Origin: a bacterium
Lineage (GTDB): Bacteria; Patescibacteriota; CPR2; UBA1875; JAJYID01
Reading direction: 5' to 3'
Length of the DNA: 64,000 nucleotides
NCBI GenBank assembly: GCA_021790235.1
Contig: JAJYID010000001.1
Span: 43,131 to 107,130 of the forward strand
The notes beneath the pieces were generated by a model. It saw only the letters and a program-made list of their open reading frames with translations, searched no databases and was not told where the DNA came from. Every line of letters begins with the position of its first letter. Position 1 is the first letter of the stretch. This document shows, in pieces, positions 1 through 64,000 of this stretch. The position numbers and the translations under genes are program-made.

Positions 1-901
1 TAATAAAGCTACGATAAGTAAGTCCTTTTGATGCTTCGATAGCTTCTTTGGGGACATCCGGACTTAGACTTTGAACTAGAAGAGTCAGTGGCATACTGGA
101 AAGATAGTGGTCAGCTTTATATTCTTTTTCCTTACCAGACTTATCCTTTACAACTACACTTTCAACCTGTGAATCGTTGTGACAGATCTTGACTACCTCG
201 GTATTTTTGAAAATTTTGCCACCCATTTTTCCCACATTCTCAGCTATTTTTTCATACATCATACCAGGACCGTATTTAGGATATTTAAACTCATCAATTA
301 AGGTTTTAATTTTGCCGCTTTTATCGGGGAAAAGGGCATTTTTAACAGCACTTGAAAGTGATAATCCTTTAATTCGCTGAGCTGCCCACTCGGCTTGAAT
401 TTCTTCACAAGGGATACCCCAGAGTTTTTCTGTATAAGCCCTAAAAAAATGATTAAAGAGACGTTTACCGAAACGGTTTGAGACCCATTGTTCAAAGTTT
501 TTTTCCTCCTTTGAAGGGAAAATCTTTACCTTAATGTAGCTACCTAGAATCATAAAAGATTCACCCAATCCGAGACCTTTTAGAGCATTCATCGGCTTTA
601 CTGGGTAATCAAAAAATTTGTTTCTATAATATATTCTAGATAATCTAGGTCTTTTTAAAAAATCTTTGCCTAGAGTTTCATCCCATAGTTCATTTACTTC
701 TTTTGATTTAGTGAAAAATCTATGCCCACCAAGATCAAAACGATAACCCTTATATTCTTTTGTTTTAGAAATACCTCCTACTTGATCTTCTTTTTCAAAA
801 ACAATCACTTTCTTATCATTTTGGCCTAGTTTTGTAGCAGCAGCCAAACCAGCTGGCCCCGCTCCAAAGATTATTACATCTACCTTTTCTTCTTTTTTCA
901 T
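1..901 (-). CDS. NAD(P)/FAD-dependent oxidoreductase (amine-oxidase/phytoene-desaturase-like), 5' part in window; continues past window start
   Basis: Reverse-strand ATG at 899-901 gives MKKEEKVDVIIFGAGPAGLAA..., a classic GxGxxG dinucleotide-binding N-terminus. The reading frame stays open to position 1. It was not in the ORF track because no stop codon falls in the window. Confidence 0.55.
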   Translation of the reverse strand, partial: MKKEEKVDVIIFGAGPAGLAAATKLGQNDKKVIVFEKEDQVGGISKTKEYKGYRFDLGGHRFFTKSKEVNELWDETLGKDFLKRPRLSRIYYRNKFFDYPVKPMNALKGLGLGESFMILGSYIKVKIFPSKEEKNFEQWVSNRFGKRLFNHFFRAYTEKLWGIPCEEIQAEWAAQRIKGLSLSSAVKNALFPDKSGKIKTLIDEFKYPKYGPGMMYEKIAENVGKMGGKIFKNTEVVKICHNDSQVESVVVKDKSGKEKEYKADHYLSSMPLTLLVQSLSPDVPKEAIEASKGLTYRSFI

Positions 902-1339
902 TTATTCTCCTTCAAAAACAAATTTCTTTCTCATACTAAAATTCCAGATCAGAACAACCGCTGTTGCGACAAGCCAAGCCAACATGTAGTAAAGTTTCAA
1001 TCCGGAAACCAAGCTCCACATAATCAGTTCATTCAAAATCAGACCGCCTATCCCAATAACAGCAAAAAGCAGCACTTCTTTTGTCAACTTACCGGTACTT
1101 TTAAAAACCCAAAGAATACTAAGCAAATAGTTAGTCGCGATGCCCAGAATGAAAGCAGCAGCAGCAGAGACAAGGTAGTAAACGCCGAGTTTTGAGGTAA
1201 GAATATACAAGGAGACCGCGTTAACCACTGTCGCAAACCCGCCTACAAAAATGTAGCGAAAAAACTGAATATGAGTTTTATCAGTTTTCTCAAACAAATA
1301 TTTCCTGCCAAGCGCGATCATTTTTTCCATAAAAACCAT
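902..1339 (-). CDS. GtrA-family polysaccharide-synthesis membrane protein
   Basis: Track ORF 902..1441. Four hydrophobic helices ([17 protein letters not shown]..., [19 protein letters not shown]...) typical of GtrA. The start is probably an internal Met (MVFMEKM) so that it does not overlap galE. Confidence 0.55.
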
Positions 1340-1382
1340 TATATATTCTTTACGATTGCTGTTGAATGACTTTTTTCTTATG

Positions 1383-2369
1383 TTAGAAACCTTTAGGATG
1401 GCCCACGTGCCACTCCCAAGCCGTTTCAATAATCTTTTCAATTTTCGAGTACCGTAGCCGCCACCCTAGCTCCTTCTTTGCCTTTTCAGATGAGGCCACT
1501 AGTACCGCCGGGTCTCCTTCTCTTCTTCCACTTTCAATAACTTTAATTTCTTTGCCGGTAACCTTTTTGGCCATTTCTATCACTTCTTTTACACTATAGC
1601 CTCGCCCATTCCCTAGATTATATCGCATTGAATCTGAACCCTGCAAAAGTTTCTCAAGGGATAGGATGTGGGCTGTTCCCAGGTCATTGATGTGAATGTA
1701 ATCGCGGATACAAGTACCATCTTTCGTTGGGTAGTCGGTACCAAAGATATTGATGCCCTCCCTCTTTCCTAGCGCTACCTGCAAAATCAGTGGGATCAAG
1801 TGGCTTTCCGGATAATGATCCTCACCGATTTCTCCGCTCTCATCGGCTCCTGCGGCGTTAAAGTATCTAAGAGCCGCATATTTAAAACCGAATATCCGAT
1901 CATAAAAATCGAGAGTTTTTTCAATCTGAAGTTTCGTTAACCCATAAATATTTGTTGGCTTTTTAGGGTGCTTTTCATCAATAGGGATATATTCCGGCTC
2001 GCCATAAATCGCTGCTGTTGAAGAAAAAACGATTTTGCTAACATCTGTCTGGCGCATAGCTTCAAGCAATGTAACACTCCCTTTAAGATTATTCTCAAAA
2101 AAATTTAAGGGTTTTGCCATTGACTCTCCCGCCTCGATATAAGCAGCAAAGTGTAAGACTGCATCAACTCCCTCAAGTGCCTTTTTAGTCGCCTCAAAAT
2201 CCAGGAGATTCCCTTGCACGAATTCCACATTCTCAGGTAAAGCTTCCTTGTGGCCGTTTTCTAAAGAATCAAAAATCCGCACTTTATAACCAGCTTGAAG
2301 TAACTGTCTGACCACGTGGCTGCCGATATAACCGGCTCCACCGGTGACTAAAAGATTACGATCCATCAC
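1383..2369 (-). CDS. galE: UDP-glucose 4-epimerase
   Basis: N-terminal [10 protein letters not shown] Rossmann motif and the YxxxK short-chain dehydrogenase signature. Length 328 aa. Confidence 0.85.
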
Positions 2370-3376
2370 TTTCCTCCGTACTGTTTTTTGTAATATTTTT
2401 GGTATTCGCCGTTTAAAATATTTTCAACCCAAGCCATATTATCGATATTCCACCGAATTGTTTTGGCAATTCCTTCTTCAAATGTAACTCGCGGCTTCCA
2501 ACCAAGCTCCTTGGTGATTTTAGAGTGATCAATCGCATACCTGCGGTCGTGTCCTGGGCGGTCTTTGACAAAAGTCATTAAATTCCTCGTCTTACCTAAC
2601 GCTTCCAAAATAGTCTCTGCTATTTCAATACTATTTTTCTCGCTATCTCCCCCTACACAATATGTTTCTTGCGGCTTCCCTTTCTCTATAACAAGAGCTA
2701 TGGCTTCACAATGATCATCTACATAGAGATAGTCACGCACAGCTTTGCCATCCCCATATATTGGCAGGGGCTTATTCTCCCGAGCATTAGCCACAAAAAG
2801 CGGAATGATTTTTTCCGGAAATTGGTATGGACCATAATTATTAGAGCAATTAGTCATAGTATATTCGAGGCCAAAAGTGTCACCATAGGCTCGAACTAAA
2901 TGATCAGAAGAAGCCTTGGAGGCAGAATAAGGGCTATGCGGGTTGTACGGAGTTTCTTCATTAAATTTCTTGCCGTCACTTAGCTCCAGCGCCCCGAAAA
3001 CCTCATCGGTTGACACATGGTGGAATCTTTTAATTTTATTTTTGGAAGCAGCCTGAAGCAGTACCTGCGTACCCAGCACATTAGTCTCCACGAAAACAGC
3101 CGGTTCCAGAACCGACCGATCAACATGAGACTCAGCGGCAAAGTGGACCACATGAGTTACTTTCCTCATTAAGTCGTTAACAAGCGGACCATCACAGATA
3201 TCGCCCTGAATAAATTCATATCTTGAACCACCTTCAACCGCTTTTAAGTTTTCCAGATTGCCAGCATAAGTTAGTTTGTCTAAGTTAAGGATCTCCCAAT
3301 CACGGTTTTTGAGTACCCAGTGGATAAAGTTGGCACCGATAAAGCCGGCGCCGCCAGTTACAAGTATCTTCGTCAT
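2366..3376 (-). CDS. rfbB: dTDP-glucose 4,6-dehydratase
   Basis: TGGAGFIGANF motif and strong RfbB-like composition. Overlaps galE by 4 nt in an operon arrangement. Confidence 0.85.
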   Translation of the reverse strand: MTKILVTGGAGFIGANFIHWVLKNRDWEILNLDKLTYAGNLENLKAVEGGSRYEFIQGDICDGPLVNDLMRKVTHVVHFAAESHVDRSVLEPAVFVETNVLGTQVLLQAASKNKIKRFHHVSTDEVFGALELSDGKKFNEETPYNPHSPYSASKASSDHLVRAYGDTFGLEYTMTNCSNNYGPYQFPEKIIPLFVANARENKPLPIYGDGKAVRDYLYVDDHCEAIALVIEKGKPQETYCVGGDSEKNSIEIAETILEALGKTRNLMTFVKDRPGHDRRYAIDHSKITKELGWKPRVTFEEGIAKTIRWNIDNMAWVENILNGEYQKYYKKQYGGK

Positions 3377-3423
3377 AATATCCCTCGATATAATTTAAAA
3401 TTGTTAATTTGGAATCCCGCCTT

Positions 3424-4149
3424 TCATTTTTTGTGGCTAACAGCTATTTTCCCGGCCATCAGATTAGCAGCTCTTAAAAGGCTGTCAAATGTTCCCGCAT
3501 CTTCCCAGATTCCCTCAATTACATCAACACTTAGTTCACCCTTTTCTAGATAGATATTATTTAAATCGGTTATTTCTAGCTCGCCTCTATCAGAACGTTT
3601 CTGCTTTTCAACAAATTTAACCACACGATTATCATAGGTATAGAGCCCCACAACCGCATAATTGCTCTTTGGTTTTTGGGGTTTCTCTTCTATAGTTACT
3701 GCATTCATTTTCTCATCAAAGTTAACTACACCGTATCTTTCCGGATCATGGACTTCCTTGGCATAGATCTTTGCCCCTCTTTTAAAATTTTTAATCTGAT
3801 CGGAAAAATCATGGTCAAAGATGTTATCACCAAGAATGAGAGTTACATTATCTTCATCAATAAAGTCTTTCCCATAAATAAAAGCCTCGGCCAGACCACC
3901 GGGATTTGGCTGGACCACAAAGCTGAATTGTGCTCCGAACTCTTTTCCTGTCCCCAGGAGGTTAAGATAATGACCGGCGAATTCCGGCGAAACTATTATT
4001 AAAATCTCTTTGATGCCCGCTTTGACCAAAGTCTCTATCGGGTAATAGATCATTGGTTTGTTATAGACCGGCAAGAGCTGCTTTGACGTGACCCAAGTCA
4101 GAGGTCTAAGACGTGTTGCGCTCCCTCCGGCAAGTATTATTCCTTTCAT
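3424..4149 (-). CDS. rfbA: glucose-1-phosphate thymidylyltransferase
   Basis: MKGIILAGGSATRLRPLT... nucleotidyltransferase N-terminus characteristic of RmlA. Confidence 0.85.
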   Translation of the reverse strand: MKGIILAGGSATRLRPLTWVTSKQLLPVYNKPMIYYPIETLVKAGIKEILIIVSPEFAGHYLNLLGTGKEFGAQFSFVVQPNPGGLAEAFIYGKDFIDEDNVTLILGDNIFDHDFSDQIKNFKRGAKIYAKEVHDPERYGVVNFDEKMNAVTIEEKPQKPKSNYAVVGLYTYDNRVVKFVEKQKRSDRGELEITDLNNIYLEKGELSVDVIEGIWEDAGTFDSLLRAANLMAGKIAVSHKK

Positions 4150-5024
4150 TTTTGCTCTCTTGTTATTTCTTTTAAAAATTTTCTAAAGTCAGCACTTAAC
4201 TTTTCATGCTTTAGGGCCATTTTTACGGTAGCTTTTAAAAAACCAAGTTTATCTCCTGTGTCTAGCCACTCACCCTCTATTTTTTTGCCATAAATTGGCC
4301 TACCTTCTTCCAGCATTATATCAAAAGCGTCAGCCAGCCTGATTTCACCAGATTTCCCCTCTCTCATATTACTAAGAACTTCAAAAACATCTGGGGTGAT
4401 AATGTACTTCCCCACAGCTACAAGATTAGACGGCGCAACTTCCGGATCAGGCTTTTCAACTAGTTTTTTTATCTCATAAATATCCTCGGTCAATTTTTTA
4501 CCATCGATTACACCGAATTTTTTTACTTCATTTTTCGAAATTTTGCTCAAGCCGATAATCGGTTCACGATAATTCTTAAAAGTTTCTATCAGCTGTTGAG
4601 ATGAGGGCACTTCACTATCATAAAGGCAATCCCCGAACATCACAAGAACCGGCTCGCTTCCTAAAAGATGGGCAGCCTGCAGAAGCGCATGACCATCGCC
4701 AAGCGGAAGCGACTGACGAACATAAGAAAATTTGGCAAGGTTAGGAATTTTCTGAACCGCCGCCAAAAGGTCTTTTTTATTTTTTTCGACTAAAGTATCT
4801 TCAAGCTCATATGAGATATCAAAATGATCCTCGATAGCTCTTTTCCCCCGACCCGTAACAAAGATAATTTCCTCGATGCCTGAAGCAACTGCCTCTTCAA
4901 CTAGATACTGAATAACAGGTTTATCAACAATGGGCATCATTTCTTTAGGCATCGACTTTGTGGCCGGCAAAAATCTAGTGCCAAAGCCCGCTACCGGCAT
5001 AACTGCCTTTTTTACTTTGTCCAA
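4146..5024 (-). CDS. galU: UTP--glucose-1-phosphate uridylyltransferase
   Basis: AVMPVAGFGTRFLPATK motif and 292 aa length typical of GalU. Confidence 0.8.
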   Translation of the reverse strand: MDKVKKAVMPVAGFGTRFLPATKSMPKEMMPIVDKPVIQYLVEEAVASGIEEIIFVTGRGKRAIEDHFDISYELEDTLVEKNKKDLLAAVQKIPNLAKFSYVRQSLPLGDGHALLQAAHLLGSEPVLVMFGDCLYDSEVPSSQQLIETFKNYREPIIGLSKISKNEVKKFGVIDGKKLTEDIYEIKKLVEKPDPEVAPSNLVAVGKYIITPDVFEVLSNMREGKSGEIRLADAFDIMLEEGRPIYGKKIEGEWLDTGDKLGFLKATVKMALKHEKLSADFRKFLKEITREQK

Positions 5025-5027
5025 ATT

Positions 5028-5486
5028 CTACTCCTTAGTTATAAAAATTCTCCGCTCGGTTCCGGCACCTTCAGAATAACTGGTAACCCCGGAAATTTTC
5101 GACACCCTTTGATGAGCCAACATTCTTTCGTAAGGGTTCATAGTTGGCATCATTTCTTCCATGCCGGTTTCTTTAACCTTTTTTACCGCCGCATCAACCA
5201 TACTTTCAATCCTTTTTTCTTTATCTTTCAAATAGTCACCAACATCCACAACCAAAGAAGTCCCTTCCGGCAAATCTGCCCTCATAATCAGTGCAATAAT
5301 ATAACGAAGAGCAAAGAGATTCTCGCCTCTGTAACCAATTAAGAGAGCTTTATCTTTCGAATCAATCGCAATTTTTATCCTACCCTCTTCAGCGGAGACA
5401 CTAGCTTTTGCATCCACCCCTAAAAGAGACAAAATCTTTTCTACCTTTGCCTTAACCTCTTTAATTGTACTTATACTAATTGCCAT
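5028..5486 (-). CDS. jag: Jag/KhpB-like RNA-binding protein (KH + R3H)
   Basis: C-terminal R3H-like region (ERMLAHQRVSKISGVTSYSEGAG) and its conserved position downstream of yidC. Confidence 0.65.
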   Translation of the reverse strand: MAISISTIKEVKAKVEKILSLLGVDAKASVSAEEGRIKIAIDSKDKALLIGYRGENLFALRYIIALIMRADLPEGTSLVVDVGDYLKDKEKRIESMVDAAVKKVKETGMEEMMPTMNPYERMLAHQRVSKISGVTSYSEGAGTERRIFITKE

Positions 5487-5492
5487 AATCGG

Positions 5493-6272
5493 TTATTTTT
5501 TCTTTTTAATTTTCAAATGCTCAAGCACTGTTACTTCTTTATTCATAATCAACCATTGTTGGTAAGCTGCTATACCAGTAGAAGCCGTCCAATATAAAGG
5601 TAGGGCAGCTGGAAGAGTCAATGAAATAAGCAATGTAATCCCCGGAAATATGTAGACCATGTTAGCCATCATTTTTTGCGAGGCATCCTCGGGCTTATCA
5701 GGCGTCATCAGTTTAGTTTGAAGCAGCTGAACACCACCAGCGATAATGGCAAGAATAATATTGGGCTTGGCAAGATCAACCAGACCCAAGAAGCTGGTAT
5801 GGAGTGATCCGTCTGCGACAATAACTGACTTTACAGTCGGGAAATTTTTTACCCAAGCATAGAGCTGTGAAACAAAACTTTTTGAATTATTAGCCACATG
5901 GATAAAGGTCGGATCTTTGAATTTTATAAATACCCAATAGAGACCGATGAGAACGGGCAACTGTAGAAGCGTCGGCAAGCATGAAGAAAAGGGGCTGACT
6001 TCTTTTTCTTTGTAAAGTTCGGCCATTGCTTTTTGCAGCCCTTGAGAATCGTTTTTGTATTTCTTTTTTATTTTCTCAATTTCAGGCTGAATTGCCTTTA
6101 AAGCTTTCTGGTTATACAATGACTTAGCTGAAAGAGGCCAAAGGATTACTCTAAGAATAACTGTGATAGTAATGATAGCTAAACCAAAATCCCAACCCGG
6201 CATAATGCTATAAAGAAGTATCACAAAGTTTAGAAGCGGTTGTGTTATAAATAGATTAAAAATGTTTCCCAT
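5493..6272 (-). CDS. yidC: membrane protein insertase YidC/Oxa1 (short form)
   Basis: Polytopic 259-aa protein in the conserved rnpA-yidD-yidC-jag order, with a basic C-terminus (KKKK). Confidence 0.8.
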   Translation of the reverse strand: MGNIFNLFITQPLLNFVILLYSIMPGWDFGLAIITITVILRVILWPLSAKSLYNQKALKAIQPEIEKIKKKYKNDSQGLQKAMAELYKEKEVSPFSSCLPTLLQLPVLIGLYWVFIKFKDPTFIHVANNSKSFVSQLYAWVKNFPTVKSVIVADGSLHTSFLGLVDLAKPNIILAIIAGGVQLLQTKLMTPDKPEDASQKMMANMVYIFPGITLLISLTLPAALPLYWTASTGIAAYQQWLIMNKEVTVLEHLKIKKKK

Positions 6273-6314
6273 TTGTTTTTTTTTTGCTCCGATATGTTTA
6301 ATGCTTACTAATAT

Positions 6315-6548
6315 TTATTTTACGGGATCTTCTCCTCCTTTGGAAAAGGGATTGCACCTTAAAATACGCCAAGAACCCATGAGTCCGCCTTTTATAATAC
6401 CGTATTTTTCTATGGCTTGGTAGGTGTATTCGCTGCAGGTAGGCTGAAACCTGCAGTAGCCATACGGAAATTTTGCTTTTAAAGGACCGTGATCCGGTGA
6501 AAGAGTTTTCTGGTAAAGCCGGATTAAAAGTAAAAAGGGTCTTCTCAT
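6315..6548 (-). CDS. yidD: membrane protein insertion efficiency factor YidD
   Basis: Conserved YidD cysteines ([10 protein letters not shown]) in a 77-aa protein. Confidence 0.8.
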
Positions 6549-6886
6549 TTTTTTAAGCCTCCCTTGCTAATAGCCTCAAATAATTCTTTTTTTATTTCTT
6601 CTGGTTTGCTGGTTTGGGCTGTATTTTTTACAAAGATCACAATATCAAACCCGGACTTTATTTTATCATAATCAACTAACACGGCTGCTCTTAAAACCCT
6701 CTTGGCTCGATTCCTCTCAGTCGCTTTTTTGGAATATTTTTTACCGACGACAATACCTATCTTGGTAAGCCTGGATCTATTTGTATAAAAACTAAGATTA
6801 AAAGACTTCGAGTGAAGCCTTTTTCCTTTTTGATATACACGATTGAAGTCGTGGCCCTTTCGTAATCTTTTCTCTTTAGGAAGCAT
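6545..6886 (-). CDS. rnpA: ribonuclease P protein component
   Basis: Basic 113-aa protein ([18 protein letters not shown]...) placed immediately downstream of rpmH. Confidence 0.8.
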
Positions 6887-6893
6887 GGTACTC

Positions 6894-7028
6894 CTAAGCT
6901 GTAAGCTTAGTCCTGCCCTTTTCTCTTCTTCTTTTCAAGACATTTCTACCAGACGCTGTAGACATTCTTTTTAAAAAACCATGTCTTTTTTTTCTTTTAG
7001 CCTTTTTGGGCTGGAAAGTTCTCTTCAT
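6894..7028 (-). CDS. rpmH: 50S ribosomal protein L34
   Basis: Hand translation of the reverse strand gives [44 protein letters not shown] (44 aa). It matches the L34 consensus MKRTFQPS..RKR.HGFR.RM.T..GR.VL.RRR.KGR..L. Absent from the ORF track because it is under 60 aa. Confidence 0.8.
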
Positions 7029-7039
7029 AATAACTTTTC

Positions 7040-7320
7040 CTGATTATTTTAATACTATATAAGTTTACCGTAAAATCAGCTTTCAGTCAACCAAAACCAA
7101 CTTAGTCGGAAGTTGATTTTGAACTTAGACTGTTGGCTGTGGAAAAAACCAAGACCAATAATTCCCCTTGTGTATAACTTGGTTTTTCGTTATAATAGCC
7201 TCAAAATACCGGGTGGGTGAACGCATACTGAGCAATACGAAAGCGAGATTGCTAGTTGGCTCAAATTTTGGGCGCAACGTTATTTTTTTCTTACACTTTA
7301 AAGCTTGACGGAGATATTTT
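7040..7320. promoter_or_regulatory. rpmH/dnaA divergent intergenic region; candidate oriC part 1
   Basis: Sits between divergent rpmH and dnaA, the canonical oriC position. DnaA-box-like 9-mers TGTGGAAAA (7138-7146) and TGTGTATAA (7169-7177) each match TGTGGATAA at 8 of 9 positions. Confidence 0.4.
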
Positions 7321-8673
7321 ATGGATAATAAAAGCTTATGGCAAGCAGTCCTGGGAGAACTAGAACTAACCTTATCCAAGGCCAACTTCACTACGTGGTT
7401 TCGAGGAACCAATATTATTTCTCAGGAAAAGGGAGAAATTATCATTAGCGTACCTAACGTTTTCACTAAGGAATGGTTGGAAAACAAATATAACTCTAAA
7501 ATAAAAGAAGTCTTAGAGCATATTACCGGCCCTATATCAAAAATTACGTATAAAGTTGGCCAAGTCGAGGCACTCAAAGAAGAGATTCAAGAAGCTGCAA
7601 GCCAAGAAGAGGCTCTAGATTTCGACATCGAAGAAATGCCCGAGGTCTTGGATAGTTTAAACCCTAAATATATTTTCGATAATTTTGTGATTGGAGAAAC
7701 AAACAAGCTGGCTACAGCCGCCTGCCAATCCATAGCTAAAAACCCCGGCAGTGCCTATAATCCTCTTTTTATCTACGGGGGAGTGGGTTTAGGAAAAACT
7801 CATCTTATCCAAGCGATCGGAAATGAAATGAAAAAGAAGAACCCTAAAAAAAGGGTTGAGTACATCACTAGTGAAAAATTTACCAATGAACTTATAAAAG
7901 CAATTTTTGATAAAAAAACTGACGCCTTTAAAAACAAATACAGGAAGGTTGATGTTTTAATAGTTGATGACATACAATTCCTCGGCGGAAAAGAGCAGAC
8001 TCAAGAAGAATTCTTTCACACTTTTAATGCTCTTCATCAATCAAACAAACAGGTGGTTTTAGCTTCAGATAGGCCGCCAAAAGCAATACCCACTCTAGAG
8101 GAGCGCTTGAGGTCTCGGTTTGAGTGGGGTCTACTTGTTGACATTCAGCCTCCCGAGGTTGAAACACGTATAGCTATTTTACAAAAAAAGGCCATTCTGC
8201 GCGGCTACGAGCTTCCGCTTGAAATATATGATTATATTGCCAGAAATATTCAGCACAACGTTCGTGAACTTGAAGGAGCCTTAAATAGAATTATTGCTTA
8301 TGCGGAATTAAACAACAAAAAACCGGACATGACACTAGCCCAAAATGTACTGGGGAGCCTTCTTTCAAATCCAAAAAGAAAAGCGCTCACCGGTAAAAAA
8401 ATTCTCTCTGGCGTTGCCGACTTTTTTGATCTTTCTGTTTCCGATTTAATCAGTAAAAAAAGAGATAAAGAAATAGTTCTGCCAAGACAAATTGCCATGT
8501 ATTTAATGAGAGAAGAGCTAAGCCTTTCCTATCCAAAAATTTCAAGGGAAGCCGGTAAAAATGATCATACTACCGCTATGCATGCTTGTTCTAAAATAGA
8601 AAAGGAAATGGATAAAGACGAACCCCTTAGACATAATATTAATTTAATTCGTGAGAGATTATATATCAGCTAA
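7321..8673 (+). CDS. dnaA: chromosomal replication initiator DnaA
   Basis: AAA+ Walker A GGVGLGKTHL, DnaA domain IV and 450 aa length. GGAG ribosome-binding site 7 nt upstream. Confidence 0.95.
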   Translation: MDNKSLWQAVLGELELTLSKANFTTWFRGTNIISQEKGEIIISVPNVFTKEWLENKYNSKIKEVLEHITGPISKITYKVGQVEALKEEIQEAASQEEALDFDIEEMPEVLDSLNPKYIFDNFVIGETNKLATAACQSIAKNPGSAYNPLFIYGGVGLGKTHLIQAIGNEMKKKNPKKRVEYITSEKFTNELIKAIFDKKTDAFKNKYRKVDVLIVDDIQFLGGKEQTQEEFFHTFNALHQSNKQVVLASDRPPKAIPTLEERLRSRFEWGLLVDIQPPEVETRIAILQKKAILRGYELPLEIYDYIARNIQHNVRELEGALNRIIAYAELNNKKPDMTLAQNVLGSLLSNPKRKALTGKKILSGVADFFDLSVSDLISKKRDKEIVLPRQIAMYLMREELSLSYPKISREAGKNDHTTAMHACSKIEKEMDKDEPLRHNINLIRERLYIS

Positions 8674-8934
8674 ATATGTGGAAAAGATAAGTTTTTTTGG
8701 GGAAAAGGCGTGAAAATATTGATAATAAATATGTGATAATAAAAAATGAAAAAATATTTTTAAACAACAAGTTAATTTCATCCCCATAAAAATAACCTAT
8801 AAAATCCCATAAAAAACACAAGGAAAAATATAAAAAATAAACTTAGAAAATGACTTATAGACAGTTTACACAGACACTATAACTAACTAATACTAAATTT
8901 ATATAAAAAATATCTAATAAGAATGTGAGGAAAA
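8674..8934. promoter_or_regulatory. dnaA-dnaN intergenic AT-rich region; candidate DNA-unwinding element / oriC part 2
   Basis: Extremely AT-rich 260 nt stretch. The same TGTGGAAAA 9-mer occurs at 8677-8685, directly after the dnaA stop codon. Confidence 0.4.
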
Positions 8935-10041
8935 ATGAAAGTTACTCTATTAAAAGAAAATCTATCTAAAGGACTAAATATTATAAGCAGAATAGTCTCA
9001 ACTCGAGGAAGCCTTGAAGTTTTAGGTAATATACTTATTAAAACAGAGAAAGGAAGAGTATGTTTATCAGCTACAAACTTAGAAGTAGGAATAAACTATC
9101 GGATTGGGGCTAAGGTTGATAACGAAGGTGCTATTACTGTTCCTGCCCGGCTCTTTAGTGAATTTGTCAATTCTCTCCCAAATGAAAAGATTACTTTAGA
9201 ACTCGATGGCGATACTCTGATATTAAAATCAGATAATTATGAATCAAATATCAAAGGTATCTCAGCAGATGAATTTCCTTTAATTCCGGAAATAAAAACA
9301 GGTAAAGTGATGGATATAAAATCTTTAGAACTAAGAGATATAATATGTAAAGTAGCTTTCGCAGCAGCTATTGATGATTCTAGACCGGTTCTTGCTGGAG
9401 TATATTTAAAAATCGAAGGCACAAAAGTAACTCTAGCAGCCACAGATAGTTATCGTTTAGCAGAAAAGGTTATTACTTTAAAAAATGGGAAAAGCAAAAA
9501 AGAAGAATTAATACTGCCGGCTAAAACTTTGCTTGAGTTAAGCCGTATTTTAGGTGAAATTAAAAATGATACTTTGGTGAGTGTGTATTTATCAGAAAAT
9601 CAAATACTTTTTGAAACTGACGGACTTGACTTTATCTCTCGCCTTATTGAAGGTCAATTTCCAAATTACCAGCAAATCATCCCGGATAATTCTGATACAA
9701 AAGGCGTTATTAATAAAGACGAGTTTCTTACCGCTGTAAAAATCGCCAGTCTTTTTGCGAGAGAAAACGCTAATAGTATAAAATTATCCATGAAATCTAA
9801 AGGTGTTTTAGAGGTTGATTCCGGAGGTTCTCAGGTCGGACAAAATAAGGCAAAAATTCAGGCAAAGGTCGATGGCCGGGATGGTGATGCATCCTTTAAC
9901 GGAAAATATATTATAGACGTCCTAAATATCTTAAGTGATAAAGAGATAAAGTTTGAGATTAGCGGCAAACTGAACCCGGGAATTGTTAGAACTGTGGGCG
10001 ACAAAGGATATATTTACATTATTATGCCGCTTAGAAACTAG
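8935..10041 (+). CDS. dnaN: DNA polymerase III beta sliding clamp
   Basis: 368 aa, three-domain clamp pattern, positioned after dnaA. Confidence 0.9.
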   Translation: MKVTLLKENLSKGLNIISRIVSTRGSLEVLGNILIKTEKGRVCLSATNLEVGINYRIGAKVDNEGAITVPARLFSEFVNSLPNEKITLELDGDTLILKSDNYESNIKGISADEFPLIPEIKTGKVMDIKSLELRDIICKVAFAAAIDDSRPVLAGVYLKIEGTKVTLAATDSYRLAEKVITLKNGKSKKEELILPAKTLLELSRILGEIKNDTLVSVYLSENQILFETDGLDFISRLIEGQFPNYQQIIPDNSDTKGVINKDEFLTAVKIASLFARENANSIKLSMKSKGVLEVDSGGSQVGQNKAKIQAKVDGRDGDASFNGKYIIDVLNILSDKEIKFEISGKLNPGIVRTVGDKGYIYIIMPLRN

Positions 10042-10164
10042 AATGTGCGCTTTGTACTTGTAAGCTATAATATAGATAAATAATAAGGGATTTTACAGAC
10101 TATTTCATTTTTGTATGGATCTTAATCTTTCATTCTGGATTCATATTTAAAATACTATATTCAA

Positions 10165-11280
10165 ATGTTTATTAATTATTTAAAATTACAAAACTTCCGG
10201 TCATATAAAAGTTTAAATATTAAACTTGATGTAAATACTATTTTTATCGGTTCAAACGCTCAAGGGAAAACTAACCTGCTTGAAGCCATATTTTTGATGA
10301 CAGTTGGCAAATCTTTTCGAGGTAAAGAGCGTGACATGGTTTTTTGGGATAAGGACTTTTTCCGCATTGAAACTAAGTCTGAAAATCCTAGACCGTTAAA
10401 AGTAGAATATATTTATGAATCAGGTGTTGGTGGCGGCAGGAAAACAGTAAAGATAAATGGTGTTAAAAGGGCTAGTTCCGCTCTTTTAGACGGTCTGAAA
10501 TGCATTTTCTTTTCTCCGGATGAGATAGATATGTTTTTTAACTTTCCGGCTGAGAGACGGCGGCATTTTAATATTTTTATTTCTCAAATAAATAAAGAAT
10601 ATGCCAGAGAACTTATTAAATACAGAAAAATTTTGGATCAGCGAAACGCGCTGCTTCGTAAAATCAGTGAAAGAAAGGCAAGTATTGATGATCTGGAGTT
10701 ATGGGATGGAAAGCTGGCTGAACACGGCTCAAAAATTATTAGCGAAAGACACAAAATAGCAGATGAGCTAAATAAAACCTTGGTATGTGACTATAAAAGG
10801 GTGTCAAAAGATAAAGAACAGCTGGCACTTATCTATAACCCGGCAATATCTAGTAAAAAAAGCGCCAAGGAAAATGAAGATTTTTGGGCTGCTTTTCTAG
10901 AGATTCTTTTGAAATCCAGAGAAAGGGACTTAGCGGCTAAGGTTACTACTTCTGGCCCTCACAGGGATAATTTTTCATTCCAGTTAAAAGGTAGAGGCGT
11001 GGAGACTTTTGCTTCCAGAGGAGAGCTACGTTCTATTATTTTGGCCCTAAAGCTATCTGAGGCCAATCTTTTGAGAGAAAAAACAGGAGAACAACCAATT
11101 TTACTGCTCGATGATGTTTTTAGTGAGCTAGATGAAGATAGAAGGGAGCATTTGACCAAAACTTTTAATGGCCAGCAAACTCTGGTGACTACCAATGACT
11201 TAGATCATATTAGCGTCGATTTACGAAAAAGTTCTAGAATTTTCAAAGTGGAAGACAGCAAAGTAGAGGAACTTAAATGA
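10165..11280 (+). CDS. recF: DNA replication/repair protein RecF
   Basis: Walker A GSNAQGKTNLLEA, ABC signature and Walker B LLLDDVFSELD. Confidence 0.9.
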   Translation: MFINYLKLQNFRSYKSLNIKLDVNTIFIGSNAQGKTNLLEAIFLMTVGKSFRGKERDMVFWDKDFFRIETKSENPRPLKVEYIYESGVGGGRKTVKINGVKRASSALLDGLKCIFFSPDEIDMFFNFPAERRRHFNIFISQINKEYARELIKYRKILDQRNALLRKISERKASIDDLELWDGKLAEHGSKIISERHKIADELNKTLVCDYKRVSKDKEQLALIYNPAISSKKSAKENEDFWAAFLEILLKSRERDLAAKVTTSGPHRDNFSFQLKGRGVETFASRGELRSIILALKLSEANLLREKTGEQPILLLDDVFSELDEDRREHLTKTFNGQQTLVTTNDLDHISVDLRKSSRIFKVEDSKVEELK

Positions 11281-11561
11281 ATAATCTGGGTGATGTTTTT
11301 GAAAAAAAGCTGGCACAGCTTAGGATAAAAAAACAAATTAACGCCGCACTTATTTGTGAAGCGTTTGATAAGGCCGTCGCAGAAGTTTTCGGAGAACAGG
11401 GAGCTAAAAACGTGAAAGCCATTTCATATAAAAACAACACTTTGAAGGTTGGGGTATCATCAAGTGTTTGGGCGAGTGAGATTAATCTCAGACAACTTGA
11501 ATTGGCAGAAGATAGGAGTATGAGGTTTATATATAAGCAAGATTTACATTACCTAAGGTAA
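11277..11561 (+). CDS. DUF721 / DciA-like protein
   Basis: 94 aa ORF overlapping the recF stop by an ATGA junction. DUF721 proteins, the DciA helicase-loader family, typically sit next to dnaN-recF. Confidence 0.5.
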   Translation: MNNLGDVFEKKLAQLRIKKQINAALICEAFDKAVAEVFGEQGAKNVKAISYKNNTLKVGVSSSVWASEINLRQLELAEDRSMRFIYKQDLHYLR

Positions 11562-12058
11562 GCGGGGGTATCCCACACGATGTTTATATTTGGGTCATGG
11601 GGGTCAATACCTGTGTTTTTTAATAAATTTAAAATTTTGTCTTTATAAATTGAGGTTGGGGTTTTCAAGAAAGTTACAAAGAGAGAATTATTTATATTAT
11701 AAAGATTATAATCATTTGTTTTAATGGGCAAAGTGTCGAGAAATTTATTAAATTTTTCAACATTTGGGTCTATTAGTGTAAATTTTAAAGCGGTGTCATT
11801 TTTAAGATCCACCTCCTCATTTACTTCAGAATAACCAGCCTTAGTGATTTTCACCATATGTTTTCCGGAATTTAGCTTAAAATAAGTTGGAGACTGGCTA
11901 CTGGTTTGATTATCGATTGTTACTTTTGCATCAGATGGCTGGGTTGTTATGTAAAATTTAAACTTCTTAGGGACAAGAAAGTAAATCAAAAAACAACCAA
12001 CAATAATCATAATAATTATGAGGATGATGAATTTAAACTTGTCTATTAGTTGATGCAT
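11549..12058 (-). CDS. membrane-anchored PEGA-like domain protein
   Basis: N-terminal transmembrane helix (IILIIIMIIVGCFLIYFLV) followed by a beta-rich PEGA-like segment (AKVTIDNQ...GKHMVKITKAGYSEVNEEVDL). Confidence 0.45.
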   Translation of the reverse strand: MHQLIDKFKFIILIIIMIIVGCFLIYFLVPKKFKFYITTQPSDAKVTIDNQTSSQSPTYFKLNSGKHMVKITKAGYSEVNEEVDLKNDTALKFTLIDPNVEKFNKFLDTLPIKTNDYNLYNINNSLFVTFLKTPTSIYKDKILNLLKNTGIDPHDPNINIVWDTPAYLR

Positions 12059-12082
12059 TTGAATATATTAAAATATAGGTTT

Positions 12083-14650
12083 TTATTTTTTACAACTAAA
12101 GGCATCTCCGTAACCATTATTATTTAAATAGTTGAGAGGCATTGAGTAAGTTTTGGTCATACTGGTATGGTTGTTATTATCAGAAGAGGGTGAGTACTTT
12201 TCAAGGTAAGCATCAAATGATAGTGGACCCGCTTTACACTCTGTGCATGATCCGTTTGGATTTACATAAACATCGTATATGTAAGCTGCCTGTCCGTAAA
12301 GGCTGTCCTTCCAGCTTGCGTAACTATACCATTTCCTCCCATTTACCATACAGCCTGGTTGACTTGCAGTTGCAGTTCTTCCGAAAGCATTATGACCTTC
12401 AGCGCAAGGAATGGCTGTGCCTAAAGATGATTCTGTCATTGCTTCTCCAATAAGTATTAAAGGGTTGATATTGTTTTCTTGAGCAGCTTGAACAAAATCC
12501 AACCCCATGCCTTTATATGGGGAGTCGATACCGGTACTTTCTATAAAAGCATTGATACCCTGAGCCATTTTATCTGGGTCAGTAATATTTGCTGAACCGC
12601 CCGCCGGTGATAAGCAATCAGGCCCGGCTTCACCACTTCCTCCACATTTCAAATCCTTATCTGCCAAAGAAACTAGGCCTGACATAATATTGATAAACTT
12701 TTCTTCATTTAGGGTGTTGCCATTGAGTACATTCCACTTTCTCACAAATCCTATGTCGTACTGGTCTTCTATGAAAATGAGGTTCGATAGATCTATGGAG
12801 TTAGCTAAAGACCCAAGACCTTGGGTGTCTCCACCCAAGGAGTGGATAGTATAATCCTGCGCATAAGTGTCTTTTATTCTCTCTGCTTCGTTGTAAACCA
12901 TGGCTTCATCCATCTTGTGTTGGGGATTGAACTCATACCAAAGACCACCTTCACGATCAGCGCAAGTAGGGATTTTTATCTCATCTTTTAAGGGTCGGTT
13001 AGGGTCAATAGGTGGTTTTTGCTTCCAAGGGTTCCCGCAGTCAAGTATGGCTGGATCGCTAAGTGTCCCCATGTTAGTAGTTGCACCTGAGATTGCTAAA
13101 AGTATCAGCGGATTAATTTGTTCTCCTCCATCAAGTTCGCTGGCACTCACAAAAAGCGCCCCGGGATCATTCCCGTTTAGGTGGTTAAAAGGTGAAGTTG
13201 GATACTTCTGTTTCAAATATTTATTAATGGCATCAATAAGTTCAAGACGATTTTGTCCTGATGTAGGAGCATCTTTTGCCTTGCTTTCTTCAAAATCTAC
13301 TCCCCACATACCCATACAGCCCATTCTTGCCTCAAGTTTTGTATATTGGTCGCAATATTTGCAAATGTTTGAGTTTAATAAACATATCTGGTTAGATGTG
13401 TTAGAGTTGGATGTACTTGACGGAAGACCTGTTCTTATATCGTTTAGTTTGCTATACAAATTAGTACCAGGACAGGATGTATTATTCATATCTGTATGTG
13501 CTCCATCGTGATTGTCATCGATATTTCCACAACCACTGCCTGTGCATTTATAGTCCTTATGCCCGGCGATATTGGGGCTAGAGATTGTTGGATGTCCCTC
13601 TGTCCCCGGGAATGCGTCGTTGCCTTGAAGATCAATATGGTATGTTTCATTTAACCAAAGAATGAGATTTCTTGCTGCAGCCATACTTGCTTCACTGGGC
13701 TCGGCATTTTCATAATTTCCCATAATGGCTATTCCAATACTTCCGACGTTGTAGCCCTTAGTATGCCCCCCGACTACATTCATACCACCGGCACGACCTT
13801 CATAAATATTACCCTGCTTGTCTATTACATAGTTGTAACCAATATCTCCCCAGCCCCTTTTAATATGTTCCTGCCAGATACCCCGCATGTCTGCTTTCGG
13901 GTCGTTTGTTGTAGTTGAAGCAGTATGATGGATAATGTATTTTTTAGCCGGTGAGTACTGAGGGGCCCAGTTAGGTGATGATTCGCCATCAGGGCAACCC
14001 CAATCAGTCCTGGAAATAATATGGGGGCTTTGCGGATTATCAGCGTTTGCGATCGGAAAAATCAATAGTCTGCCCAAAAAACTTTCAACCTTTTTTAAAA
14101 TGCCGCTTCTGGTATCCATGTAGTAGAGATTTATATTTTTCAGTATCGGGCTTAAACTTGTGTTAGAAGTTTTAAGCACAATTTTATATTGGATCTGGTT
14201 ACCGGTATAGAAAAATGGGGCTTCAGGGCTTAGTTTTTGATTTGCAGTTCCATCTTTTTCTCCGGTATCCCCTTCTATTTTTTGCCAGTTGCTCCATTTG
14301 CCGTTCTCCCCCAGTCTTAGATATAATTCTAAGCTTGTACCTTGGGGTGTTTCTTGTTGCCAGTATGGAGCCACCCCACTGAATTCAAAACTGGTGGTAA
14401 AGACTTTTGATTTGTATATTCTCTCAGGGTTAAAAGACCCGGCGGCATTTTTATCTAGAGAAATATTTTTATCTGTTTGGTCTTCTTTTATGGTTGATGT
14501 TTTGAAGACTTTAGTGGATGTTTGAGTAGAAGAAGCAGTTTTCTGTTGTTTCGTTTTAATGAAAGAAAGGCCTGTGGCAACAGCCAATAAGAAAAGTGCC
14601 AAGAGGACGGAGGTAAACATTAAAAATCTTTTTTTTGATGTTATTTCCAT
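12083..14650 (-). CDS. secreted multidomain peptidoglycan hydrolase (Amidase_2/PGRP domain + GH73 glucosaminidase-like domain)
   Basis: N-terminal signal/transmembrane segment. Central region YIIHHTAS...GWGDIGYNYVIDKQGNIYEGRAGG...GGHTKGYNVGSIGIAIMGNY is an Amidase_2/PGRP fold. The C-terminal region INPLILIGEAMTESSLGT...HNAFGRTA...YSYASWKDSLYGQAAYI follows the FlgJ/GH73 pattern. A Cys-rich linker separates the two. Confidence 0.6.
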   Translation of the reverse strand: MEITSKKRFLMFTSVLLALFLLAVATGLSFIKTKQQKTASSTQTSTKVFKTSTIKEDQTDKNISLDKNAAGSFNPERIYKSKVFTTSFEFSGVAPYWQQETPQGTSLELYLRLGENGKWSNWQKIEGDTGEKDGTANQKLSPEAPFFYTGNQIQYKIVLKTSNTSLSPILKNINLYYMDTRSGILKKVESFLGRLLIFPIANADNPQSPHIISRTDWGCPDGESSPNWAPQYSPAKKYIIHHTASTTTNDPKADMRGIWQEHIKRGWGDIGYNYVIDKQGNIYEGRAGGMNVVGGHTKGYNVGSIGIAIMGNYENAEPSEASMAAARNLILWLNETYHIDLQGNDAFPGTEGHPTISSPNIAGHKDYKCTGSGCGNIDDNHDGAHTDMNNTSCPGTNLYSKLNDIRTGLPSSTSNSNTSNQICLLNSNICKYCDQYTKLEARMGCMGMWGVDFEESKAKDAPTSGQNRLELIDAINKYLKQKYPTSPFNHLNGNDPGALFVSASELDGGEQINPLILLAISGATTNMGTLSDPAILDCGNPWKQKPPIDPNRPLKDEIKIPTCADREGGLWYEFNPQHKMDEAMVYNEAERIKDTYAQDYTIHSLGGDTQGLGSLANSIDLSNLIFIEDQYDIGFVRKWNVLNGNTLNEEKFINIMSGLVSLADKDLKCGGSGEAGPDCLSPAGGSANITDPDKMAQGINAFIESTGIDSPYKGMGLDFVQAAQENNINPLILIGEAMTESSLGTAIPCAEGHNAFGRTATASQPGCMVNGRKWYSYASWKDSLYGQAAYIYDVYVNPNGSCTECKAGPLSFDAYLEKYSPSSDNNNHTSMTKTYSMPLNYLNNNGYGDAFSCKK

Positions 14651-14659
14651 TTTTTACTT

Positions 14660-15250
14660 TTAAAATTTGTTATCGTAAACCCAATTTATTTTTAAACTTT
14701 GAGGATCGGCCGCCCCATGGTCGCTAAACCACTTGTACACTTCTGCTTTTGACTGCGCCTCACGTTCCCTGAAAATATAAACATGCATTGTCCCATCTTC
14801 ATAAGGTGCACTTATATAGTAGTCTTTTGCTTGGACAGGCAGCTGGGATGCATACGGATATGCATCGTTATAATCATTAACCTTTTTTGCAACTTCAGCT
14901 GGACTTTGCATATAACCTCCCCCTGTTCCTATTGCTTCAGGGGGGAGGATCGAGAGAGAGTAGTTTAGACTGACAGATTTTTTTAGAGGAGCAATTGAAA
15001 ATGAAGTTTTCAGGTTTTTATAGTCTTTGTGTGATATTTCAATGTTGAAAGTTCCTGATTTAAGTTCAATAGTGGCAGGTGTTTTGCCGGTGATATCTCC
15101 TATCTTAAAACTTGCTGACGATGGAGAGGAGATAATAGTCACCTTTTTCTTTGTCTGGCCTTCTAAAAATAAAAGTATTAAAAGGAAGCATATAAGAGTT
15201 ATGCTGATTAAAGAGGCAATAATAATGAATTTCTTATTATGGGTGTACAT
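14660..15250 (-). CDS. membrane-anchored PEGA-like domain protein
   Basis: N-terminal transmembrane helix followed by a PEGA-like segment (ASFKIGDITGKTPATIELKSGTFNIEISHKDYKNLK). Paralogous in architecture to the 11549..12058 protein. Confidence 0.45.
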   Translation of the reverse strand: MYTHNKKFIIIASLISITLICFLLILLFLEGQTKKKVTIISSPSSASFKIGDITGKTPATIELKSGTFNIEISHKDYKNLKTSFSIAPLKKSVSLNYSLSILPPEAIGTGGGYMQSPAEVAKKVNDYNDAYPYASQLPVQAKDYYISAPYEDGTMHVYIFREREAQSKAEVYKWFSDHGAADPQSLKINWVYDNKF

Positions 15251-16814
15251 AAAAATATGCTCCGCTTGGATCTATGCTTTGTAAATGGCTGACAGTGATA
15301 ATATATGGGTCGGGGCCGTTTGGGTATGGATCATTGACGGTAATATTGTCACCCTTTTTTGAGTCCAGCACAATAAAGTGGCCGCCATACATATTAGTTG
15401 AAGCGATGATCGGTTCGTTCCCTTTCTCTATGCGTTGCATGGCTTCACTAAATCCGATTTGTGATGAACCCATATTGTAGTATTTACTTGCAACATCAGG
15501 GAATAAGCTCCATTTAGACCCCCCGTCTACTTCATTTAAAGCTACGCCTTGTTTAGCTACCTGTCCGGGGTCAGTATTTTGGCCGTAATATGCTAGGACC
15601 ATAGCCAAAGAAGTCGGGCCACAACCCCATGCACACACAGTGGCACCATATGTGTTATTTGCCCATCTTGGATCGCATTGACTAAAAAGTGGGACCTTAC
15701 TTAATGGGCTACCCGGATTCGGAGAAGCGCTTGGGTTGCGGAAAAGATCCTCAAGTGAACAAGCTGTATTATAACCCTCGGTAGATGTTTCATTTTTATA
15801 CCAGCCCAAAACTCCCAGACGATTTCTATATCCATCAGCATCGAAGCCGTCCCAGAGCCAATGACTATTATTGTAATAGTCAAATTTATCTTTTAGATAT
15901 CGATCGGTGAAACATTGCTCTTGTGATTCCTTTTTAACGTACAAACAATGGTAGTTGCTAATGTATTCTTCGGCAATGCCCACGGGATATTGGCCATCAG
16001 GCCTTATTTTGTTTTGATAATTTCCATCCTCATCAGGTATAAGTTTACCGCTAGGGTCTCTTAGGGCATTGGCTGTTTGAAGCTCTTGGCCAATTTTTTC
16101 TAAGCGGTCTTTTACGTTACCCTGCCCTCCCACATCTTCCATAAAACAGTCATAGCAGTTTTGGAGCCCCGCATCTTCTATGTTGCGAAAATCTATGGCT
16201 GCGATCATTTCCCAGGGTACGCCAGTTTTCTGGCCTGCTTTTCTGACTACTCTACCATAACATCCAGCATCATTATTGCCTTCATCAAGGGTTTTTGTTA
16301 CAACCTTCCCTTCCTTATTATGGGTTGTGATGACACCTGAAGTTTTGAGAGCATCTTCAGACCATTGAGGAATCTGAGTAACTGTACATATATTATTGGA
16401 GTTTCCCGGGCCCTTACCTCCAAATACGTTATAAACTTTAGAAGCGGCACCTGTCACAACGTCTATAGTATAATGTTTGAACATTCCGATTGTACCTTCC
16501 ACTAGCGCAAAGGGGCCAAAAATTATCGGTACCCATATCGAAACAATTATACTTAAGATGATGGCACCGCCTAAAATAATTTCTACCCATCTTCTTCTAA
16601 TGACCTCCAGCGCATTTTTTACAGCCCCGAAAACATTGCCTTCAGCGGCCTCGGCAGCAGCCATTCCGGCTTGTGCAACATCTGCGCCAACTTTACCCCC
16701 GGCTTTTTCACCAACTTCTCGAGCCTTATTACCGGCTGTATCCCCTGAGGCAATTGGGTTTTTCCCTTTCTTTCTGAGTTTCCGCAGATTTTGATCGTCA
16801 TATGTATTTGCCAT
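15237..16814 (-). CDS. VirB1-like membrane-anchored cell-wall hydrolase (C39-like/CHAP-like papain-fold peptidase domain)
   Basis: Single transmembrane helix around residues 80-110. The C-terminal domain motif QCDPRWANNTYGATVCAWGCGPTSLAMVLAYYG ... GGHFIVL has the Cys/His arrangement of Peptidase_C39_2 / CHAP cell-wall hydrolases. Its position next to VirB4 is typical of T4SS-associated hydrolases. Confidence 0.5.
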   Translation of the reverse strand: MANTYDDQNLRKLRKKGKNPIASGDTAGNKAREVGEKAGGKVGADVAQAGMAAAEAAEGNVFGAVKNALEVIRRRWVEIILGGAIILSIIVSIWVPIIFGPFALVEGTIGMFKHYTIDVVTGAASKVYNVFGGKGPGNSNNICTVTQIPQWSEDALKTSGVITTHNKEGKVVTKTLDEGNNDAGCYGRVVRKAGQKTGVPWEMIAAIDFRNIEDAGLQNCYDCFMEDVGGQGNVKDRLEKIGQELQTANALRDPSGKLIPDEDGNYQNKIRPDGQYPVGIAEEYISNYHCLYVKKESQEQCFTDRYLKDKFDYYNNSHWLWDGFDADGYRNRLGVLGWYKNETSTEGYNTACSLEDLFRNPSASPNPGSPLSKVPLFSQCDPRWANNTYGATVCAWGCGPTSLAMVLAYYGQNTDPGQVAKQGVALNEVDGGSKWSLFPDVASKYYNMGSSQIGFSEAMQRIEKGNEPIIASTNMYGGHFIVLDSKKGDNITVNDPYPNGPDPYIITVSHLQSIDPSGAYFYVHP

Positions 16815-18625
16815 TACTCTTCCTCATATTCTTCCTCAAGTTCTTTTAACTGCTCAGGGTCTGTAGTTACAAGCTCGTCTTCTGTTTCAGAACGGATGAC
16901 TTGTATAATAGCGTGGTTAAGACCGGCAATAAAGAGCCCCTCTCCTGTTTCACAGCTAAGCAGAAAGTTTCTCTCCGCATCAGTAAGGTCAAAGACTTCT
17001 TTAATTAAATCTGCTTGAGACGGGTGTTGTTTTAAGAGCAGTGATAAGGAGGCATTTGATATTAGAGGCTTGCCGTACTCGCTTTTTAGAAAATCTCCTA
17101 TATCCTGGCCAATTACAGTTGTGCCAAGATAATATTTTCTTCCCCTTTTTGCCACAGAATATAAAAACTGCGCAGAGTCTTCATATTTCATGAGCATCCA
17201 GGCCTCGTCGACCACTAAAAGGCGCTTCCTTTTATCACTTTTTACCTTGGTCCAGATGAAGTTTAAGGTAGAATACATAGCGATCGGACGCAGATCTTCT
17301 TCAAGGTCGCGGATGGAGAAACAGACAAAACGATTTGCTAGTGATACATTTGTATAATCATTGAAAAGTCCTGAAAAAGTACCGTCTGTAAACTTATTTA
17401 GCCTTAAGGCCATACTTTCACCTCCCGGCATACTTTCTAGTACGTTTTTTAGATCAGACATCAGTGGTGGGGTCAGGTGGTGGGTTGCAGGGTCTTCAGT
17501 AATGCCTTTTGCGGCATAAGTCTCGACTAAAGCTTTGTCTAAAATGTTTTTTTCTTCATCTGTAAGGTCTCCGAGCATTACTCTCAAAAGTCCGTTTAAT
17601 ATAATTATATTGCTGCGAAGAGCATCTCGCTGATCCTCGAAGTCAGAGACATTTTGGGGAAGATCAAAAGGGTTCAATATTTGTTCTGAGTTTAGATGGA
17701 TGTTAATGTATGAACCACCAACCGCCTCACAAAGTTCTTCAAACTCCTTTTCGGGGTCGATCACAATAGCATCAGCATCAAACATCAGTTGTCTGAGAAT
17801 CTCAAGTTTTGCCGCATAGGATTTACCAGCGCCCGATGTAGCGAGGATGACTGAATTATAGTTTTGCAGCTTAAAACGATCAAAAATAATTAGACTGTTA
17901 TTAATCTTGTTTGCACCGTAGAGAATTCCTTCATTGTTTGTAAGGGTGGAGGAAACAAAAGGAAAAGATACAGAGACTGCTTCAGTGTCCATATTTCTAT
18001 TTATAGAAAGTTCATCTTTACCCATGGGCAGACAAGTGTTAAAACCTTGTTCCATCTGAAGGTTTGCATGTTTAGTAAAGACCATATGGATGCCAAAAAG
18101 ATTTTCTAAGCTTTGAGTATCTTCATTTAACTTATCAAGGCTGTCGGCATATATTGTTACATAGATACCTTGCTGAAACATCTTTGCCAGACCGGTAGTG
18201 ATATTGTCCCTTAAATCTTCAATATCGGCGTAAGTTGCCTCGAGAAATGGGTTGCGAGTCAGGCCTTTCTCTGCCTCCATGACTAGAGATGATTCAACTT
18301 GTGAAGACTTAGATCTCAGCTTCTTTAGGGTTGACTCGGTATTTTGTGGATAGATATGCATCGAAAGATCTAAAATAATATCCACATTTATAATTTCAGA
18401 AAGCCAGCCAGAGTTTAAAAAACGAGGATATTCATAAACGAAAAGGGTCCTGGCGAAGGTATCGCCCAGTTTAATATAATCAAAAGTCACTTCAAAAGAT
18501 GAGGGCGATATCATATCACGAATGGACATTATACCGGCACGAAATGCTTGCATCTGATTTTGCTTTTGAATTTCCTCAGGCGTTAAAGGCTGTTTCTTTT
18601 TGATTAAAAAATCTAAAATACTCAT
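16814..18625 (-). CDS. VirB4/TrbE-family T4SS ATPase, C-terminal (ATPase) portion
   Basis: Walker A ILATSGAGKSY and Walker B RLLVVDEAWMLM. The N-proximal FEVTFDYIKLGDTFARTLFV motif is typical of Gram-positive-type VirB4 homologues. Confidence 0.8.
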   Translation of the reverse strand: MSILDFLIKKKQPLTPEEIQKQNQMQAFRAGIMSIRDMISPSSFEVTFDYIKLGDTFARTLFVYEYPRFLNSGWLSEIINVDIILDLSMHIYPQNTESTLKKLRSKSSQVESSLVMEAEKGLTRNPFLEATYADIEDLRDNITTGLAKMFQQGIYVTIYADSLDKLNEDTQSLENLFGIHMVFTKHANLQMEQGFNTCLPMGKDELSINRNMDTEAVSVSFPFVSSTLTNNEGILYGANKINNSLIIFDRFKLQNYNSVILATSGAGKSYAAKLEILRQLMFDADAIVIDPEKEFEELCEAVGGSYINIHLNSEQILNPFDLPQNVSDFEDQRDALRSNIIILNGLLRVMLGDLTDEEKNILDKALVETYAAKGITEDPATHHLTPPLMSDLKNVLESMPGGESMALRLNKFTDGTFSGLFNDYTNVSLANRFVCFSIRDLEEDLRPIAMYSTLNFIWTKVKSDKRKRLLVVDEAWMLMKYEDSAQFLYSVAKRGRKYYLGTTVIGQDIGDFLKSEYGKPLISNASLSLLLKQHPSQADLIKEVFDLTDAERNFLLSCETGEGLFIAGLNHAIIQVIRSETEDELVTTDPEQLKELEEEYEEE

Positions 18626-18653
18626 TTTTTATTGCTAACAACTTTATAATTTA

Positions 18654-19379
18654 TCAAATATTGTTCTCCACATCTTCTCTTTTAGAAATATATTGCGCCC
18701 CTAGCTGATCCAAATGTTTTATATGTTCATGTCCGGCAGTTTCGGGATTATAACAAGCATAAAAAAGTTCTATTAAGGCTTCTGTGGGCAAAGGTGTGGA
18801 AGTGAGCCCAACTTCTGCTAAGGTGGACATTGTGACTTCTGCCCTTTGTCGCAACTGTTTCAAACCATTTTCATAACTTTCATTCGTTGCGCTTGGATGG
18901 CTCGTCTTTTTTAGCCCTAAGTATGAAAGTAGACCTTTTGAGCTGCTCTCAAGCACATTTGGATAATAAGGAACAATAACAAAGAATCTTTTGTCCATTA
19001 CATTCACACTAGACAGGATGTCTTCTAGAAAGTCTATATAATCTTCGGTTTGTTCTTTTAAGAGAGAATTTTTTTGTTTTGTTGCCTCTTTTTTTAGTGT
19101 GGCAAGGTAAGAAGTGAGGTCGACTTTTCTAGATTGAACTAGAAACTGAAGAGGGAAGCTCACGGAATTTAGGGCGCTTTCATACATATCCATAACGGTG
19201 TTTTGTTCTTCTTCGGAACGAAGTGCCAGATTTATGCTAGAAACCATGATGACTACATGGAGTGAACCATCTTTTAGAATCAAGGTGTCGTCTTTGATTT
19301 GATCAATTTCCAAAAATCTTTGAGTGCTCTCAAAGTGTTGTTTATTGCTATGTGTTGATTTTTTGTTGAAAGGGAACAT
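18654..19379 (-). CDS. VirB4-family N-terminal domain protein (separate ORF; split or frameshifted virB4)
   Basis: 241 aa with a VirB4 N-domain-like pattern (FLEIDQIKDDTLILKDGSLHVVIMVSSINL...). It ends 28 nt upstream of the ATPase ORF in a different reading frame. The two ORFs together total 844 aa, the size of a full VirB4. Confidence 0.5.
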   Translation of the reverse strand: MFPFNKKSTHSNKQHFESTQRFLEIDQIKDDTLILKDGSLHVVIMVSSINLALRSEEEQNTVMDMYESALNSVSFPLQFLVQSRKVDLTSYLATLKKEATKQKNSLLKEQTEDYIDFLEDILSSVNVMDKRFFVIVPYYPNVLESSSKGLLSYLGLKKTSHPSATNESYENGLKQLRQRAEVTMSTLAEVGLTSTPLPTEALIELFYACYNPETAGHEHIKHLDQLGAQYISKREDVENNI

Positions 19380-20029
19380 TATTCTTCTTCTATTTTATAG
19401 CCAGTTATATCCGGTTTTTTATAATTATATTTTTTTGCCGGGTTTATGGATGCCATTTCTGAGATAAGAGGCTCTTTCCCTGGCTGTTTTGCCTCGACTT
19501 TCTTTCGAGCATCTTCAAGGCTTTGGTCAATCACGGCATCTCCTTTGTCAAAAACTGTTTCTGCTTTTATTTCATTTACTTTATTTTGTAAGCCGTAAGC
19601 TCCACCGGTGTCTACCATGAGGGATATTTTTTCTATTTCTCCTTCCGCGTTTTCAAGAGGTGCCTTTGGTGGCAAGTTTTGCCCCTGTATGGTATCAGAT
19701 TTTACCTGATCTGTCTGTGGCTTTGAACCTTGATCATTTTCTTTTTTCCAGACTCTCTGCCTCGGTTTTGAAATAAAAATGGCAAAAGGGATAATGTGGG
19801 TATAAACAGGCCTGCCATTATAAGGTACAAAACATATTAGAAGAGAAAAAGATCCGAAAAAGGCTCCGATTATTACTGCAGTTATAGTAGACATACCAAG
19901 ATTCATAAGAAGCGCCATGACTATTACGGTGACTACAACAGCGACAAAGACAAAACCAAACTGTTTTAAGGTGAATGGCCCTATAATTTTGTCTTCAACG
20001 TTCATTTCTTGGGGTATTTTATGCTGCAT
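19379..20029 (-). CDS. VirB3/PrgI-like small T4SS membrane protein
   Basis: N-terminal KIIGPFTLKQFGFVFVAVVV plus a second transmembrane helix fits the PrgI-family hallmark. It sits directly upstream of virB4. Start and stop codons abut the neighbouring genes. Confidence 0.5.
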   Translation of the reverse strand: MQHKIPQEMNVEDKIIGPFTLKQFGFVFVAVVVTVIVMALLMNLGMSTITAVIIGAFFGSFSLLICFVPYNGRPVYTHIIPFAIFISKPRQRVWKKENDQGSKPQTDQVKSDTIQGQNLPPKAPLENAEGEIEKISLMVDTGGAYGLQNKVNEIKAETVFDKGDAVIDQSLEDARKKVEAKQPGKEPLISEMASINPAKKYNYKKPDITGYKIEEE

Positions 20030-20035
20030 AACTTA

Positions 20036-27180: not shown

Positions 27181-29247
27181 TCATTTCTTAGGCTGCTTTG
27201 ATATGTTCATTAACCAGATAAGGTATCCTAAACTGGTGATGCCTAATATCGCGCCAACCCAGTCTGTAAGGCCATAACTGAAGTAGAGTTTTACATGTTT
27301 GGTTGTGGGCACTATGAGCATATAAGAGGGTGATACGAGAAAGGGGCCTTTAGCACCTTTAACTCTCCAGGTGGGAAAATAGGAAACCTTGACGATGTAA
27401 GGTTGGCCTATGTTAGGGGTATCAAACTCCAGAGAATCATTTGTTTGCTTAATATTTTTTGGGATGTTTGGATCACTCTCACTTTTTATGGTTTTGAGGT
27501 ACTTTGCTTCTTTGTTACCTTGGGCAAAGACAATTGGTTGGTTTAAATCCCCGTTTTTATACCAATTAATAGATTGTGCCAGCCAGTATTTATTTTTGTT
27601 TACTACTTTAAAGTCTTTCACCGGTTCAACAAGTTGGACTTTTTTGAATTCATAAACATTAAAAGGACCAATTTTTTTTGGTTTCTTGAGTTCCGGGGAT
27701 CTATCAGCGTCACTCTTCACCTTCTCGGAATAGGCAACGAAATACCTTGCTCCTGACATTGCAAGGTGACGAATACCCTTTTCAAAGTTATAAGGCGGCA
27801 GATCAAGACCGGCGACACCTGACATCGGAGTAGTGGTAGTTTCTGCTTGATTGATAAAGACAAAAGGAGCGCTTGGGGACGACTCGACCAGAAGCCCTTC
27901 GAATGTCGGCTGATCTGAGAAAAGCGGAATATTTTCAAGTGTTCTGGTAGTACCATATTTTTTAAACTCTGGACGGTGCTCCCACATTACCCTACCCTTC
28001 GGAAGAGTTTTTAAGTAAGCAAACAGATCTGACGCTTCGGGCCATGCAGCCATTTTTTCAAATCCTCTAAAGTCTGTCTTAAACCACGAGATAGCTGGCT
28101 CTAAATGGAGACTGACTCCATAGAAAGAAATAGCTAGAACCGCAGCTAATGTTAAGAAAAAAATTTTTAGATATTTCTTTTTAAGGTAATTTAGTGCGAT
28201 TGCTAGGAAATAAGCAGCCAGAAAAAGAATGGCAAAAGAAATATACGGCAGGAAGCGGGTGTTCCAGACCATGGTGTTCGTTAACGAAAGATAGAGAAGC
28301 AGGGAGACCCAAGCCAAAGTAAAAAAAGGAATGAGCTTTCTTTCTTTATTACAGATTGCCCATCCTATGCCCAAAGCGGCTGTTATCAAAAGAGGCAGCC
28401 AGTAATCAGGTAAAAGTTCCCCTAGACTAATATTAGCGGTCCAGCTCATAGTACCGTAGTCTCCATGATAAAAAAGAACGCCTAGAGACCACCAGGCAGA
28501 GAGAAGAAAAATACCCACATAAACGAAAGCCGTATATTTTATCCCGCTTTTTAAGTCCTTTGTTTGAAAAGGGAAAGCTAAGGCAAGGGGGATAAGCAGC
28601 ATGCCGGCAATCGGATGAGTAAGCATGACTGCCGTACCGACCAGACAGTTCCAGATAAGGTATTTTTTCTCTGTCATCCCCTTATACATCAGACCGATAA
28701 ACATGAAAATTAAAAGGATACTTAAAGTATACGAAAACTCTCCGGAAGTGAGTGATGCTAAATTGCCGCCGTAGATGTTGTATTTATCCAGAAAAAGTAA
28801 AAACAAACTGAAAACCGCTCCGAGTTGGGGAGCAGGAAATCTCATATCCAGCCATTTTAAGGGGAAATAGAAAGCTAGCGGAAAAGCTAGGATTATCGAA
28901 AAAACTACTATTTTGAGGGCGACATTTAGGGGAATGATATACCCAAAAATTACTGTGATGATATACAGAAGAGGCGGATAAAAAAACAAAAATGGAAATC
29001 CGCTAAACCAGTCAGGAGACCACCATCTGATATGCGGAAAGATTTGTTTTAGGTATTCAACTACGTAAACATGAGATCCAAGGTCACCTCCGGTGAGATG
29101 GGTATTTGTGAAAACCGTTTTTATGTCAAGATTTATGAGAATAAAACCATAAACAAGTGCAAAAATTATAAAAGTAATAAAGCCTCTTTGGTGTTTGCAC
29201 AGAAAGTCATAATTGCGACCTAATTTTTGAGTTAAACCTTTCCTCAC
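27181..29247 (-). CDS. large polytopic membrane protein (about 13 transmembrane helices + C-terminal soluble domain); possible GT-C-type glycosyltransferase/YfhO-like
   Basis: 688 aa. N-terminal two-thirds very hydrophobic with motifs such as WWSPDWFSGFPFLFFYPPL. C-terminal roughly 230 aa hydrophilic. The functional assignment is tentative. Confidence 0.4.
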   Translation of the reverse strand: MRKGLTQKLGRNYDFLCKHQRGFITFIIFALVYGFILINLDIKTVFTNTHLTGGDLGSHVYVVEYLKQIFPHIRWWSPDWFSGFPFLFFYPPLLYIITVIFGYIIPLNVALKIVVFSIILAFPLAFYFPLKWLDMRFPAPQLGAVFSLFLLFLDKYNIYGGNLASLTSGEFSYTLSILLIFMFIGLMYKGMTEKKYLIWNCLVGTAVMLTHPIAGMLLIPLALAFPFQTKDLKSGIKYTAFVYVGIFLLSAWWSLGVLFYHGDYGTMSWTANISLGELLPDYWLPLLITAALGIGWAICNKERKLIPFFTLAWVSLLLYLSLTNTMVWNTRFLPYISFAILFLAAYFLAIALNYLKKKYLKIFFLTLAAVLAISFYGVSLHLEPAISWFKTDFRGFEKMAAWPEASDLFAYLKTLPKGRVMWEHRPEFKKYGTTRTLENIPLFSDQPTFEGLLVESSPSAPFVFINQAETTTTPMSGVAGLDLPPYNFEKGIRHLAMSGARYFVAYSEKVKSDADRSPELKKPKKIGPFNVYEFKKVQLVEPVKDFKVVNKNKYWLAQSINWYKNGDLNQPIVFAQGNKEAKYLKTIKSESDPNIPKNIKQTNDSLEFDTPNIGQPYIVKVSYFPTWRVKGAKGPFLVSPSYMLIVPTTKHVKLYFSYGLTDWVGAILGITSLGYLIWLMNISKQPKK

Positions 29248-29299
29248 ATCCTCAGTTTACCATAAATGTTTTCTAGGTGGATGATAGCCGGCAACGATT

Positions 29300-30328
29300 T
29301 TAGGAAGCAGGCAGTTGCGCTGCATTTTGTGGTTCTTGGAAAGAATAATGTTCATTAAAGTTGGAGAGTTTAATATCTAGGGAGGCGCTCCAAGATGTTT
29401 TGTCTTGGCTGAGCTGAAACTGTAAATTAGCTTCATGAAGTTGGTGATCTTTCTTGCCGATATAAAGGTCGCCCTTTGCCAGCGCAGTAGTCTTGTTTAA
29501 ATTATTACTAAAATCATCTGTCAACTGAAAACCACCGGCTGTTAAAAGAGTTGTTCCATAATAAGCCACAGCGTTTTCTTTGCCGTAATCAAAGTGGTAA
29601 TGATAACAATCAATGCTATCCACTTTTTCATCTTTCATTTGGACTGCTTGCTTTTCAAATAGGTTAGAGTTGATAACACTGCTGGGAAAGCTAAAAGGCA
29701 GATTATTATAATCTTTCCCTCTATACCATTGATTTTCATTCATTTTGGAATTCTCTAAAGCGTTTTGTGAAGACTTAATAATCTTTGCATATTGTTTCGC
29801 ACCAAGGACTATATTTTGGCTGTCACTTTCAAAACCTTGGGAAATTGTTTTGGTTGAATAATCTTTTTTAATACTGTTTGTATTACTGTAGTCGTAATGG
29901 CCATCGATTAAAGTAGTAGTTTCAGTCCCCTGCACCGGTTTCTGAGATATCTTAGTTTCCATTTGGTATGCTTTTAGGTTTTCTGCACTTTGTATAATCT
30001 GGTCTTTCACTTTGGCCGGCGAGCTATTCAAAAAAATGAGAGATACCGCTGTTCCAATCACAACAATCACAGCAACTATTGCGAAGACCCTCCAGACAGA
30101 TACAAAGAGGGATAATACCTTTGAAAATAATGAAGAATAACTTTGGATTGGTTCGGCTGCTTCTTGAGGATGCAAATTAATATTAGTTGTAGAAGCATTA
30201 TCACCCAAAACTTCAAAAATGGTTGACTCTTGCCAACCATTTTTTTTGAGCTCTAAAGCTATATCTTGATCACTTAGCCCGGCAGCTCTTGAGTTTCTGA
30301 CATATTGCTCTAATCTTGGGTCTGCCAT
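29300..30328 (-). CDS. membrane-anchored protein, paralog family A (shared with 56211..57404)
   Basis: N-terminal roughly 40-aa motif (LEQYVRNSRAAGLSDQDIALELKKNGWQ), a single transmembrane helix, then an extracytoplasmic domain ending in the conserved DLYIGKKDHQLHEANLQF motif. Confidence 0.45.
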   Translation of the reverse strand: MADPRLEQYVRNSRAAGLSDQDIALELKKNGWQESTIFEVLGDNASTTNINLHPQEAAEPIQSYSSLFSKVLSLFVSVWRVFAIVAVIVVIGTAVSLIFLNSSPAKVKDQIIQSAENLKAYQMETKISQKPVQGTETTTLIDGHYDYSNTNSIKKDYSTKTISQGFESDSQNIVLGAKQYAKIIKSSQNALENSKMNENQWYRGKDYNNLPFSFPSSVINSNLFEKQAVQMKDEKVDSIDCYHYHFDYGKENAVAYYGTTLLTAGGFQLTDDFSNNLNKTTALAKGDLYIGKKDHQLHEANLQFQLSQDKTSWSASLDIKLSNFNEHYSFQEPQNAAQLPAS

Positions 30329-30358
30329 TTAATTCCCCGGCAAATATTTTGAAAATTT

Positions 30359-30778
30359 TTAAGAGGGTTTAACTTTAATTTTTTTAGATTTAACTTTGAC
30401 AAATTTCGGTACGCGGATGGTGAGGATACCGTTTTTGAAAGCTGCATCTGCTTTATCGCTATCACACTCTACCGGGAGCATTACAGTTCTGGCAAAGGCA
30501 CCCCAATAACATTCCTGGAAGTGATATCCTTCTTGGTCGACTTCTTTTTCGTCAAATCTCTCACCTCGAATTGACACCGATTCATTCGTAACATCTATAT
30601 CGATGTTTTCCGGGTCTACTCCGGCAATAGGGGCTTTAATGACTACATCTTTGTTCGTTTGATAAACATCAACTGCCAACTGGCCCTCGACATCATTATC
30701 TGAACCTGATTCCCAGTTAGTTCCAGCAAGTCCACTTGCAAAGAAGCTTTCATCGGTTAGAGTACTGTCTTTTTTCAT
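30359..30778 (-). CDS. Hsp20/alpha-crystallin family small heat-shock protein
   Basis: Alpha-crystallin domain (DVYQTNKDVVIKAPIAGV...NGILTIRVPK). Start chosen at the internal Met with GGAGG upstream. The track ORF extends further, to 30838. Confidence 0.7.
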   Translation of the reverse strand: MKKDSTLTDESFFASGLAGTNWESGSDNDVEGQLAVDVYQTNKDVVIKAPIAGVDPENIDIDVTNESVSIRGERFDEKEVDQEGYHFQECYWGAFARTVMLPVECDSDKADAAFKNGILTIRVPKFVKVKSKKIKVKPS

Positions 30779-30857
30779 ATACCCTCCTAGCACTTTAAAA
30801 TCCAATAATTTGTTGCTATCATAGTAGCTCACATTCATTAGTAATGCAAGAGGAAAT

Positions 30858-31580
30858 TTGGGTAAAATTGCGGTAAGAAATCAAATGAAGCGACAGTGGG
30901 TGTCAGAATTTCTACTTGATATATTATTTCCCAAAAAATGTGTGTCTTGCGGCAAGTTGGACTCGCTTTTCTGTGAGAAATGCCAGGCGAAAATACTTTA
31001 TTTAAAAACCCAAAACTGTCCATACTGCAATAAGATTACGGTTCGGGGCAGAGTCTGTCCCAGCTGTAAAAGCTCATATAAAAGCGCTTTGACCGGCGTG
31101 TATGTTGTAGCGCATTTTGAGACATCTTTAAAGGAGGCTATTCATCAATTTAAATACGAGTTTATTAAGTCGCTGCGGGAAGATCTGGCTGATATCGCCT
31201 GGCCGTTATTAAATGATTTTCCCCAGAAGGCTATCTTGACCTGTGTGCCGTCAAACTCCAAAAGACTTGCTTGGCGGGGGTATAATCAGGCTGAAGAGTT
31301 GGCGCGAATTTTGGCTAAACGTACCGGCATGAGGTTTTACCCAAACTTATTGAAGCGAACCAGCTATAAGGCTCCACAGACCCAACTGGGCAGAAAAGAC
31401 AGATTTAAAAATGTCAGAAATACATTTGTCGAAGATAAAAGCTTTGATCTAAGCGGTAAGCAAGTAATCATAGTTGATGATTTAGTCACAAGCGGAGCGA
31501 CTTTAGATGCTTGCGCTCACGAAATCCGCAAAATGGGAGCGACGAGAGTCTGGGGCTTTGCATTGGCTAGAAATAAGTAG
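30858..31580 (+). CDS. comFC: ComF family protein (double zinc ribbon + phosphoribosyltransferase domain)
   Basis: CVSCGK...CEKC / CPYC...CPSC zinc-ribbon pairs, then the PRTase motif VIIVDDLVTSGATL. Confidence 0.75.
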   Translation: MGKIAVRNQMKRQWVSEFLLDILFPKKCVSCGKLDSLFCEKCQAKILYLKTQNCPYCNKITVRGRVCPSCKSSYKSALTGVYVVAHFETSLKEAIHQFKYEFIKSLREDLADIAWPLLNDFPQKAILTCVPSNSKRLAWRGYNQAEELARILAKRTGMRFYPNLLKRTSYKAPQTQLGRKDRFKNVRNTFVEDKSFDLSGKQVIIVDDLVTSGATLDACAHEIRKMGATRVWGFALARNK

Positions 31581-31680
31581 CATTAAGCCACCATTTCTAA
31601 ACAGAGTATAATTAATTCAATGAAAATCCTTTTTTGTTGAGTCAATGATCTCATTAAAGATTAAGAATCATTTAGAAAAA

Positions 31681-33300
31681 TTATTCTTTTATCACCTTCA
31701 GTACTTCCACGATATCGACTATTCCCGCAATAGCTTTTAGGAAACCGTCTTGTTCCATAGTCAGCATACCGTCACTCACGGCTATGTTTTTAAGTTCATG
31801 CAGGGTATCGTTTTCAACCACAGATTTCTGAAAATCAGGTGAAACCCTAAGCAGTTCAAAAATGCCGATTCGTCCCTTGTAACCTATGTCTGTGCATTTG
31901 TCACAACCCTTGCCGTGGAAAAACTCGGGTGCCTTTTTGGGCTTGTGTTCTATGGGCAGAGACTCGAAAATTTTGTTAATTTCAGTCATTTCACCTTCTG
32001 TGGGCTTGTATTCTTCTCGGCAATGGGTGCAGATTTTTCTAACCAAGCGCTGAGCGATAATAATATTAACGGCATCAAGAAAGGATGAAGCATCATCGAC
32101 TAGACCAATGATTCTCGGGACAGCGGTGACAGCATCATTGGCATGTAAAGTGGTGATGAGCAAGTGCCCGGTAATGGCAGCTTGAAGGGCGGTTTTTGCC
32201 GTTTCAGCATCTCTTATTTCTCCGAGCATTATGATATCCGGGTCTTCTCGAAGGACTGCCTTTAGTCTATTGGCAAAGCTTTCACCTTCATTAATCTGTG
32301 ATTGTGTCACTCCGTCTAATGTATATTCGATCGGATCTTCTAAAGTAATGAGTTTGATTTCCGGCGCATTAAGTCTGTTTAAAATGGAATAAATAGTTGT
32401 GGTTTTACCTGAACCAGTTGGCCCAACAACCAAAATCATGCCGTGAGGACGCATGAGTGCCGATTCTAAAATTGGCAGCTGGACATCGCGGATACCAATT
32501 TCTTCCAAATCCAGAAGTTCCGCTTCCACGTTAAAAATACGAATGACAATGTCGTATCCATACAGCGATGGCATGATTTCTATTCTGACAGCTAGTTCAT
32601 CTTGATCGTCGAACTTAACCTTGAATCGGCCATTTTGCGGGTAGTTTACATTTAGTTTTAACCCGGACCTTAGTTCTACCTGTGATAATAAATATTTATA
32701 CTTTTCTTTTGATAGATCGCCGGCCTTATGCAGTACTCCATCCATTCGGAAACGGATAGTGGCTTTTTCTTCGCCTGGTTCGATGTGAATATCAGAAGCA
32801 TTTAAGGCGAAGCCTTCGACAACCACAACTTTCAAAAGATTTTGTATTTCGGTGTTATCTACATTTTGTTGAAACTCCTCGAAGGATTTTTTGTTGATTT
32901 TTATCTCAGTGACATCAACTTCACCTGCTGCTTCCTGAGGTGCGACTCTAACGATATTTTTCAGAAGCTCTTGGTTGTCCTCAAAACTTTCGTTAGAGAT
33001 CATTCCTATGGTTATCTTAGGGTAAAGCTTTATATATTTTTTCTTAAATTCATCTATTTTCCCGGATTTTGGGTTTGGGGAAGCAATAACTAAAGCGCCT
33101 TTTTCTTCTTTGATTGGAATAACTGCATAGTTAAAGAAATCTTCCGGGTAAAAGTTTTCTAAAATTTCCTTGGAAAGGGTGGTATATCTAAGATCAAAGT
33201 AAGGAATATCCAGTCGACCCGCTTCCTCGCTGACTTTTTGTTCGAGCGAATTACGGTTCACCAGCTTGGCTTTTGAAATTATGTCTAGATTATCTGTCAT
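31681..33300 (-). CDS. pilB: GspE/PilB-family type IV pilus / type II secretion ATPase
   Basis: Walker A GPTGSGKTTT, Asp box, His box and the tetracysteine CTHC...CDKC motif. 539 aa. Confidence 0.85.
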   Translation of the reverse strand: MTDNLDIISKAKLVNRNSLEQKVSEEAGRLDIPYFDLRYTTLSKEILENFYPEDFFNYAVIPIKEEKGALVIASPNPKSGKIDEFKKKYIKLYPKITIGMISNESFEDNQELLKNIVRVAPQEAAGEVDVTEIKINKKSFEEFQQNVDNTEIQNLLKVVVVEGFALNASDIHIEPGEEKATIRFRMDGVLHKAGDLSKEKYKYLLSQVELRSGLKLNVNYPQNGRFKVKFDDQDELAVRIEIMPSLYGYDIVIRIFNVEAELLDLEEIGIRDVQLPILESALMRPHGMILVVGPTGSGKTTTIYSILNRLNAPEIKLITLEDPIEYTLDGVTQSQINEGESFANRLKAVLREDPDIIMLGEIRDAETAKTALQAAITGHLLITTLHANDAVTAVPRIIGLVDDASSFLDAVNIIIAQRLVRKICTHCREEYKPTEGEMTEINKIFESLPIEHKPKKAPEFFHGKGCDKCTDIGYKGRIGIFELLRVSPDFQKSVVENDTLHELKNIAVSDGMLTMEQDGFLKAIAGIVDIVEVLKVIKE

Positions 33301-33362
33301 GGCTTAAATAATAGCATAATTCAATTGAAAAAACACTCAAAACCCGCTATAATACATGGGTT

Positions 33363-33452
<90 letters not shown>

Positions 33453-33475
33453 TTGATATGATATCATTGAGCCGT

Positions 33476-33568
33476 GGTGAGGTACCCAAGTGGCTGAAGG
33501 GGCGGGTTTGCTAAACCTGTAGGTCGGAGTTTTCCGGCGCGAGAGTTCGAATCTCTCCCTCACCGCCA
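33476..33568 (+). tRNA. tRNA-Ser (anticodon GCT)
   Basis: Acceptor GGTGAGG/CCTCACC, anticodon loop TTGCTAA, long variable arm, GTTCGAATC T-loop, 3' CCA. Confidence 0.8.
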
Positions 33569-33789
33569 GATAAAAGTTTGAGACCATTTGCTATTTTTTT
33601 TAAGTTCAAAGTCTTGGAATTTCTTCTCTGCTCTTATTGTTAGCCGTTTTTTTAGATATACATCCAAGATAAAAATTTAACTCAAAAACAGGCCGTTTAG
33701 GGTATGGAGTCTCTAAAAAAGATTTTGAAGAGATTGTCTTTTTTACTGTAGATAATTATAATTTAATAAGATCTTAATATAAAATAAAA

Positions 33790-34437
33790 TTGCAAATGAG
33801 AAAAAAAATCTTGTTAACGGTTCTAGTTGGTGTCTTACCAGCCTTTATGAAGGGGTATACTTATGCTGCTGCTGGTGCATCAACAAGTATTCCCAGTATT
33901 AATGCCCCGTCTGCCACTTTTTCACACATAGGAGATAATGGTGTTAGCGGCATAGTTAATACGATTACTAAGTTTGGAGGTTGGCTACTCCTTATTGCAG
34001 GCGCTTTAGCGGTTGTTATGGTAGTTATAGGTGGATTGCGTTACATGACGTCTATGGGGAATTCTCAACAGGCAGAAGCAGCGAAAAAAACTATCACTTA
34101 TGCCATTATTGGTTTAATTGTTATTGTTCTTTCAGCATTTATAGTTCGGTTGACAATCTTTATCGCCAATTCATTATCAAAACCACAAGCCGTTCAAAGC
34201 ATTGAAACTAACATTAAAAATGGAACTCTGAAAGGTAGGGTGAGCAGCTGTATATATCAGAGTAAGATGGTATACAATGTGCCCTTATCTCCTACGGCTA
34301 CTCCTGAGTCTTATTCAAGTGAGTTACTGGACGATCAAGGCCAACACCTTTGTTACACAGGAGGAGGATTTACGGGTCAAGGCGATATTAGTGCGCATTG
34401 TCCGGGTTTTGATCCATCCAAGTGCCCAGCGTATTAA
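33790..34437 (+). CDS. VirB2/TrbC-like pilin paralog with Cys-containing C-terminal extension
   Basis: Core GGWLLLIAGALAVVMVVIGGLRYMTSMGNSQQAEAAKKTITYAIIGLIVIVLSAF is nearly identical to the 21752..22108 pilin core. It is followed by an extra roughly 90-aa tail containing 4 cysteines. Confidence 0.5.
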   Translation: MQMRKKILLTVLVGVLPAFMKGYTYAAAGASTSIPSINAPSATFSHIGDNGVSGIVNTITKFGGWLLLIAGALAVVMVVIGGLRYMTSMGNSQQAEAAKKTITYAIIGLIVIVLSAFIVRLTIFIANSLSKPQAVQSIETNIKNGTLKGRVSSCIYQSKMVYNVPLSPTATPESYSSELLDDQGQHLCYTGGGFTGQGDISAHCPGFDPSKCPAY

Positions 34438-34451
34438 ATAAGTTTCTATAT

Positions 34452-34542
34452 GGTGAGGTGGCCGAGTGGCTTAAGGCGCACGCTTGGAAAGCGTGTAAGC
34501 CCCACAAGGGCTTCCAGGGTTCGAATCCCTGTCTCACCGCCA
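34452..34542 (+). tRNA. tRNA-Ser (anticodon GGA)
   Basis: Anticodon stem CACGC/GCGTG, loop TTGGAAA, long variable arm, T-loop GGTTCGAATCC, 3' CCA. Confidence 0.8.
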
Positions 34543-34597
34543 GTTTAAAGTCATTAAATTACTATTAATTCGAAGAACAAAAGAGTATAATTAGATT

Positions 34598-35359
34598 ATG
34601 GAGGAGGAGAATCTAAACAACTTGAGTATGGATGATGCTGCGTCGGCGCTAAACCCAGATCAGGATATAAATAATCCTATGAGTGCTGGATTTAATAATG
34701 TTGATAGTATTGCAACACCTAACAATCAAAAAAATATAGCACAAAGTAGCAATGTTGCACCACCAGAAGAATCTAACATATTGCCCGTATCTAATAATGT
34801 AACATCGGACGATGCGATGAACACGGATAATTTTGGCCCGAGAGCAAGCATAAGTCAAGCTAATATTACTCAAAGGCCACCAGGTCAAATTGGAGACTCA
34901 TTTCATAAAAGTGTATTTGAGGTTACGGATAATTATATCCCCCACAGGGGAATCCCCTGGTATGTTTGCTTTGTGATAGTTTTCATGGTTTCCAGCGCGC
35001 TAGTTGTATTTTTTGCTGATTGGGCAATCTTATTTGTTCTTGTGGCTGCAGCTAGTGTTCTTCTGTGGCGAGGTCACCAAGGCGTAAGAATGAATTTGGA
35101 AGTCACAGAAAAAGCTATTATCATACAGAATAAAACTTTTATGTTTGACAAAATTAATAGTTTTTACATTTCACCTATAGGTGATCATTTGGCTCTTCAT
35201 ATTATATTAATGAAAAAATATGTTCCTAAACTAACTTTTATCTTTTTTAATCACGATGATGCAGACGAAGTATGCAGGAAAATGGATCCATATGTTCCTT
35301 TTCAGGGTCTAAAAGATGAAAGTTATATAGATCTCCTAATTCATAGGTTGAAGCTTTAG
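34598..35359 (+). CDS. hypothetical membrane protein (disordered N-terminus + two transmembrane helices)
   Basis: 253 aa with an Asn/Ser/Pro-rich N-terminal 110 aa and a hydrophobic hairpin (WYVCFVIVFMVSSALVVFFADWAILFVLVAAASVLLW). Confidence 0.4.
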   Translation: MEEENLNNLSMDDAASALNPDQDINNPMSAGFNNVDSIATPNNQKNIAQSSNVAPPEESNILPVSNNVTSDDAMNTDNFGPRASISQANITQRPPGQIGDSFHKSVFEVTDNYIPHRGIPWYVCFVIVFMVSSALVVFFADWAILFVLVAAASVLLWRGHQGVRMNLEVTEKAIIIQNKTFMFDKINSFYISPIGDHLALHIILMKKYVPKLTFIFFNHDDADEVCRKMDPYVPFQGLKDESYIDLLIHRLKL

Positions 35360-35421
35360 TTTGATTGTCTTAAATATTTGTTAGGGCTAAAATAAACCGT
35401 AAACTTTTTTCACGGTATGAT

Positions 35422-35497
<76 letters not shown>

Positions 35498-35522
35498 AGT
35501 TAATATTTTTGGATTATAAATC

Positions 35523-36074
35523 ATGTATATTGAAATCTTACTTTTAGTTATTATTTTTATTCTTGCGGAAATCACTCATCTGATTTTTCTATATTATCTT
35601 TTGATTTTGGTTTTCCTGCTTTGTCTTCCCGGGATCTTTGCTCTTTTTACGGCTCCATATGTGCCCAGTCTGAAGAAAAATGCTGAAGCCATGATAAAGC
35701 TTGCTGATGTCAAGCCGGGTATGAAGGTTTATGAGCTCGGAGCAGGAGATGGAAGATTGGTGACAAAAATGGCAGAGCAGGGGGCTGAAGTTGTAGGATA
35801 TGAAATATCTTTTGCTCTTTTTCTATTTTTTTGGTTTAAGAAAACAATTTTTTTTAAAAAAGGCCGAGTTTTTTGGGGGAATATATGGACGAAAGATATA
35901 TCTGATGCTGATGTAGTAGTATGCTTTCTTATGCCTAATGCTATGAAAAAGTTTTCCGAAAAGAAGTTTAGCACAATGAAAAAAGGAGCTAGGCTGGTCA
36001 CAAATACTTTCGGGTTACCAGGTAAAAAGCCGAAAAAAACACAAAACGGAGTATATTTATATATAAAAGATTAG
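35523..36074 (+). CDS. small class I SAM-dependent methyltransferase with N-terminal membrane anchor
   Basis: Motif I VYELGAGDGRL and acidic motif II (VVGYEIS). N-terminal hydrophobic segment. Confidence 0.5.
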   Translation: MYIEILLLVIIFILAEITHLIFLYYLLILVFLLCLPGIFALFTAPYVPSLKKNAEAMIKLADVKPGMKVYELGAGDGRLVTKMAEQGAEVVGYEISFALFLFFWFKKTIFFKKGRVFWGNIWTKDISDADVVVCFLMPNAMKKFSEKKFSTMKKGARLVTNTFGLPGKKPKKTQNGVYLYIKD

Positions 36075-36075
36075 T

Positions 36076-36165
36076 TTGGTGGGATGACTGAGTGGTCGAA
36101 AGTGCCGCACTCGAAATGCGGTGTCCGTGAAAGCGGACCGGGGGTTCGAATCCCTCTCCCACCGC
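36076..36165 (+). tRNA. tRNA-Ser (anticodon CGA)
   Basis: Acceptor GGTGGGA/TCCCACC, anticodon stem CCGCA/TGCGG, loop CTCGAAA, long variable arm, T-loop GGTTCGAATCC, 3' CCA. Confidence 0.8.
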
Positions 36166-36175
36166 CAAGACAAAA

Positions 36176-36673
36176 ATGTTTCAAATACAGCAATTAAGCC
36201 AAGGGTATCTTCAACAAGCTCGAAAACTAGGAGACTCAGTTTTCTATTATGAAAAAGTCTCTCCAAGTGTAGAAATCGGAGCAAATTTAAACAAAAAGAA
36301 TTTTCAGAAATTTCAAATCAAATATAAAAATGCAATTTCCACAGAGAGTTATATCGCTTTAGATGATGGAAAAGTTATAGGCATTTCTGGTCTCTATCAG
36401 GTTAAAGAAGATTCTTCAGAAGGGGTTTTCTGGCTGGGATGGTTTTGCATTGATCCCGAGCATCAAGGGCAAGGTGTAGGCAGTATGCTTCTAGATTATA
36501 CAATTGAGCAAGCAAATAAGAAGAATGCGCAATGTATTAGACTTTATACTTCAACCAGACCAGAAGAAGCGAAAGCTCAGTTTTTGTATGAGAAAAAGGG
36601 CTTTAAGGTGATGAGTAGAGAAACTAAACCTGATGGACAGTATGAAATATTTTATAGAGAAAAAACGCTGTAA
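36176..36673 (+). CDS. GNAT family N-acetyltransferase
   Basis: Acetyl-CoA-binding motif HQGQGVGSMLL. 165 aa. Confidence 0.7.
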   Translation: MFQIQQLSQGYLQQARKLGDSVFYYEKVSPSVEIGANLNKKNFQKFQIKYKNAISTESYIALDDGKVIGISGLYQVKEDSSEGVFWLGWFCIDPEHQGQGVGSMLLDYTIEQANKKNAQCIRLYTSTRPEEAKAQFLYEKKGFKVMSRETKPDGQYEIFYREKTL

Positions 36674-36686
36674 TTTAATTCAGCAT

Positions 36687-37949
36687 TTAATTTGACCCAG
36701 TTGTCTTTTCCAGCTTTTGTTCAGTAGCCTTGAGATTTTCTATATTCACGCTTATGTTTGCCGGTTCTATATTAACAATGGAGAGATCGGCAGGCTTTTT
36801 TACCTGATTTTCCTTTAAATATACTTTATATCGTCCGGTTTTCATATTTTTTAAGTCAACAGAAATTTGAAGAGAGTCAGGGTTTAACAGTTTAAACTCA
36901 GTCGCCCTGCCGGAGAAAACAACGATTACATTTTCCGGCGTATAATTTTCAACAACATATTCATTTTGCAGCCCTCCAAACTGTATGGGAATAGTAAATT
37001 TTCTTTGAATCATTGAGGTTTGGAAGTTCAAAAATACCCAAAAAAAGAGTGTTATGAGTATTGAGAAAGCTAAAGGGAAAATATTTCTTTTTAACCAACC
37101 GATATAAAAGTCACCTTGTTTTTTTGGGAACTTTCTTTGGAAAAATTCTTCAAGGATGTTTTCAAGCCCATTGACGCTGCCAACCTTAACCAGCTTTTTA
37201 TTATGGGCTATGGATATGCGTCCCGTTTCTTCGGAAACAACCAGGATAAGCGCATCTGTGAGTTCCGAAAGCCCGATGGCCGCTCTATGTCTAGTACCAT
37301 ATTTACTAATCACTTTGCGGCTCTCTGATAGGGGAAAATGCACGGCAAATCGACGAATTATATTGTTTTCAATAATTACCGCCCCGTCATGGCCGGGTGT
37401 TTTAGCATTAAAGATGCTAAGAAGAATTGGTAGAGAAACTTTGCCGTTTAACTTAATACCTCCTTCTAAATGTCTCTTTAGGTTTTCTTTACCGGCGAAG
37501 GCGATTAGCGCGCCGGTTTTTTCCTTTGAAAGTATCTGAACAGCATGAATAATAATTTTAATGGTCTCTTCTTGGGGAGCATGGATTGTGCTAAAACCAA
37601 ACCTGCCAAAAAATTCGAAAAGCCTCTTTAGCTCTTTTTGAAAGACAATGGCTATGACAACCAAAAACATGCTAAAAAAGGCGCTAAAAATTGTATGGGT
37701 AAGCTGAAGATCAAAAACTATGCTAAAGACATATAAAATTCCTAATGCGAGAATACCAAAAACTATAGGTAAGGATCTGGTTTTTTTGAACACTACAAAA
37801 ACAGCAAAAACTATTGTTGACATAATTGTAATGTCAAAAAAATCTTTGATTGAAATTCTTTCAAGAGTTGCAACACACGTATTTATAAACCGGAGTAATA
37901 CATCTAATATTAACACTAAGCAATTGTAACATGAATTGTATTGATACAA
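36687..37949 (-). CDS. cdaA: diadenylate cyclase CdaA with C-terminal YbbR-like (CdaR-type) domain
   Basis: N-terminal transmembrane helices. DAC domain motifs GALIAF...HDGAVII...GTRHRAAIGLSE...DALILVVSEETG. A roughly 120-aa C-terminal beta-rich repeat region resembles YbbR domains. The true start is likely an internal Met. Confidence 0.65.
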   Translation of the reverse strand: MYQYNSCYNCLVLILDVLLRFINTCVATLERISIKDFFDITIMSTIVFAVFVVFKKTRSLPIVFGILALGILYVFSIVFDLQLTHTIFSAFFSMFLVVIAIVFQKELKRLFEFFGRFGFSTIHAPQEETIKIIIHAVQILSKEKTGALIAFAGKENLKRHLEGGIKLNGKVSLPILLSIFNAKTPGHDGAVIIENNIIRRFAVHFPLSESRKVISKYGTRHRAAIGLSELTDALILVVSEETGRISIAHNKKLVKVGSVNGLENILEEFFQRKFPKKQGDFYIGWLKRNIFPLAFSILITLFFWVFLNFQTSMIQRKFTIPIQFGGLQNEYVVENYTPENVIVVFSGRATEFKLLNPDSLQISVDLKNMKTGRYKVYLKENQVKKPADLSIVNIEPANISVNIENLKATEQKLEKTTGSN

Positions 37950-37960
37950 AAAGGTAGAGA

Positions 37961-38776
37961 TTAGTTAAGAGAGTATGCAGGGTCTATTTGAATAACCTTA
38001 AGCTTTTGTCTATTTTCTTTTGCTTTATCACCTAATTTTTCATATATCTTAAATCCTAGAATATAAGCGTCTCGATAATTTTCTTTTTCCTTTTCTAAAG
38101 CCAGAATATCCTTTAATGCAAGTTGTAGATAATTATTTTGAAAATAGATGTTTGATGCTTCAAGTCTTAAGTAAAAAGGATTTTGGCTGGAATTATATCT
38201 AGAAAAATACTTATTTAAGTCAAATAGATTACAGGCTTTTGCTTTTGTAAAGTATTTCTTTGCTATATCAAAGTTATTCAAATATGTGAAGCTAGCATAA
38301 CAGCTGGCAGAATCCTGATCTATGTTATAGAGTTGTTCTAAATAATTTTCAGCCCCTCCCCTATTGCCTTTTTTAAGTTGGGTGAGTACTAGACCTTTCA
38401 AAGACTCTGAATTTACCTTTTTGTTATTAGCCTTTACAAAAGCTTTTTCTGCCTTTTCAGATTGATTTTCAGATAAATATAAATCACCTAATTTATTTAA
38501 AATATCTGTCTCTCCCCTACCCACCATGATTTGTTCCGCGAGATCACTTCTACCGGATGCAATGTATAAATCAGCTAGTGTAATTATATTGCTTTCTTTT
38601 GGCCATAATTCTATGGATTTTTCTAAATCTTCTGTTTTTATTTGGCGATCGTTCGTTTCACGTGAAACTTTTGCATAATAATCAGCTTTTTTGTAAGACC
38701 ATATTACGTATCCAGTGAAGATGACTAAAAAGCCGACTAAAATTAAAGCAGTGATAATTATTTTTTTCTTTTTCAT
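37961..38776 (-). CDS. membrane-anchored TPR-repeat protein
   Basis: N-terminal transmembrane helix followed by multiple 34-aa TPR-like repeats (e.g. AEKAFVKANNKK, YFTKAKACNL). Confidence 0.5.
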   Translation of the reverse strand: MKKKKIIITALILVGFLVIFTGYVIWSYKKADYYAKVSRETNDRQIKTEDLEKSIELWPKESNIITLADLYIASGRSDLAEQIMVGRGETDILNKLGDLYLSENQSEKAEKAFVKANNKKVNSESLKGLVLTQLKKGNRGGAENYLEQLYNIDQDSASCYASFTYLNNFDIAKKYFTKAKACNLFDLNKYFSRYNSSQNPFYLRLEASNIYFQNNYLQLALKDILALEKEKENYRDAYILGFKIYEKLGDKAKENRQKLKVIQIDPAYSLN

Positions 38777-39037
38777 ATTTAAAGTTTAACATTTTAAAAT
38801 TAATCTGTCATTCAGGTTTAACCATCATCTCTCTAGGATGATCCTTCCGTTATCCTGTTACCGAGTAATTCTTTTTTGTCTACAAGGTGTGTAAAACTAT
38901 TCTTTGATAATCAAGAAATTTTTTCTAAGTCCTATTTTGAGCACGAATTAAACTGGAATTTGCTAATCCAGACTTTTCCACAATTTTTATTACCACGGTT
39001 ACAAAAGAAGTGATTTAGTTTGTGAGTTGGATTAAAA

Positions 39038-41206
39038 TTACGTGATTTTAGACCAGTCAGATATGATCAAAGGTTTTTCACTGTCTAGGTTTTCCCAAAT
39101 TGCTTCAGTAACAAAAGGCATAAAGGGATGAAGAAGTTTTAAAGAACTTTTGAGGACAGTATCGAGAGTGTATTGAGCAGCCAATTTAGATTTATCGTTT
39201 TCTCGAATGCGGATTTTGGCATCTTCAATACAAACATCACAAAACTCGTACCAGAAAAACATATAAATTTCTGAAACTGCGTGCTGAAAATCATAAATAT
39301 TAAGATATTTATTAATATTTATGATCGTTTGATTTAGATGAACAAGTGTGTTTTTATCGGCTTGCGTTAGTTGGTGTTTAATAGTTTCACGTGAAACACC
39401 TTCATAGTCTTCCAAGTTCATTAAGATGAATCTTGAGGCATTCCATATTTTATTTGCGAACCTTTTCCCATTCAAAATTGCATCTTCAGAAAACTTTATA
39501 TCCTGCCCCTGTCCTATTTGCCAGAGCAAGCCAAATCTAGTGGCGTCAGCCCCGTATTTCTCAATTAATCCTAACGGATCTACCCCCGTTCCGAGTGATT
39601 TTGACATCCTTCTGCCCTCATGATTAAAGACGGTTGGATGAAAGTAGACATCTTTGAAGGGAATCTCTCCCATAAATTCTATTCCAGAGAATATCATTCT
39701 GGCCACCCAGAGATAGATAATGTCTCTGGCGGTAGAAAGGAAAGTTGTGGGGTAAAAATATTCTAAATCCTTTGTTTTGTCGGGCCAACCAAAGGTGGCA
39801 AATGGCCATAGCGCGCTTGAGAACCAGGTATCAAGCACATCTTCGTCTCTTTTAAGTTTAGAAGACTTGCATTTTGGACATTTTCTTTGAGGTGTTTCAC
39901 GTGGAACACTTTGTATATCTTCTAATGCCCATTTTTCAGAAACAATAGTTTCTCCACAGTCACAATACCATACCGGTATTTGGTGGCCCCACCAGATTTG
40001 ACGGGAAATACACCAATCATTAATGTTTTTCATCCAATCAAGATAAACCTTCTTCCATTTTTTAGGGTGGAACTGCACTTTGCCATTTTCTACTGCTTTG
40101 ATGGCCGGTTTGGCTAGATCTGTCATTTTTATATACCATTGCAAGGTCAAAAGCGGTTCAACTACTTCATGACATCTATAGCAATGTCCGACATTATGGA
40201 TATAGGGTTTGGCTTTGGTAAGCCATTGCCCCTCTTTTAACATTTCGATTAAAACATCCCGGGCCTCAAATCTGTCCAATCCGGCAAACTCTTCGCCTGC
40301 TTCAGGAGTCATTTTGCCTTCAAGGTCAATTACAGTAATTTTCTCTAAATTATGTCTTTTTGCAATCTCAAAGTCATTTGGATCATGCGCAGGAGTTACC
40401 TTAACTGCGCCTGTCCCAAACTCCATGTCTACGTGTTTGTCAGCAATTATCGGAATTTTTCGCTTTATAATAGGTAAAATTACTATTTTACCTATTATAT
40501 CTTTATATCTTTTATCTTTAGGGTTGACGGCTACAGCTGTATCACCAAGCATAGTTTCTGGTCGGGTTGTAGCCACAACCACTTCTCCCCCACCTTCGAT
40601 CTCAAACTTAATATGCCAAAGATAGCTTTCATGTTTTTCGTGCTCAACTTCAAGATCAGATAATGATGTATGACATCGCGGGCACCAGTTTGTAATTCGA
40701 TAATCTCTATAGATGTATCCTTCTTCGTAGTAATGCGTGAATGCGTTCAAAATTGCTTTTGTATAATTTGTATCCATTGTAAATCTCTTTCGACTCCAAT
40801 CACAGGAACATCCCAGAGTTTTGAGCTGGCCTAGGATGTGTGTTTCATACTCATTTTTCCATTGCAAAACTTCATCTATAAATTTGCTTCTGCCAAGGTC
40901 AAATCTTGTCTTTCCCTCTTTGGCAAGTTTCTTTTCGACCACATTCTGGGTGGCTATACCGGCATGATCTGTGCCGGGGAGGTATTCGGTCGGTTCTCCT
41001 TTCATTCTGTGCCATCGGATGAGAGCATCTTGTATAGTATTGTTTAAAGCGTGCCCCATATGTAACGAGCCTGTTACATTAGGTGGGGGAATAACTACAG
41101 TAAAAGGTTTTTTATCACTTTCAAGTTTGGGAGTAAAGTATTCTCCCTTCTCCCACATTTTATAAATTCTCTTTTCGTGTTCTTCTGGTTTGTATGATTT
41201 GTCCAT
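39038..41206 (-). CDS. valS: valine--tRNA ligase (C-terminally short form, about 722 aa)
   Basis: PPPNVTGSLHMGHA (HIGH motif) and KMSKSLGTG (KMSKS motif). From the internal Met, MDKSYKPEEHEKRIYKMWEKGEYF aligns to the ValS N-terminus. The track ORF's extra 16 codons overlap the leader terminator hairpin, so the start was moved to 41206. Confidence 0.8.
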   Translation of the reverse strand: MDKSYKPEEHEKRIYKMWEKGEYFTPKLESDKKPFTVVIPPPNVTGSLHMGHALNNTIQDALIRWHRMKGEPTEYLPGTDHAGIATQNVVEKKLAKEGKTRFDLGRSKFIDEVLQWKNEYETHILGQLKTLGCSCDWSRKRFTMDTNYTKAILNAFTHYYEEGYIYRDYRITNWCPRCHTSLSDLEVEHEKHESYLWHIKFEIEGGGEVVVATTRPETMLGDTAVAVNPKDKRYKDIIGKIVILPIIKRKIPIIADKHVDMEFGTGAVKVTPAHDPNDFEIAKRHNLEKITVIDLEGKMTPEAGEEFAGLDRFEARDVLIEMLKEGQWLTKAKPYIHNVGHCYRCHEVVEPLLTLQWYIKMTDLAKPAIKAVENGKVQFHPKKWKKVYLDWMKNINDWCISRQIWWGHQIPVWYCDCGETIVSEKWALEDIQSVPRETPQRKCPKCKSSKLKRDEDVLDTWFSSALWPFATFGWPDKTKDLEYFYPTTFLSTARDIIYLWVARMIFSGIEFMGEIPFKDVYFHPTVFNHEGRRMSKSLGTGVDPLGLIEKYGADATRFGLLWQIGQGQDIKFSEDAILNGKRFANKIWNASRFILMNLEDYEGVSRETIKHQLTQADKNTLVHLNQTIININKYLNIYDFQHAVSEIYMFFWYEFCDVCIEDAKIRIRENDKSKLAAQYTLDTVLKSSLKLLHPFMPFVTEAIWENLDSEKPLIISDWSKIT

Positions 41207-41209
41207 TTT

Positions 41210-41400
41210 TGCCTTTTCTAAAAATAAAAACCCCGCTTCTTGGGGGTCCGACATTTGCCGGATGGTACCACCCCAATTCCACGTGGCACTTCATTTTGGC
41301 TTTTACGGAGCCTGCCGGCAGGTTCTAATGCCGTAGTTGACGGTTTCTTCCTGCAGCTTGCAGAGTGACATGAATCCCTGCTTCAACGCTTTTAAATTTA
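41210..41400 (-). ncRNA. T-box riboswitch leader of valS
   Basis: Minus-strand sequence AATTGGGGTGGTACCATCCGG (forward 41262-41277) matches the T-box consensus AAUUAGGGUGGUACCGCG. It is followed by a GC hairpin and a U-run (CCCCCAAGAAGCGGGG-TTTTTATTTTT) immediately upstream of the valS RBS and ATG. A GUUGA K-turn-like element and GUC(A) valine specifier candidates lie in the 5' part. Confidence 0.55.
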
Positions 41401-41403
41401 ACT

Positions 41404-41432
41404 AATTATACTTAAAATATTCTTAAAAGTCA
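41404..41432 (-). promoter_or_regulatory. sigma70-like promoter for the valS T-box leader (-35 TTGACT, 17 nt spacer, -10 TATAAT)
   Basis: Minus-strand TATAAT at 41404-41409 and TTGACT at 41427-41432 with a 17-nt spacer. Confidence 0.55.
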
Positions 41433-41437
41433 AAAAG

Positions 41438-41465
41438 AAAGCGCATGCTCGACCGAGCATGCGCT
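41438..41465. terminator. perfect 13-bp palindromic hairpin (AAGCGCATGCTCG ac CGAGCATGCGCTT); bidirectional terminator
   Basis: Seen directly in sequence. It lies 20 nt past the stop of the 41485..42984 gene and is followed on the minus strand by a T-rich run. Confidence 0.5.
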
Positions 41466-41484
41466 TACATTATCACTTCACCTA

Positions 41485-42984
41485 TTATCCTGTGATTCGC
41501 TTTGTTACACTGCGAAAATGTATACCGCAAATCGCCAACTCTATGGCTTCTGTGAAGACCTTGGGTTTATTGATGAGGGTTTTTGCCACAAGCCGCCAAT
41601 AATATAAACCTTGGCTTGAAAGGCCTAAACGGCAGGAAGCTAACACGAATGCCTTCGCATTTCCCCAATCAGCTGTCTTAACTCTACACTTTACAGTTGG
41701 TTTGTATTGTTCTAAAAACACATCTATCCGCTTGTAGTATGCTTTTGGTGCATAGATTGTTTGCAGTAGATGATAGTAGCCATTGATTAGTGCTTCTTTA
41801 TCCATTTTCGGGACAAAGGTGAGAGCACCTGTATTTTCGCCGGTTGTCTTGTTAAGCAACCTATTTTCCTTTCCCAGTCTTTTTTCCAGATCGGTTTTAG
41901 GCAAGACTGTCAGCAAACCCACCATCACGTGGGCCACACCGATCTCTTGGATAAACTCGATTTGGCGTTCGAATATACTTTCATCGTCGCTATCAAAGCC
42001 GACTATGTGTCCCGACATCACCATCATGCCATGAGCCTGGATCTGGTGAACAGCCTCAACTAGGTCAACCTTAATGTTCTGACCCTTGTTGCATTCTTGA
42101 AGCGCATCTTTGGAGGGTGTTTCCAGGCCGAGGAAGACTTTATAGAAGTTGGCTTTACTCATGGCTGACATCAGTTCTTCATCTGAAGCGAGATTGATGC
42201 TTGCCTCAGTCATGAATTTGAATGGGTAGTTGTGTTTGACCAGCCAATCTCTCAAGATTGATAAAAGTTTTTTTACTTTTACCTTATTGCCGATAAAGTT
42301 GTCATCGACAATAAACACAGATCCTCGATAGCCGGTGTTGTACAGAAGCTCAAGCTCATGGATGAACTGAACGTCATCCTTTAACCTTGGTTTCTGGCCG
42401 AACATGATTCTAATATCACAAAATTCACACATGTGGGGGCAGCCGCGTGAATACTGTACAGACATTGATGAATAAAACTTGAATTTGTCTTCGAGAAGCT
42501 CCCAGTGAGGAGGCGGAGTTAAAGACAATTCTGGTTTAATGTCTGTCTCATACCGATGATGTGGATGACTGTTATCCAAGTCTTGAAGAAATTGTGGTAA
42601 TGTCACCTCGGCTTCTCCAAGGACAAAATAGTCGATATCTTCAGTTTCTGTTGCTTGCGAAGTGAACAAAGGACCGCCGGCAACGATCTTTAGATGTTCG
42701 TGTAGTTTACATTTCTCCACGATTTCTAGCACTGACTTTTCCTGGATGATCATCGCACTTACAAACACCATATCTGCCCATTCAAGGTCCTTATCGCGAA
42801 GCTTTTCCACATTAAGATCGATCAGCCTCTGGTACCAGTGTGGCTTCAGCTTCTTTAGTATTCCGCCAACCGTCAGAAGCGGTAGAGGAGGCAAAGCGGC
42901 TTTTTTCCCGACAAATGCAATTGCTTTTTTTAAACTCCAGAAAGTTTCCTCCGGGATCTTCGGATAAATAAGAAGAATATTCAT
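41485..42984 (-). CDS. B12-binding domain-containing radical SAM protein (C-terminal DUF4070-like region)
   Basis: N-terminal cobalamin-binding-like domain, CxxxCxxC motif YSRGCPHMCEFCD, 499 aa. Confidence 0.65.
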   Translation of the reverse strand: MNILLIYPKIPEETFWSLKKAIAFVGKKAALPPLPLLTVGGILKKLKPHWYQRLIDLNVEKLRDKDLEWADMVFVSAMIIQEKSVLEIVEKCKLHEHLKIVAGGPLFTSQATETEDIDYFVLGEAEVTLPQFLQDLDNSHPHHRYETDIKPELSLTPPPHWELLEDKFKFYSSMSVQYSRGCPHMCEFCDIRIMFGQKPRLKDDVQFIHELELLYNTGYRGSVFIVDDNFIGNKVKVKKLLSILRDWLVKHNYPFKFMTEASINLASDEELMSAMSKANFYKVFLGLETPSKDALQECNKGQNIKVDLVEAVHQIQAHGMMVMSGHIVGFDSDDESIFERQIEFIQEIGVAHVMVGLLTVLPKTDLEKRLGKENRLLNKTTGENTGALTFVPKMDKEALINGYYHLLQTIYAPKAYYKRIDVFLEQYKPTVKCRVKTADWGNAKAFVLASCRLGLSSQGLYYWRLVAKTLINKPKVFTEAIELAICGIHFRSVTKRITG

Positions 42985-43229
42985 AGTAGCTCCTTAGTAG
43001 GGTATATAGATATCAAAGAACAGTTGAAAAACCTTTATACGTCCTTTTGTTTGAGAAGTCAAATATTTTAGCATAAATTCCATTTCGAACCGTGACACTT
43101 CACTAAAAAAGACATCCTAATCTAATTCTCTGTAAAATGAGTTTGAAACAAAACATTTAAGAAAGGAGGAAAAGGATGTCTTACACCCATCTTACCAAAG
43201 ATGACCGTATTAGGTTAGATAAAATACCA

Positions 43230-44297
43230 CTAAGATAAACTGAGGTTTGGGTTAGGAACTAAATCTTGTGGCTTTGTGAAGCCTTTTTCGTCCGAAAGGC
43301 AGGCTTTTTCTTTTTGTTTATGATATGCTGCAGCACCGATCATAGCTGCGTTATCAGTACAATATTTAAGATCCGGCATATAAAAAGATGTACCTAGTTT
43401 TTCACGCAATTTAGCCAACTCTTGTCTTAAGAGAGGGTTGGCAGCTACCCCGCCGGATAAGATAAATGATTTTGGTTTATGCTGCGCTATTGCTCTTTGG
43501 CTGTTTTGGATTAAAGTCTCAACGATAGTTTTCTGAAAAGAGGCGGCAATATCCGCTTTATCTTGTTCTGAAAATGATTTTGATTGCTTTACAACATTTA
43601 AAACAGCAGTTTTAAGGCCCGAAAAGCTGAAATCGAGGCTAGGGAAAGAGTATTCTAGGAAGCCTTCCGTGTTTCTTTTTGGTTTCGAAGTGAGATCAAT
43701 AATAGGAAATTTATATTTATTTGGGTTACCCTTTTCCGCCGATTTTGAAATATTTGGCCCGCCGGGGTAGGGAAGACTGAGGAGCTGCGCCACTTTATCG
43801 AAGGCTTCTCCGGCCGCATCATCACGAGTCTGACCTATAATTTTAAATTTATAGTGATTTTCTACTTCAATTAACATGGTATGTCCGCCAGAAACAAGCA
43901 GGGCTATGAGAGGGAATTGAGGTATATTTTTGCTTATCCAGTTTGCATAAATATGTCCTTCTAAGTGATTTACAGCAATTATCGGTTTCTTTTTTAAAAT
44001 TGCTAAAGCACGGGCCGTTTCCGTACCTATAATTAAACTGCCGATGAGACCGGGACCTTGAGTTACGGCTATGACGTCAATATTTTCCCATTTAGTTTTC
44101 GCTTCGGAAAGAGATTCCTCTACAACCGGAATTATAGATTGTACATGGGCGCGGGCAGCTACCTCCGGTACTACTCCGCCGTATTTGGCATGGATGTCTA
44201 TTTGTGAAGCAACCACATTCGACAAAACTCCATGGCCATCTTTCACAACCGCTGCCGCAGTTTCATCACAACTTGACTCTATAGCTAGGATGTTCAT
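43230..44297 (-). CDS. tsaD: tRNA N6-adenosine threonylcarbamoyltransferase
   Basis: MNILAIESSCDETAAAV N-terminus and the Kae1/TsaD His motifs (HLEGH). Confidence 0.85.
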   Translation of the reverse strand: MNILAIESSCDETAAAVVKDGHGVLSNVVASQIDIHAKYGGVVPEVAARAHVQSIIPVVEESLSEAKTKWENIDVIAVTQGPGLIGSLIIGTETARALAILKKKPIIAVNHLEGHIYANWISKNIPQFPLIALLVSGGHTMLIEVENHYKFKIIGQTRDDAAGEAFDKVAQLLSLPYPGGPNISKSAEKGNPNKYKFPIIDLTSKPKRNTEGFLEYSFPSLDFSFSGLKTAVLNVVKQSKSFSEQDKADIAASFQKTIVETLIQNSQRAIAQHKPKSFILSGGVAANPLLRQELAKLREKLGTSFYMPDLKYCTDNAAMIGAAAYHKQKEKACLSDEKGFTKPQDLVPNPNLSLS

Positions 44298-44424
44298 TCT
44301 TTTATTATATTAACTAAAACCATAGCTTAAAAGTCTTGACAAGACATAAGTTTTATAATATAATTTCAACTTTTCTTTTTCTTAAAGTCAAAAAGTTTAA
44401 TTATGTATTCTGAAAGGAGCAGCA

Positions 44425-44700
44425 ATGGCTAAACAAGAGAAAGACTGGTTCCTTGAGATGGTCATAGATTGGGCGGATGAATGGGATAGTTACGCTTTCC
44501 CACTCGTTATTATAGGATTTATCTGGACCGTATTTTGCGGTCTGATGATAGGAGTAGATGCTCTGCTAGCATAGGGAGCGTACTCTATCCTCCCATCTAC
44601 TGTCTTTATCATCACGATTTGGTTCGTGCTTTTGCCAATCTTTATAGTCTGGACATATAAAGATGCAAAGGTATACGAAGCTGCACGGGACGGCATCTGA
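44425..44700 (+). pseudogene. small two-transmembrane-helix membrane protein ORF interrupted by a single in-frame TAG (codon 50 of 92)
   Basis: AAAGGAG RBS, then ATG at 44425. Frame reads MAKQEKDWFLEMVIDWADEWDSYAFPLVIIGFIWTVFCGLMIGVDALLA-TAG-GAYSILPSTVFIITIWFVLLPIFIVWTYKDAKVYEAARDGI-TGA. An intrinsic terminator follows the TGA, not the TAG. Confidence 0.3.
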
Positions 44701-44734
44701 TCTATAGAATTATCGTAAAACTTAGATGCCTAAA

Positions 44735-44774
44735 GCCCACCGGAAAGTTAACCGGCGGGCTTTTTTGTTTTTTT
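44735..44774 (+). terminator. intrinsic terminator (GCCCACCGG-loop-CCGGCGGGC + T14-rich run)
   Basis: 9-bp GC-rich stem followed by TTTTTTGTTTTTTT, seen directly. Confidence 0.55.
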
Positions 44775-44806
44775 ACTATATTTATAAGGATTTTTGTGCT
44801 TAAATA

Positions 44807-45793
44807 ATGAGTGTGGAAGCATTAAATATACTGGCAAAAAAGGAAAATAATGTATTTCAGTCCGACTGGTGGGCTGATTTTCAGGCAGGCTTGAAACGAA
44901 AATCCTGGGTGGTTAAGGGCGATAATATTCAAGGTTTAGTTCTAAAATATCCTTTATATAAAGATAAATATTATTTTTACTCTCCTCGTGGACCAATTAT
45001 GACAAAGAAAGCCAAGCTGCAGGATCTAAAGTTGTTTCTTCGAAAAGTTGAAAATCTGGCCAAAGAAGAAAACGCGGTTTTTTATCGCATTGAGCCATAT
45101 GAGCTAGATCAAGCGGATATTTATAAATTCGGATTTAGAAAAATCGCGAGGCATGCGCCGGTATCTCAGCAGTTTTCTCCTGAAAATACCTTAGTGCTTG
45201 ATCTAGTGAGATCCGAAGACAAGATTTTGGCCAGTATGAAGCCGAAGTGGCGTTACAATATCAGCCTTGCCAGGCGAAAAGGGGTGCAGGTTCGAGAAGG
45301 AAAAGATTTAAAGGATATAAAAATTTTTTATGAGTTAACTGAAGAAATGGAAAAACGTGGAGGTTATACAGGTCACGAGTTTTCTTATTATAAAAAAATG
45401 TTTGAGACTCTCGGGAAAAGTGATTGTTTAAAACTTTTTATTACAGAGTTTGAGGGCAAACCTTTGGCAGCTATATTGGTTTCTTACTTTGGCCAGGTAG
45501 CGACTTATTTGCATGGAGCTTCAGGAAATGAAAAAAGGGAACTGATGCCAACTTATCTGTTGCAGTGGGCAGCAATTCAAGAGGCGCGGAAAAGACATTG
45601 CCACGAGTATGACTTTTGGGGAGTGGCTCCCAAGAGCGCGAAAAATCATCCTTGGGCCGGCATTTCCAGGTTTAAGCGAGGTTTCGGTGGGGAAGAGCTG
45701 GAGTTTGGTGGGGTATATGATTTGGCATTTGACAAAAAATATTATCGTCTTCTCTCTGAGGTAAATCGGTTCAGGAAGGTTTTCAAGAAATAA
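44807..45793 (+). CDS. FemAB-family aminoacyl-tRNA-dependent peptidoglycan bridge transferase
   Basis: Conserved FemX-like pattern (PKWRYNISLARRKGVQV ... LFITEFEGKPLAAILV ... YLHGASG ... YDFWG). 328 aa and adjacent to murE. Confidence 0.65.
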   Translation: MSVEALNILAKKENNVFQSDWWADFQAGLKRKSWVVKGDNIQGLVLKYPLYKDKYYFYSPRGPIMTKKAKLQDLKLFLRKVENLAKEENAVFYRIEPYELDQADIYKFGFRKIARHAPVSQQFSPENTLVLDLVRSEDKILASMKPKWRYNISLARRKGVQVREGKDLKDIKIFYELTEEMEKRGGYTGHEFSYYKKMFETLGKSDCLKLFITEFEGKPLAAILVSYFGQVATYLHGASGNEKRELMPTYLLQWAAIQEARKRHCHEYDFWGVAPKSAKNHPWAGISRFKRGFGGEELEFGGVYDLAFDKKYYRLLSEVNRFRKVFKK

Positions 45794-45803
45794 TTTAAAA
45801 AAT

Positions 45804-47135
45804 ATGAACCAAGTATTAGCAATCATTAAAAAAATAATTCCGAGATCTGTTTTTCATCTTTTTCAGCCCGCATATCATTTTTTTCTGGCCTTTACTGGAA
45901 ACATAATTTACGGATTTCCCGGTTATAAAATGACAGTGATAGGTGTGACCGGTACAAACGGCAAAAGTACGACGGTAGAAATTATTACGGATATTTTAAA
46001 AACTACAGGCGAAAAAGTCGGAATGATTTCGACGGTAGATATTGAGATCGCCGGCCACAGAGAAGAAAACAAGATTGGTAGAACTACCATCGGGCGTTGG
46101 GGAACGCACAGACTTATGCGGCAGATGGTTCAGTCTGGCTGCAAATATGCGGTGATTGAAGTGGCGAGCGAAGGCATCGCTTGGCACCGAATCTGGGGTA
46201 TACCTTTTGACGGAGCAGTTTTTACTTGTCTCGCTCCGGAGCACCTGAATTTTCACAAAACAATGGAAAACTATCGAAATACCAAAGGAAAACTTTTTAA
46301 AAAACTCTCGAGCCCATTTAACTTTAAAAAAACAAAGAGAGTCAGCGTGATAAACGCCGATGATAAAGAAGCAGATTATTTCCTATCTTTTAAAGCGGAT
46401 GAGAAATATACATTTGGAATACAAAAAGGCATGGTAAAAGCGAAGAATATAAAATTGGCACCGGATGGAACCAGTTTTGAGATTACCGGCGAGGGTGGGA
46501 ATCATAAAGTTAAAACAAAAGCGCTTGGAAAATTTAATGTTTTGAACGAACTTGCCGCGTATTGCGTGGGTTTAAGTATGGAAGCGGATAAAGCCAAAAT
46601 TATAAAAATTCTTGAAGATTTTTCAGGTACAAGAGGGCGGGCTGAAAAGATTGAGATCGGGCAGAGTTTCAATGTTATAGTTGATTATGCTGTTACGCCG
46701 GATGCCCAAACCGCTTTGTATGAGAGCTTGCAGGGCATTACCAAAGGAAAGCTGATAAGTGTTTTTGGCGCGACGGGGGATAGAGATAAAACCAAACGTC
46801 CGGAGATGGGGAAGACAGCTGCAGAACTTACCGATATTGTAGTGCTGACCGATGATGAAACTTATACCGAAAGCTCGAAGGATATTATTGATGAAGTTTA
46901 TACTGGAGTTCCTGATAATTTAAAAGAGAGAGTAAAGATTGTGCCCGATAGAATGAAAGCCATTAAAAAGGCAATTGATTTAGCAAGTACGGGCGATACA
47001 GTTGTGATCACCGGTATCGGCCATCAGAAATCGCGCAATATGGGCGGCAGGAAAATGCCATGGAATGAAAGGAAAATCATTATGGATCTATTAAAAGATT
47101 TAGACAAATTGAACAAGAAAGGGAGTGGAAAATGA
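45804..47135 (+). CDS. murE: Mur ligase, probable UDP-MurNAc-L-Ala-D-Glu:diamino-acid ligase
   Basis: ATP-binding GVTGTNGKSTT, Mur ligase middle and C-terminal domains, 443 aa. Confidence 0.7.
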   Translation: MNQVLAIIKKIIPRSVFHLFQPAYHFFLAFTGNIIYGFPGYKMTVIGVTGTNGKSTTVEIITDILKTTGEKVGMISTVDIEIAGHREENKIGRTTIGRWGTHRLMRQMVQSGCKYAVIEVASEGIAWHRIWGIPFDGAVFTCLAPEHLNFHKTMENYRNTKGKLFKKLSSPFNFKKTKRVSVINADDKEADYFLSFKADEKYTFGIQKGMVKAKNIKLAPDGTSFEITGEGGNHKVKTKALGKFNVLNELAAYCVGLSMEADKAKIIKILEDFSGTRGRAEKIEIGQSFNVIVDYAVTPDAQTALYESLQGITKGKLISVFGATGDRDKTKRPEMGKTAAELTDIVVLTDDETYTESSKDIIDEVYTGVPDNLKERVKIVPDRMKAIKKAIDLASTGDTVVITGIGHQKSRNMGGRKMPWNERKIIMDLLKDLDKLNKKGSGK

Positions 47136-48559
47136 AAATTAATCCTAATATGTTTCGTGGTTACGACCTTCGCGGTATTGCAGGTCAAGACCTAACGTCT
47201 GAGATAGTAGAGCATATCGGCCGGGCTCACGGTACCTACATGAAACGCCGGGGAATGTCAGAAGCAGTAGTCGGACATGACTGCAGAACTACTAGTGCGG
47301 AATATAGCGATGCTTTAATTCGCGGCTATACGTGGACTGGTGTGAATGTTACAGACATTGGGATGAATCTGGTAGGGATGTTCTACTGGTCACAATACTA
47401 CTTAAAGATTAAAGGCGGCGCTTTTGTGACCGCTTCGCATAATCCACCTGAGTATAACGGTTTTAAATTTGCCTGCGACTACAGTGAAACGTTGGTTAGC
47501 GATGGAATGCAAGAGTTAAGGCGGATGGTTGAAGAAGAGGATTATGAACAGGGCGAGAAACCGGGTCAGGTTGTACAACAAGATATTAGGGAAATTTATT
47601 TTAGCGATATTTTAAAGAGAGTACCTCTAAAAAAGAAATTCAAAGTTGTAGTTGATCCCAGCTGTTCGACTGCCGGTGGGATAGTACCTCAGATTTTGAG
47701 AAAGGCTGGGTGTGAAGTAGTAGAAAAAAACTGTGAAATTGATCCGTCATTTCCGCTCGGAACACCTGACCCGACGGAATCTAAGGTGGCAAATAGAATT
47801 CGACAAGAAGTTCTGGATGCTCAAGCTGATATCGGATTTTCATATGACGCTGACGGAGATCGGATAGGCATCATTGATGAAAAGGGCGATATCATTTGGA
47901 ATGATGTTTTAGTAGCGCTTTTTGCCAGTGATGTTTTAGCTGGCCATCCGGGAGCTAAAATTATGTACAATACCCTTTGCTCGAAAGTAGTAGAAGATAC
48001 GATAAAAGAAAAGGGTGGTGTACCTTTTATGTGGCGGACCGGGCATTCATTTTTAAAAAAGAAAAATCAAGAGGTAAAAGCGGCTTTTATTGGTGAACTT
48101 TCCGGGCATTTCTTTTTCAGCGCCGACTTCTATAACCATGATGACGGCATATATTCTACAATGCGTCTTCTGAAGTATCTGGTGGAGACAAACCAGTCGC
48201 TTTCTGAAGCGGTCGACAAACTGCCGAATTATATATCTAGCCCTGAAATAAAGATTGGATGTGCCGATGACAAGAAAATTGCCCTAATAGAAAAGATAAG
48301 CACAGTTTTAGAAAAAGACTTTCCAGAAGCGGAAGTTATAGGAGATGAAAGAGCGGGGGACGGAGTTCGTCTTAATATAGATGATTCCATGTTCGTGGTG
48401 CGGTACTCTCAGAATGGGCCTTACCTGACAGTTAAGTTTGAAGCCAAAACTCAGGGAAAGTACAACTCTCTAAGGGATTACCTAAACAGGCTCTTGCATG
48501 GATACAAAGAGATCAGCTGGGTAAATGATACGATCAATGCTGAGGCTTTAGAACACTAG
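47132..48559 (+). CDS. phosphomannomutase/phosphoglucomutase-family phosphohexomutase
   Basis: Active-site loop FVTASHNPPEYNGFKF, metal-binding DADGDR and 475 aa length. Confidence 0.75.
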   Translation: MKINPNMFRGYDLRGIAGQDLTSEIVEHIGRAHGTYMKRRGMSEAVVGHDCRTTSAEYSDALIRGYTWTGVNVTDIGMNLVGMFYWSQYYLKIKGGAFVTASHNPPEYNGFKFACDYSETLVSDGMQELRRMVEEEDYEQGEKPGQVVQQDIREIYFSDILKRVPLKKKFKVVVDPSCSTAGGIVPQILRKAGCEVVEKNCEIDPSFPLGTPDPTESKVANRIRQEVLDAQADIGFSYDADGDRIGIIDEKGDIIWNDVLVALFASDVLAGHPGAKIMYNTLCSKVVEDTIKEKGGVPFMWRTGHSFLKKKNQEVKAAFIGELSGHFFFSADFYNHDDGIYSTMRLLKYLVETNQSLSEAVDKLPNYISSPEIKIGCADDKKIALIEKISTVLEKDFPEAEVIGDERAGDGVRLNIDDSMFVVRYSQNGPYLTVKFEAKTQGKYNSLRDYLNRLLHGYKEISWVNDTINAEALEH

Positions 48560-49544
48560 TCCTACTGCTTTCTTGATCCGCTTTAATGTAGCTTGGGCGC
48601 GGGGCGCGACAGTTTCTGCCCCTTCTTTTAGAACTTTTTTGACATAATCTTCGTTTTTGTCATATTCGGCAAGTTTGGCTTGAATCGGTGCAAGCATCTC
48701 TATTACTGAATCAGCGACATCTGATTTAAACTGGTCATAGTTAGAGCTCACACTTTTTTTTTCTAATTGTGGGATTGGTGTATCTGTTGCAACCGACATT
48801 ATATTTAAGAGGTTTGAAATGCCGGGTTTCTTTTCTTTATCGAATTTGATTTTATTGTCGGAATCGGTGACGGCTCGAGAAAATTTCTTTCGAATTGTTT
48901 CGGCATTGTCACGTAAATAGATTGAATTATTTGGATTCACATCGCTTTTTGCCATTTTTTTTGTTGGTTCTCCGAGTTTCATTATTTTGGCACCTGTCTT
49001 TTTTATTATTGGCTCAGGAACAGTAAATAACCTATCGAACTTTTTATTCATCCTTTCTGCAATATTACGAGTAAGTTCAACGTGTTGTTTTTGATCCTCG
49101 CCCACAGGTACTTCATCAGTATCATATAGTAAGATATCTGCTGCCATGAGTACAGGATAGTCAAATAGGCCGACAGTGACATTTTTCTTTTTTTCTCTGT
49201 ATTGATCTTTGAATTGAGTCATGCGGCTGGCTTCGCCAAAGTAAGTAAAACAATTTAAAATCCAGGTAAGTTCTGAATGTTCAGGTCGGTCAGATTGAAT
49301 AAAGAAAGCGGATTTCTTTGGATCTAAACCTGCAGCCAAATAAATTTTTGCAAACTCCAAATTTCTTCTTTTAACCTCTTTAGGGTCTTGGGGTACTGTA
49401 ATTGAATGAAGGTCTACAATACAAAAAATATTTTCTTTTTCATCTTGAGAGGCCACCCAGTTTACTAAGGCACCCATGTAATTGCCAATAGTAAAATCTC
49501 CGCTAGGTTTAATACCTGAAAAAACTCTTTTCTTATTACTCATG
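48548..49544 (-). CDS. trpS: tryptophan--tRNA ligase
   Basis: SGIKPSGDFTIGNYMGAL (HIGH-class motif) and KMAKSD (KMSKS). The track ORF uses an upstream TTG; the ATG Met at 49544 (MSNKKR) is the likely start. Confidence 0.85.
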
Positions 49545-49595
49545 GCTATAAATATAGCAGGGAAAGGCAAAACAGTAAACTATTAAAGCTGAAAT

Positions 49596-49631
49596 TTTTC
49601 TTGACACTAGATAAGCCATTTGATATATTAA
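49596..49631 (+). promoter_or_regulatory. sigma70-like promoter of groES (-35 TTGACA, 17 nt spacer, -10 TATATT)
   Basis: TTGACActagataagccatttgaTATATT, seen directly. Confidence 0.55.
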
Positions 49632-49632
49632 T

Positions 49633-49659
49633 TTAGCACTCATGGTATGAGAGTGCTAA
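49633..49659 (+). promoter_or_regulatory. CIRCE operator (HrcA-binding inverted repeat)
   Basis: TTAGCACTC-ATGGTATGA-GAGTGCTAA is a perfect match to the TTAGCACTC-N9-GAGTGCTAA consensus. It lies between the promoter and groES. Confidence 0.8.
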
Positions 49660-49769
49660 GATAAACTTAAGATACTATTAAATTGTCATCCTTGAGTCCC
49701 GATTGGTCGGGGTGAAGGATCTAGAGATTCTTCGTTTCACTCAGAATGACGGAAACAGGAGAGTTTACT

Positions 49770-50033
49770 ATGGCAAAGTTAAAACCACTAGCTGATAAGA
49801 TTGTTGTTGAAAGAACTCAGGCAGTTGAGAAAACTGCCGGAGGTATTGTTATCCCCGACACCGCCAAAGAAAAACCCGAGCAGGGCAAGGTGATATCAGT
49901 CGGTCAAGACGTCAAAGAAGTTAAAGGCGGCGATAAAGTTCTTTTCGGCAAATATTCGCCGACTGAAGTTAAAATTGACGGAAAAGAATATTTGCTTATT
50001 AAAGAAGAAGATGTACTGGCAATTGTTGGGTAA
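49770..50033 (+). CDS. groES: co-chaperonin GroES
   Basis: [36 protein letters not shown]... with AGGAGAG RBS. The track ORF starts at an upstream in-frame codon. Confidence 0.9.
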
Positions 50034-50157
50034 CAATTGCAATACTTAATTAATAATTTCTAATCAATTCATAAATATTGAAAGAAGAATTCTGGGCAAG
50101 ACAGAATGACAATTCAACAAAAAACAATTAGAACTAATGACTGAAAGGAGTTACTAA

Positions 50158-51783
<1,626 letters not shown>

Positions 51784-51865
51784 ATAAAAAGCCCTTTAAA
51801 AGGTCTTTTTTTAAATGCTCAATTTACAATTTTCATTGATTTACAAAGGCATTAATTCTCAAACC

Positions 51866-51891
51866 ACTAAACTAAACCGGTTTAGTTTAGT
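51866..51891 (+). terminator. perfect palindrome ACTAAACTAAACC|GGTTTAGTTTAGT after groEL
   Basis: 13-bp perfect inverted repeat seen directly. The downstream T-run is weak. Confidence 0.4.
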
Positions 51892-52062
51892 ACTGAAGTC
51901 ATTTTTATTAGGGTTATCGAGGTGCACTTCAGGAGCAGATAAAAACAGCATAAAAACATACTGGATAATGAGCGACACTATGCAAAAGAGCAGCGGTTTT
52001 GCTCTTTTGCTTTTTAGAGAAAATTATTTATGTTAGAATGTCCTTATTGATTTGGAGCAAAA

Positions 52063-53229
52063 ATGATTAAATTTGATTTTAATGGTTTAAGATCTCAAAA
52101 GGAAGTCAAGATACAGTCTGATGATTTTGATTTTACTCGGGTTCAGCCGAACATGGATATAATCCTTGAAATTGCCGGAAAGTACGGCAATTTAAAAAAC
52201 CTAGTTTTAATTGCTCGCGGAGGCTCTGTCTCTACTTTTCGGGCTTTCTGGGAAGGTTACGGCAAATACATTTCCGATAAAAATGTATATTTTGTAGACA
52301 CGGTCGACCCGGACTATATTTTCTACGTCAAAGACAAATGCACACCACAGGATTCACTAGTGATCTCTATTTCCAAGTCTGGTATCACCGTCGATGTCCT
52401 CGAAACTGTCTTTGCTTTTTCTGATTTCACCCAGGTGGTTATTACAAGCGGCGATAATAATCCTTTAAATGGTATAGCTAAAGAAATGGGTTATGATGTG
52501 ATTATCCATCCTGAAATCGGTGGCAGATTTTCCGGGTTAACCGAGGCAGGTCTTTTCCCGTCTTTACTCTGTGGTTTGGATATTTCAGAAATTAGAAATG
52601 GAGCTTTAGAAGGATATAATGATTTTACTTCACCGGCCAATGATGTTCTTACATTATCATCAGTTGTAAAAGAATTATCCGATAAAGGTTATGATCAGAT
52701 TTTCTGGCCTTTTTACTCCAAAAGACTAGCCGCTTTCTCTGAGCTCGCGGCTCAGCTTATAAATGAGTCAGTTGCAAAAGACGGAAAAGGAATCAGTACT
52801 ATTATCGCAGAAGGTCCGGAAAGCCAACACTATTTAAATCAAAGGTTTTTTGGCGGGCCTAAAAATATGTTCGGTCTTTTTACTACTGTTACTAGTTTTA
52901 ATGAAGAAGAAAAAGTTATAATACCCGATAATCTGCAGGATTTGTCGCTTAGAGATGGAAGATTGGGAGACTTAAATGGAATGAATCTAGCGGATAGTAT
53001 AAAGTTTGAACTTCAAGGCACATTTGAGGAAACAAAAAATGGAAATATTCCTGCAGTAAAAATTGAAGTTGAAAAGGTTGATGAGTTTAACTTGGGTTAT
53101 TTTACAGCATTTCTACAGGTCTTTGCCGTATATCTCGCTAAAGCATTTGAAGTGAATCCATTTGACCAGCCGGAAGTTGAAGGTGCGAAAAAAATCAGTT
53201 TTGAGGCAAGAAAGAACTATAAAAAGTAA
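52063..53229 (+). CDS. pgi: glucose-6-phosphate isomerase (short-form PGI)
   Basis: SISKSGITVDVLET matches the PGI SKSG.T.ET signature. 388 aa. Confidence 0.7.
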   Translation: MIKFDFNGLRSQKEVKIQSDDFDFTRVQPNMDIILEIAGKYGNLKNLVLIARGGSVSTFRAFWEGYGKYISDKNVYFVDTVDPDYIFYVKDKCTPQDSLVISISKSGITVDVLETVFAFSDFTQVVITSGDNNPLNGIAKEMGYDVIIHPEIGGRFSGLTEAGLFPSLLCGLDISEIRNGALEGYNDFTSPANDVLTLSSVVKELSDKGYDQIFWPFYSKRLAAFSELAAQLINESVAKDGKGISTIIAEGPESQHYLNQRFFGGPKNMFGLFTTVTSFNEEEKVIIPDNLQDLSLRDGRLGDLNGMNLADSIKFELQGTFEETKNGNIPAVKIEVEKVDEFNLGYFTAFLQVFAVYLAKAFEVNPFDQPEVEGAKKISFEARKNYKK

Positions 53230-53280
53230 ATAGACTCTGTTATAATCGCCAAACTAAAGGTAAACTCGGGCTTTATATTT

Positions 53281-55029
53281 ATGTCCAATGAAGTAGAGGA
53301 AATAAAAGATAAGCTGGATATAGTTGACTATGTCGGCAGAGTGGTGCAGCTGAAAAAGAATGGTGTAAACTTTAAAGGTTTGTGCCCTTTTCACAGTGAA
53401 AAAACGCCCTCCTTTATAGTAAGCCAGGACAAACAGATATTTCATTGTTTCGGATGTAACGAAGGCGGAGACATCTTTACTTGGGTAATGAAGATAGACG
53501 GGATGGAGTTTGGTGAAGCCTTAAAAAAACTGGCTTCAGATGCCGGAGTTACTTTGACTCGTAACTATAATCCTGCGCAAAACGACAGGAGAGAAAAATT
53601 ATTTCTGACCAATGAAGAAACTTGTAAATTTTTTCAGAAAAATTTGCAAGCACCGATTGGTAAAAAGGCCTTAGATTATTTAAAAAAAAGAAAATTGAAC
53701 GATAAAACAATTAAAGAATTTAGACTTGGTTATGCCCCGGGGGGTAATGCTCTTTTAAAAAAATTAATAGCCGAAGGTTATAGTAAAGCAGACCTTGTGA
53801 ATGCTGGCGTCACAAAAATTAGAGACAGCAAACTGGTGGATCAGTTTAGAAACCGCGTGACTTTTCCTATTATTAATTCCGGTGGTCGAGTAGTTGGTTT
53901 TTCAGCTAGAGTTTTGGGTGATGCTTTACCCAAATATATCAATACGCCTTCCACCGATATATATGACAAGTCAGCGATTCTATATGGTATTTGTCAGGCT
54001 AAAGAAGCTATCCGTAAACAAAATCATACTATTATTGTTGAGGGTAACATGGATGTAATCGCTTCCCATCAAGCCGGTGTGAAGAACGTGGTAGCATCAA
54101 GCGGTACGGCGTTAACTGAACGTCAGCTTGATATTTTAAAAAAATTTAGTCCAAATATAAAACTCGCCTTTGATATAGATCCAGCAGGAGACTTAGCGAC
54201 TAGGCGCGCTATCGAGATTGCATTCAGCAAGGGTATCAATGTAAAGATTATTGTTATACCTGAAGGGAAAGACCCAGCTGAAGTAGTGGCAAAAAATGCT
54301 AAAGTCTGGATTGAGTCGGTTAAAAAAGCAGAGTATGTCATGGATTATTTATTTAATAAATTATTTATCGATGAAAACCTCAATGATATTTTGAAAAAGA
54401 AAAAAGCGACTCGAGAATTTTTAGCTTTTATAGCAAAGATCGATGATTTTGTAGAAAAAGAACATTACATAAAAAAATTAGCTGATAAAATAAAGGTCAA
54501 CGAAGATTCTATCAGAGGGAGCCTAAAGCCCAAGAAAGATAATCCAGCGAATCAAGATGAAAAAAAGAAGACTGCTTCAAAAAATGATTTGAGAGAAAGA
54601 ATTGAAAAGAGAATATTAGCTTTAGGATTAAATAACCCCAAAAATCTACCATTGATCATAAAAGAGCTGCCTGAGGAGGATTTTAAAAAACCAGAAACCA
54701 TAATGCTTTACAAAAAGGTAAAAAATCATTATAATTTGTCAAAAGGTTTTGATCTTAAAAGTTTTGGCAAGCTTTTTAGCAAAGAAGAAGCCGAGAGTAT
54801 GAATGTTTTACTTTTAAAGTGCGAACTAGAAACAGAAGACCTGACTCAAGGAGAAATAAGTGATGAGATTTTCTATCTGGTTAAAAAAATAAGAAAATTA
54901 AACATTCAGAATGAAAAGGCAAAGTTAGCGGAGGACATAAAAAAAGCCGAAGCCAGGAAGGATAATAAATGGGAAAAAAAACTGATCGAAAAAATGCAGC
55001 TGCTTCTAAAAAAGGAACAAAAACTGTAA
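53281..55029 (+). CDS. dnaG: DNA primase
   Basis: CHC2 zinc finger [11 protein letters not shown]...HCFGC and a TOPRIM domain ([16 protein letters not shown]). Confidence 0.9.
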
Positions 55030-56201
55030 AGAAAATAGTACAGAAGTCAGCAAAAAAAACTAGAGTTCAACCGGTGTCGAAAAAAATTGAAAAGATAAAG
55101 ACGGTCGAGAAAAAAACTCAGGATGAAACGTTTGAAAATAAAGAAACAACACTTTTAAAAAAAGGTAAGGCTCAAGGGTTCGTGACCCAAGACGAAATTT
55201 TAGCAATTTTCCCCGATGTTGAAGAGAATATCGAGCAACTCGATGAAATCTATGCTGATCTCTCTGAAAAGGGTATTGATGTTATAGATAGTAGAGAAAA
55301 AATGATTTGGGGGGATAAGGCAGAATTTGGTTCAGAAACAGACGAGAAAGATATAACAGTTGAAGTGAGCGATTTCGCTGATGATTCAGTGAGAATGTAT
55401 TTGAGAGAAATTGGAAAAATCCCGCTGCTTACAAGAGAAGAAGAAGTTACATTAGCAAAAAGAGTAGCTGAAGGCGACTTGTCAGCTAAAAAGGATCTTA
55501 CGAAAGCAAACTTAAGATTAGTTGTTTCTATTGCCAAAAAATTTATGGGACGAGGCTTGGATCTGCTTGATTTAATCGAGGAAGGTAATACTGGTCTTAT
55601 GCGAGCGGTTGAAAAATTTGATTATACTAAAGGTTTTAAATTTTCAACTTATGCAACGTGGTGGATTAGGCAGGCTATAACTCGCGCTATAGCTGACCAA
55701 GCCAGAACTATCCGGATTCCGGTTCATATGGTAGAAACTATTAATAAACTTTTAAGGACAAAAAGGAGGCTACTACAGGATCTTGGTCGGGAACCTTTGC
55801 CTGAAGAATTGGCGACTGAGATGGAAATGGATGTAGCTAAAATAAATCACATTCTGAAAATATCTCAAGATACGGTATCAATTGATGCGCAGATTGGTGA
55901 AGAGGAAGATTCACGTTTAGCAGATTTCATAGAAGATCAGGAAGCAGTTACTCCAGCTGAAGCGGCCACTAGCGAACTCTTGAAGGAAAACATTAAACAA
56001 GTTTTGGAATTTTTGACTCCGAGAGAACAAAAGATTTTACGAATGCGCTTTGGCCTTGATGATGGTCATGGCCATACATTAGAAGAAACCGGTCAGGAGT
56101 TTGGAGTCACCAGAGAAAGAATTCGTCAGATCGAGGCTAAAGCCCTTATGAAACTACGCAAACATAGGGAAAGTAAAAAACTACAGGATTATTTGCGTTA
56201 G
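54969..56201 (+). CDS. rpoD: RNA polymerase sigma-70 factor RpoD
   Basis: Region 1.2/2 ([21 protein letters not shown]...[44 protein letters not shown]), region 3 and region 4 ([15 protein letters not shown]). Lys-rich N-terminal extension. Overlaps the dnaG 3' end by 61 nt, so the true start may lie downstream. Confidence 0.9.
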
Positions 56202-56210
56202 TTTGTCCCT

Positions 56211-57404
56211 CTAAATTGCTGGCATTGGGGAACTGCTAGGAGAAAAAATTGGAAGAGGTTGATCCTTGATGTTAAAGGTATCTTTATAAGAAACGGCATT
56301 AGCTGGTTGTTGAAATGTAAAACCTTTGTTGATATCAGAAACCTGTAATGCAAGATCTACTATCATATCTTTAGTATTTAGAGTGAGATCAAGCCGATGA
56401 ATGGTATGATCTTTTTTACCAATCAAAAAATCGCCATTTATACTACTAATGTTTTGGGAGAGATATTGTTTTAGGTCAGACTTTTCACCAGTTGTAAGTA
56501 TAGTACCATTCTCATCTAAATAAGTTATTAGATTGTCAGAAAGATTATTTTTATCAAGATTAAAAATAAACTGGTTACAGTTGACTCCACTCACACTCTC
56601 GTCGGTGATTTTTTGAAAGCTTTTAAATATTTTAGCTTCAGACATTGAATCACTAAGACTCATGTTTGATTTTGGTTTTGAAGCTGCATCTGCTGTTGGA
56701 GATTTTTTATTTTTTTCAGCTTGAGTTTCAAAGTAGAACCATTTGTCTTGTATTTTTGGTTGCCCTGGTTTATCAGGGCTAGGAAATTTGGATAGTTTAA
56801 AATATAAATCATCTTTATTACTCAAAAGTTCAACTTGAGGGCTGGTATAACCGGCAGGCACCTCGATTTTAATGGTGAGATCACTATTAAATCCTTTCGT
56901 CAAGTCAAAATTGCCATTTGTTAAAAAAGCTAGTTCTGTTAAATTTTCTTGTGATTTATTAGATGCCCCAGCAACTGGTTTTAAAACTAGTCTACCTTCA
57001 AGATGACCGGAGTTAATTTTACCTAGACTGGATAGGGTGAGGTATTTAGTTAATATTGGGTTAAAGTAAGAATATGCAAATACACCGCCAATAATTAAAA
57101 GTATTCCTACAAAAACCGATCCTGTAATGGCAAACATCTTTTTTTTGCTGAGAAATGTTTTTATTTCCATATCCGAACCGGAAATTCCCGCAAAATTTGA
57201 TGTTTGTGGGTTAATAGTATTTGTATAGATATCATTAAGATTGTTAATGATTAAATTACCAATTGACGTAAAAGCTTCTCCAATCTGCAGATCCTGCCAA
57301 CCTGTTGATTTCAATTTTAGCTTTATATCAGTGTCACTCATTCCAAGTTCTCGGCAGCTTTCGATATATTCAATTAGTTTTGGATCTACCAACATACACC
57401 TCAA
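56211..57404 (-). CDS. membrane-anchored protein, paralog family A (shared with 29300..30328)
   Basis: Shares the N-terminal motif (LIEYIESCRELGMSDTDIKLKLKSTGWQ) and C-terminal motif (DFLIGKKDHTIHRLDLTL) with the 29300 protein, with a single transmembrane helix between. Confidence 0.45.
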   Translation of the reverse strand: MRCMLVDPKLIEYIESCRELGMSDTDIKLKLKSTGWQDLQIGEAFTSIGNLIINNLNDIYTNTINPQTSNFAGISGSDMEIKTFLSKKKMFAITGSVFVGILLIIGGVFAYSYFNPILTKYLTLSSLGKINSGHLEGRLVLKPVAGASNKSQENLTELAFLTNGNFDLTKGFNSDLTIKIEVPAGYTSPQVELLSNKDDLYFKLSKFPSPDKPGQPKIQDKWFYFETQAEKNKKSPTADAASKPKSNMSLSDSMSEAKIFKSFQKITDESVSGVNCNQFIFNLDKNNLSDNLITYLDENGTILTTGEKSDLKQYLSQNISSINGDFLIGKKDHTIHRLDLTLNTKDMIVDLALQVSDINKGFTFQQPANAVSYKDTFNIKDQPLPIFSPSSSPMPAI

Positions 57405-57484
57405 TAAAACATAATAGTAAAAGCATTTTCATTATAATTACTTAATTATTTCTTGCCAAGTATTAGATAAAAAATCAATATTTT

Positions 57485-58093
57485 TTAAAGGAATTTTTCT
57501 AGGATTATTTTTTTATAGGTATCATAAGAGAAGCCTTTTCGGATTAAAGCTTCATAAAGTTTTTTCTTTTGAATGATCTTCTCACTTTTCTCGTATTTTT
57601 TTAAAACTCGATCTGCAATTTTGCTTGCATTTTTCAGTTCTAACTCTTCATCCTTATTCTCAAGGTGTTTTTCTATCAAATCTTTATCTACTCCCTTTTT
57701 TAAAAGTTCCAGCTTAATCAGTTTTTTTCCTTTTTTGCTTTGTTCAACATACCTTTCGGTAAAATTTTTATCATTTATGAGATTGATTGTTTTAAGCTTT
57801 TGTATGACTTTATTAACAATCTGCAAATCAAATTTTTTGGAGAGTTTGGCGGAAATTTCTTTTTGAGTGTGGCTGCGATAAGATAATATATTTAAAGCAT
57901 TATCAAAAGCTTTACTAAAAATGTCAGCTTGTTTGGCTTTCTCGATATCACGGCTCGTCAGTTTATCTCCTTTCTTAATAAAGGTATCGTTTAAAACTTT
58001 GGCAGCTAAAGAAAGGCTGTAAAAACCATCGAGATAGATATTGTATCTATCTCTTTTGGTTTGTTTTTCTATTTTTGTGACTTGGCACATCAT
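57485..58093 (-). CDS. recX: recombination regulator RecX
   Basis: Three-repeat helical RecX pattern. Directly downstream of recA. Confidence 0.7.
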   Translation of the reverse strand: MMCQVTKIEKQTKRDRYNIYLDGFYSLSLAAKVLNDTFIKKGDKLTSRDIEKAKQADIFSKAFDNALNILSYRSHTQKEISAKLSKKFDLQIVNKVIQKLKTINLINDKNFTERYVEQSKKGKKLIKLELLKKGVDKDLIEKHLENKDEELELKNASKIADRVLKKYEKSEKIIQKKKLYEALIRKGFSYDTYKKIILEKFL

Positions 58094-59094
58094 TATTTTT
58101 TGAAGTATTTATTGCGGATAGTTTTTTCTAATTCTTCAGAGATTTTTGGATTATCCTTCAAAAACTGTTTTGCCGCTTCTCTGCCTTGACCGATTTTCTT
58201 TTCCTTATATTCATACCATGCTCCGCTTTTTTTAGCTAAATCTTCTTTTACTGCCAGATCAAGAATATCACCGTATTTTGAAATACCTTCATTATACATA
58301 ATGTCAAACTCGGCTGACCGAAAAGGCGGTGCAACTTTGTTTTTAACAACTTTGATAGCTACATGATTGCCAATAACATTGTCTCCATCCTTAATCTGTT
58401 CTTTTCTGCGGATATCCATTCTAACTGAAGAATAAAACTTAAGAGCATTCCCGCCAGTAGTTACTTCAGGATTCCCAAACATAACACCAATTTTCATTCT
58501 TAACTGATTAATAAAAATAAGGGTTGTATTAGATTTTGCGATTGCGCCTGTTAGTTTCCTGAGTGCCTGCGACATTAATCTGGCCTGCAGACCAAGATGT
58601 GAATCTCCCATATCTCCTTCTATTTCAGAGCGAGGCACAAGTGCGGCGACAGAGTCGACTACAATAATATCTACAGCATTAGATCGTATAAGAGTCTCGG
58701 TAATTTCCAGAGCTTGTTCACCTGTATCCGGCTGAGAAATTAAAAGTTTATCAATATCTACACCAATATTTTTAGCGTATTCCGTATCCAAGGCATGTTC
58801 AGCATCTATAAATGCAGCAGTGCCTCCATTTTTCTGAGATTCTGTGATGATGTGATAGGCTAAAGTAGTCTTTCCACTGGACTCAGGACCGTAAACTTCT
58901 ATAATTCTTCCTTTTGGCACACCACCGACACCTAAAGCTATGTCCAGTGAGAGTGATCCGGTTGGTATTACCTGGACATCCAAGGCTTTTTTGTCTCCTA
59001 GTTTCATGATCGATCCTTTGCCGAATTGCTTTTCAATCTGATCTACCGCCATCTGGATAGCTTGTACTTTTCCTGATTTTTCGTCTGTCATCAT
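58093..59094 (-). CDS. recA: recombinase RecA
   Basis: Walker [13 protein letters not shown]1/L2 loops and the canonical RecA sequence. Confidence 0.95.
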
Positions 59095-59140
59095 TTCCTC
59101 CTAATTCTTGTCTTAGAGAATCTAACGTTTAAATTAATTA

Positions 59141-59533
59141 TTATTTTGCGAATTTTAAGTTAAATAAATATTGCCCTTTAACTTTGCTTCTTTTTTCAAC
59201 CTTAATCAATCCTTCAAGTAATCTGATTAAAAGTTCGCCTTGAGCTTTTATCATCTTATAACTAGCTAAAGTTATTCGGTTATACTCTTTAAATAGTCTT
59301 GCATAAAAGAGAACATTTTCACAAAGTTTAATCGCTTTTCTGTAGCAATCTATTCTTTCTTTTTCGTTATAGCATTCATAGCTCACTGATACCAGTGTCA
59401 AGATCTCAGCCGTGTCTTCTCTCATAGCATCCAGAAAATTGCTGTATTTTTTTATTTTTCCAGTTTTTGCTTCTACCAGAGAAAAAAACTCATTTGCTTT
59501 TTTTATGATTTGTACTTCGATATACTCTCTCAT
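59141..59533 (-). CDS. helical hypothetical protein (possible four-helix-bundle family) between lexA and recA
   Basis: 130 aa, predicted all-alpha. Co-directional within a lexA-X-recA-recX string. Confidence 0.35.
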   Translation of the reverse strand: MREYIEVQIIKKANEFFSLVEAKTGKIKKYSNFLDAMREDTAEILTLVSVSYECYNEKERIDCYRKAIKLCENVLFYARLFKEYNRITLASYKMIKAQGELLIRLLEGLIKVEKRSKVKGQYLFNLKFAK

Positions 59534-59549
59534 AGCTTATCTCTTCGCT

Positions 59550-60185
59550 TTACTCTTTAAAATTTTTAATTACCCCAATTACTTTTCCCTGGATCATAAA
59601 GGTGCCTTCTTCCGGAACAAGAGTTTGATGTGTCTTGTTGGTACTCATTGGTTCAAACATGGCTCGCCCTTTGTCAGTTCTCAGCCGTTTAACAGTTGCT
59701 TCTGTTCCGATGAGAACTACTACTTTATCGCCATGCTCGGCATGATTTATCTTTCGAAAGACTATATAATCACCATCATCGATTCCAGATAAGTTCATAG
59801 AATCTCCCTTGGCCGTCAACATGAAAACATCTTGGCTTCTTTTAATAAGTTTGGTTGATAGCGGGATCCAGTCTTCAATCAGCTCTTCTGCGTAAATTGG
59901 CATACCGCAAGCAACATTGCCGACCAGCGGTACATTTACCACATCTTCATTTTCAGCTACTTGTCTTTGGCCATCCAGAAGAACAATCCCCCTAGCTTGG
60001 TTGCCAAGGCGTTTGATCTGCCCTTTTGACTCCAGAGCGCGAAGATGTGAAACGACTCCCATTGGTGATGAACATCCGATTTTTTCCTGAAGTTCGCGGA
60101 CAGTCGGGGCATCGCCGGTTTTTTCAACTGATTCTTTAATCCAGGTTAAGACTTTCTTTTGTCTGTCGGTTAATTCTTTTGCCAT
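59550..60185 (-). CDS. lexA: LexA repressor (S24 peptidase)
   Basis: N-terminal winged-helix domain and the S24 catalytic Ser motif GDSMNLSGIDDGDYIVFRK, with a Lys in VVLIGTEATVKRL. The cleavage-site region reads VGNVACGMPI. Confidence 0.85.
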   Translation of the reverse strand: MAKELTDRQKKVLTWIKESVEKTGDAPTVRELQEKIGCSSPMGVVSHLRALESKGQIKRLGNQARGIVLLDGQRQVAENEDVVNVPLVGNVACGMPIYAEELIEDWIPLSTKLIKRSQDVFMLTAKGDSMNLSGIDDGDYIVFRKINHAEHGDKVVVLIGTEATVKRLRTDKGRAMFEPMSTNKTHQTLVPEEGTFMIQGKVIGVIKNFKE

Positions 60186-60229
60186 TTTTTTCTCTCCTGT
60201 TACTTAATTTAACAGACATCTTAATATTC

Positions 60230-60299
60230 TGTATAGTGTAAGTGTATACTATAAGTTATCCACAGGTCAAGAGTTTTGTATAGTATAAATAAGTATACA
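60230..60299. promoter_or_regulatory. two palindromic operator candidates (TGTATA-N9/11-TATACA-like) in the lexA divergent region; putative SOS boxes
   Basis: 60230-60249 reads TGTATAGTGTAAGTGTATAC. 60277-60299 reads TGTATAGTATAAATAAGTATACA. They share the left half TGTATAGT.TAA.T. They lie 45-115 nt upstream of lexA and upstream of the plus-strand small ORFs. Confidence 0.4.
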
Positions 60300-60499
60300 A
60301 GGGAAATTTTTAATTTATAATTAGCATTAAAAATTAAGAGATTTCTAAACGCAAAATTGCAAAATGTTCATTTTTGTGAGAAGATGCTTGTAATAAAGAG
60401 AAGTGAGGAGGGTGCCATAAGCTCTCCTTTTGTAGCTTGGAAATCTAAAAAATTTATGGGTATAGGATGAAAGGTGATGAGATCTGATGAAAACTGAGG

Positions 60500-60661
60500 C
60501 TGAAACTGAAAGAAAGTGCAAAACCTGCGGAAGCCACGGCGAAAAAAGTGGTGAGTGCCATAACGGTCAGAGTAAATTTTTTCTGACTATAACCAATTCG
60601 GAAGGATCTTGCGAAGAATGGAATCCATGTAAAGGAGGCAATGAGTAAAATGACCGAAACC
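60500..60661 (+). CDS. small Cys-rich protein (about 53 aa, zinc-ribbon-like)
   Basis: Hand translation gives MKTEAETERKCKTCGSHGEKSGECHNGQSKFFLTITNSEGSCEEWNPCKGGNE. AGGTGA ribosome-binding site upstream. Absent from the ORF track because it is under 60 aa. Confidence 0.3.
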
Positions 60662-60829
60662 GGAAAACCTGCTCTGCATTATTTTGTAGACTCAGTAACC
60701 GGAAGGGTTTACAAATTCAATCCCCCAATTGGCGGTATCAAGACTTTAAGCGGCAAACTAATTGAGGTACCAGATAAAGTCGGAACGGTAAAAATCGAGA
60801 ATCGGAATCATATCCTTGAAAGGTGGTGA
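60641..60829 (+). CDS. small hypothetical protein (62 aa)
   Basis: AAAGGAGG ribosome-binding site immediately upstream. Start overlaps the preceding small ORF's stop. Confidence 0.35.
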   Translation: MSKMTETGKPALHYFVDSVTGRVYKFNPPIGGIKTLSGKLIEVPDKVGTVKIENRNHILERW

Positions 60830-61048
60830 GTGATGATGGCAGTGTCATGGGTTATGTTAGCCTATATGAGTCATGCTTGTATCCACATGCAGGGATACAG
60901 CACTAATGTGCACATGGTGAGATAAACTGCACTGACTACACGAAAAATAAGGGCTATTGTCCTGCGCGCTACAGGTACCACATAGAGGACTGATAAATGT
61001 CTCCTTTGTGGTAATGATAAGCATTATAACTATTTAGGGTGGTGAGAA

Positions 61049-61330
61049 ATGAAAGTTTTGGTATTCCAAGTCAGGAAGTTTCTAGTTTGCTCAGATGTTA
61101 GTGGTTGCAAGCAGTATCCCGATTGTCTTACTGAGAAGGGTCTTTGTGACTCGGCAAAGCACGTTAACAAAGTGCAGACCGAACCTTGGGTTGAGGGCTC
61201 TTATCTTAAGGATATTCCTGAAGAATGTTCTGTCTGTGGGTATCCTATCAATCTCAATAATTGGCGCAGTACTAGTGCTGAGTGGAACAGTGCAAATTGC
61301 GGTCGTTGTGGCAATAACTTATTTCAATAA
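61049..61330 (+). CDS. small Cys-rich protein (93 aa; CxxC / CxxC zinc-ribbon-like motifs)
   Basis: GGTGGTGAGAAATG ribosome-binding site. Motifs CSVCG...CGRCG plus additional cysteines. Confidence 0.4.
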   Translation: MKVLVFQVRKFLVCSDVSGCKQYPDCLTEKGLCDSAKHVNKVQTEPWVEGSYLKDIPEECSVCGYPINLNNWRSTSAEWNSANCGRCGNNLFQ

Positions 61331-61575
61331 AAGGTTGCTTCATAAACCACAATCGGGCGGGATGAGAAAAATCACAATTGATTTTGTGAGAGTTCTTGTT
61401 CCGCCTTTTTCTTTTGCTAAAATTAATACCTCAACCTTTATTATTACACAGTCTTGAGGCATTGCTACTGTACTAAACGGGTCTATTAAAGTAGATGATA
61501 TTTTTTCATAAGGAATTCCTCTTTTTCGGTCGGAATGACATGGTTTTGAAACTTCGCTTCTGCTAGAATAAAAGT

Positions 61576-64000
61576 ATGAAGAAGCAGAAATTTGTAGTTT
61601 TTGACGGTAATGCTATCGTCCATCGCGCCTATCATGCTATGCCGCCGATGACGACCAAGAAGGGTGAGCTAATAAATGCTGTTTATGGCTATTCCTCCAT
61701 GGTTTTAAAGGTCTTAGCCGAGTTAAAGCCCGACTTTGTGGCGGTGGCTTTTGATATGCAAGCTCCGACATTTCGCCACAAGGAATACAAGGAATACAAG
61801 GCGACCAGAGTCAAAGCCCCGGATGATTTGTATGAGCAGTTTGAGCGAGTCCGCGAGGTGACAGAGGCGCTCAATATTCCTATTTTTGAGAAAAAAGGTT
61901 TTGAGGCTGATGATGTCATCGGCACTTTGTCGTGCGAGGCACCGAAAGACATAGAAACTATCATTGTGACCGGCGACCTTGATGAGCTGCAACTTGTAAA
62001 CAAAAATACTAAAGTTTACACGATGAAGCGCGGTTTTACCGATACCGTTTTGTATGACGAAAAAGCGGTGGAGGAAAAGTATGGCTTTGGAGCGGATAAA
62101 TTTGTCGATTACAAAGCTCTCCTCGGCGATCCTTCAGACAACATCCCCGGGGTGGCCGGCATTGGTGATGTTTCTGCTAAGAAGCTGATTGCCGAGTATG
62201 GTTCAATCGAAAATATTTACAAAAACCTGGACGAAATCGGAGGTACATTGAAAACAAAGCTCGAGACAGGTAAAGACAACGCTATTTTGTCCAAGAAACT
62301 GTCAAAAATTGTTTGTGATGTGCCGATTCAGCTAAAACTGAAAGAGTGTTGCACCCATGACTTTGATCGCCAGAAAGTATTTGCCATTTTCCAAGAACTG
62401 GGGTTTAAGTCTCTCTTAAACAGATTGCCGAAAGAACAAGTTCAGCAGGGACTTTTTGCCGAGGCAGAAGAAAAGAGAGACAAGATTCACATTGAAAAAG
62501 CCGATTATAGAATTATCACTGACGAAAAAGACTTGGACAAACTGGTCAAAGATTTTGAAAAAGAGAAGTGTATTTCCGTGGACACCGAAACAACTTCTCA
62601 AATTGCCGTTGACGCGCATCTTGTCGGCATATCGCTTGCCAAAAAAGAAGGCGAGGCTTTCTACATTCCGATCGGTCATAGCAAAGTTAAAAGTTCAAAG
62701 TTAAAAGTTCAAGGTGAAGGAAGGGAATTTCTCGACTCGTCCTCTCAGGAAGTCGCTCGGAATGTCGGGAGTGAGTTAGGCTCGCGGCAGCTTGATAAGG
62801 AATTGGTGCTTGAGAAATTAAGGCCTATTTTGGAAAATCCAAAAATTCAAAAAGTTGGGCATAATTTGAAATATGATTACATTGTTTTTGCCGGTGCCGG
62901 CGTGAAACTGCAGGGATTTTTCTTTGACACAATGATTGTGGCTTACCTTTTAAATCAAAATCTGCGATCACCCAAGCTTGATGACGTGGCTTTTGCCGAA
63001 CTTGGTATTGAAATGATTCATATCCGGGAGGTGATCGGCAGCGGCAAAAACGAAATTAACTTTAGAGACGCAGAAATCCAAAATTCTTACAAATACGCCT
63101 GCGAAGATGCCGATGTGGCGCTCAGACTTTACTATCATTTGTGCCAAGAGCTGAGCGAGAAAAATCAAAAGGATTTGTATGAAAAAGTGGAAGCGCCCCT
63201 TATTCCGATTTTGGCCGAGATGGAAATGGCCGGTGTTTTGATCGACCCGAAAGTGATGGGGGAAAGCTCAAATAAACTGGCGACAAGGATTAACAAACTG
63301 GAACATGATATCCATAAACTCGGCGGAAGCAAATTTAACATTAACTCCCCTTCCCAGCTTCAAACGGTTCTCTTTGAAAAGTTAAAGTTGCAGGATAATA
63401 TCGAAGATATAAGGGAACTAAAGAAAATAAAAAGTGGAGGGTTCTCAACCGGAGCCGGGGAGCTGGAAAAGCTGGCCGGGACGCATCCTATTGTCGCCAA
63501 AATTGCTGAATACCGGGAGCTGACAAAGCTAAAGTCAACCTACCTTGATACTTTGCCCAAGCTGATTAATGCTCGTACCGGCCGAATCCACACCTCATTT
63601 AATCAGGCTATCACCGCTACCGGCCGGCTTTCATCGAGTGATCCCAATCTTCAAAACATCCCCATTCGCACATCAGAGGGCAAGGAAATTCGTCGGGCAT
63701 TTGTGTCTCCCAAAGGCAAAAAACTGCTTTGTGTTGACTATTCACAAATAGAGCTTCGTATCATTGCTCACATCTCAGGCGACAAGGTGATGACTGCAAT
63801 ATTCCGTAAGGCCGATCAAGACGTTCACACGGCGACGGCCGCCAAAGTTTACGGGGTTAAAGAAAGCGAAGTAACACCGAGCATGCGCCGGAATGCCAAG
63901 GCGGTCAACTTTGGCATTATCTACGGTGTTTCTCCGCACGGGCTCAAGCAGTCAACCGGTATGAGTCGCGAAGAGGCGCATGACTTCATAGAAAAATACT
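61576..64000 (+). CDS. polA: DNA polymerase I (5'-3' exonuclease + 3'-5' exonuclease + polymerase domains); 3' end beyond window
   Basis: Hand translation from ATG 61576 gives MKKQKFVVFDGNAIVHRAYHAMPP... (5'-nuclease). Exo I motif ISVDTETTS. Polymerase motif A LLCVDYSQIELRIIAH and motif RRNAKAVNFGIIYG. Not in the ORF track because no stop codon falls in the window. Confidence 0.9.
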   Translation, partial: MKKQKFVVFDGNAIVHRAYHAMPPMTTKKGELINAVYGYSSMVLKVLAELKPDFVAVAFDMQAPTFRHKEYKEYKATRVKAPDDLYEQFERVREVTEALNIPIFEKKGFEADDVIGTLSCEAPKDIETIIVTGDLDELQLVNKNTKVYTMKRGFTDTVLYDEKAVEEKYGFGADKFVDYKALLGDPSDNIPGVAGIGDVSAKKLIAEYGSIENIYKNLDEIGGTLKTKLETGKDNAILSKKLSKIVCDVPIQLKLKECCTHDFDRQKVFAIFQELGFKSLLNRLPKEQVQQGLFAEAEEKRDKIHIEKADYRIITDEKDLDKLVKDFEKEKCISVDTETTSQIAVDAHLVGISLAKKEGEAFYIPIGHSKVKSSKLKVQGEGREFLDSSSQEVARNVGSELGSRQLDKELVLEKLRPILENPKIQKVGHNLKYDYIVFAGAGVKLQGFFFDTMIVAYLLNQNLRSPKLDDVAFAELGIEMIHIREVIGSGKNEINFRDAEIQNSYKYACEDADVALRLYYHLCQELSEKNQKDLYEKVEAPLIPILAEMEMAGVLIDPKVMGESSNKLATRINKLEHDIHKLGGSKFNINSPSQLQTVLFEKLKLQDNIEDIRELKKIKSGGFSTGAGELEKLAGTHPIVAKIAEYRELTKLKSTYLDTLPKLINARTGRIHTSFNQAITATGRLSSSDPNLQNIPIRTSEGKEIRRAFVSPKGKKLLCVDYSQIELRIIAHISGDKVMTAIFRKADQDVHTATAAKVYGVKESEVTPSMRRNAKAVNFGIIYGVSPHGLKQSTGMSREEAHDFIEKY

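Follow-up and report, generated by a model that had tools for sequence, protein, structure and literature searches.

The VirB1-like hydrolases of monoderm T4SSs are multi-domain, membrane-anchored proteins: PrgK combines LytM, muramidase and CHAP domains and TraG combines SLT and CHAP domains, and the CHAP and LytM domains of PrgK are reportedly regulatory, not lytic (PMC12857230). PrgK (pCF10), TraG (pIP501), Orf14 (Tn916) and CwlT (ICEBs1) are encoded beside virB4, in operons of the PrgI/VirB4/VirB6 type. In Southlakia epibionticum, all genes after virB4 (SEML1_0004-0007) scored as essential by Tn-seq (Wang 2023, PMC10633639). SEML1_0005 is a PEGA protein, SEML1_0006 combines GH73, phage tail lysozyme and Cys protease domains, and SEML1_0007 has a DD-peptidase fold (PMC10633639); it has been proposed by Quinonero-Coronel et al. 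that the SEML1 genes replace VirB1 (PMC12102498). Their essentiality does not tell which wall is cut. Peptidoglycan hydrolases linked to a T4SS also occur among the X-Tfe effectors of Xanthomonas and Stenotrophomonas, which act in contact with another bacterium. These substrates are cytoplasmic and carry at the C-terminus an XVIPCD signal that VirD4 recognises; each is paired with a specific immunity lipoprotein (X-Tfi). Finally, staphylococcal Atl is a housekeeping cell-separation enzyme in which GW/SH3b-type wall-binding repeats separate the domains; in Atl and AtlE, Amidase_2 is followed by GH73.

Here we describe a four-gene module from a 64,000-nt stretch of DNA, referred to as the window, of a Saccharibacteria-like bacterium. 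The four genes are probably the cell-wall-remodelling end of a Saccharibacteria-type, monoderm-like T4SS operon. Wall-hydrolase modules of this kind are already known, being essential in the cultivated relative S. epibionticum; the combination of amidase, pseudo-GH73 and GH73 is new, and occupies a slot that varies between close relatives.

The module lies on the minus strand, where the genes after virB4 encode, in order, a 525-aa protein, a PEGA protein (PEGA_B), an 855-aa protein and another PEGA protein (PEGA_A) (Table 1). The run from virB4 to the last PEGA gene is a single tightly packed operon adjoining dnaA-dnaN-recF. Reading of the junctions showed that virB4 ends and the 525-aa gene begins within a shared TAATG, that the last 14 nt of the 525-aa gene also belong to PEGA_B, and that the remaining gaps within the module are 9 nt and 24 nt. 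Upstream of the module, VirB4, a TraC/TrsD-like protein, PrgI, VirB6 and three VirB2-like T4SS pilins are encoded; no T4CP gene was found among the scanned operon genes, from virB4 to the pilins and beyond. PEGA_A is the final gene of the operon and is convergent with a DciA-like gene. The first-pass annotation had described two large hydrolases embedded in a T4SS cluster; both ORFs are present, at the distal end of the operon beside dciA/recF and not in its middle. A hydropathy scan gave one N-terminal TM segment in each of the four proteins. Genes for a FemAB-family protein and a Mur ligase are also present in the window, which indicates that the organism builds a wall of its own that the machine must cross.

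Table 1. Coordinates of the T4SS-linked module genes and of the domains of their products in the window
Feature	Position	Strand	Basis
VirB4-like ATPase	16814..18625	-	Pfam P-loop_TraG (E 8.5e-24), AAA_10, CagE_TrbE_VirB
525-aa membrane-anchored protein, mid domain + C39_2 peptidase	15237..16814	-	ORF
525-aa protein, aa 1-109, tail + TM helix	16488..16814	-	Hydropathy scan
525-aa protein, aa 135-372, conserved predicted extracellular mid domain	15699..16412	-	Motif TGVPWEMIAAIDFRNIEDAGLQN
525-aa protein, aa 373-525, Peptidase_C39_2 papain-fold domain	15240..15698	-	Pfam, E 5.4e-13
PEGA_B, 196 aa	14660..15250	-	Pfam PEGA, 28.8 bits
855-aa multi-domain hydrolase	12083..14650	-	ORF
855-aa protein, aa 6-34, signal-anchor or Sec signal peptide	14549..14635	-	Hydropathy scan
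855-aa protein, aa 50-180, beta-sandwich domain	14111..14503	-	AF2, all-beta, pLDDT >90
855-aa protein, aa 205-410, Amidase_2/PGRP-type N-acetylmuramoyl-L-alanine amidase	13421..14038	-	Pfam, PDB matches, fold
855-aa protein, aa 425-665, degenerate GH73-like domain	12656..13378	-	hhalign, BLASTP, residue alignment
855-aa protein, aa 686-855, GH73 glucosaminidase-type domain	12086..12595	-	Pfam Glucosaminidase
PEGA_A, 169 aa	11549..12058	-	Pfam PEGA, 42 bits, E 8.6e-11

Five full-length homologues of the 525-aa protein were found (44-53% identity), every one encoded directly after virB4. Its Ala/Gly/Lys-rich N-terminal tail of ~74 aa leads, through RRR, into the sole TM-like segment (aa 75-109), and by the positive-inside rule the topology is read as N-in, with a cytoplasmic tail. 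The mid domain had no match in Pfam, PHROG, NCBIfam or PDB, and is rare: when 1.84 billion representative proteins were searched with a profile, 23 matches reached E<=0.001, and spurious matches to cadherin-repeat proteins make up at least six of these. Seven genuine matches were scanned; six carry C39_2 and one, P0134, has NlpC/P60 in its place. As its fold is unassigned and an invariant Glu is absent, glycan cleavage of the SLT/muramidase kind found in TraG and PrgK is unproven for this domain. The AF2 model is unreliable over the mid domain and most of the protein; the C39_2 part (pLDDT 64-84) resembles the C39 domains of PCAT1, ComA and 3erv. Of the earlier label of a C39/CHAP-like peptidase, the papain-fold C39_2 half holds (Pfam match over aa 373-497), and the CHAP half had no match in the protein. 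The catalytic residues Q379, C398 and H479 are present and, together with D489, invariant across six homologues. In P0132, C39_2 is fused to a GH73 domain.

The 855-aa protein, which the source assembly likewise calls as one protein of 855 aa, has only two full-length homologues among the proteins found, P0001 (46% identity) and P0002 (40%). AF2 models its N-terminus as a helix (aa 2-39), and a low-complexity Ser/Thr/Lys spacer extends to ~aa 70. In the beta-sandwich, W119, W122 and Q154 are nearly invariant across 49 family members; its structure weakly resembles those of phage tail and VriC proteins, and it is possibly wall-binding. The prediction that this protein joins an Amidase_2/PGRP-type amidase to a GH73 glucosaminidase was borne out, both Pfam domains scoring above cut-off: Amidase_2 over aa 233-376 (E 3.8e-18, 66.5 bits against 26) and Glucosaminidase over aa 719-821 (E 5.6e-8, 33.9 bits against 30.2). 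Sequence matches of the amidase in PDB are PGRPs and T7 lysozyme, and its fold matches PGRP-LB (TM 0.78) and the LysC amidase (TM 0.86). Conservation places the complete catalytic set, zinc ligands included, at H241/H242, Y272, H364, T391 and C393. The AF2 model of the GH73 half is poor; here the assignment follows HMM and residue alignment, with 6fxo ('Bifunctional autolysin') among the matches. In the alignment, E740, within MTESS, falls on E116 of S. aureus AtlA-gl (6fxo); E116 has been proven to be the catalytic Glu (PMC7170848). YSPSSD stands for the YA(S/T)D motif.

The region between the two enzymes, previously taken for a Cys-rich linker, is instead a conserved domain of ~250 aa opened by a conserved Cys cluster. 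An hhalign comparison with the C-terminal GH73 domain identifies it as a paralogue of the latter (98% probability, E 1.4e-13, 108 columns), and BLASTP self-similarity via P0132 ties the two together as well. T524 replaces the catalytic Glu, and the same position reads T/T/T/S/S in five homologues.

Both small proteins exceed the Pfam PEGA cut-off of 20.8 bits. PEGA_A consists of a TM anchor and a PEGA domain; PEGA_B has a TM anchor (aa 5-34), a PEGA domain and a C-terminal domain of ~95 aa, and was found in six of seven compared relatives (32-62% identity), the contig of the seventh (L008) stopping before the gene. In 7 of 9 related loci the gene after that for the C39_2 protein encodes a PEGA protein, regardless of the hydrolase type that comes next; in L012 and L013 a 191-aa equivalent of PEGA_B is without a Pfam match on record. 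A PEGA protein closes the module in four relatives as well. Because they are kept whatever the hydrolase type, the PEGA proteins look like scaffolds or structural subunits and not like cognate immunity proteins; of the two roles suggested in the first-pass annotation, scaffold is thus favoured over immunity.

Gene order is constant in the nine related loci, running virB4, mid+C39_2 protein, small (mostly PEGA) protein, hydrolase and small PEGA/TM protein, with dciA-recF-dnaN-dnaA downstream; its recurrence in orthologues from independent assemblies shows that the arrangement is not due to chance. The hydrolase slot holds an amidase+GH73 fusion, GH73 alone, SLT, NlpC/P60+SLT, or an unassigned 'HYRE' domain, in relatives whose VirB4 and DnaA are 75-87% and 83-87% identical. 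Even among three orthologues of the 855-aa type the C-terminal glycosidase domain differs. Such fast turnover is not obviously expected if only the organism's own, conserved wall is cut. Fast divergence is also seen in other extracytoplasmic components of the T4SS (VirB6 32-47%, PrgI 44-57% identity). One slot (L007) holds the pseudo-GH73+GH73 half without the amidase, so the amidase has been added to a protein linked to the T4SS. As for the beta-sandwich+Amidase_2 half, it is a member of a large family in Patescibacteria, Chloroflexi and Anaerolineae; the two members whose context was examined, P0003 and P0010, sit among glycosyltransferase/envelope genes, not T4SS genes.

In gene position and domain content, on which the likeness rests, the module resembles that of S. 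epibionticum ML1: both lie directly after virB4, adjoin recF-dnaN-dnaA, and encode large exported multi-domain wall hydrolases that include GH73 and a papain-fold cysteine protease, together with two PEGA/prealbumin-like small proteins. The distribution of domains differs. ML1 has a 643-aa GH73/phage tail lysozyme/Cys protease protein and a 1113-aa DD-peptidase-fold protein, and is without Amidase_2, whereas in the window one protein unites Amidase_2, pseudo-GH73 and GH73 and the other pairs the novel mid domain with C39_2. Like PrgK, TraG, Orf14 and CwlT, the 525-aa protein is a multi-domain protein with a predicted N-terminal cytoplasmic stretch, a single TM helix and a C-terminal papain-fold cysteine peptidase. 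Unlike those systems, the window has no detectable SLT, muramidase, LytM or CHAP domain, its peptidase is a C39_2, amidase and GH73 are supplied by a separate second protein, and VirB2-like pilins are present, with no relaxase or coupling protein nearby. Monoderm VirB1-like hydrolases are required for crossing the thick wall, a trait that the window proteins would share. The earlier inference that this is far more lytic capacity than a VirB1 needs used the wrong yardstick, as monoderm T4SSs normally carry multi-domain hydrolases (PMC12857230), and the T4SS hydrolases at the same positions in S. epibionticum are even larger.

The 855-aa amidase shares its fold (TM 0.78-0.86) and the full His, Tyr, His, Thr, Cys catalytic set with catalytic PGRPs (PGRP-LB of Drosophila), T7 lysozyme and phage amidase endolysins. 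It differs from this group in a Cys-containing insertion of ~22 aa (~aa 367-388) between the second His and Thr/Cys, and in being part of a multi-domain protein. As in Atl/AtlE, amidase precedes glucosaminidase in a single exported polypeptide, with the GH73 catalytic Glu aligned. The amidase-GH73 fusion is also the architecture of a housekeeping autolysin, an observation that runs against a role in T4SS wall remodelling. Several features set the protein apart from Atl: a dead GH73 copy forms the spacer, the N-terminus has an extra beta-sandwich, the gene is part of a T4SS operon, and sequence similarity is weak (PDB E 0.8, GH73 part).

By comparison with PrgK, TraG and CwlT, we consider it fairly likely that the module is the T4SS's own wall-remodelling set. 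The 525-aa protein probably fills the PrgK/TraG role of Gram-positive conjugation systems: its cytoplasmic tail and membrane helix would tether it to the machine, and its extracellular mid domain and papain-fold cysteine peptidase would act on the wall. The 855-aa protein would be an Atl-like multi-enzyme whose amidase removes stem peptides from MurNAc and whose C-terminal GH73 domain cleaves glycan strands; binding of peptidoglycan and positioning of the two active domains would most likely fall to the beta-sandwich and the dead GH73 copy. The two PEGA proteins would serve as scaffold or structural subunits anchored in the membrane. Acting together, the four proteins would make a local opening in the organism's own wall for passage of the channel and the VirB2-like pilus. 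It is plausible that the same enzymes also cut the host wall, at tight epibiont-host contact. Intact catalytic residues in the amidase, the C-terminal GH73 and C39_2, and the wall-enzyme company kept by C39_2 (the NlpC/P60 swap and the GH73 fusion), argue for wall remodelling, as do the shared operon with virB4, the constant gene order, the single N-terminal TM segment of each protein, the organism's own wall synthesis, and the precedents in S. epibionticum and in monoderm T4SSs.

A mainly host-directed role, the idea of the first-pass annotation, overlaps with this explanation and is possible, though on the doubtful side. Enzymes released or exposed at the contact site would cut the host bacterium's peptidoglycan so that the pilus or channel reaches the host membrane, or so that wall fragments (GlcNAc, MurNAc, amino acids) serve as food, and the variable slot would track host wall chemistry. 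The switching of slot type among relatives so similar in VirB4 and DnaA, and the differing glycosidase domains of the 855-aa type, fit this, as do an AVA-TG motif at the 855-aa N-terminus, where a Sec signal peptide could be cleaved, the inability of TM7x to make UDP-GlcNAc, thought to be obtained from its host, and the thickening of that host's wall in stable symbiosis. However, the 855-aa N-terminal segment is a single TM-like stretch in the hydropathy scan, with no sign of release, and VirB6 and PrgI also diverge fast, so rapid change is not specific to the hydrolases. With no coupling protein or effector-type secretion signal nearby, delivery via the T4SS itself is unlikely.

Three further alternatives are less likely. 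In one, which concerns the 525-aa protein only, C39_2 might process proteins and not peptidoglycan, either maturing the VirB2-like pilins, three of which are encoded in the operon, or splitting an 855-aa pro-enzyme into amidase and glucosaminidase, as in Atl. Among solved structures, the closest in fold to C39_2 belong to double-glycine leader peptidases (PCAT1, ComA, LahT), and PrgK offers a precedent in its reportedly regulatory CHAP and LytM domains (PMC12857230). We nevertheless think this unlikely, since NlpC/P60, a wall endopeptidase family, replaces C39_2 beside the same mid domain, C39_2 is fused to GH73 in P0132, an ABC-transporter partner is absent, and no double-glycine leader is evident on inspection of the pilin sequences. 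That the 855-aa protein is a housekeeping autolysin for daughter-cell separation or budding, near the T4SS by genomic accident, would suit its Atl-like order and the large beta-sandwich+Amidase_2 family with its two envelope-gene contexts, yet is very unlikely given a gene flanked by two conserved PEGA genes within a tightly coupled operon, a wall hydrolase in the exact same post-virB4 slot in every related locus examined, and the amidase-less pseudo-GH73+GH73 half in L007. Scarcely credible is a set of toxin-immunity pairs on the model of X-Tfe/X-Tfi in the bacteria-killing T4SS of Xanthomonas, a reading to which the small membrane-anchored protein gene after each hydrolase gene might point. 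Unlike X-Tfe, the window hydrolases have Sec-type N-termini and so do not qualify as cytoplasmic substrates of a T4SS, no T4CP gene lies next to them or was found among the scanned operon genes, and the small partners do not co-vary with enzyme type, the PEGA proteins being retained where the hydrolase changes completely; in S. epibionticum, PEGA is present and essential beside unrelated hydrolase domains.

The open reading frames, coordinates and Pfam-type assignments of the first-pass annotation proved correct on ORF calling and Pfam searches, and plus-strand ORFs within the genes for the 855-aa and 525-aa proteins (e.g. 12900-13511) were treated as shadow ORFs. Both hydrolase genes lie near the end of a long minus-strand operon, which runs from the pilin genes to the gene for the 169-aa PEGA protein and converges on the plus-strand dnaA-dnaN-recF-dciA genes. 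The virB4 stop and the start of the 525-aa gene share the sequence TAATG, the 525-aa gene overlaps the gene for the 196-aa PEGA protein by 14 nt, and the other gaps at the operon end are 9 nt (after the 196-aa gene) and 24 nt (after the 855-aa gene). Scans for internal regulatory sites found consensus promoters and terminators at chance level. The closest genomes were uncultured Candidatus Saccharibacteria MAGs, with VirB4 at most 87% identical.

Features of the window discussed in the text, with window coordinates
Feature	Coordinates	Strand
dnaA	7321-8673	plus
dnaN	8935-10041	plus
recF	10165-11280	plus
Small DciA-like gene	11277-11561	plus
PEGA protein, 169 aa	12058-11549	minus
855-aa protein	14650-12083	minus
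PEGA protein, 196 aa	15250-14660	minus
525-aa protein	16814-15237	minus
VirB4	18625-16814	minus
TraC/TrsD-like protein	19379-18654	minus
PrgI/VirB3	20029-19379	minus
VirB6/TrbL	21679-20036	minus
Three VirB2-like T4SS pilins	24149-21752	minus
Charged proteins, 225 and 529 aa	24214-26484	minus
T2SSE/PilB-type ATPase	31681-33300	minus
Five tRNA genes among small ORFs	33363-36164	
CdaA-type diadenylate cyclase	36687-37949	minus
B12-binding radical SAM protein with DUF4070	41485-42984	minus
FemAB-family protein, Mur ligase, phosphoglucomutase/phosphomannomutase-family protein	44807-48559	plus

The whole T4SS operon abuts dnaA-dnaN-recF-dciA, the replication origin region (7321-26484 for the two together), as it does in all relatives; placement of the T4SS beside dnaA has already been described for Patescibacteria (PMC12102498). 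The three pilin genes are in tandem and encode T4SS_pilin proteins of 118, 299 and 363 aa, the two longer ones having large Cys-rich N-terminal extensions ahead of the pilin domain. The two charged proteins encoded upstream of the pilins have a coiled-coil look by eye and no Pfam match, and may be further T4SS components.

The 855-aa protein begins with a single hydrophobic segment (aa 6-34, hydropathy scan), predicted to act as a signal-anchor or as a Sec signal. Its AF2 model, built on a 49-sequence alignment, was good for aa 50-410, and most of aa 413-855 stayed under a pLDDT of 50. A beta-sandwich at aa 50-180 (pLDDT >90), common to a large amidase family in Patescibacteria, Chloroflexi and Anaerolineae, precedes the amidase domain, which was modelled at aa 205-410 with pLDDT of about 90. 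Amidase_2 (PF01510) matched at aa 233-376, scoring 66.5 bits (cut-off 26; E 3.8e-18), and PHROG endolysin and amidase families also matched the protein (E 1e-25 to 1e-11). Foldseek searches with the amidase model returned PGRP-LB, which is catalytically active (E 2.4e-11, TM 0.78), and the phage amidase LysC (TM 0.86). The residues H241/H242, Y272, H364, T391 and C393 were each conserved in at least 90% of 49 family members. All the amidase catalytic residues named beforehand as a check are in place: the His, His and Cys that bind Zn, together with the catalytic Tyr and the Thr, make up the complete set found in active amidases of the PGRP/T7-lysozyme type, and cleavage of the MurNAc-L-Ala bond is the predicted activity. 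From phmmer coordinates we take H242 to be the counterpart of the first Zn-ligand His of T7 lysozyme. Between H364 and T391, inside the Zn-binding loop, is a Cys-containing insertion of about 22 aa (YKCTGSGCGNIDDNHDGAHTDMNN; aa 367-390, window 13481-13552), which is also present in the full-length homologue P0001, is shorter and without Cys in the homologue P0002, and does not occur in the wider family. A 55-aa fragment is the representative of the 90%-identity cluster to which the 855-aa protein belongs, so the full-length sequence, though present in the protein collection, is missing from the homology-search matches.

The region between the amidase and the C-terminal glucosaminidase had been described as a linker, a description that does not hold. 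Residues 425-665 are conserved in P0001, in P0002 and in the shorter proteins at the same position in two related loci (L006 and L007), and are paralogous to the C-terminal GH73 domain (hhalign 98%, E 1.4e-13, 108 columns). The position of the catalytic Glu is occupied by T524, and by T, T, S and S in four homologues; as a Pfam search also gave no match for this region, it was classed as a degenerate, probably non-catalytic GH73 copy, which may bind or position.

The C-terminal domain (aa 686-855) matched GH73 (PF01832) by a narrow margin, 33.9 bits against 30.2 (E 5.6e-8), and was aligned by hhalign with 96% probability to the GH73 domains of P0001 and of the slot proteins of loci L009 and L007. 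In alignments, E740 (within MTESSLG) falls on E116 in S. aureus AtlA-gl (6fxo) and on the equivalent Glu of 5wqw. E116 of AtlA-gl is the proven general acid, E116A being inactive (PMC7170848). The GH73 catalytic Glu that had likewise been named as a check is thus present, and E740 is the candidate general acid of the predicted domain. At the position of the substrate-binding motif YA(S/T)D the protein has YSPSSD, which keeps the Tyr and an acidic residue with different spacing; the counterparts are YAPPSEN and YSPASD in the closest relatives, and YATDPNW and YAEDPDW in another subtype. In the AF2 model most of aa 739-855 had pLDDT below 50, and the first helices alone reached 66-79.

The 525-aa protein consists of a tail of about 74 aa rich in Ala, Gly and Lys, one TM helix (aa 75-109, hydropathy scan), a conserved mid domain (aa 135-372) and a Peptidase_C39_2 domain (PF13529, aa 373-525; 50.2 bits against 24, E 5.4e-13). 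In its AF2 model, which had a mean pLDDT of 45 on a 6-sequence alignment, only the C39_2 domain was usable (pLDDT 64-84), and this matched PCAT1, ComA and 3erv with TM 0.45-0.66. Q379, C398, H479 and D489 were invariant in six homologues. Of the earlier label "C39/CHAP-like", the papain fold and C39_2 are borne out, while CHAP (PF05257) gave no Pfam match at E<=0.1. Similarity to the classical bacteriocin-processing C39 peptidase (PF03412) is at fold level only, and the protein has no ABC transporter domain. The C39_2 domain is probably extracellular, since the single membrane helix precedes it in the sequence.

No match to the mid domain was found in Pfam, PHROG or NCBIfam, nor in a profile search of the PDB at E<=10. 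Searching 1.84 billion representative proteins with a mid-domain profile gave 23 matches at E<=0.001. At least 6 of these were spurious cadherin-repeat proteins: all three multi-repeat giant proteins scanned had cadherin repeats and matched over a 45-residue stretch only, and such proteins were treated as spurious. Among seven genuine matches scanned, six carried C39_2 and one NlpC/P60. GVPWEMIAAIDFRN, a motif of the mid domain, is similar to GVPWQxLxAxHYRE, which occurs in the C-terminal domain of both P0002 and the L006 protein; the hhalign match to this 'HYRE' domain spans only 24-55 columns at 30-35% probability, and the putative link is a lead. The motif itself, G(V/I)PWQxLxA(L/I)H(Y/F)RE, was observed in P0002 (L003, about 9600-10115) and in a 431-aa protein (L006, about 5720-6211). 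The 'HYRE' domain had no Pfam match and a PDB search was empty; it may be an undescribed wall-hydrolase family.

Nine related loci were compared with the window (L001/L004, L003, L005-L009, L012/L013 and L016), some of whose contigs end before the later genes. All nine had a constant order: virB4, the mid-domain and C39_2 protein, a small protein of about 190 aa, a hydrolase slot, a small PEGA or TM protein, and dciA-recF-dnaN-dnaA. The content of the slot varied. The window, L003 and L004 carry Amidase_2, pseudo-GH73 and a C-terminal glycosidase-like domain; L007 has pseudo-GH73 with GH73, L006 pseudo-GH73 with the unknown 'GVPWQ...HYRE' domain, L009 GH73 alone, L012 SLT_2, and L005 NlpC/P60, an unknown region and SLT. 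The three amidase-bearing orthologues have C-terminal domains of three different types. Since the amidase half of the 855-aa protein resembles family members outside T4SS loci, its architecture looks like a lineage-specific fusion of a PGRP-type amidase onto a pseudo-GH73/GH73 protein. Identity among relatives was 75-87% for VirB4 and 83-87% for DnaA, and other extracytoplasmic T4SS proteins also diverge fast, so rapid sequence change is not unique to the hydrolases, whereas domain turnover is. Two loci had genes of other kinds, which we regard as selfish or defence-type insertions in or beside the T4SS operon: in L012 (4615-6128) T4SS genes are interrupted by GIY-YIG and 23S_rRNA_IVP/bAvd genes, and in L001 (8027-9528) an AbiEii toxin gene separates dciA from the last PEGA gene.

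PEGA (PF08308; cut-off 20.8 bits) was matched by both small proteins of the window, with 42.0 bits for the 169-aa protein and 28.8 bits for the 196-aa protein. In 7 of 9 loci the small protein encoded next to the C39_2 gene was a PEGA protein; in L012/L013 it had no Pfam match on record. PEGA proteins are kept beside GH73, NlpC/P60 plus SLT, and amidase-type hydrolases, and do not co-vary with enzyme type. This pattern speaks against the first-pass suggestion that they may be immunity partners, and the view of the hydrolases and PEGA proteins as toxin-immunity pairs of the X-Tfe/X-Tfi type is accordingly disfavoured, the PEGA proteins persisting whatever the hydrolase.

A comparable module is found in S. 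epibionticum, whose T4SS cluster is essential for epibiotic growth (Wang et al. 2023, PMC10633639). There, virB4 (SEML1_0008) is followed by SEML1_0007, a 1113-aa protein with a DD-peptidase fold (PMC10633639, supplementary tables), SEML1_0006, a 643-aa protein combining GH73, phage tail lysozyme and a cysteine protease, SEML1_0005, a PEGA protein, and SEML1_0004, a prealbumin-like protein, and all four genes score essential (PMC10633639). By analogy with these same-position genes, which offer indirect support, the hydrolases of the window may be required for T4SS function. In Patescibacteria a canonical VirB1 is seldom found linked to virB4, and peptidase and lysozyme homologues have been suggested as its replacements (Quinonero-Coronel et al. 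2025, PMC12102498). Multi-domain TM-anchored hydrolases such as PrgK, TraG and Orf14 are standard parts of monoderm T4SSs (2025 review, PMC12857230). The 525-aa protein is like the PrgK/TraG class in its T4SS operon, beside virB4, in its predicted N-terminal cytoplasmic part with a TM anchor, and in its position, kept in nine loci. Unlike VirB1, TraG and PrgK, neither hydrolase had a detected SLT or muramidase domain (no SLT or lysozyme profile match in Pfam, PHROG or NCBIfam); as the mid domain also had no fold match, both were treated as functional analogues of PrgK/TraG and not as family members. Modules of this kind are already known; in the T4SS literature cited there is no description of this combination of domains, of a dead GH73 copy, of the rare mid domain or of a cassette-like slot.

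Elsewhere in the window, three consecutive genes encode a FemAB-family protein, a Mur ligase and a member of the phosphoglucomutase/phosphomannomutase family that may be GlmM. The organism therefore builds its own peptidoglycan, which probably carries interpeptide bridges, and because of the FemAB-family protein and Mur ligase the T4SS has an own wall to cross.

The explanation we favour, and consider probable, is that these genes are a module of the T4SS dedicated to wall remodelling. The hydrolases would be anchored at the T4SS machine, where the amidase would remove stem peptides and the GH73 domain cleave glycan; the papain-fold peptidase of the 525-aa protein might trim peptides or regulate, and the PEGA proteins would be scaffolds. 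For the C39_2 domain a wall-related role is our best guess, given the swap for NlpC/P60 in the related protein P0134, the fusion to GH73 in P0132 and the GH73/lysozyme/cysteine protease fusion of S. epibionticum; a protein-processing role is a minor alternative, as is a housekeeping Atl-like autolysin for the 855-aa protein.

That the enzymes act on the wall of the host, to penetrate it or to feed, is a possibility to which we give clearly less weight, and it overlaps with wall remodelling. It draws on the turnover of slot content and on the fact that Saccharibacteria are known to depend on wall precursors from the host. The first-pass observation of two large wall hydrolases in the T4SS-like cluster stands, and its interpretation is partly supported; use against a partner cell's wall is plausible. 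More speculative still is that the slot is a swappable cassette matched to host peptidoglycan chemistry. The T4SS-linked hydrolases would then determine host range by breaching the host wall for a pilus or channel, and the dead GH73 copy and beta-sandwich would be modules that recognise this wall.

The T4SS of Saccharibacteria was the first for which essentiality to the bearer was demonstrated, and wall hydrolases after virB4 belong to the essential set. To this the locus adds a constant slot with enzymes exchanged between close relatives, one lineage with a complete PGRP-type amidase fused to a pseudo-GH73/GH73 protein, and a protein right after virB4 with a rare domain of no known fold. Defined catalytic residues, constructs and site mutants, with the variable slot, make the choice between own wall and host wall testable, and slot content is a genomic marker that can be compared with host range.

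Elsewhere in the window, the T2SSE/PilB-type ATPase, next to which the five tRNA genes lie, probably serves type IV pili. The genome that carries the B12-binding radical SAM and CdaA-type diadenylate cyclase genes appears reduced.

Follow-up and report, generated by a model that had tools for sequence, protein, structure and literature searches.

Within the analysed window, a 64,000-nucleotide stretch of Patescibacteriota DNA, the VirB4 ATPase of a T4SS is encoded by two adjacent open reading frames in different frames. The arrangement raises the question of whether a single gene has been broken, is decoded by frameshifting, or has been replaced by two genes. We consider it very probable that the two reading frames, ORF1 and ORF2, are separate functional genes, which encode a TrsD-like protein and the VirB4 ATPase and belong to a chromosomal T4SS of the Patescibacteria type (MPF_FATA-derived).

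The two reading frames and their junction

ORF1 and ORF2 are located on the minus strand, both start with ATG, and encode proteins of 241 and 603 residues, respectively (Table 1). The 3' end of ORF1 encodes the residues ENNI, followed by two consecutive stop codons, TGA and TAA. The A/T-rich spacer of 28 nt, TAAATTATAAAGTTGTTAGCAATAAAAA, leads directly to the ATG of ORF2. The frame of ORF2 contains three stop codons within the approximately ten codons before this ATG, and no region with both frames open was found at the junction in the window. Because of the double stop after ORF1 and the three stops in front of ORF2, neither a single indel nor a single ribosomal frameshift can join the two ORFs. 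The junction sequence upstream of ORF2 contains no GGAG-type motif, in agreement with the original prediction, which had described the site as having no obvious Shine-Dalgarno sequence. This absence is uninformative, since only 17 of the 51 ORFs in the window have a Shine-Dalgarno sequence, which is missing from the neighbouring T4SS genes as well. At 844 residues, the combined length is comparable to those of fused VirB4 proteins from monoderms, such as the 799-residue protein of Enterococcus faecalis pMG2200, and falls within their range. The ORF list and the junction thus confirm what had been read from the sequence initially: a VirB4 in two ORFs of different frames with a 28-nt gap, which together are as long as one Gram-positive-type VirB4.

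Table 1. Features of the T4SS locus and its surroundings, numbered from the first position of the window
Feature	Position	Strand	Evidence and remarks
dnaA, dnaN, recF-like gene	7321..11280	+	chromosomal replication origin region directly beside the T4SS cluster
PEGA proteins	14660-15250, 11549-12058	-	downstream of virB4, same orientation
Amidase + glucosaminidase, 855 aa	12083-14650	-	downstream of virB4, same orientation
C39-like peptidase-domain protein	15237-16814	-	start overlaps virB4 stop
VirB4-family ATPase, 603 aa (ORF2)	16814..18625	-	NF045971, PF19044, PF12846, 4AG5
Intercistronic spacer	18626..18653	-	28 nt, A/T-rich; second in-frame stop TAA at its start; without Shine-Dalgarno
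TrsD-like / TraC-like protein, 241 aa (ORF1)	18654..19379	-	NF041427, VirB4_plasma profile, PF26593, hhalign, AF2 model
PrgI/VirB3-like membrane protein, 216 aa	19379..20029	-	PF12666 PrgI 25.6 bits against a cutoff of 27 bits (E 1.8e-5); VirB4_plasma profile positions 11-105
VirB6/TrbL-like polytopic membrane protein, 547 aa	20036..21679	-	PF04610 TrbL 29 bits, cutoff 25.9
Three VirB2-like T4SS pilin genes	21752-22108, 22137-23036, 23058-24149	-	PF18895 T4SS_pilin 50.1, 32.1, 28.7 bits

Relationship of the two proteins to VirB4

ORF2 contains the Walker A motif SGAGKS and the Walker B motif VVDEAW, and is matched by the families PF19044 and PF12846. It aligns only to positions 168-728 of the 752-position CD1110 VirB4 profile NF045971 (389.8 bits, cutoff 325), to positions 276-890 of the 894-position Mbov_0397 VirB4 profile (VirB4_plasma), and to the VirB4 C-terminal domain structure 4AG5 with an E-value of 2e-47. 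Residues 33-566 of ORF2 correspond to residues 224-767 of the fused 799-residue VirB4 of E. faecalis (E 5e-55). According to these alignments, ORF2 comprises the second part of the N-terminal domain, followed by the P-loop ATPase domain.

The ORF1 protein is small and has no P-loop, and its gene immediately precedes that of a VirB4 of about 600 residues, as is typical of the TrsD/TraD type (approximately 200-250 residues followed by 600-670 residues). It matches positions 87-233 of the Mbov_0397 profile and positions 17-194 of TraC_F_IV; the match to PF11130 reaches 25.3 bits, with a cutoff of 28.1 bits. The match to the NCBIfam TrsD/TraD model NF041427 (E 1.1e-9) has a score of 38.4 bits, far below the model cutoff of 200 bits, and ORF1 is therefore only distantly related to the staphylococcal family and not a member at threshold. 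The TraC-like family PF26593 is a precomputed assignment of the database protein identical to ORF1 and of all its best 120 relatives. ORF1 is best placed in the broad TraC-like/TrsD superfamily and not in the narrow staphylococcal subfamily. A profile built from 55 sequences of the ORF1 family aligns with Staphylococcus aureus TrsD over 179 columns with an hhalign probability of 91.5% (E 8.5e-7). Only a weak alignment was obtained between the TrsD-like profile and residues 55-209 of the fused VirB4 from E. faecalis (E-value 0.009, hhalign probability 4%).

The AF2 model of ORF1, with a pLDDT of 74.8, was compared to the PDB using the program Foldseek. The top 14 matches are all TrwK/VirB4 chains, with E-values of 1e-4 to 2e-3, a probability of 1.00, and TMq of up to 0.55, whereas the next match has an E-value of only 0.076. 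The match presumably falls within the N-terminal domain of TrwK. When the profile of the TrsD-like alignment was run against the PDB sequences, no match was obtained at E-values up to 1, so that it was only the fold comparison that linked ORF1 to VirB4 in the PDB.

By homology, ORF1 represents the first part of the VirB4 N-terminal domain as a protein of its own; TrsD corresponds to approximately the first 200 residues of that domain. As judged from the profile alignments, ORF1 and ORF2 cover neighbouring segments of fused VirB4 proteins that do not overlap. The profile matches of ORF1 and ORF2 thereby bear out the initial assignment of an N-terminal VirB4 domain and an ATPase.

Conservation of the split and alternative explanations

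The best 120 database relatives of ORF1 are all stand-alone proteins of 204-313 residues (100 to 36% identity), as are the best 120 for ORF2, with lengths of 569-637 residues (100 to 52% identity). Relatives of ORF1 are found in at least 575 GTDB species-representative genomes. A comparison with related virB4 loci, which had been proposed as a check of the original prediction, showed that the split is kept in all 80 loci that contain both genes, none of which has a fused trsD-virB4. The gap between the genes ranges from -38 to +511 nt with a median of 7, and the three possible relative frames are used about equally (25, 25, and 30 loci). Three relatives have a small gene, unrelated to either, inserted between the pair: GIY-YIG in L001, 23S_rRNA_IVP in L072, and PDDEXK_3 in L056. 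ORF1 ends and ORF2 starts at the same positions as in the relatives, and the conserved N-terminus of ORF2 begins at its own ATG. Sequence comparison thus indicates that the split is ancient, has been conserved in hundreds of species, and is not a lesion.

The adjacency of ORF1 and ORF2, their different frames, and a joint length equal to that of a fused VirB4 are what would be expected if one virB4 gene had recently been divided by an inactivating frameshift, or only appeared divided through an error of assembly or sequencing. Such a lesion would be restorable by one indel and confined to this genome, but the stops at the junction, the stand-alone relatives of both ORFs, the differing spacers and frames of the 80 loci, and the conserved start of ORF2 make it extremely improbable. 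A frameshifted pseudogene was rejected, as no intact single ORF occurs in the 80 loci and the split extends beyond this genome. Alternatively, programmed ribosomal frameshifting or read-through of the stop codon could give a fused full-length VirB4 beside the N-terminal product. The adjacency of the ORFs is compatible with this mechanism, as is the relative L005, in which both ORFs are in one frame, one stop and one codon apart. However, recoding can hardly be reconciled with the lack of a region open in both frames in the window, a relative frame and a spacer that vary among relatives, and whole genes inserted between the pair, and we assign it almost no probability; a gene with a programmed frameshift was rejected because of the missing open-frame overlap and the unconserved relative frame. 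Of the three alternatives offered by the original prediction, the true split, with the N-terminal domain acting in trans, is supported by the conserved split with its variable spacers and frames, while the programmed frameshift and the inactivating frameshift or sequencing error are contradicted by them and by the stops at the junction.

The TrsD-like protein might instead be an independent T4SS accessory, for example one that acts in assembly or regulation at a stoichiometry of its own, whose similarity to the VirB4 N-terminus is only ancestral and which does not complete VirB4. In accordance with this, the trsD-like gene is separated from virB4 in the Gracilibacteria/Peribacteria-type loci L039, L054, and L067, as has been described for such loci (PMC12102498), and ORF1 is less conserved than ORF2, with identities of 71% and 87% to the same nearest relative. 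This explanation is nevertheless quite unlikely, as the segment missing from the partner of about 600 residues is exactly what TrsD supplies, the predicted fold of ORF1 and its relatives resembles a part of VirB4, and the genes for PrgI, TrsD, and VirB4 are arranged in the order of the domains in fused proteins.

Known systems, gene neighbourhood, and possible role of the TrsD-like protein

The preferred interpretation, two separate genes, corresponds to an arrangement that is already known. A TrsD cistron of its own just 5' of a VirB4 of about 600 residues occurs both in this lineage and on some of the Firmicutes plasmids, such as pGO1/pSK41; such a VirB4 retains the remainder of the N-terminal domain together with the ATPase domain. 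In the published Patescibacteria T4SS, a stand-alone TrsD of about 240 residues is located directly 5' of the VirB4, as in the window (Quinonero-Coronel et al. 2025, PMC12102498). TrsD is the most abundant T4SS component in Patescibacteria, with 2,272 homologues, 1,664 of which are beside virB4 (PMC12102498). The closest known system is the cluster SEML1_0006-0019 of Ca. Southlakia epibionticum ML1 (Wang et al. 2023, PMC10633639). This homologous T4SS was shown to be essential (PMC10633639); its trsD copy is listed as essential, and essential peptidase and lysozyme homologues are encoded immediately 3' of virB4 (PMC12102498). The original prediction had not identified the pair as the known TrsD and VirB4 arrangement.

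The window cluster combines PrgI/VirB3, VirB6, and VirB2-like pilins near dnaA, as described for chromosomal T4SS of Patescibacteria (PMC12102498), and shares with the published systems the chromosomal location adjoining dnaA and the peptidase and cell-wall hydrolases downstream; among the components compared, we found no substantial difference between them. The downstream hydrolases probably provide cell-wall-opening (VirB1-like) functions, and the order of the downstream genes (11549..16814) is repeated in L005. The stop codon of the PrgI-like gene overlaps the start of the trsD-like gene (TAATG), and PrgI is in the same position in L001, L004, and L005. Several ORFs of the cluster have no Pfam match.

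The two-gene layout is also that of the staphylococcal pGO1/pSK41 TrsD/TraD and TrsE (S. aureus SAP079A), with 227 and then 672 residues and a 14-nt spacer. However, ORF1 is only about 19% identical to staphylococcal TrsD, and the staphylococcal system serves plasmid conjugation, has a relaxase, and lacks pilins, whereas that of the window is chromosomal and has pilins. Split pairs are present in other monoderm plasmids, of Clostridium perfringens (312 and 641 residues), Parageobacillus (348 and 614), and Pontibacillus (274 and 621). The single-chain VirB4 of the CD1110 family (799 residues, E. faecalis pMG2200) has the same domain content and order, and is covered contiguously by ORF1 and then ORF2. 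In the VirB3-VirB4 fusions of the Mbov_0397 family from mycoplasma ICEs, one polypeptide includes a VirB3-like part as well, whereas the window has three cistrons; the PrgI, TrsD, and VirB4 parts of the Mbov_0397 profile follow one another in the order of the window genes. TrwK/VirB4 of R388 (PDB: 7O41-7O43, 8RTB, 8RTD) provides the sole solved fold that matches the ORF1 model, and its ATPase domain is matched by ORF2, but it is a single chain from a diderm system with 12-16% sequence identity to ORF1.

The TrsD-like protein and VirB4 may be translated independently from one operon transcript. TrsD would then associate non-covalently with VirB4 and with the PrgI/VirB3-like protein encoded just upstream, and this association would restore the unit through which the ATPase hexamer of single-chain VirB4 is anchored to the membrane channel. 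The fusion of the PrgI, TrsD, and VirB4 parts in the Mbov_0397 profile argues for a physical association, whereas the unlinked trsD-like genes of the Gracilibacteria/Peribacteria-type loci fit less easily with an obligate 1:1 partnership. An AF2 prediction of the concatenated ORF1 and ORF2 without an alignment had a mean pLDDT of 34.7, too low for use. Tentatively, and with far more doubt than confidence, TrsD might act as an adaptor that can dissociate and that controls, by its stoichiometry or binding, the docking of the VirB4 hexamer on the PrgI/VirB3-VirB6 channel. If so, TrsD would be a control point of an essential, non-conjugative T4SS in epibiotic Patescibacteria, and this role could explain both the universal split in Patescibacteria and the unlinking from virB4 in Gracilibacteria.

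The window holds another ordinary instance of the TrsD and VirB4 pair, to be annotated as trsD-like and virB4 and not as a pseudogene or frameshift. The nearest relatives of the lineage are labelled WS5 or Saccharibacteria.

Structure of the ORF pair and its junction

The trsD-like gene (ORF1) and the virB4 ATPase gene (ORF2) follow one another in the window at the coordinates of the original prediction, and the encoding of VirB4 by two ORFs is confirmed. ORF1 ends with the residues ENNI followed by TGA TAA, and its frame is thus terminated by two consecutive stops. An A/T-rich spacer, which has the predicted length of 28 nt, separates ORF1 from the ATG of ORF2, which is in a different frame. 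The frame of ORF2 contains three stops within the ten codons upstream of this ATG. Therefore, neither a single indel nor a single ribosomal frameshift can join the ORFs.

The start of ORF2 lacks a Shine-Dalgarno motif, as predicted. However, this carries no weight, because a GGAG-type motif at positions -18 to -3 is present in only 17 of the 51 window ORFs of at least 120 aa, and is also missing from the starts of the PrgI-like, trsD-like, and VirB6-like genes. The genome is Shine-Dalgarno-poor, with A-rich stretches preceding many ORF starts instead, and the GC content is 39%.

Features of the window and of related loci (positions in relatives are local to each locus)
Feature	Position	Strand	Length	Remark
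dnaA	7321-8673			adjoins T4SS cluster
dnaN	8935-10041			adjoins T4SS cluster
recF-like gene	10165-11280			adjoins T4SS cluster
T4SS cluster	11549-24149	minus		co-directional
C39-like peptidase protein	15237-16814	minus	525 aa	PF13529 C-terminal, 50 bits
ORF2, virB4	18625..16814	minus	603 aa	
ORF1, trsD-like	19379..18654	minus	241 aa	
PrgI/VirB3-like ORF	20029..19379	minus		
Large ORF	24895-26484			
Large ORF	27181-29247			
Large ORF	29300-30328			
T2SSE/PilB-type ATPase	31681-33300	minus		PF00437, E 5e-101
GIY-YIG	L001 5858-6076		72 aa	between trsD-like and virB4
23S_rRNA_IVP (23S rRNA-intervening-sequence protein)	L072 4727-5113		128 aa	between trsD-like and virB4
PDDEXK_3	L056 1857-2174		105 aa	between trsD-like and virB4

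Conservation of the split among relatives

The split was originally ascribed to a true division of the gene, a programmed frameshift, or a recent inactivating frameshift or sequencing error. A 1-nt indel restoring one ORF, named beforehand as the result that would speak against a split, is impossible for this sequence because of the stops in both frames. The same stops bar programmed frameshifting, and the relative frame of the two genes varies among 80 fetched loci containing both (25, 25, and 30 loci for the three possible frames). In all 80 loci, the N-terminal ORF is stop-terminated and the ATPase has its own start, which argues against a recent lesion or sequencing error. The spacers range from -38 to +511 nt, with a median of 7 nt; in the closest relative (71% identity for ORF1 and 87% for ORF2), the genes share a frame and lie 3 nt apart. 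In three relatives, an unrelated small gene lies between the pair (table). A pseudogene or recoding does not fit a split retained with such variable spacers, frames, and inserted genes, and the true split is the only one of the three readings to survive. Judged from sequence comparison, the two genes look like independent cistrons that have long been kept under selection.

All of the 120 best-matching ORF1 relatives (100% to 36% identity) have lengths of 204-313 aa and carry Pfam PF26593 (TraC-like); their sources are WS5, CPR2, Parcubacteria, Kerfeldbacteria, and other Patescibacteria. For ORF2, each of the 120 best-matching relatives (100% to 52% identity) has a length of 569-637 aa. When one genome per GTDB species was scanned, an ORF1 relative was present in at least 575 genomes. 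The small inserted genes resemble selfish genes, or genes prone to insertion, that exploit the intergenic site. Two CPR2 loci (L002 and L003) have a 414-nt gap between the genes. Many GTDB representative MAG records with the Patescibacteria-type pair (L008, L009, L011-L014, L034, L061, and others) are titled 'uncultured Gammaproteobacteria bacterium', one Planctomycetota, and one Methylomirabilis; these titles probably reflect placeholder or wrong taxonomy, or contaminated bins.

Relationship of the pair to TrsD and single-chain VirB4

In PF11130, ORF1 matches positions 17-194, which represent the first half of the N-terminal region of TraC/VirB4, and it also matches the NCBIfam TrsD/TraD family with an E-value of 1.1e-9, below the cutoff. 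ORF2 matches positions 168-728 of the profile of CD1110, a single-chain monoderm VirB4 family, with 389.8 bits, above the curated cutoff of 325. In the 894-position Mbov_0397 profile, a mycoplasma VirB4 family with a fused VirB3-like part, the PrgI-like ORF covers positions 11-105, ORF1 87-233, and ORF2 276-890, and the cistron order thus corresponds to the domain order of the fused mycoplasma protein. A single-chain VirB4 is covered jointly by two conserved proteins, each encoded by its own gene.

When compared by hhalign, a profile of 55 ORF1 relatives aligned across 179 columns to the TrsD of an S. aureus plasmid of the pGO1/pSK41 type (probability 91.5%, E 8.5e-7). This plasmid is likewise split, with a 227-aa trsD, a 14-nt spacer, and a 672-aa VirB4 homologue, as are plasmids of C. 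perfringens (312 + 641 aa), Parageobacillus (348 + 614 aa), and Pontibacillus (274 + 621 aa). Unlike the window pair, VirB4 of E. faecalis pMG2200 is fused (799 aa); the ORF1 profile aligns weakly to its residues 55-209 (E 0.009), and ORF2 to residues 224-767 (E 5e-55). By these alignments, ORF1 and ORF2 correspond to complementary, adjoining parts of the fused protein. The AlphaFold2 model of ORF1 has a mean pLDDT of 74.8, with residues 1-21 and 222-241 disordered. All of its top 14 PDB matches are R388-system TrwK/VirB4 chains, with E-values of 1e-4 to 2e-3 and a TMq of at most 0.55, whereas the best other match has an E-value of 0.076. The alignments and the model place the split within a flexible linker that separates two VirB4 N-terminal sub-domains. 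The fusion ("Rosetta stone") pattern, gene order, and fold match lead us to infer that a single operon transcript gives rise to both the TrsD-like protein and VirB4 by independent translation, and that the two proteins associate through non-covalent contacts. In such an assembly, TrsD would contribute the N-terminal sub-domain that connects the ATPase with PrgI/VirB3 and with the membrane channel.

The pair is an ordinary instance of a widely distributed, published arrangement, and is therefore already known. TrsD, a remote homologue of the VirB4 N-terminal portion for which pGO1 serves as prototype, is reported to outnumber all other T4SS components of Patescibacteria, with 2,272 homologues in 2,221 assemblies, 1,664 of which adjoin virB4 (Quinonero-Coronel et al. 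2025, PMC12102498). The same study lists the virB4-adjacent homologue of Ca. Southlakia epibionticum ML1 among essential genes and names Gracilibacteria as an exception to the adjacency (PMC12102498). In agreement with this exception, three loci labelled Peribacteria/Gracilibacteria (L039, L054, and L067) have a trsD-like match at 4001-4700 but, as analysed with code 11, lack a VirB4 match in the 4 kb flanking it on each side, although genetic code 25 may apply in these lineages.

Chromosomal context of the T4SS cluster

The cluster containing the pair also encodes three T4SS_pilin proteins, VirB6/TrbL, the PrgI/VirB3-like protein, the C39-like peptidase protein, PEGA proteins, and an 855-aa amidase/glucosaminidase. 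TAATG stop/start overlaps connect the PrgI-like gene with the trsD-like gene, and virB4 with the peptidase gene. The peptidase protein has an N-terminal membrane segment; the position directly downstream of virB4 is occupied by an NlpC/P60 domain in L001 and a CHAP domain in L002. Judged from their domains, different cysteine-peptidase cell-wall hydrolases appear to replace one another at this one position of the cluster. The adjoining dnaA, dnaN, and recF-like genes place the cluster at the replication origin. Patescibacteria T4SS clusters are often near dnaA (PMC12102498), and the T4SS of Ca. S. epibionticum, essential for epibiotic growth (SEML1_0006-0019; Wang et al. 2023, PMC10633639), is likewise origin-proximal, as implied by its locus tags. 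The three large ORFs between the cluster and the T2SSE/PilB-type ATPase had no matches in a Pfam search. The ATPase, located about 8 kb from the cluster, presumably belongs to a locus for a type IV pilus.
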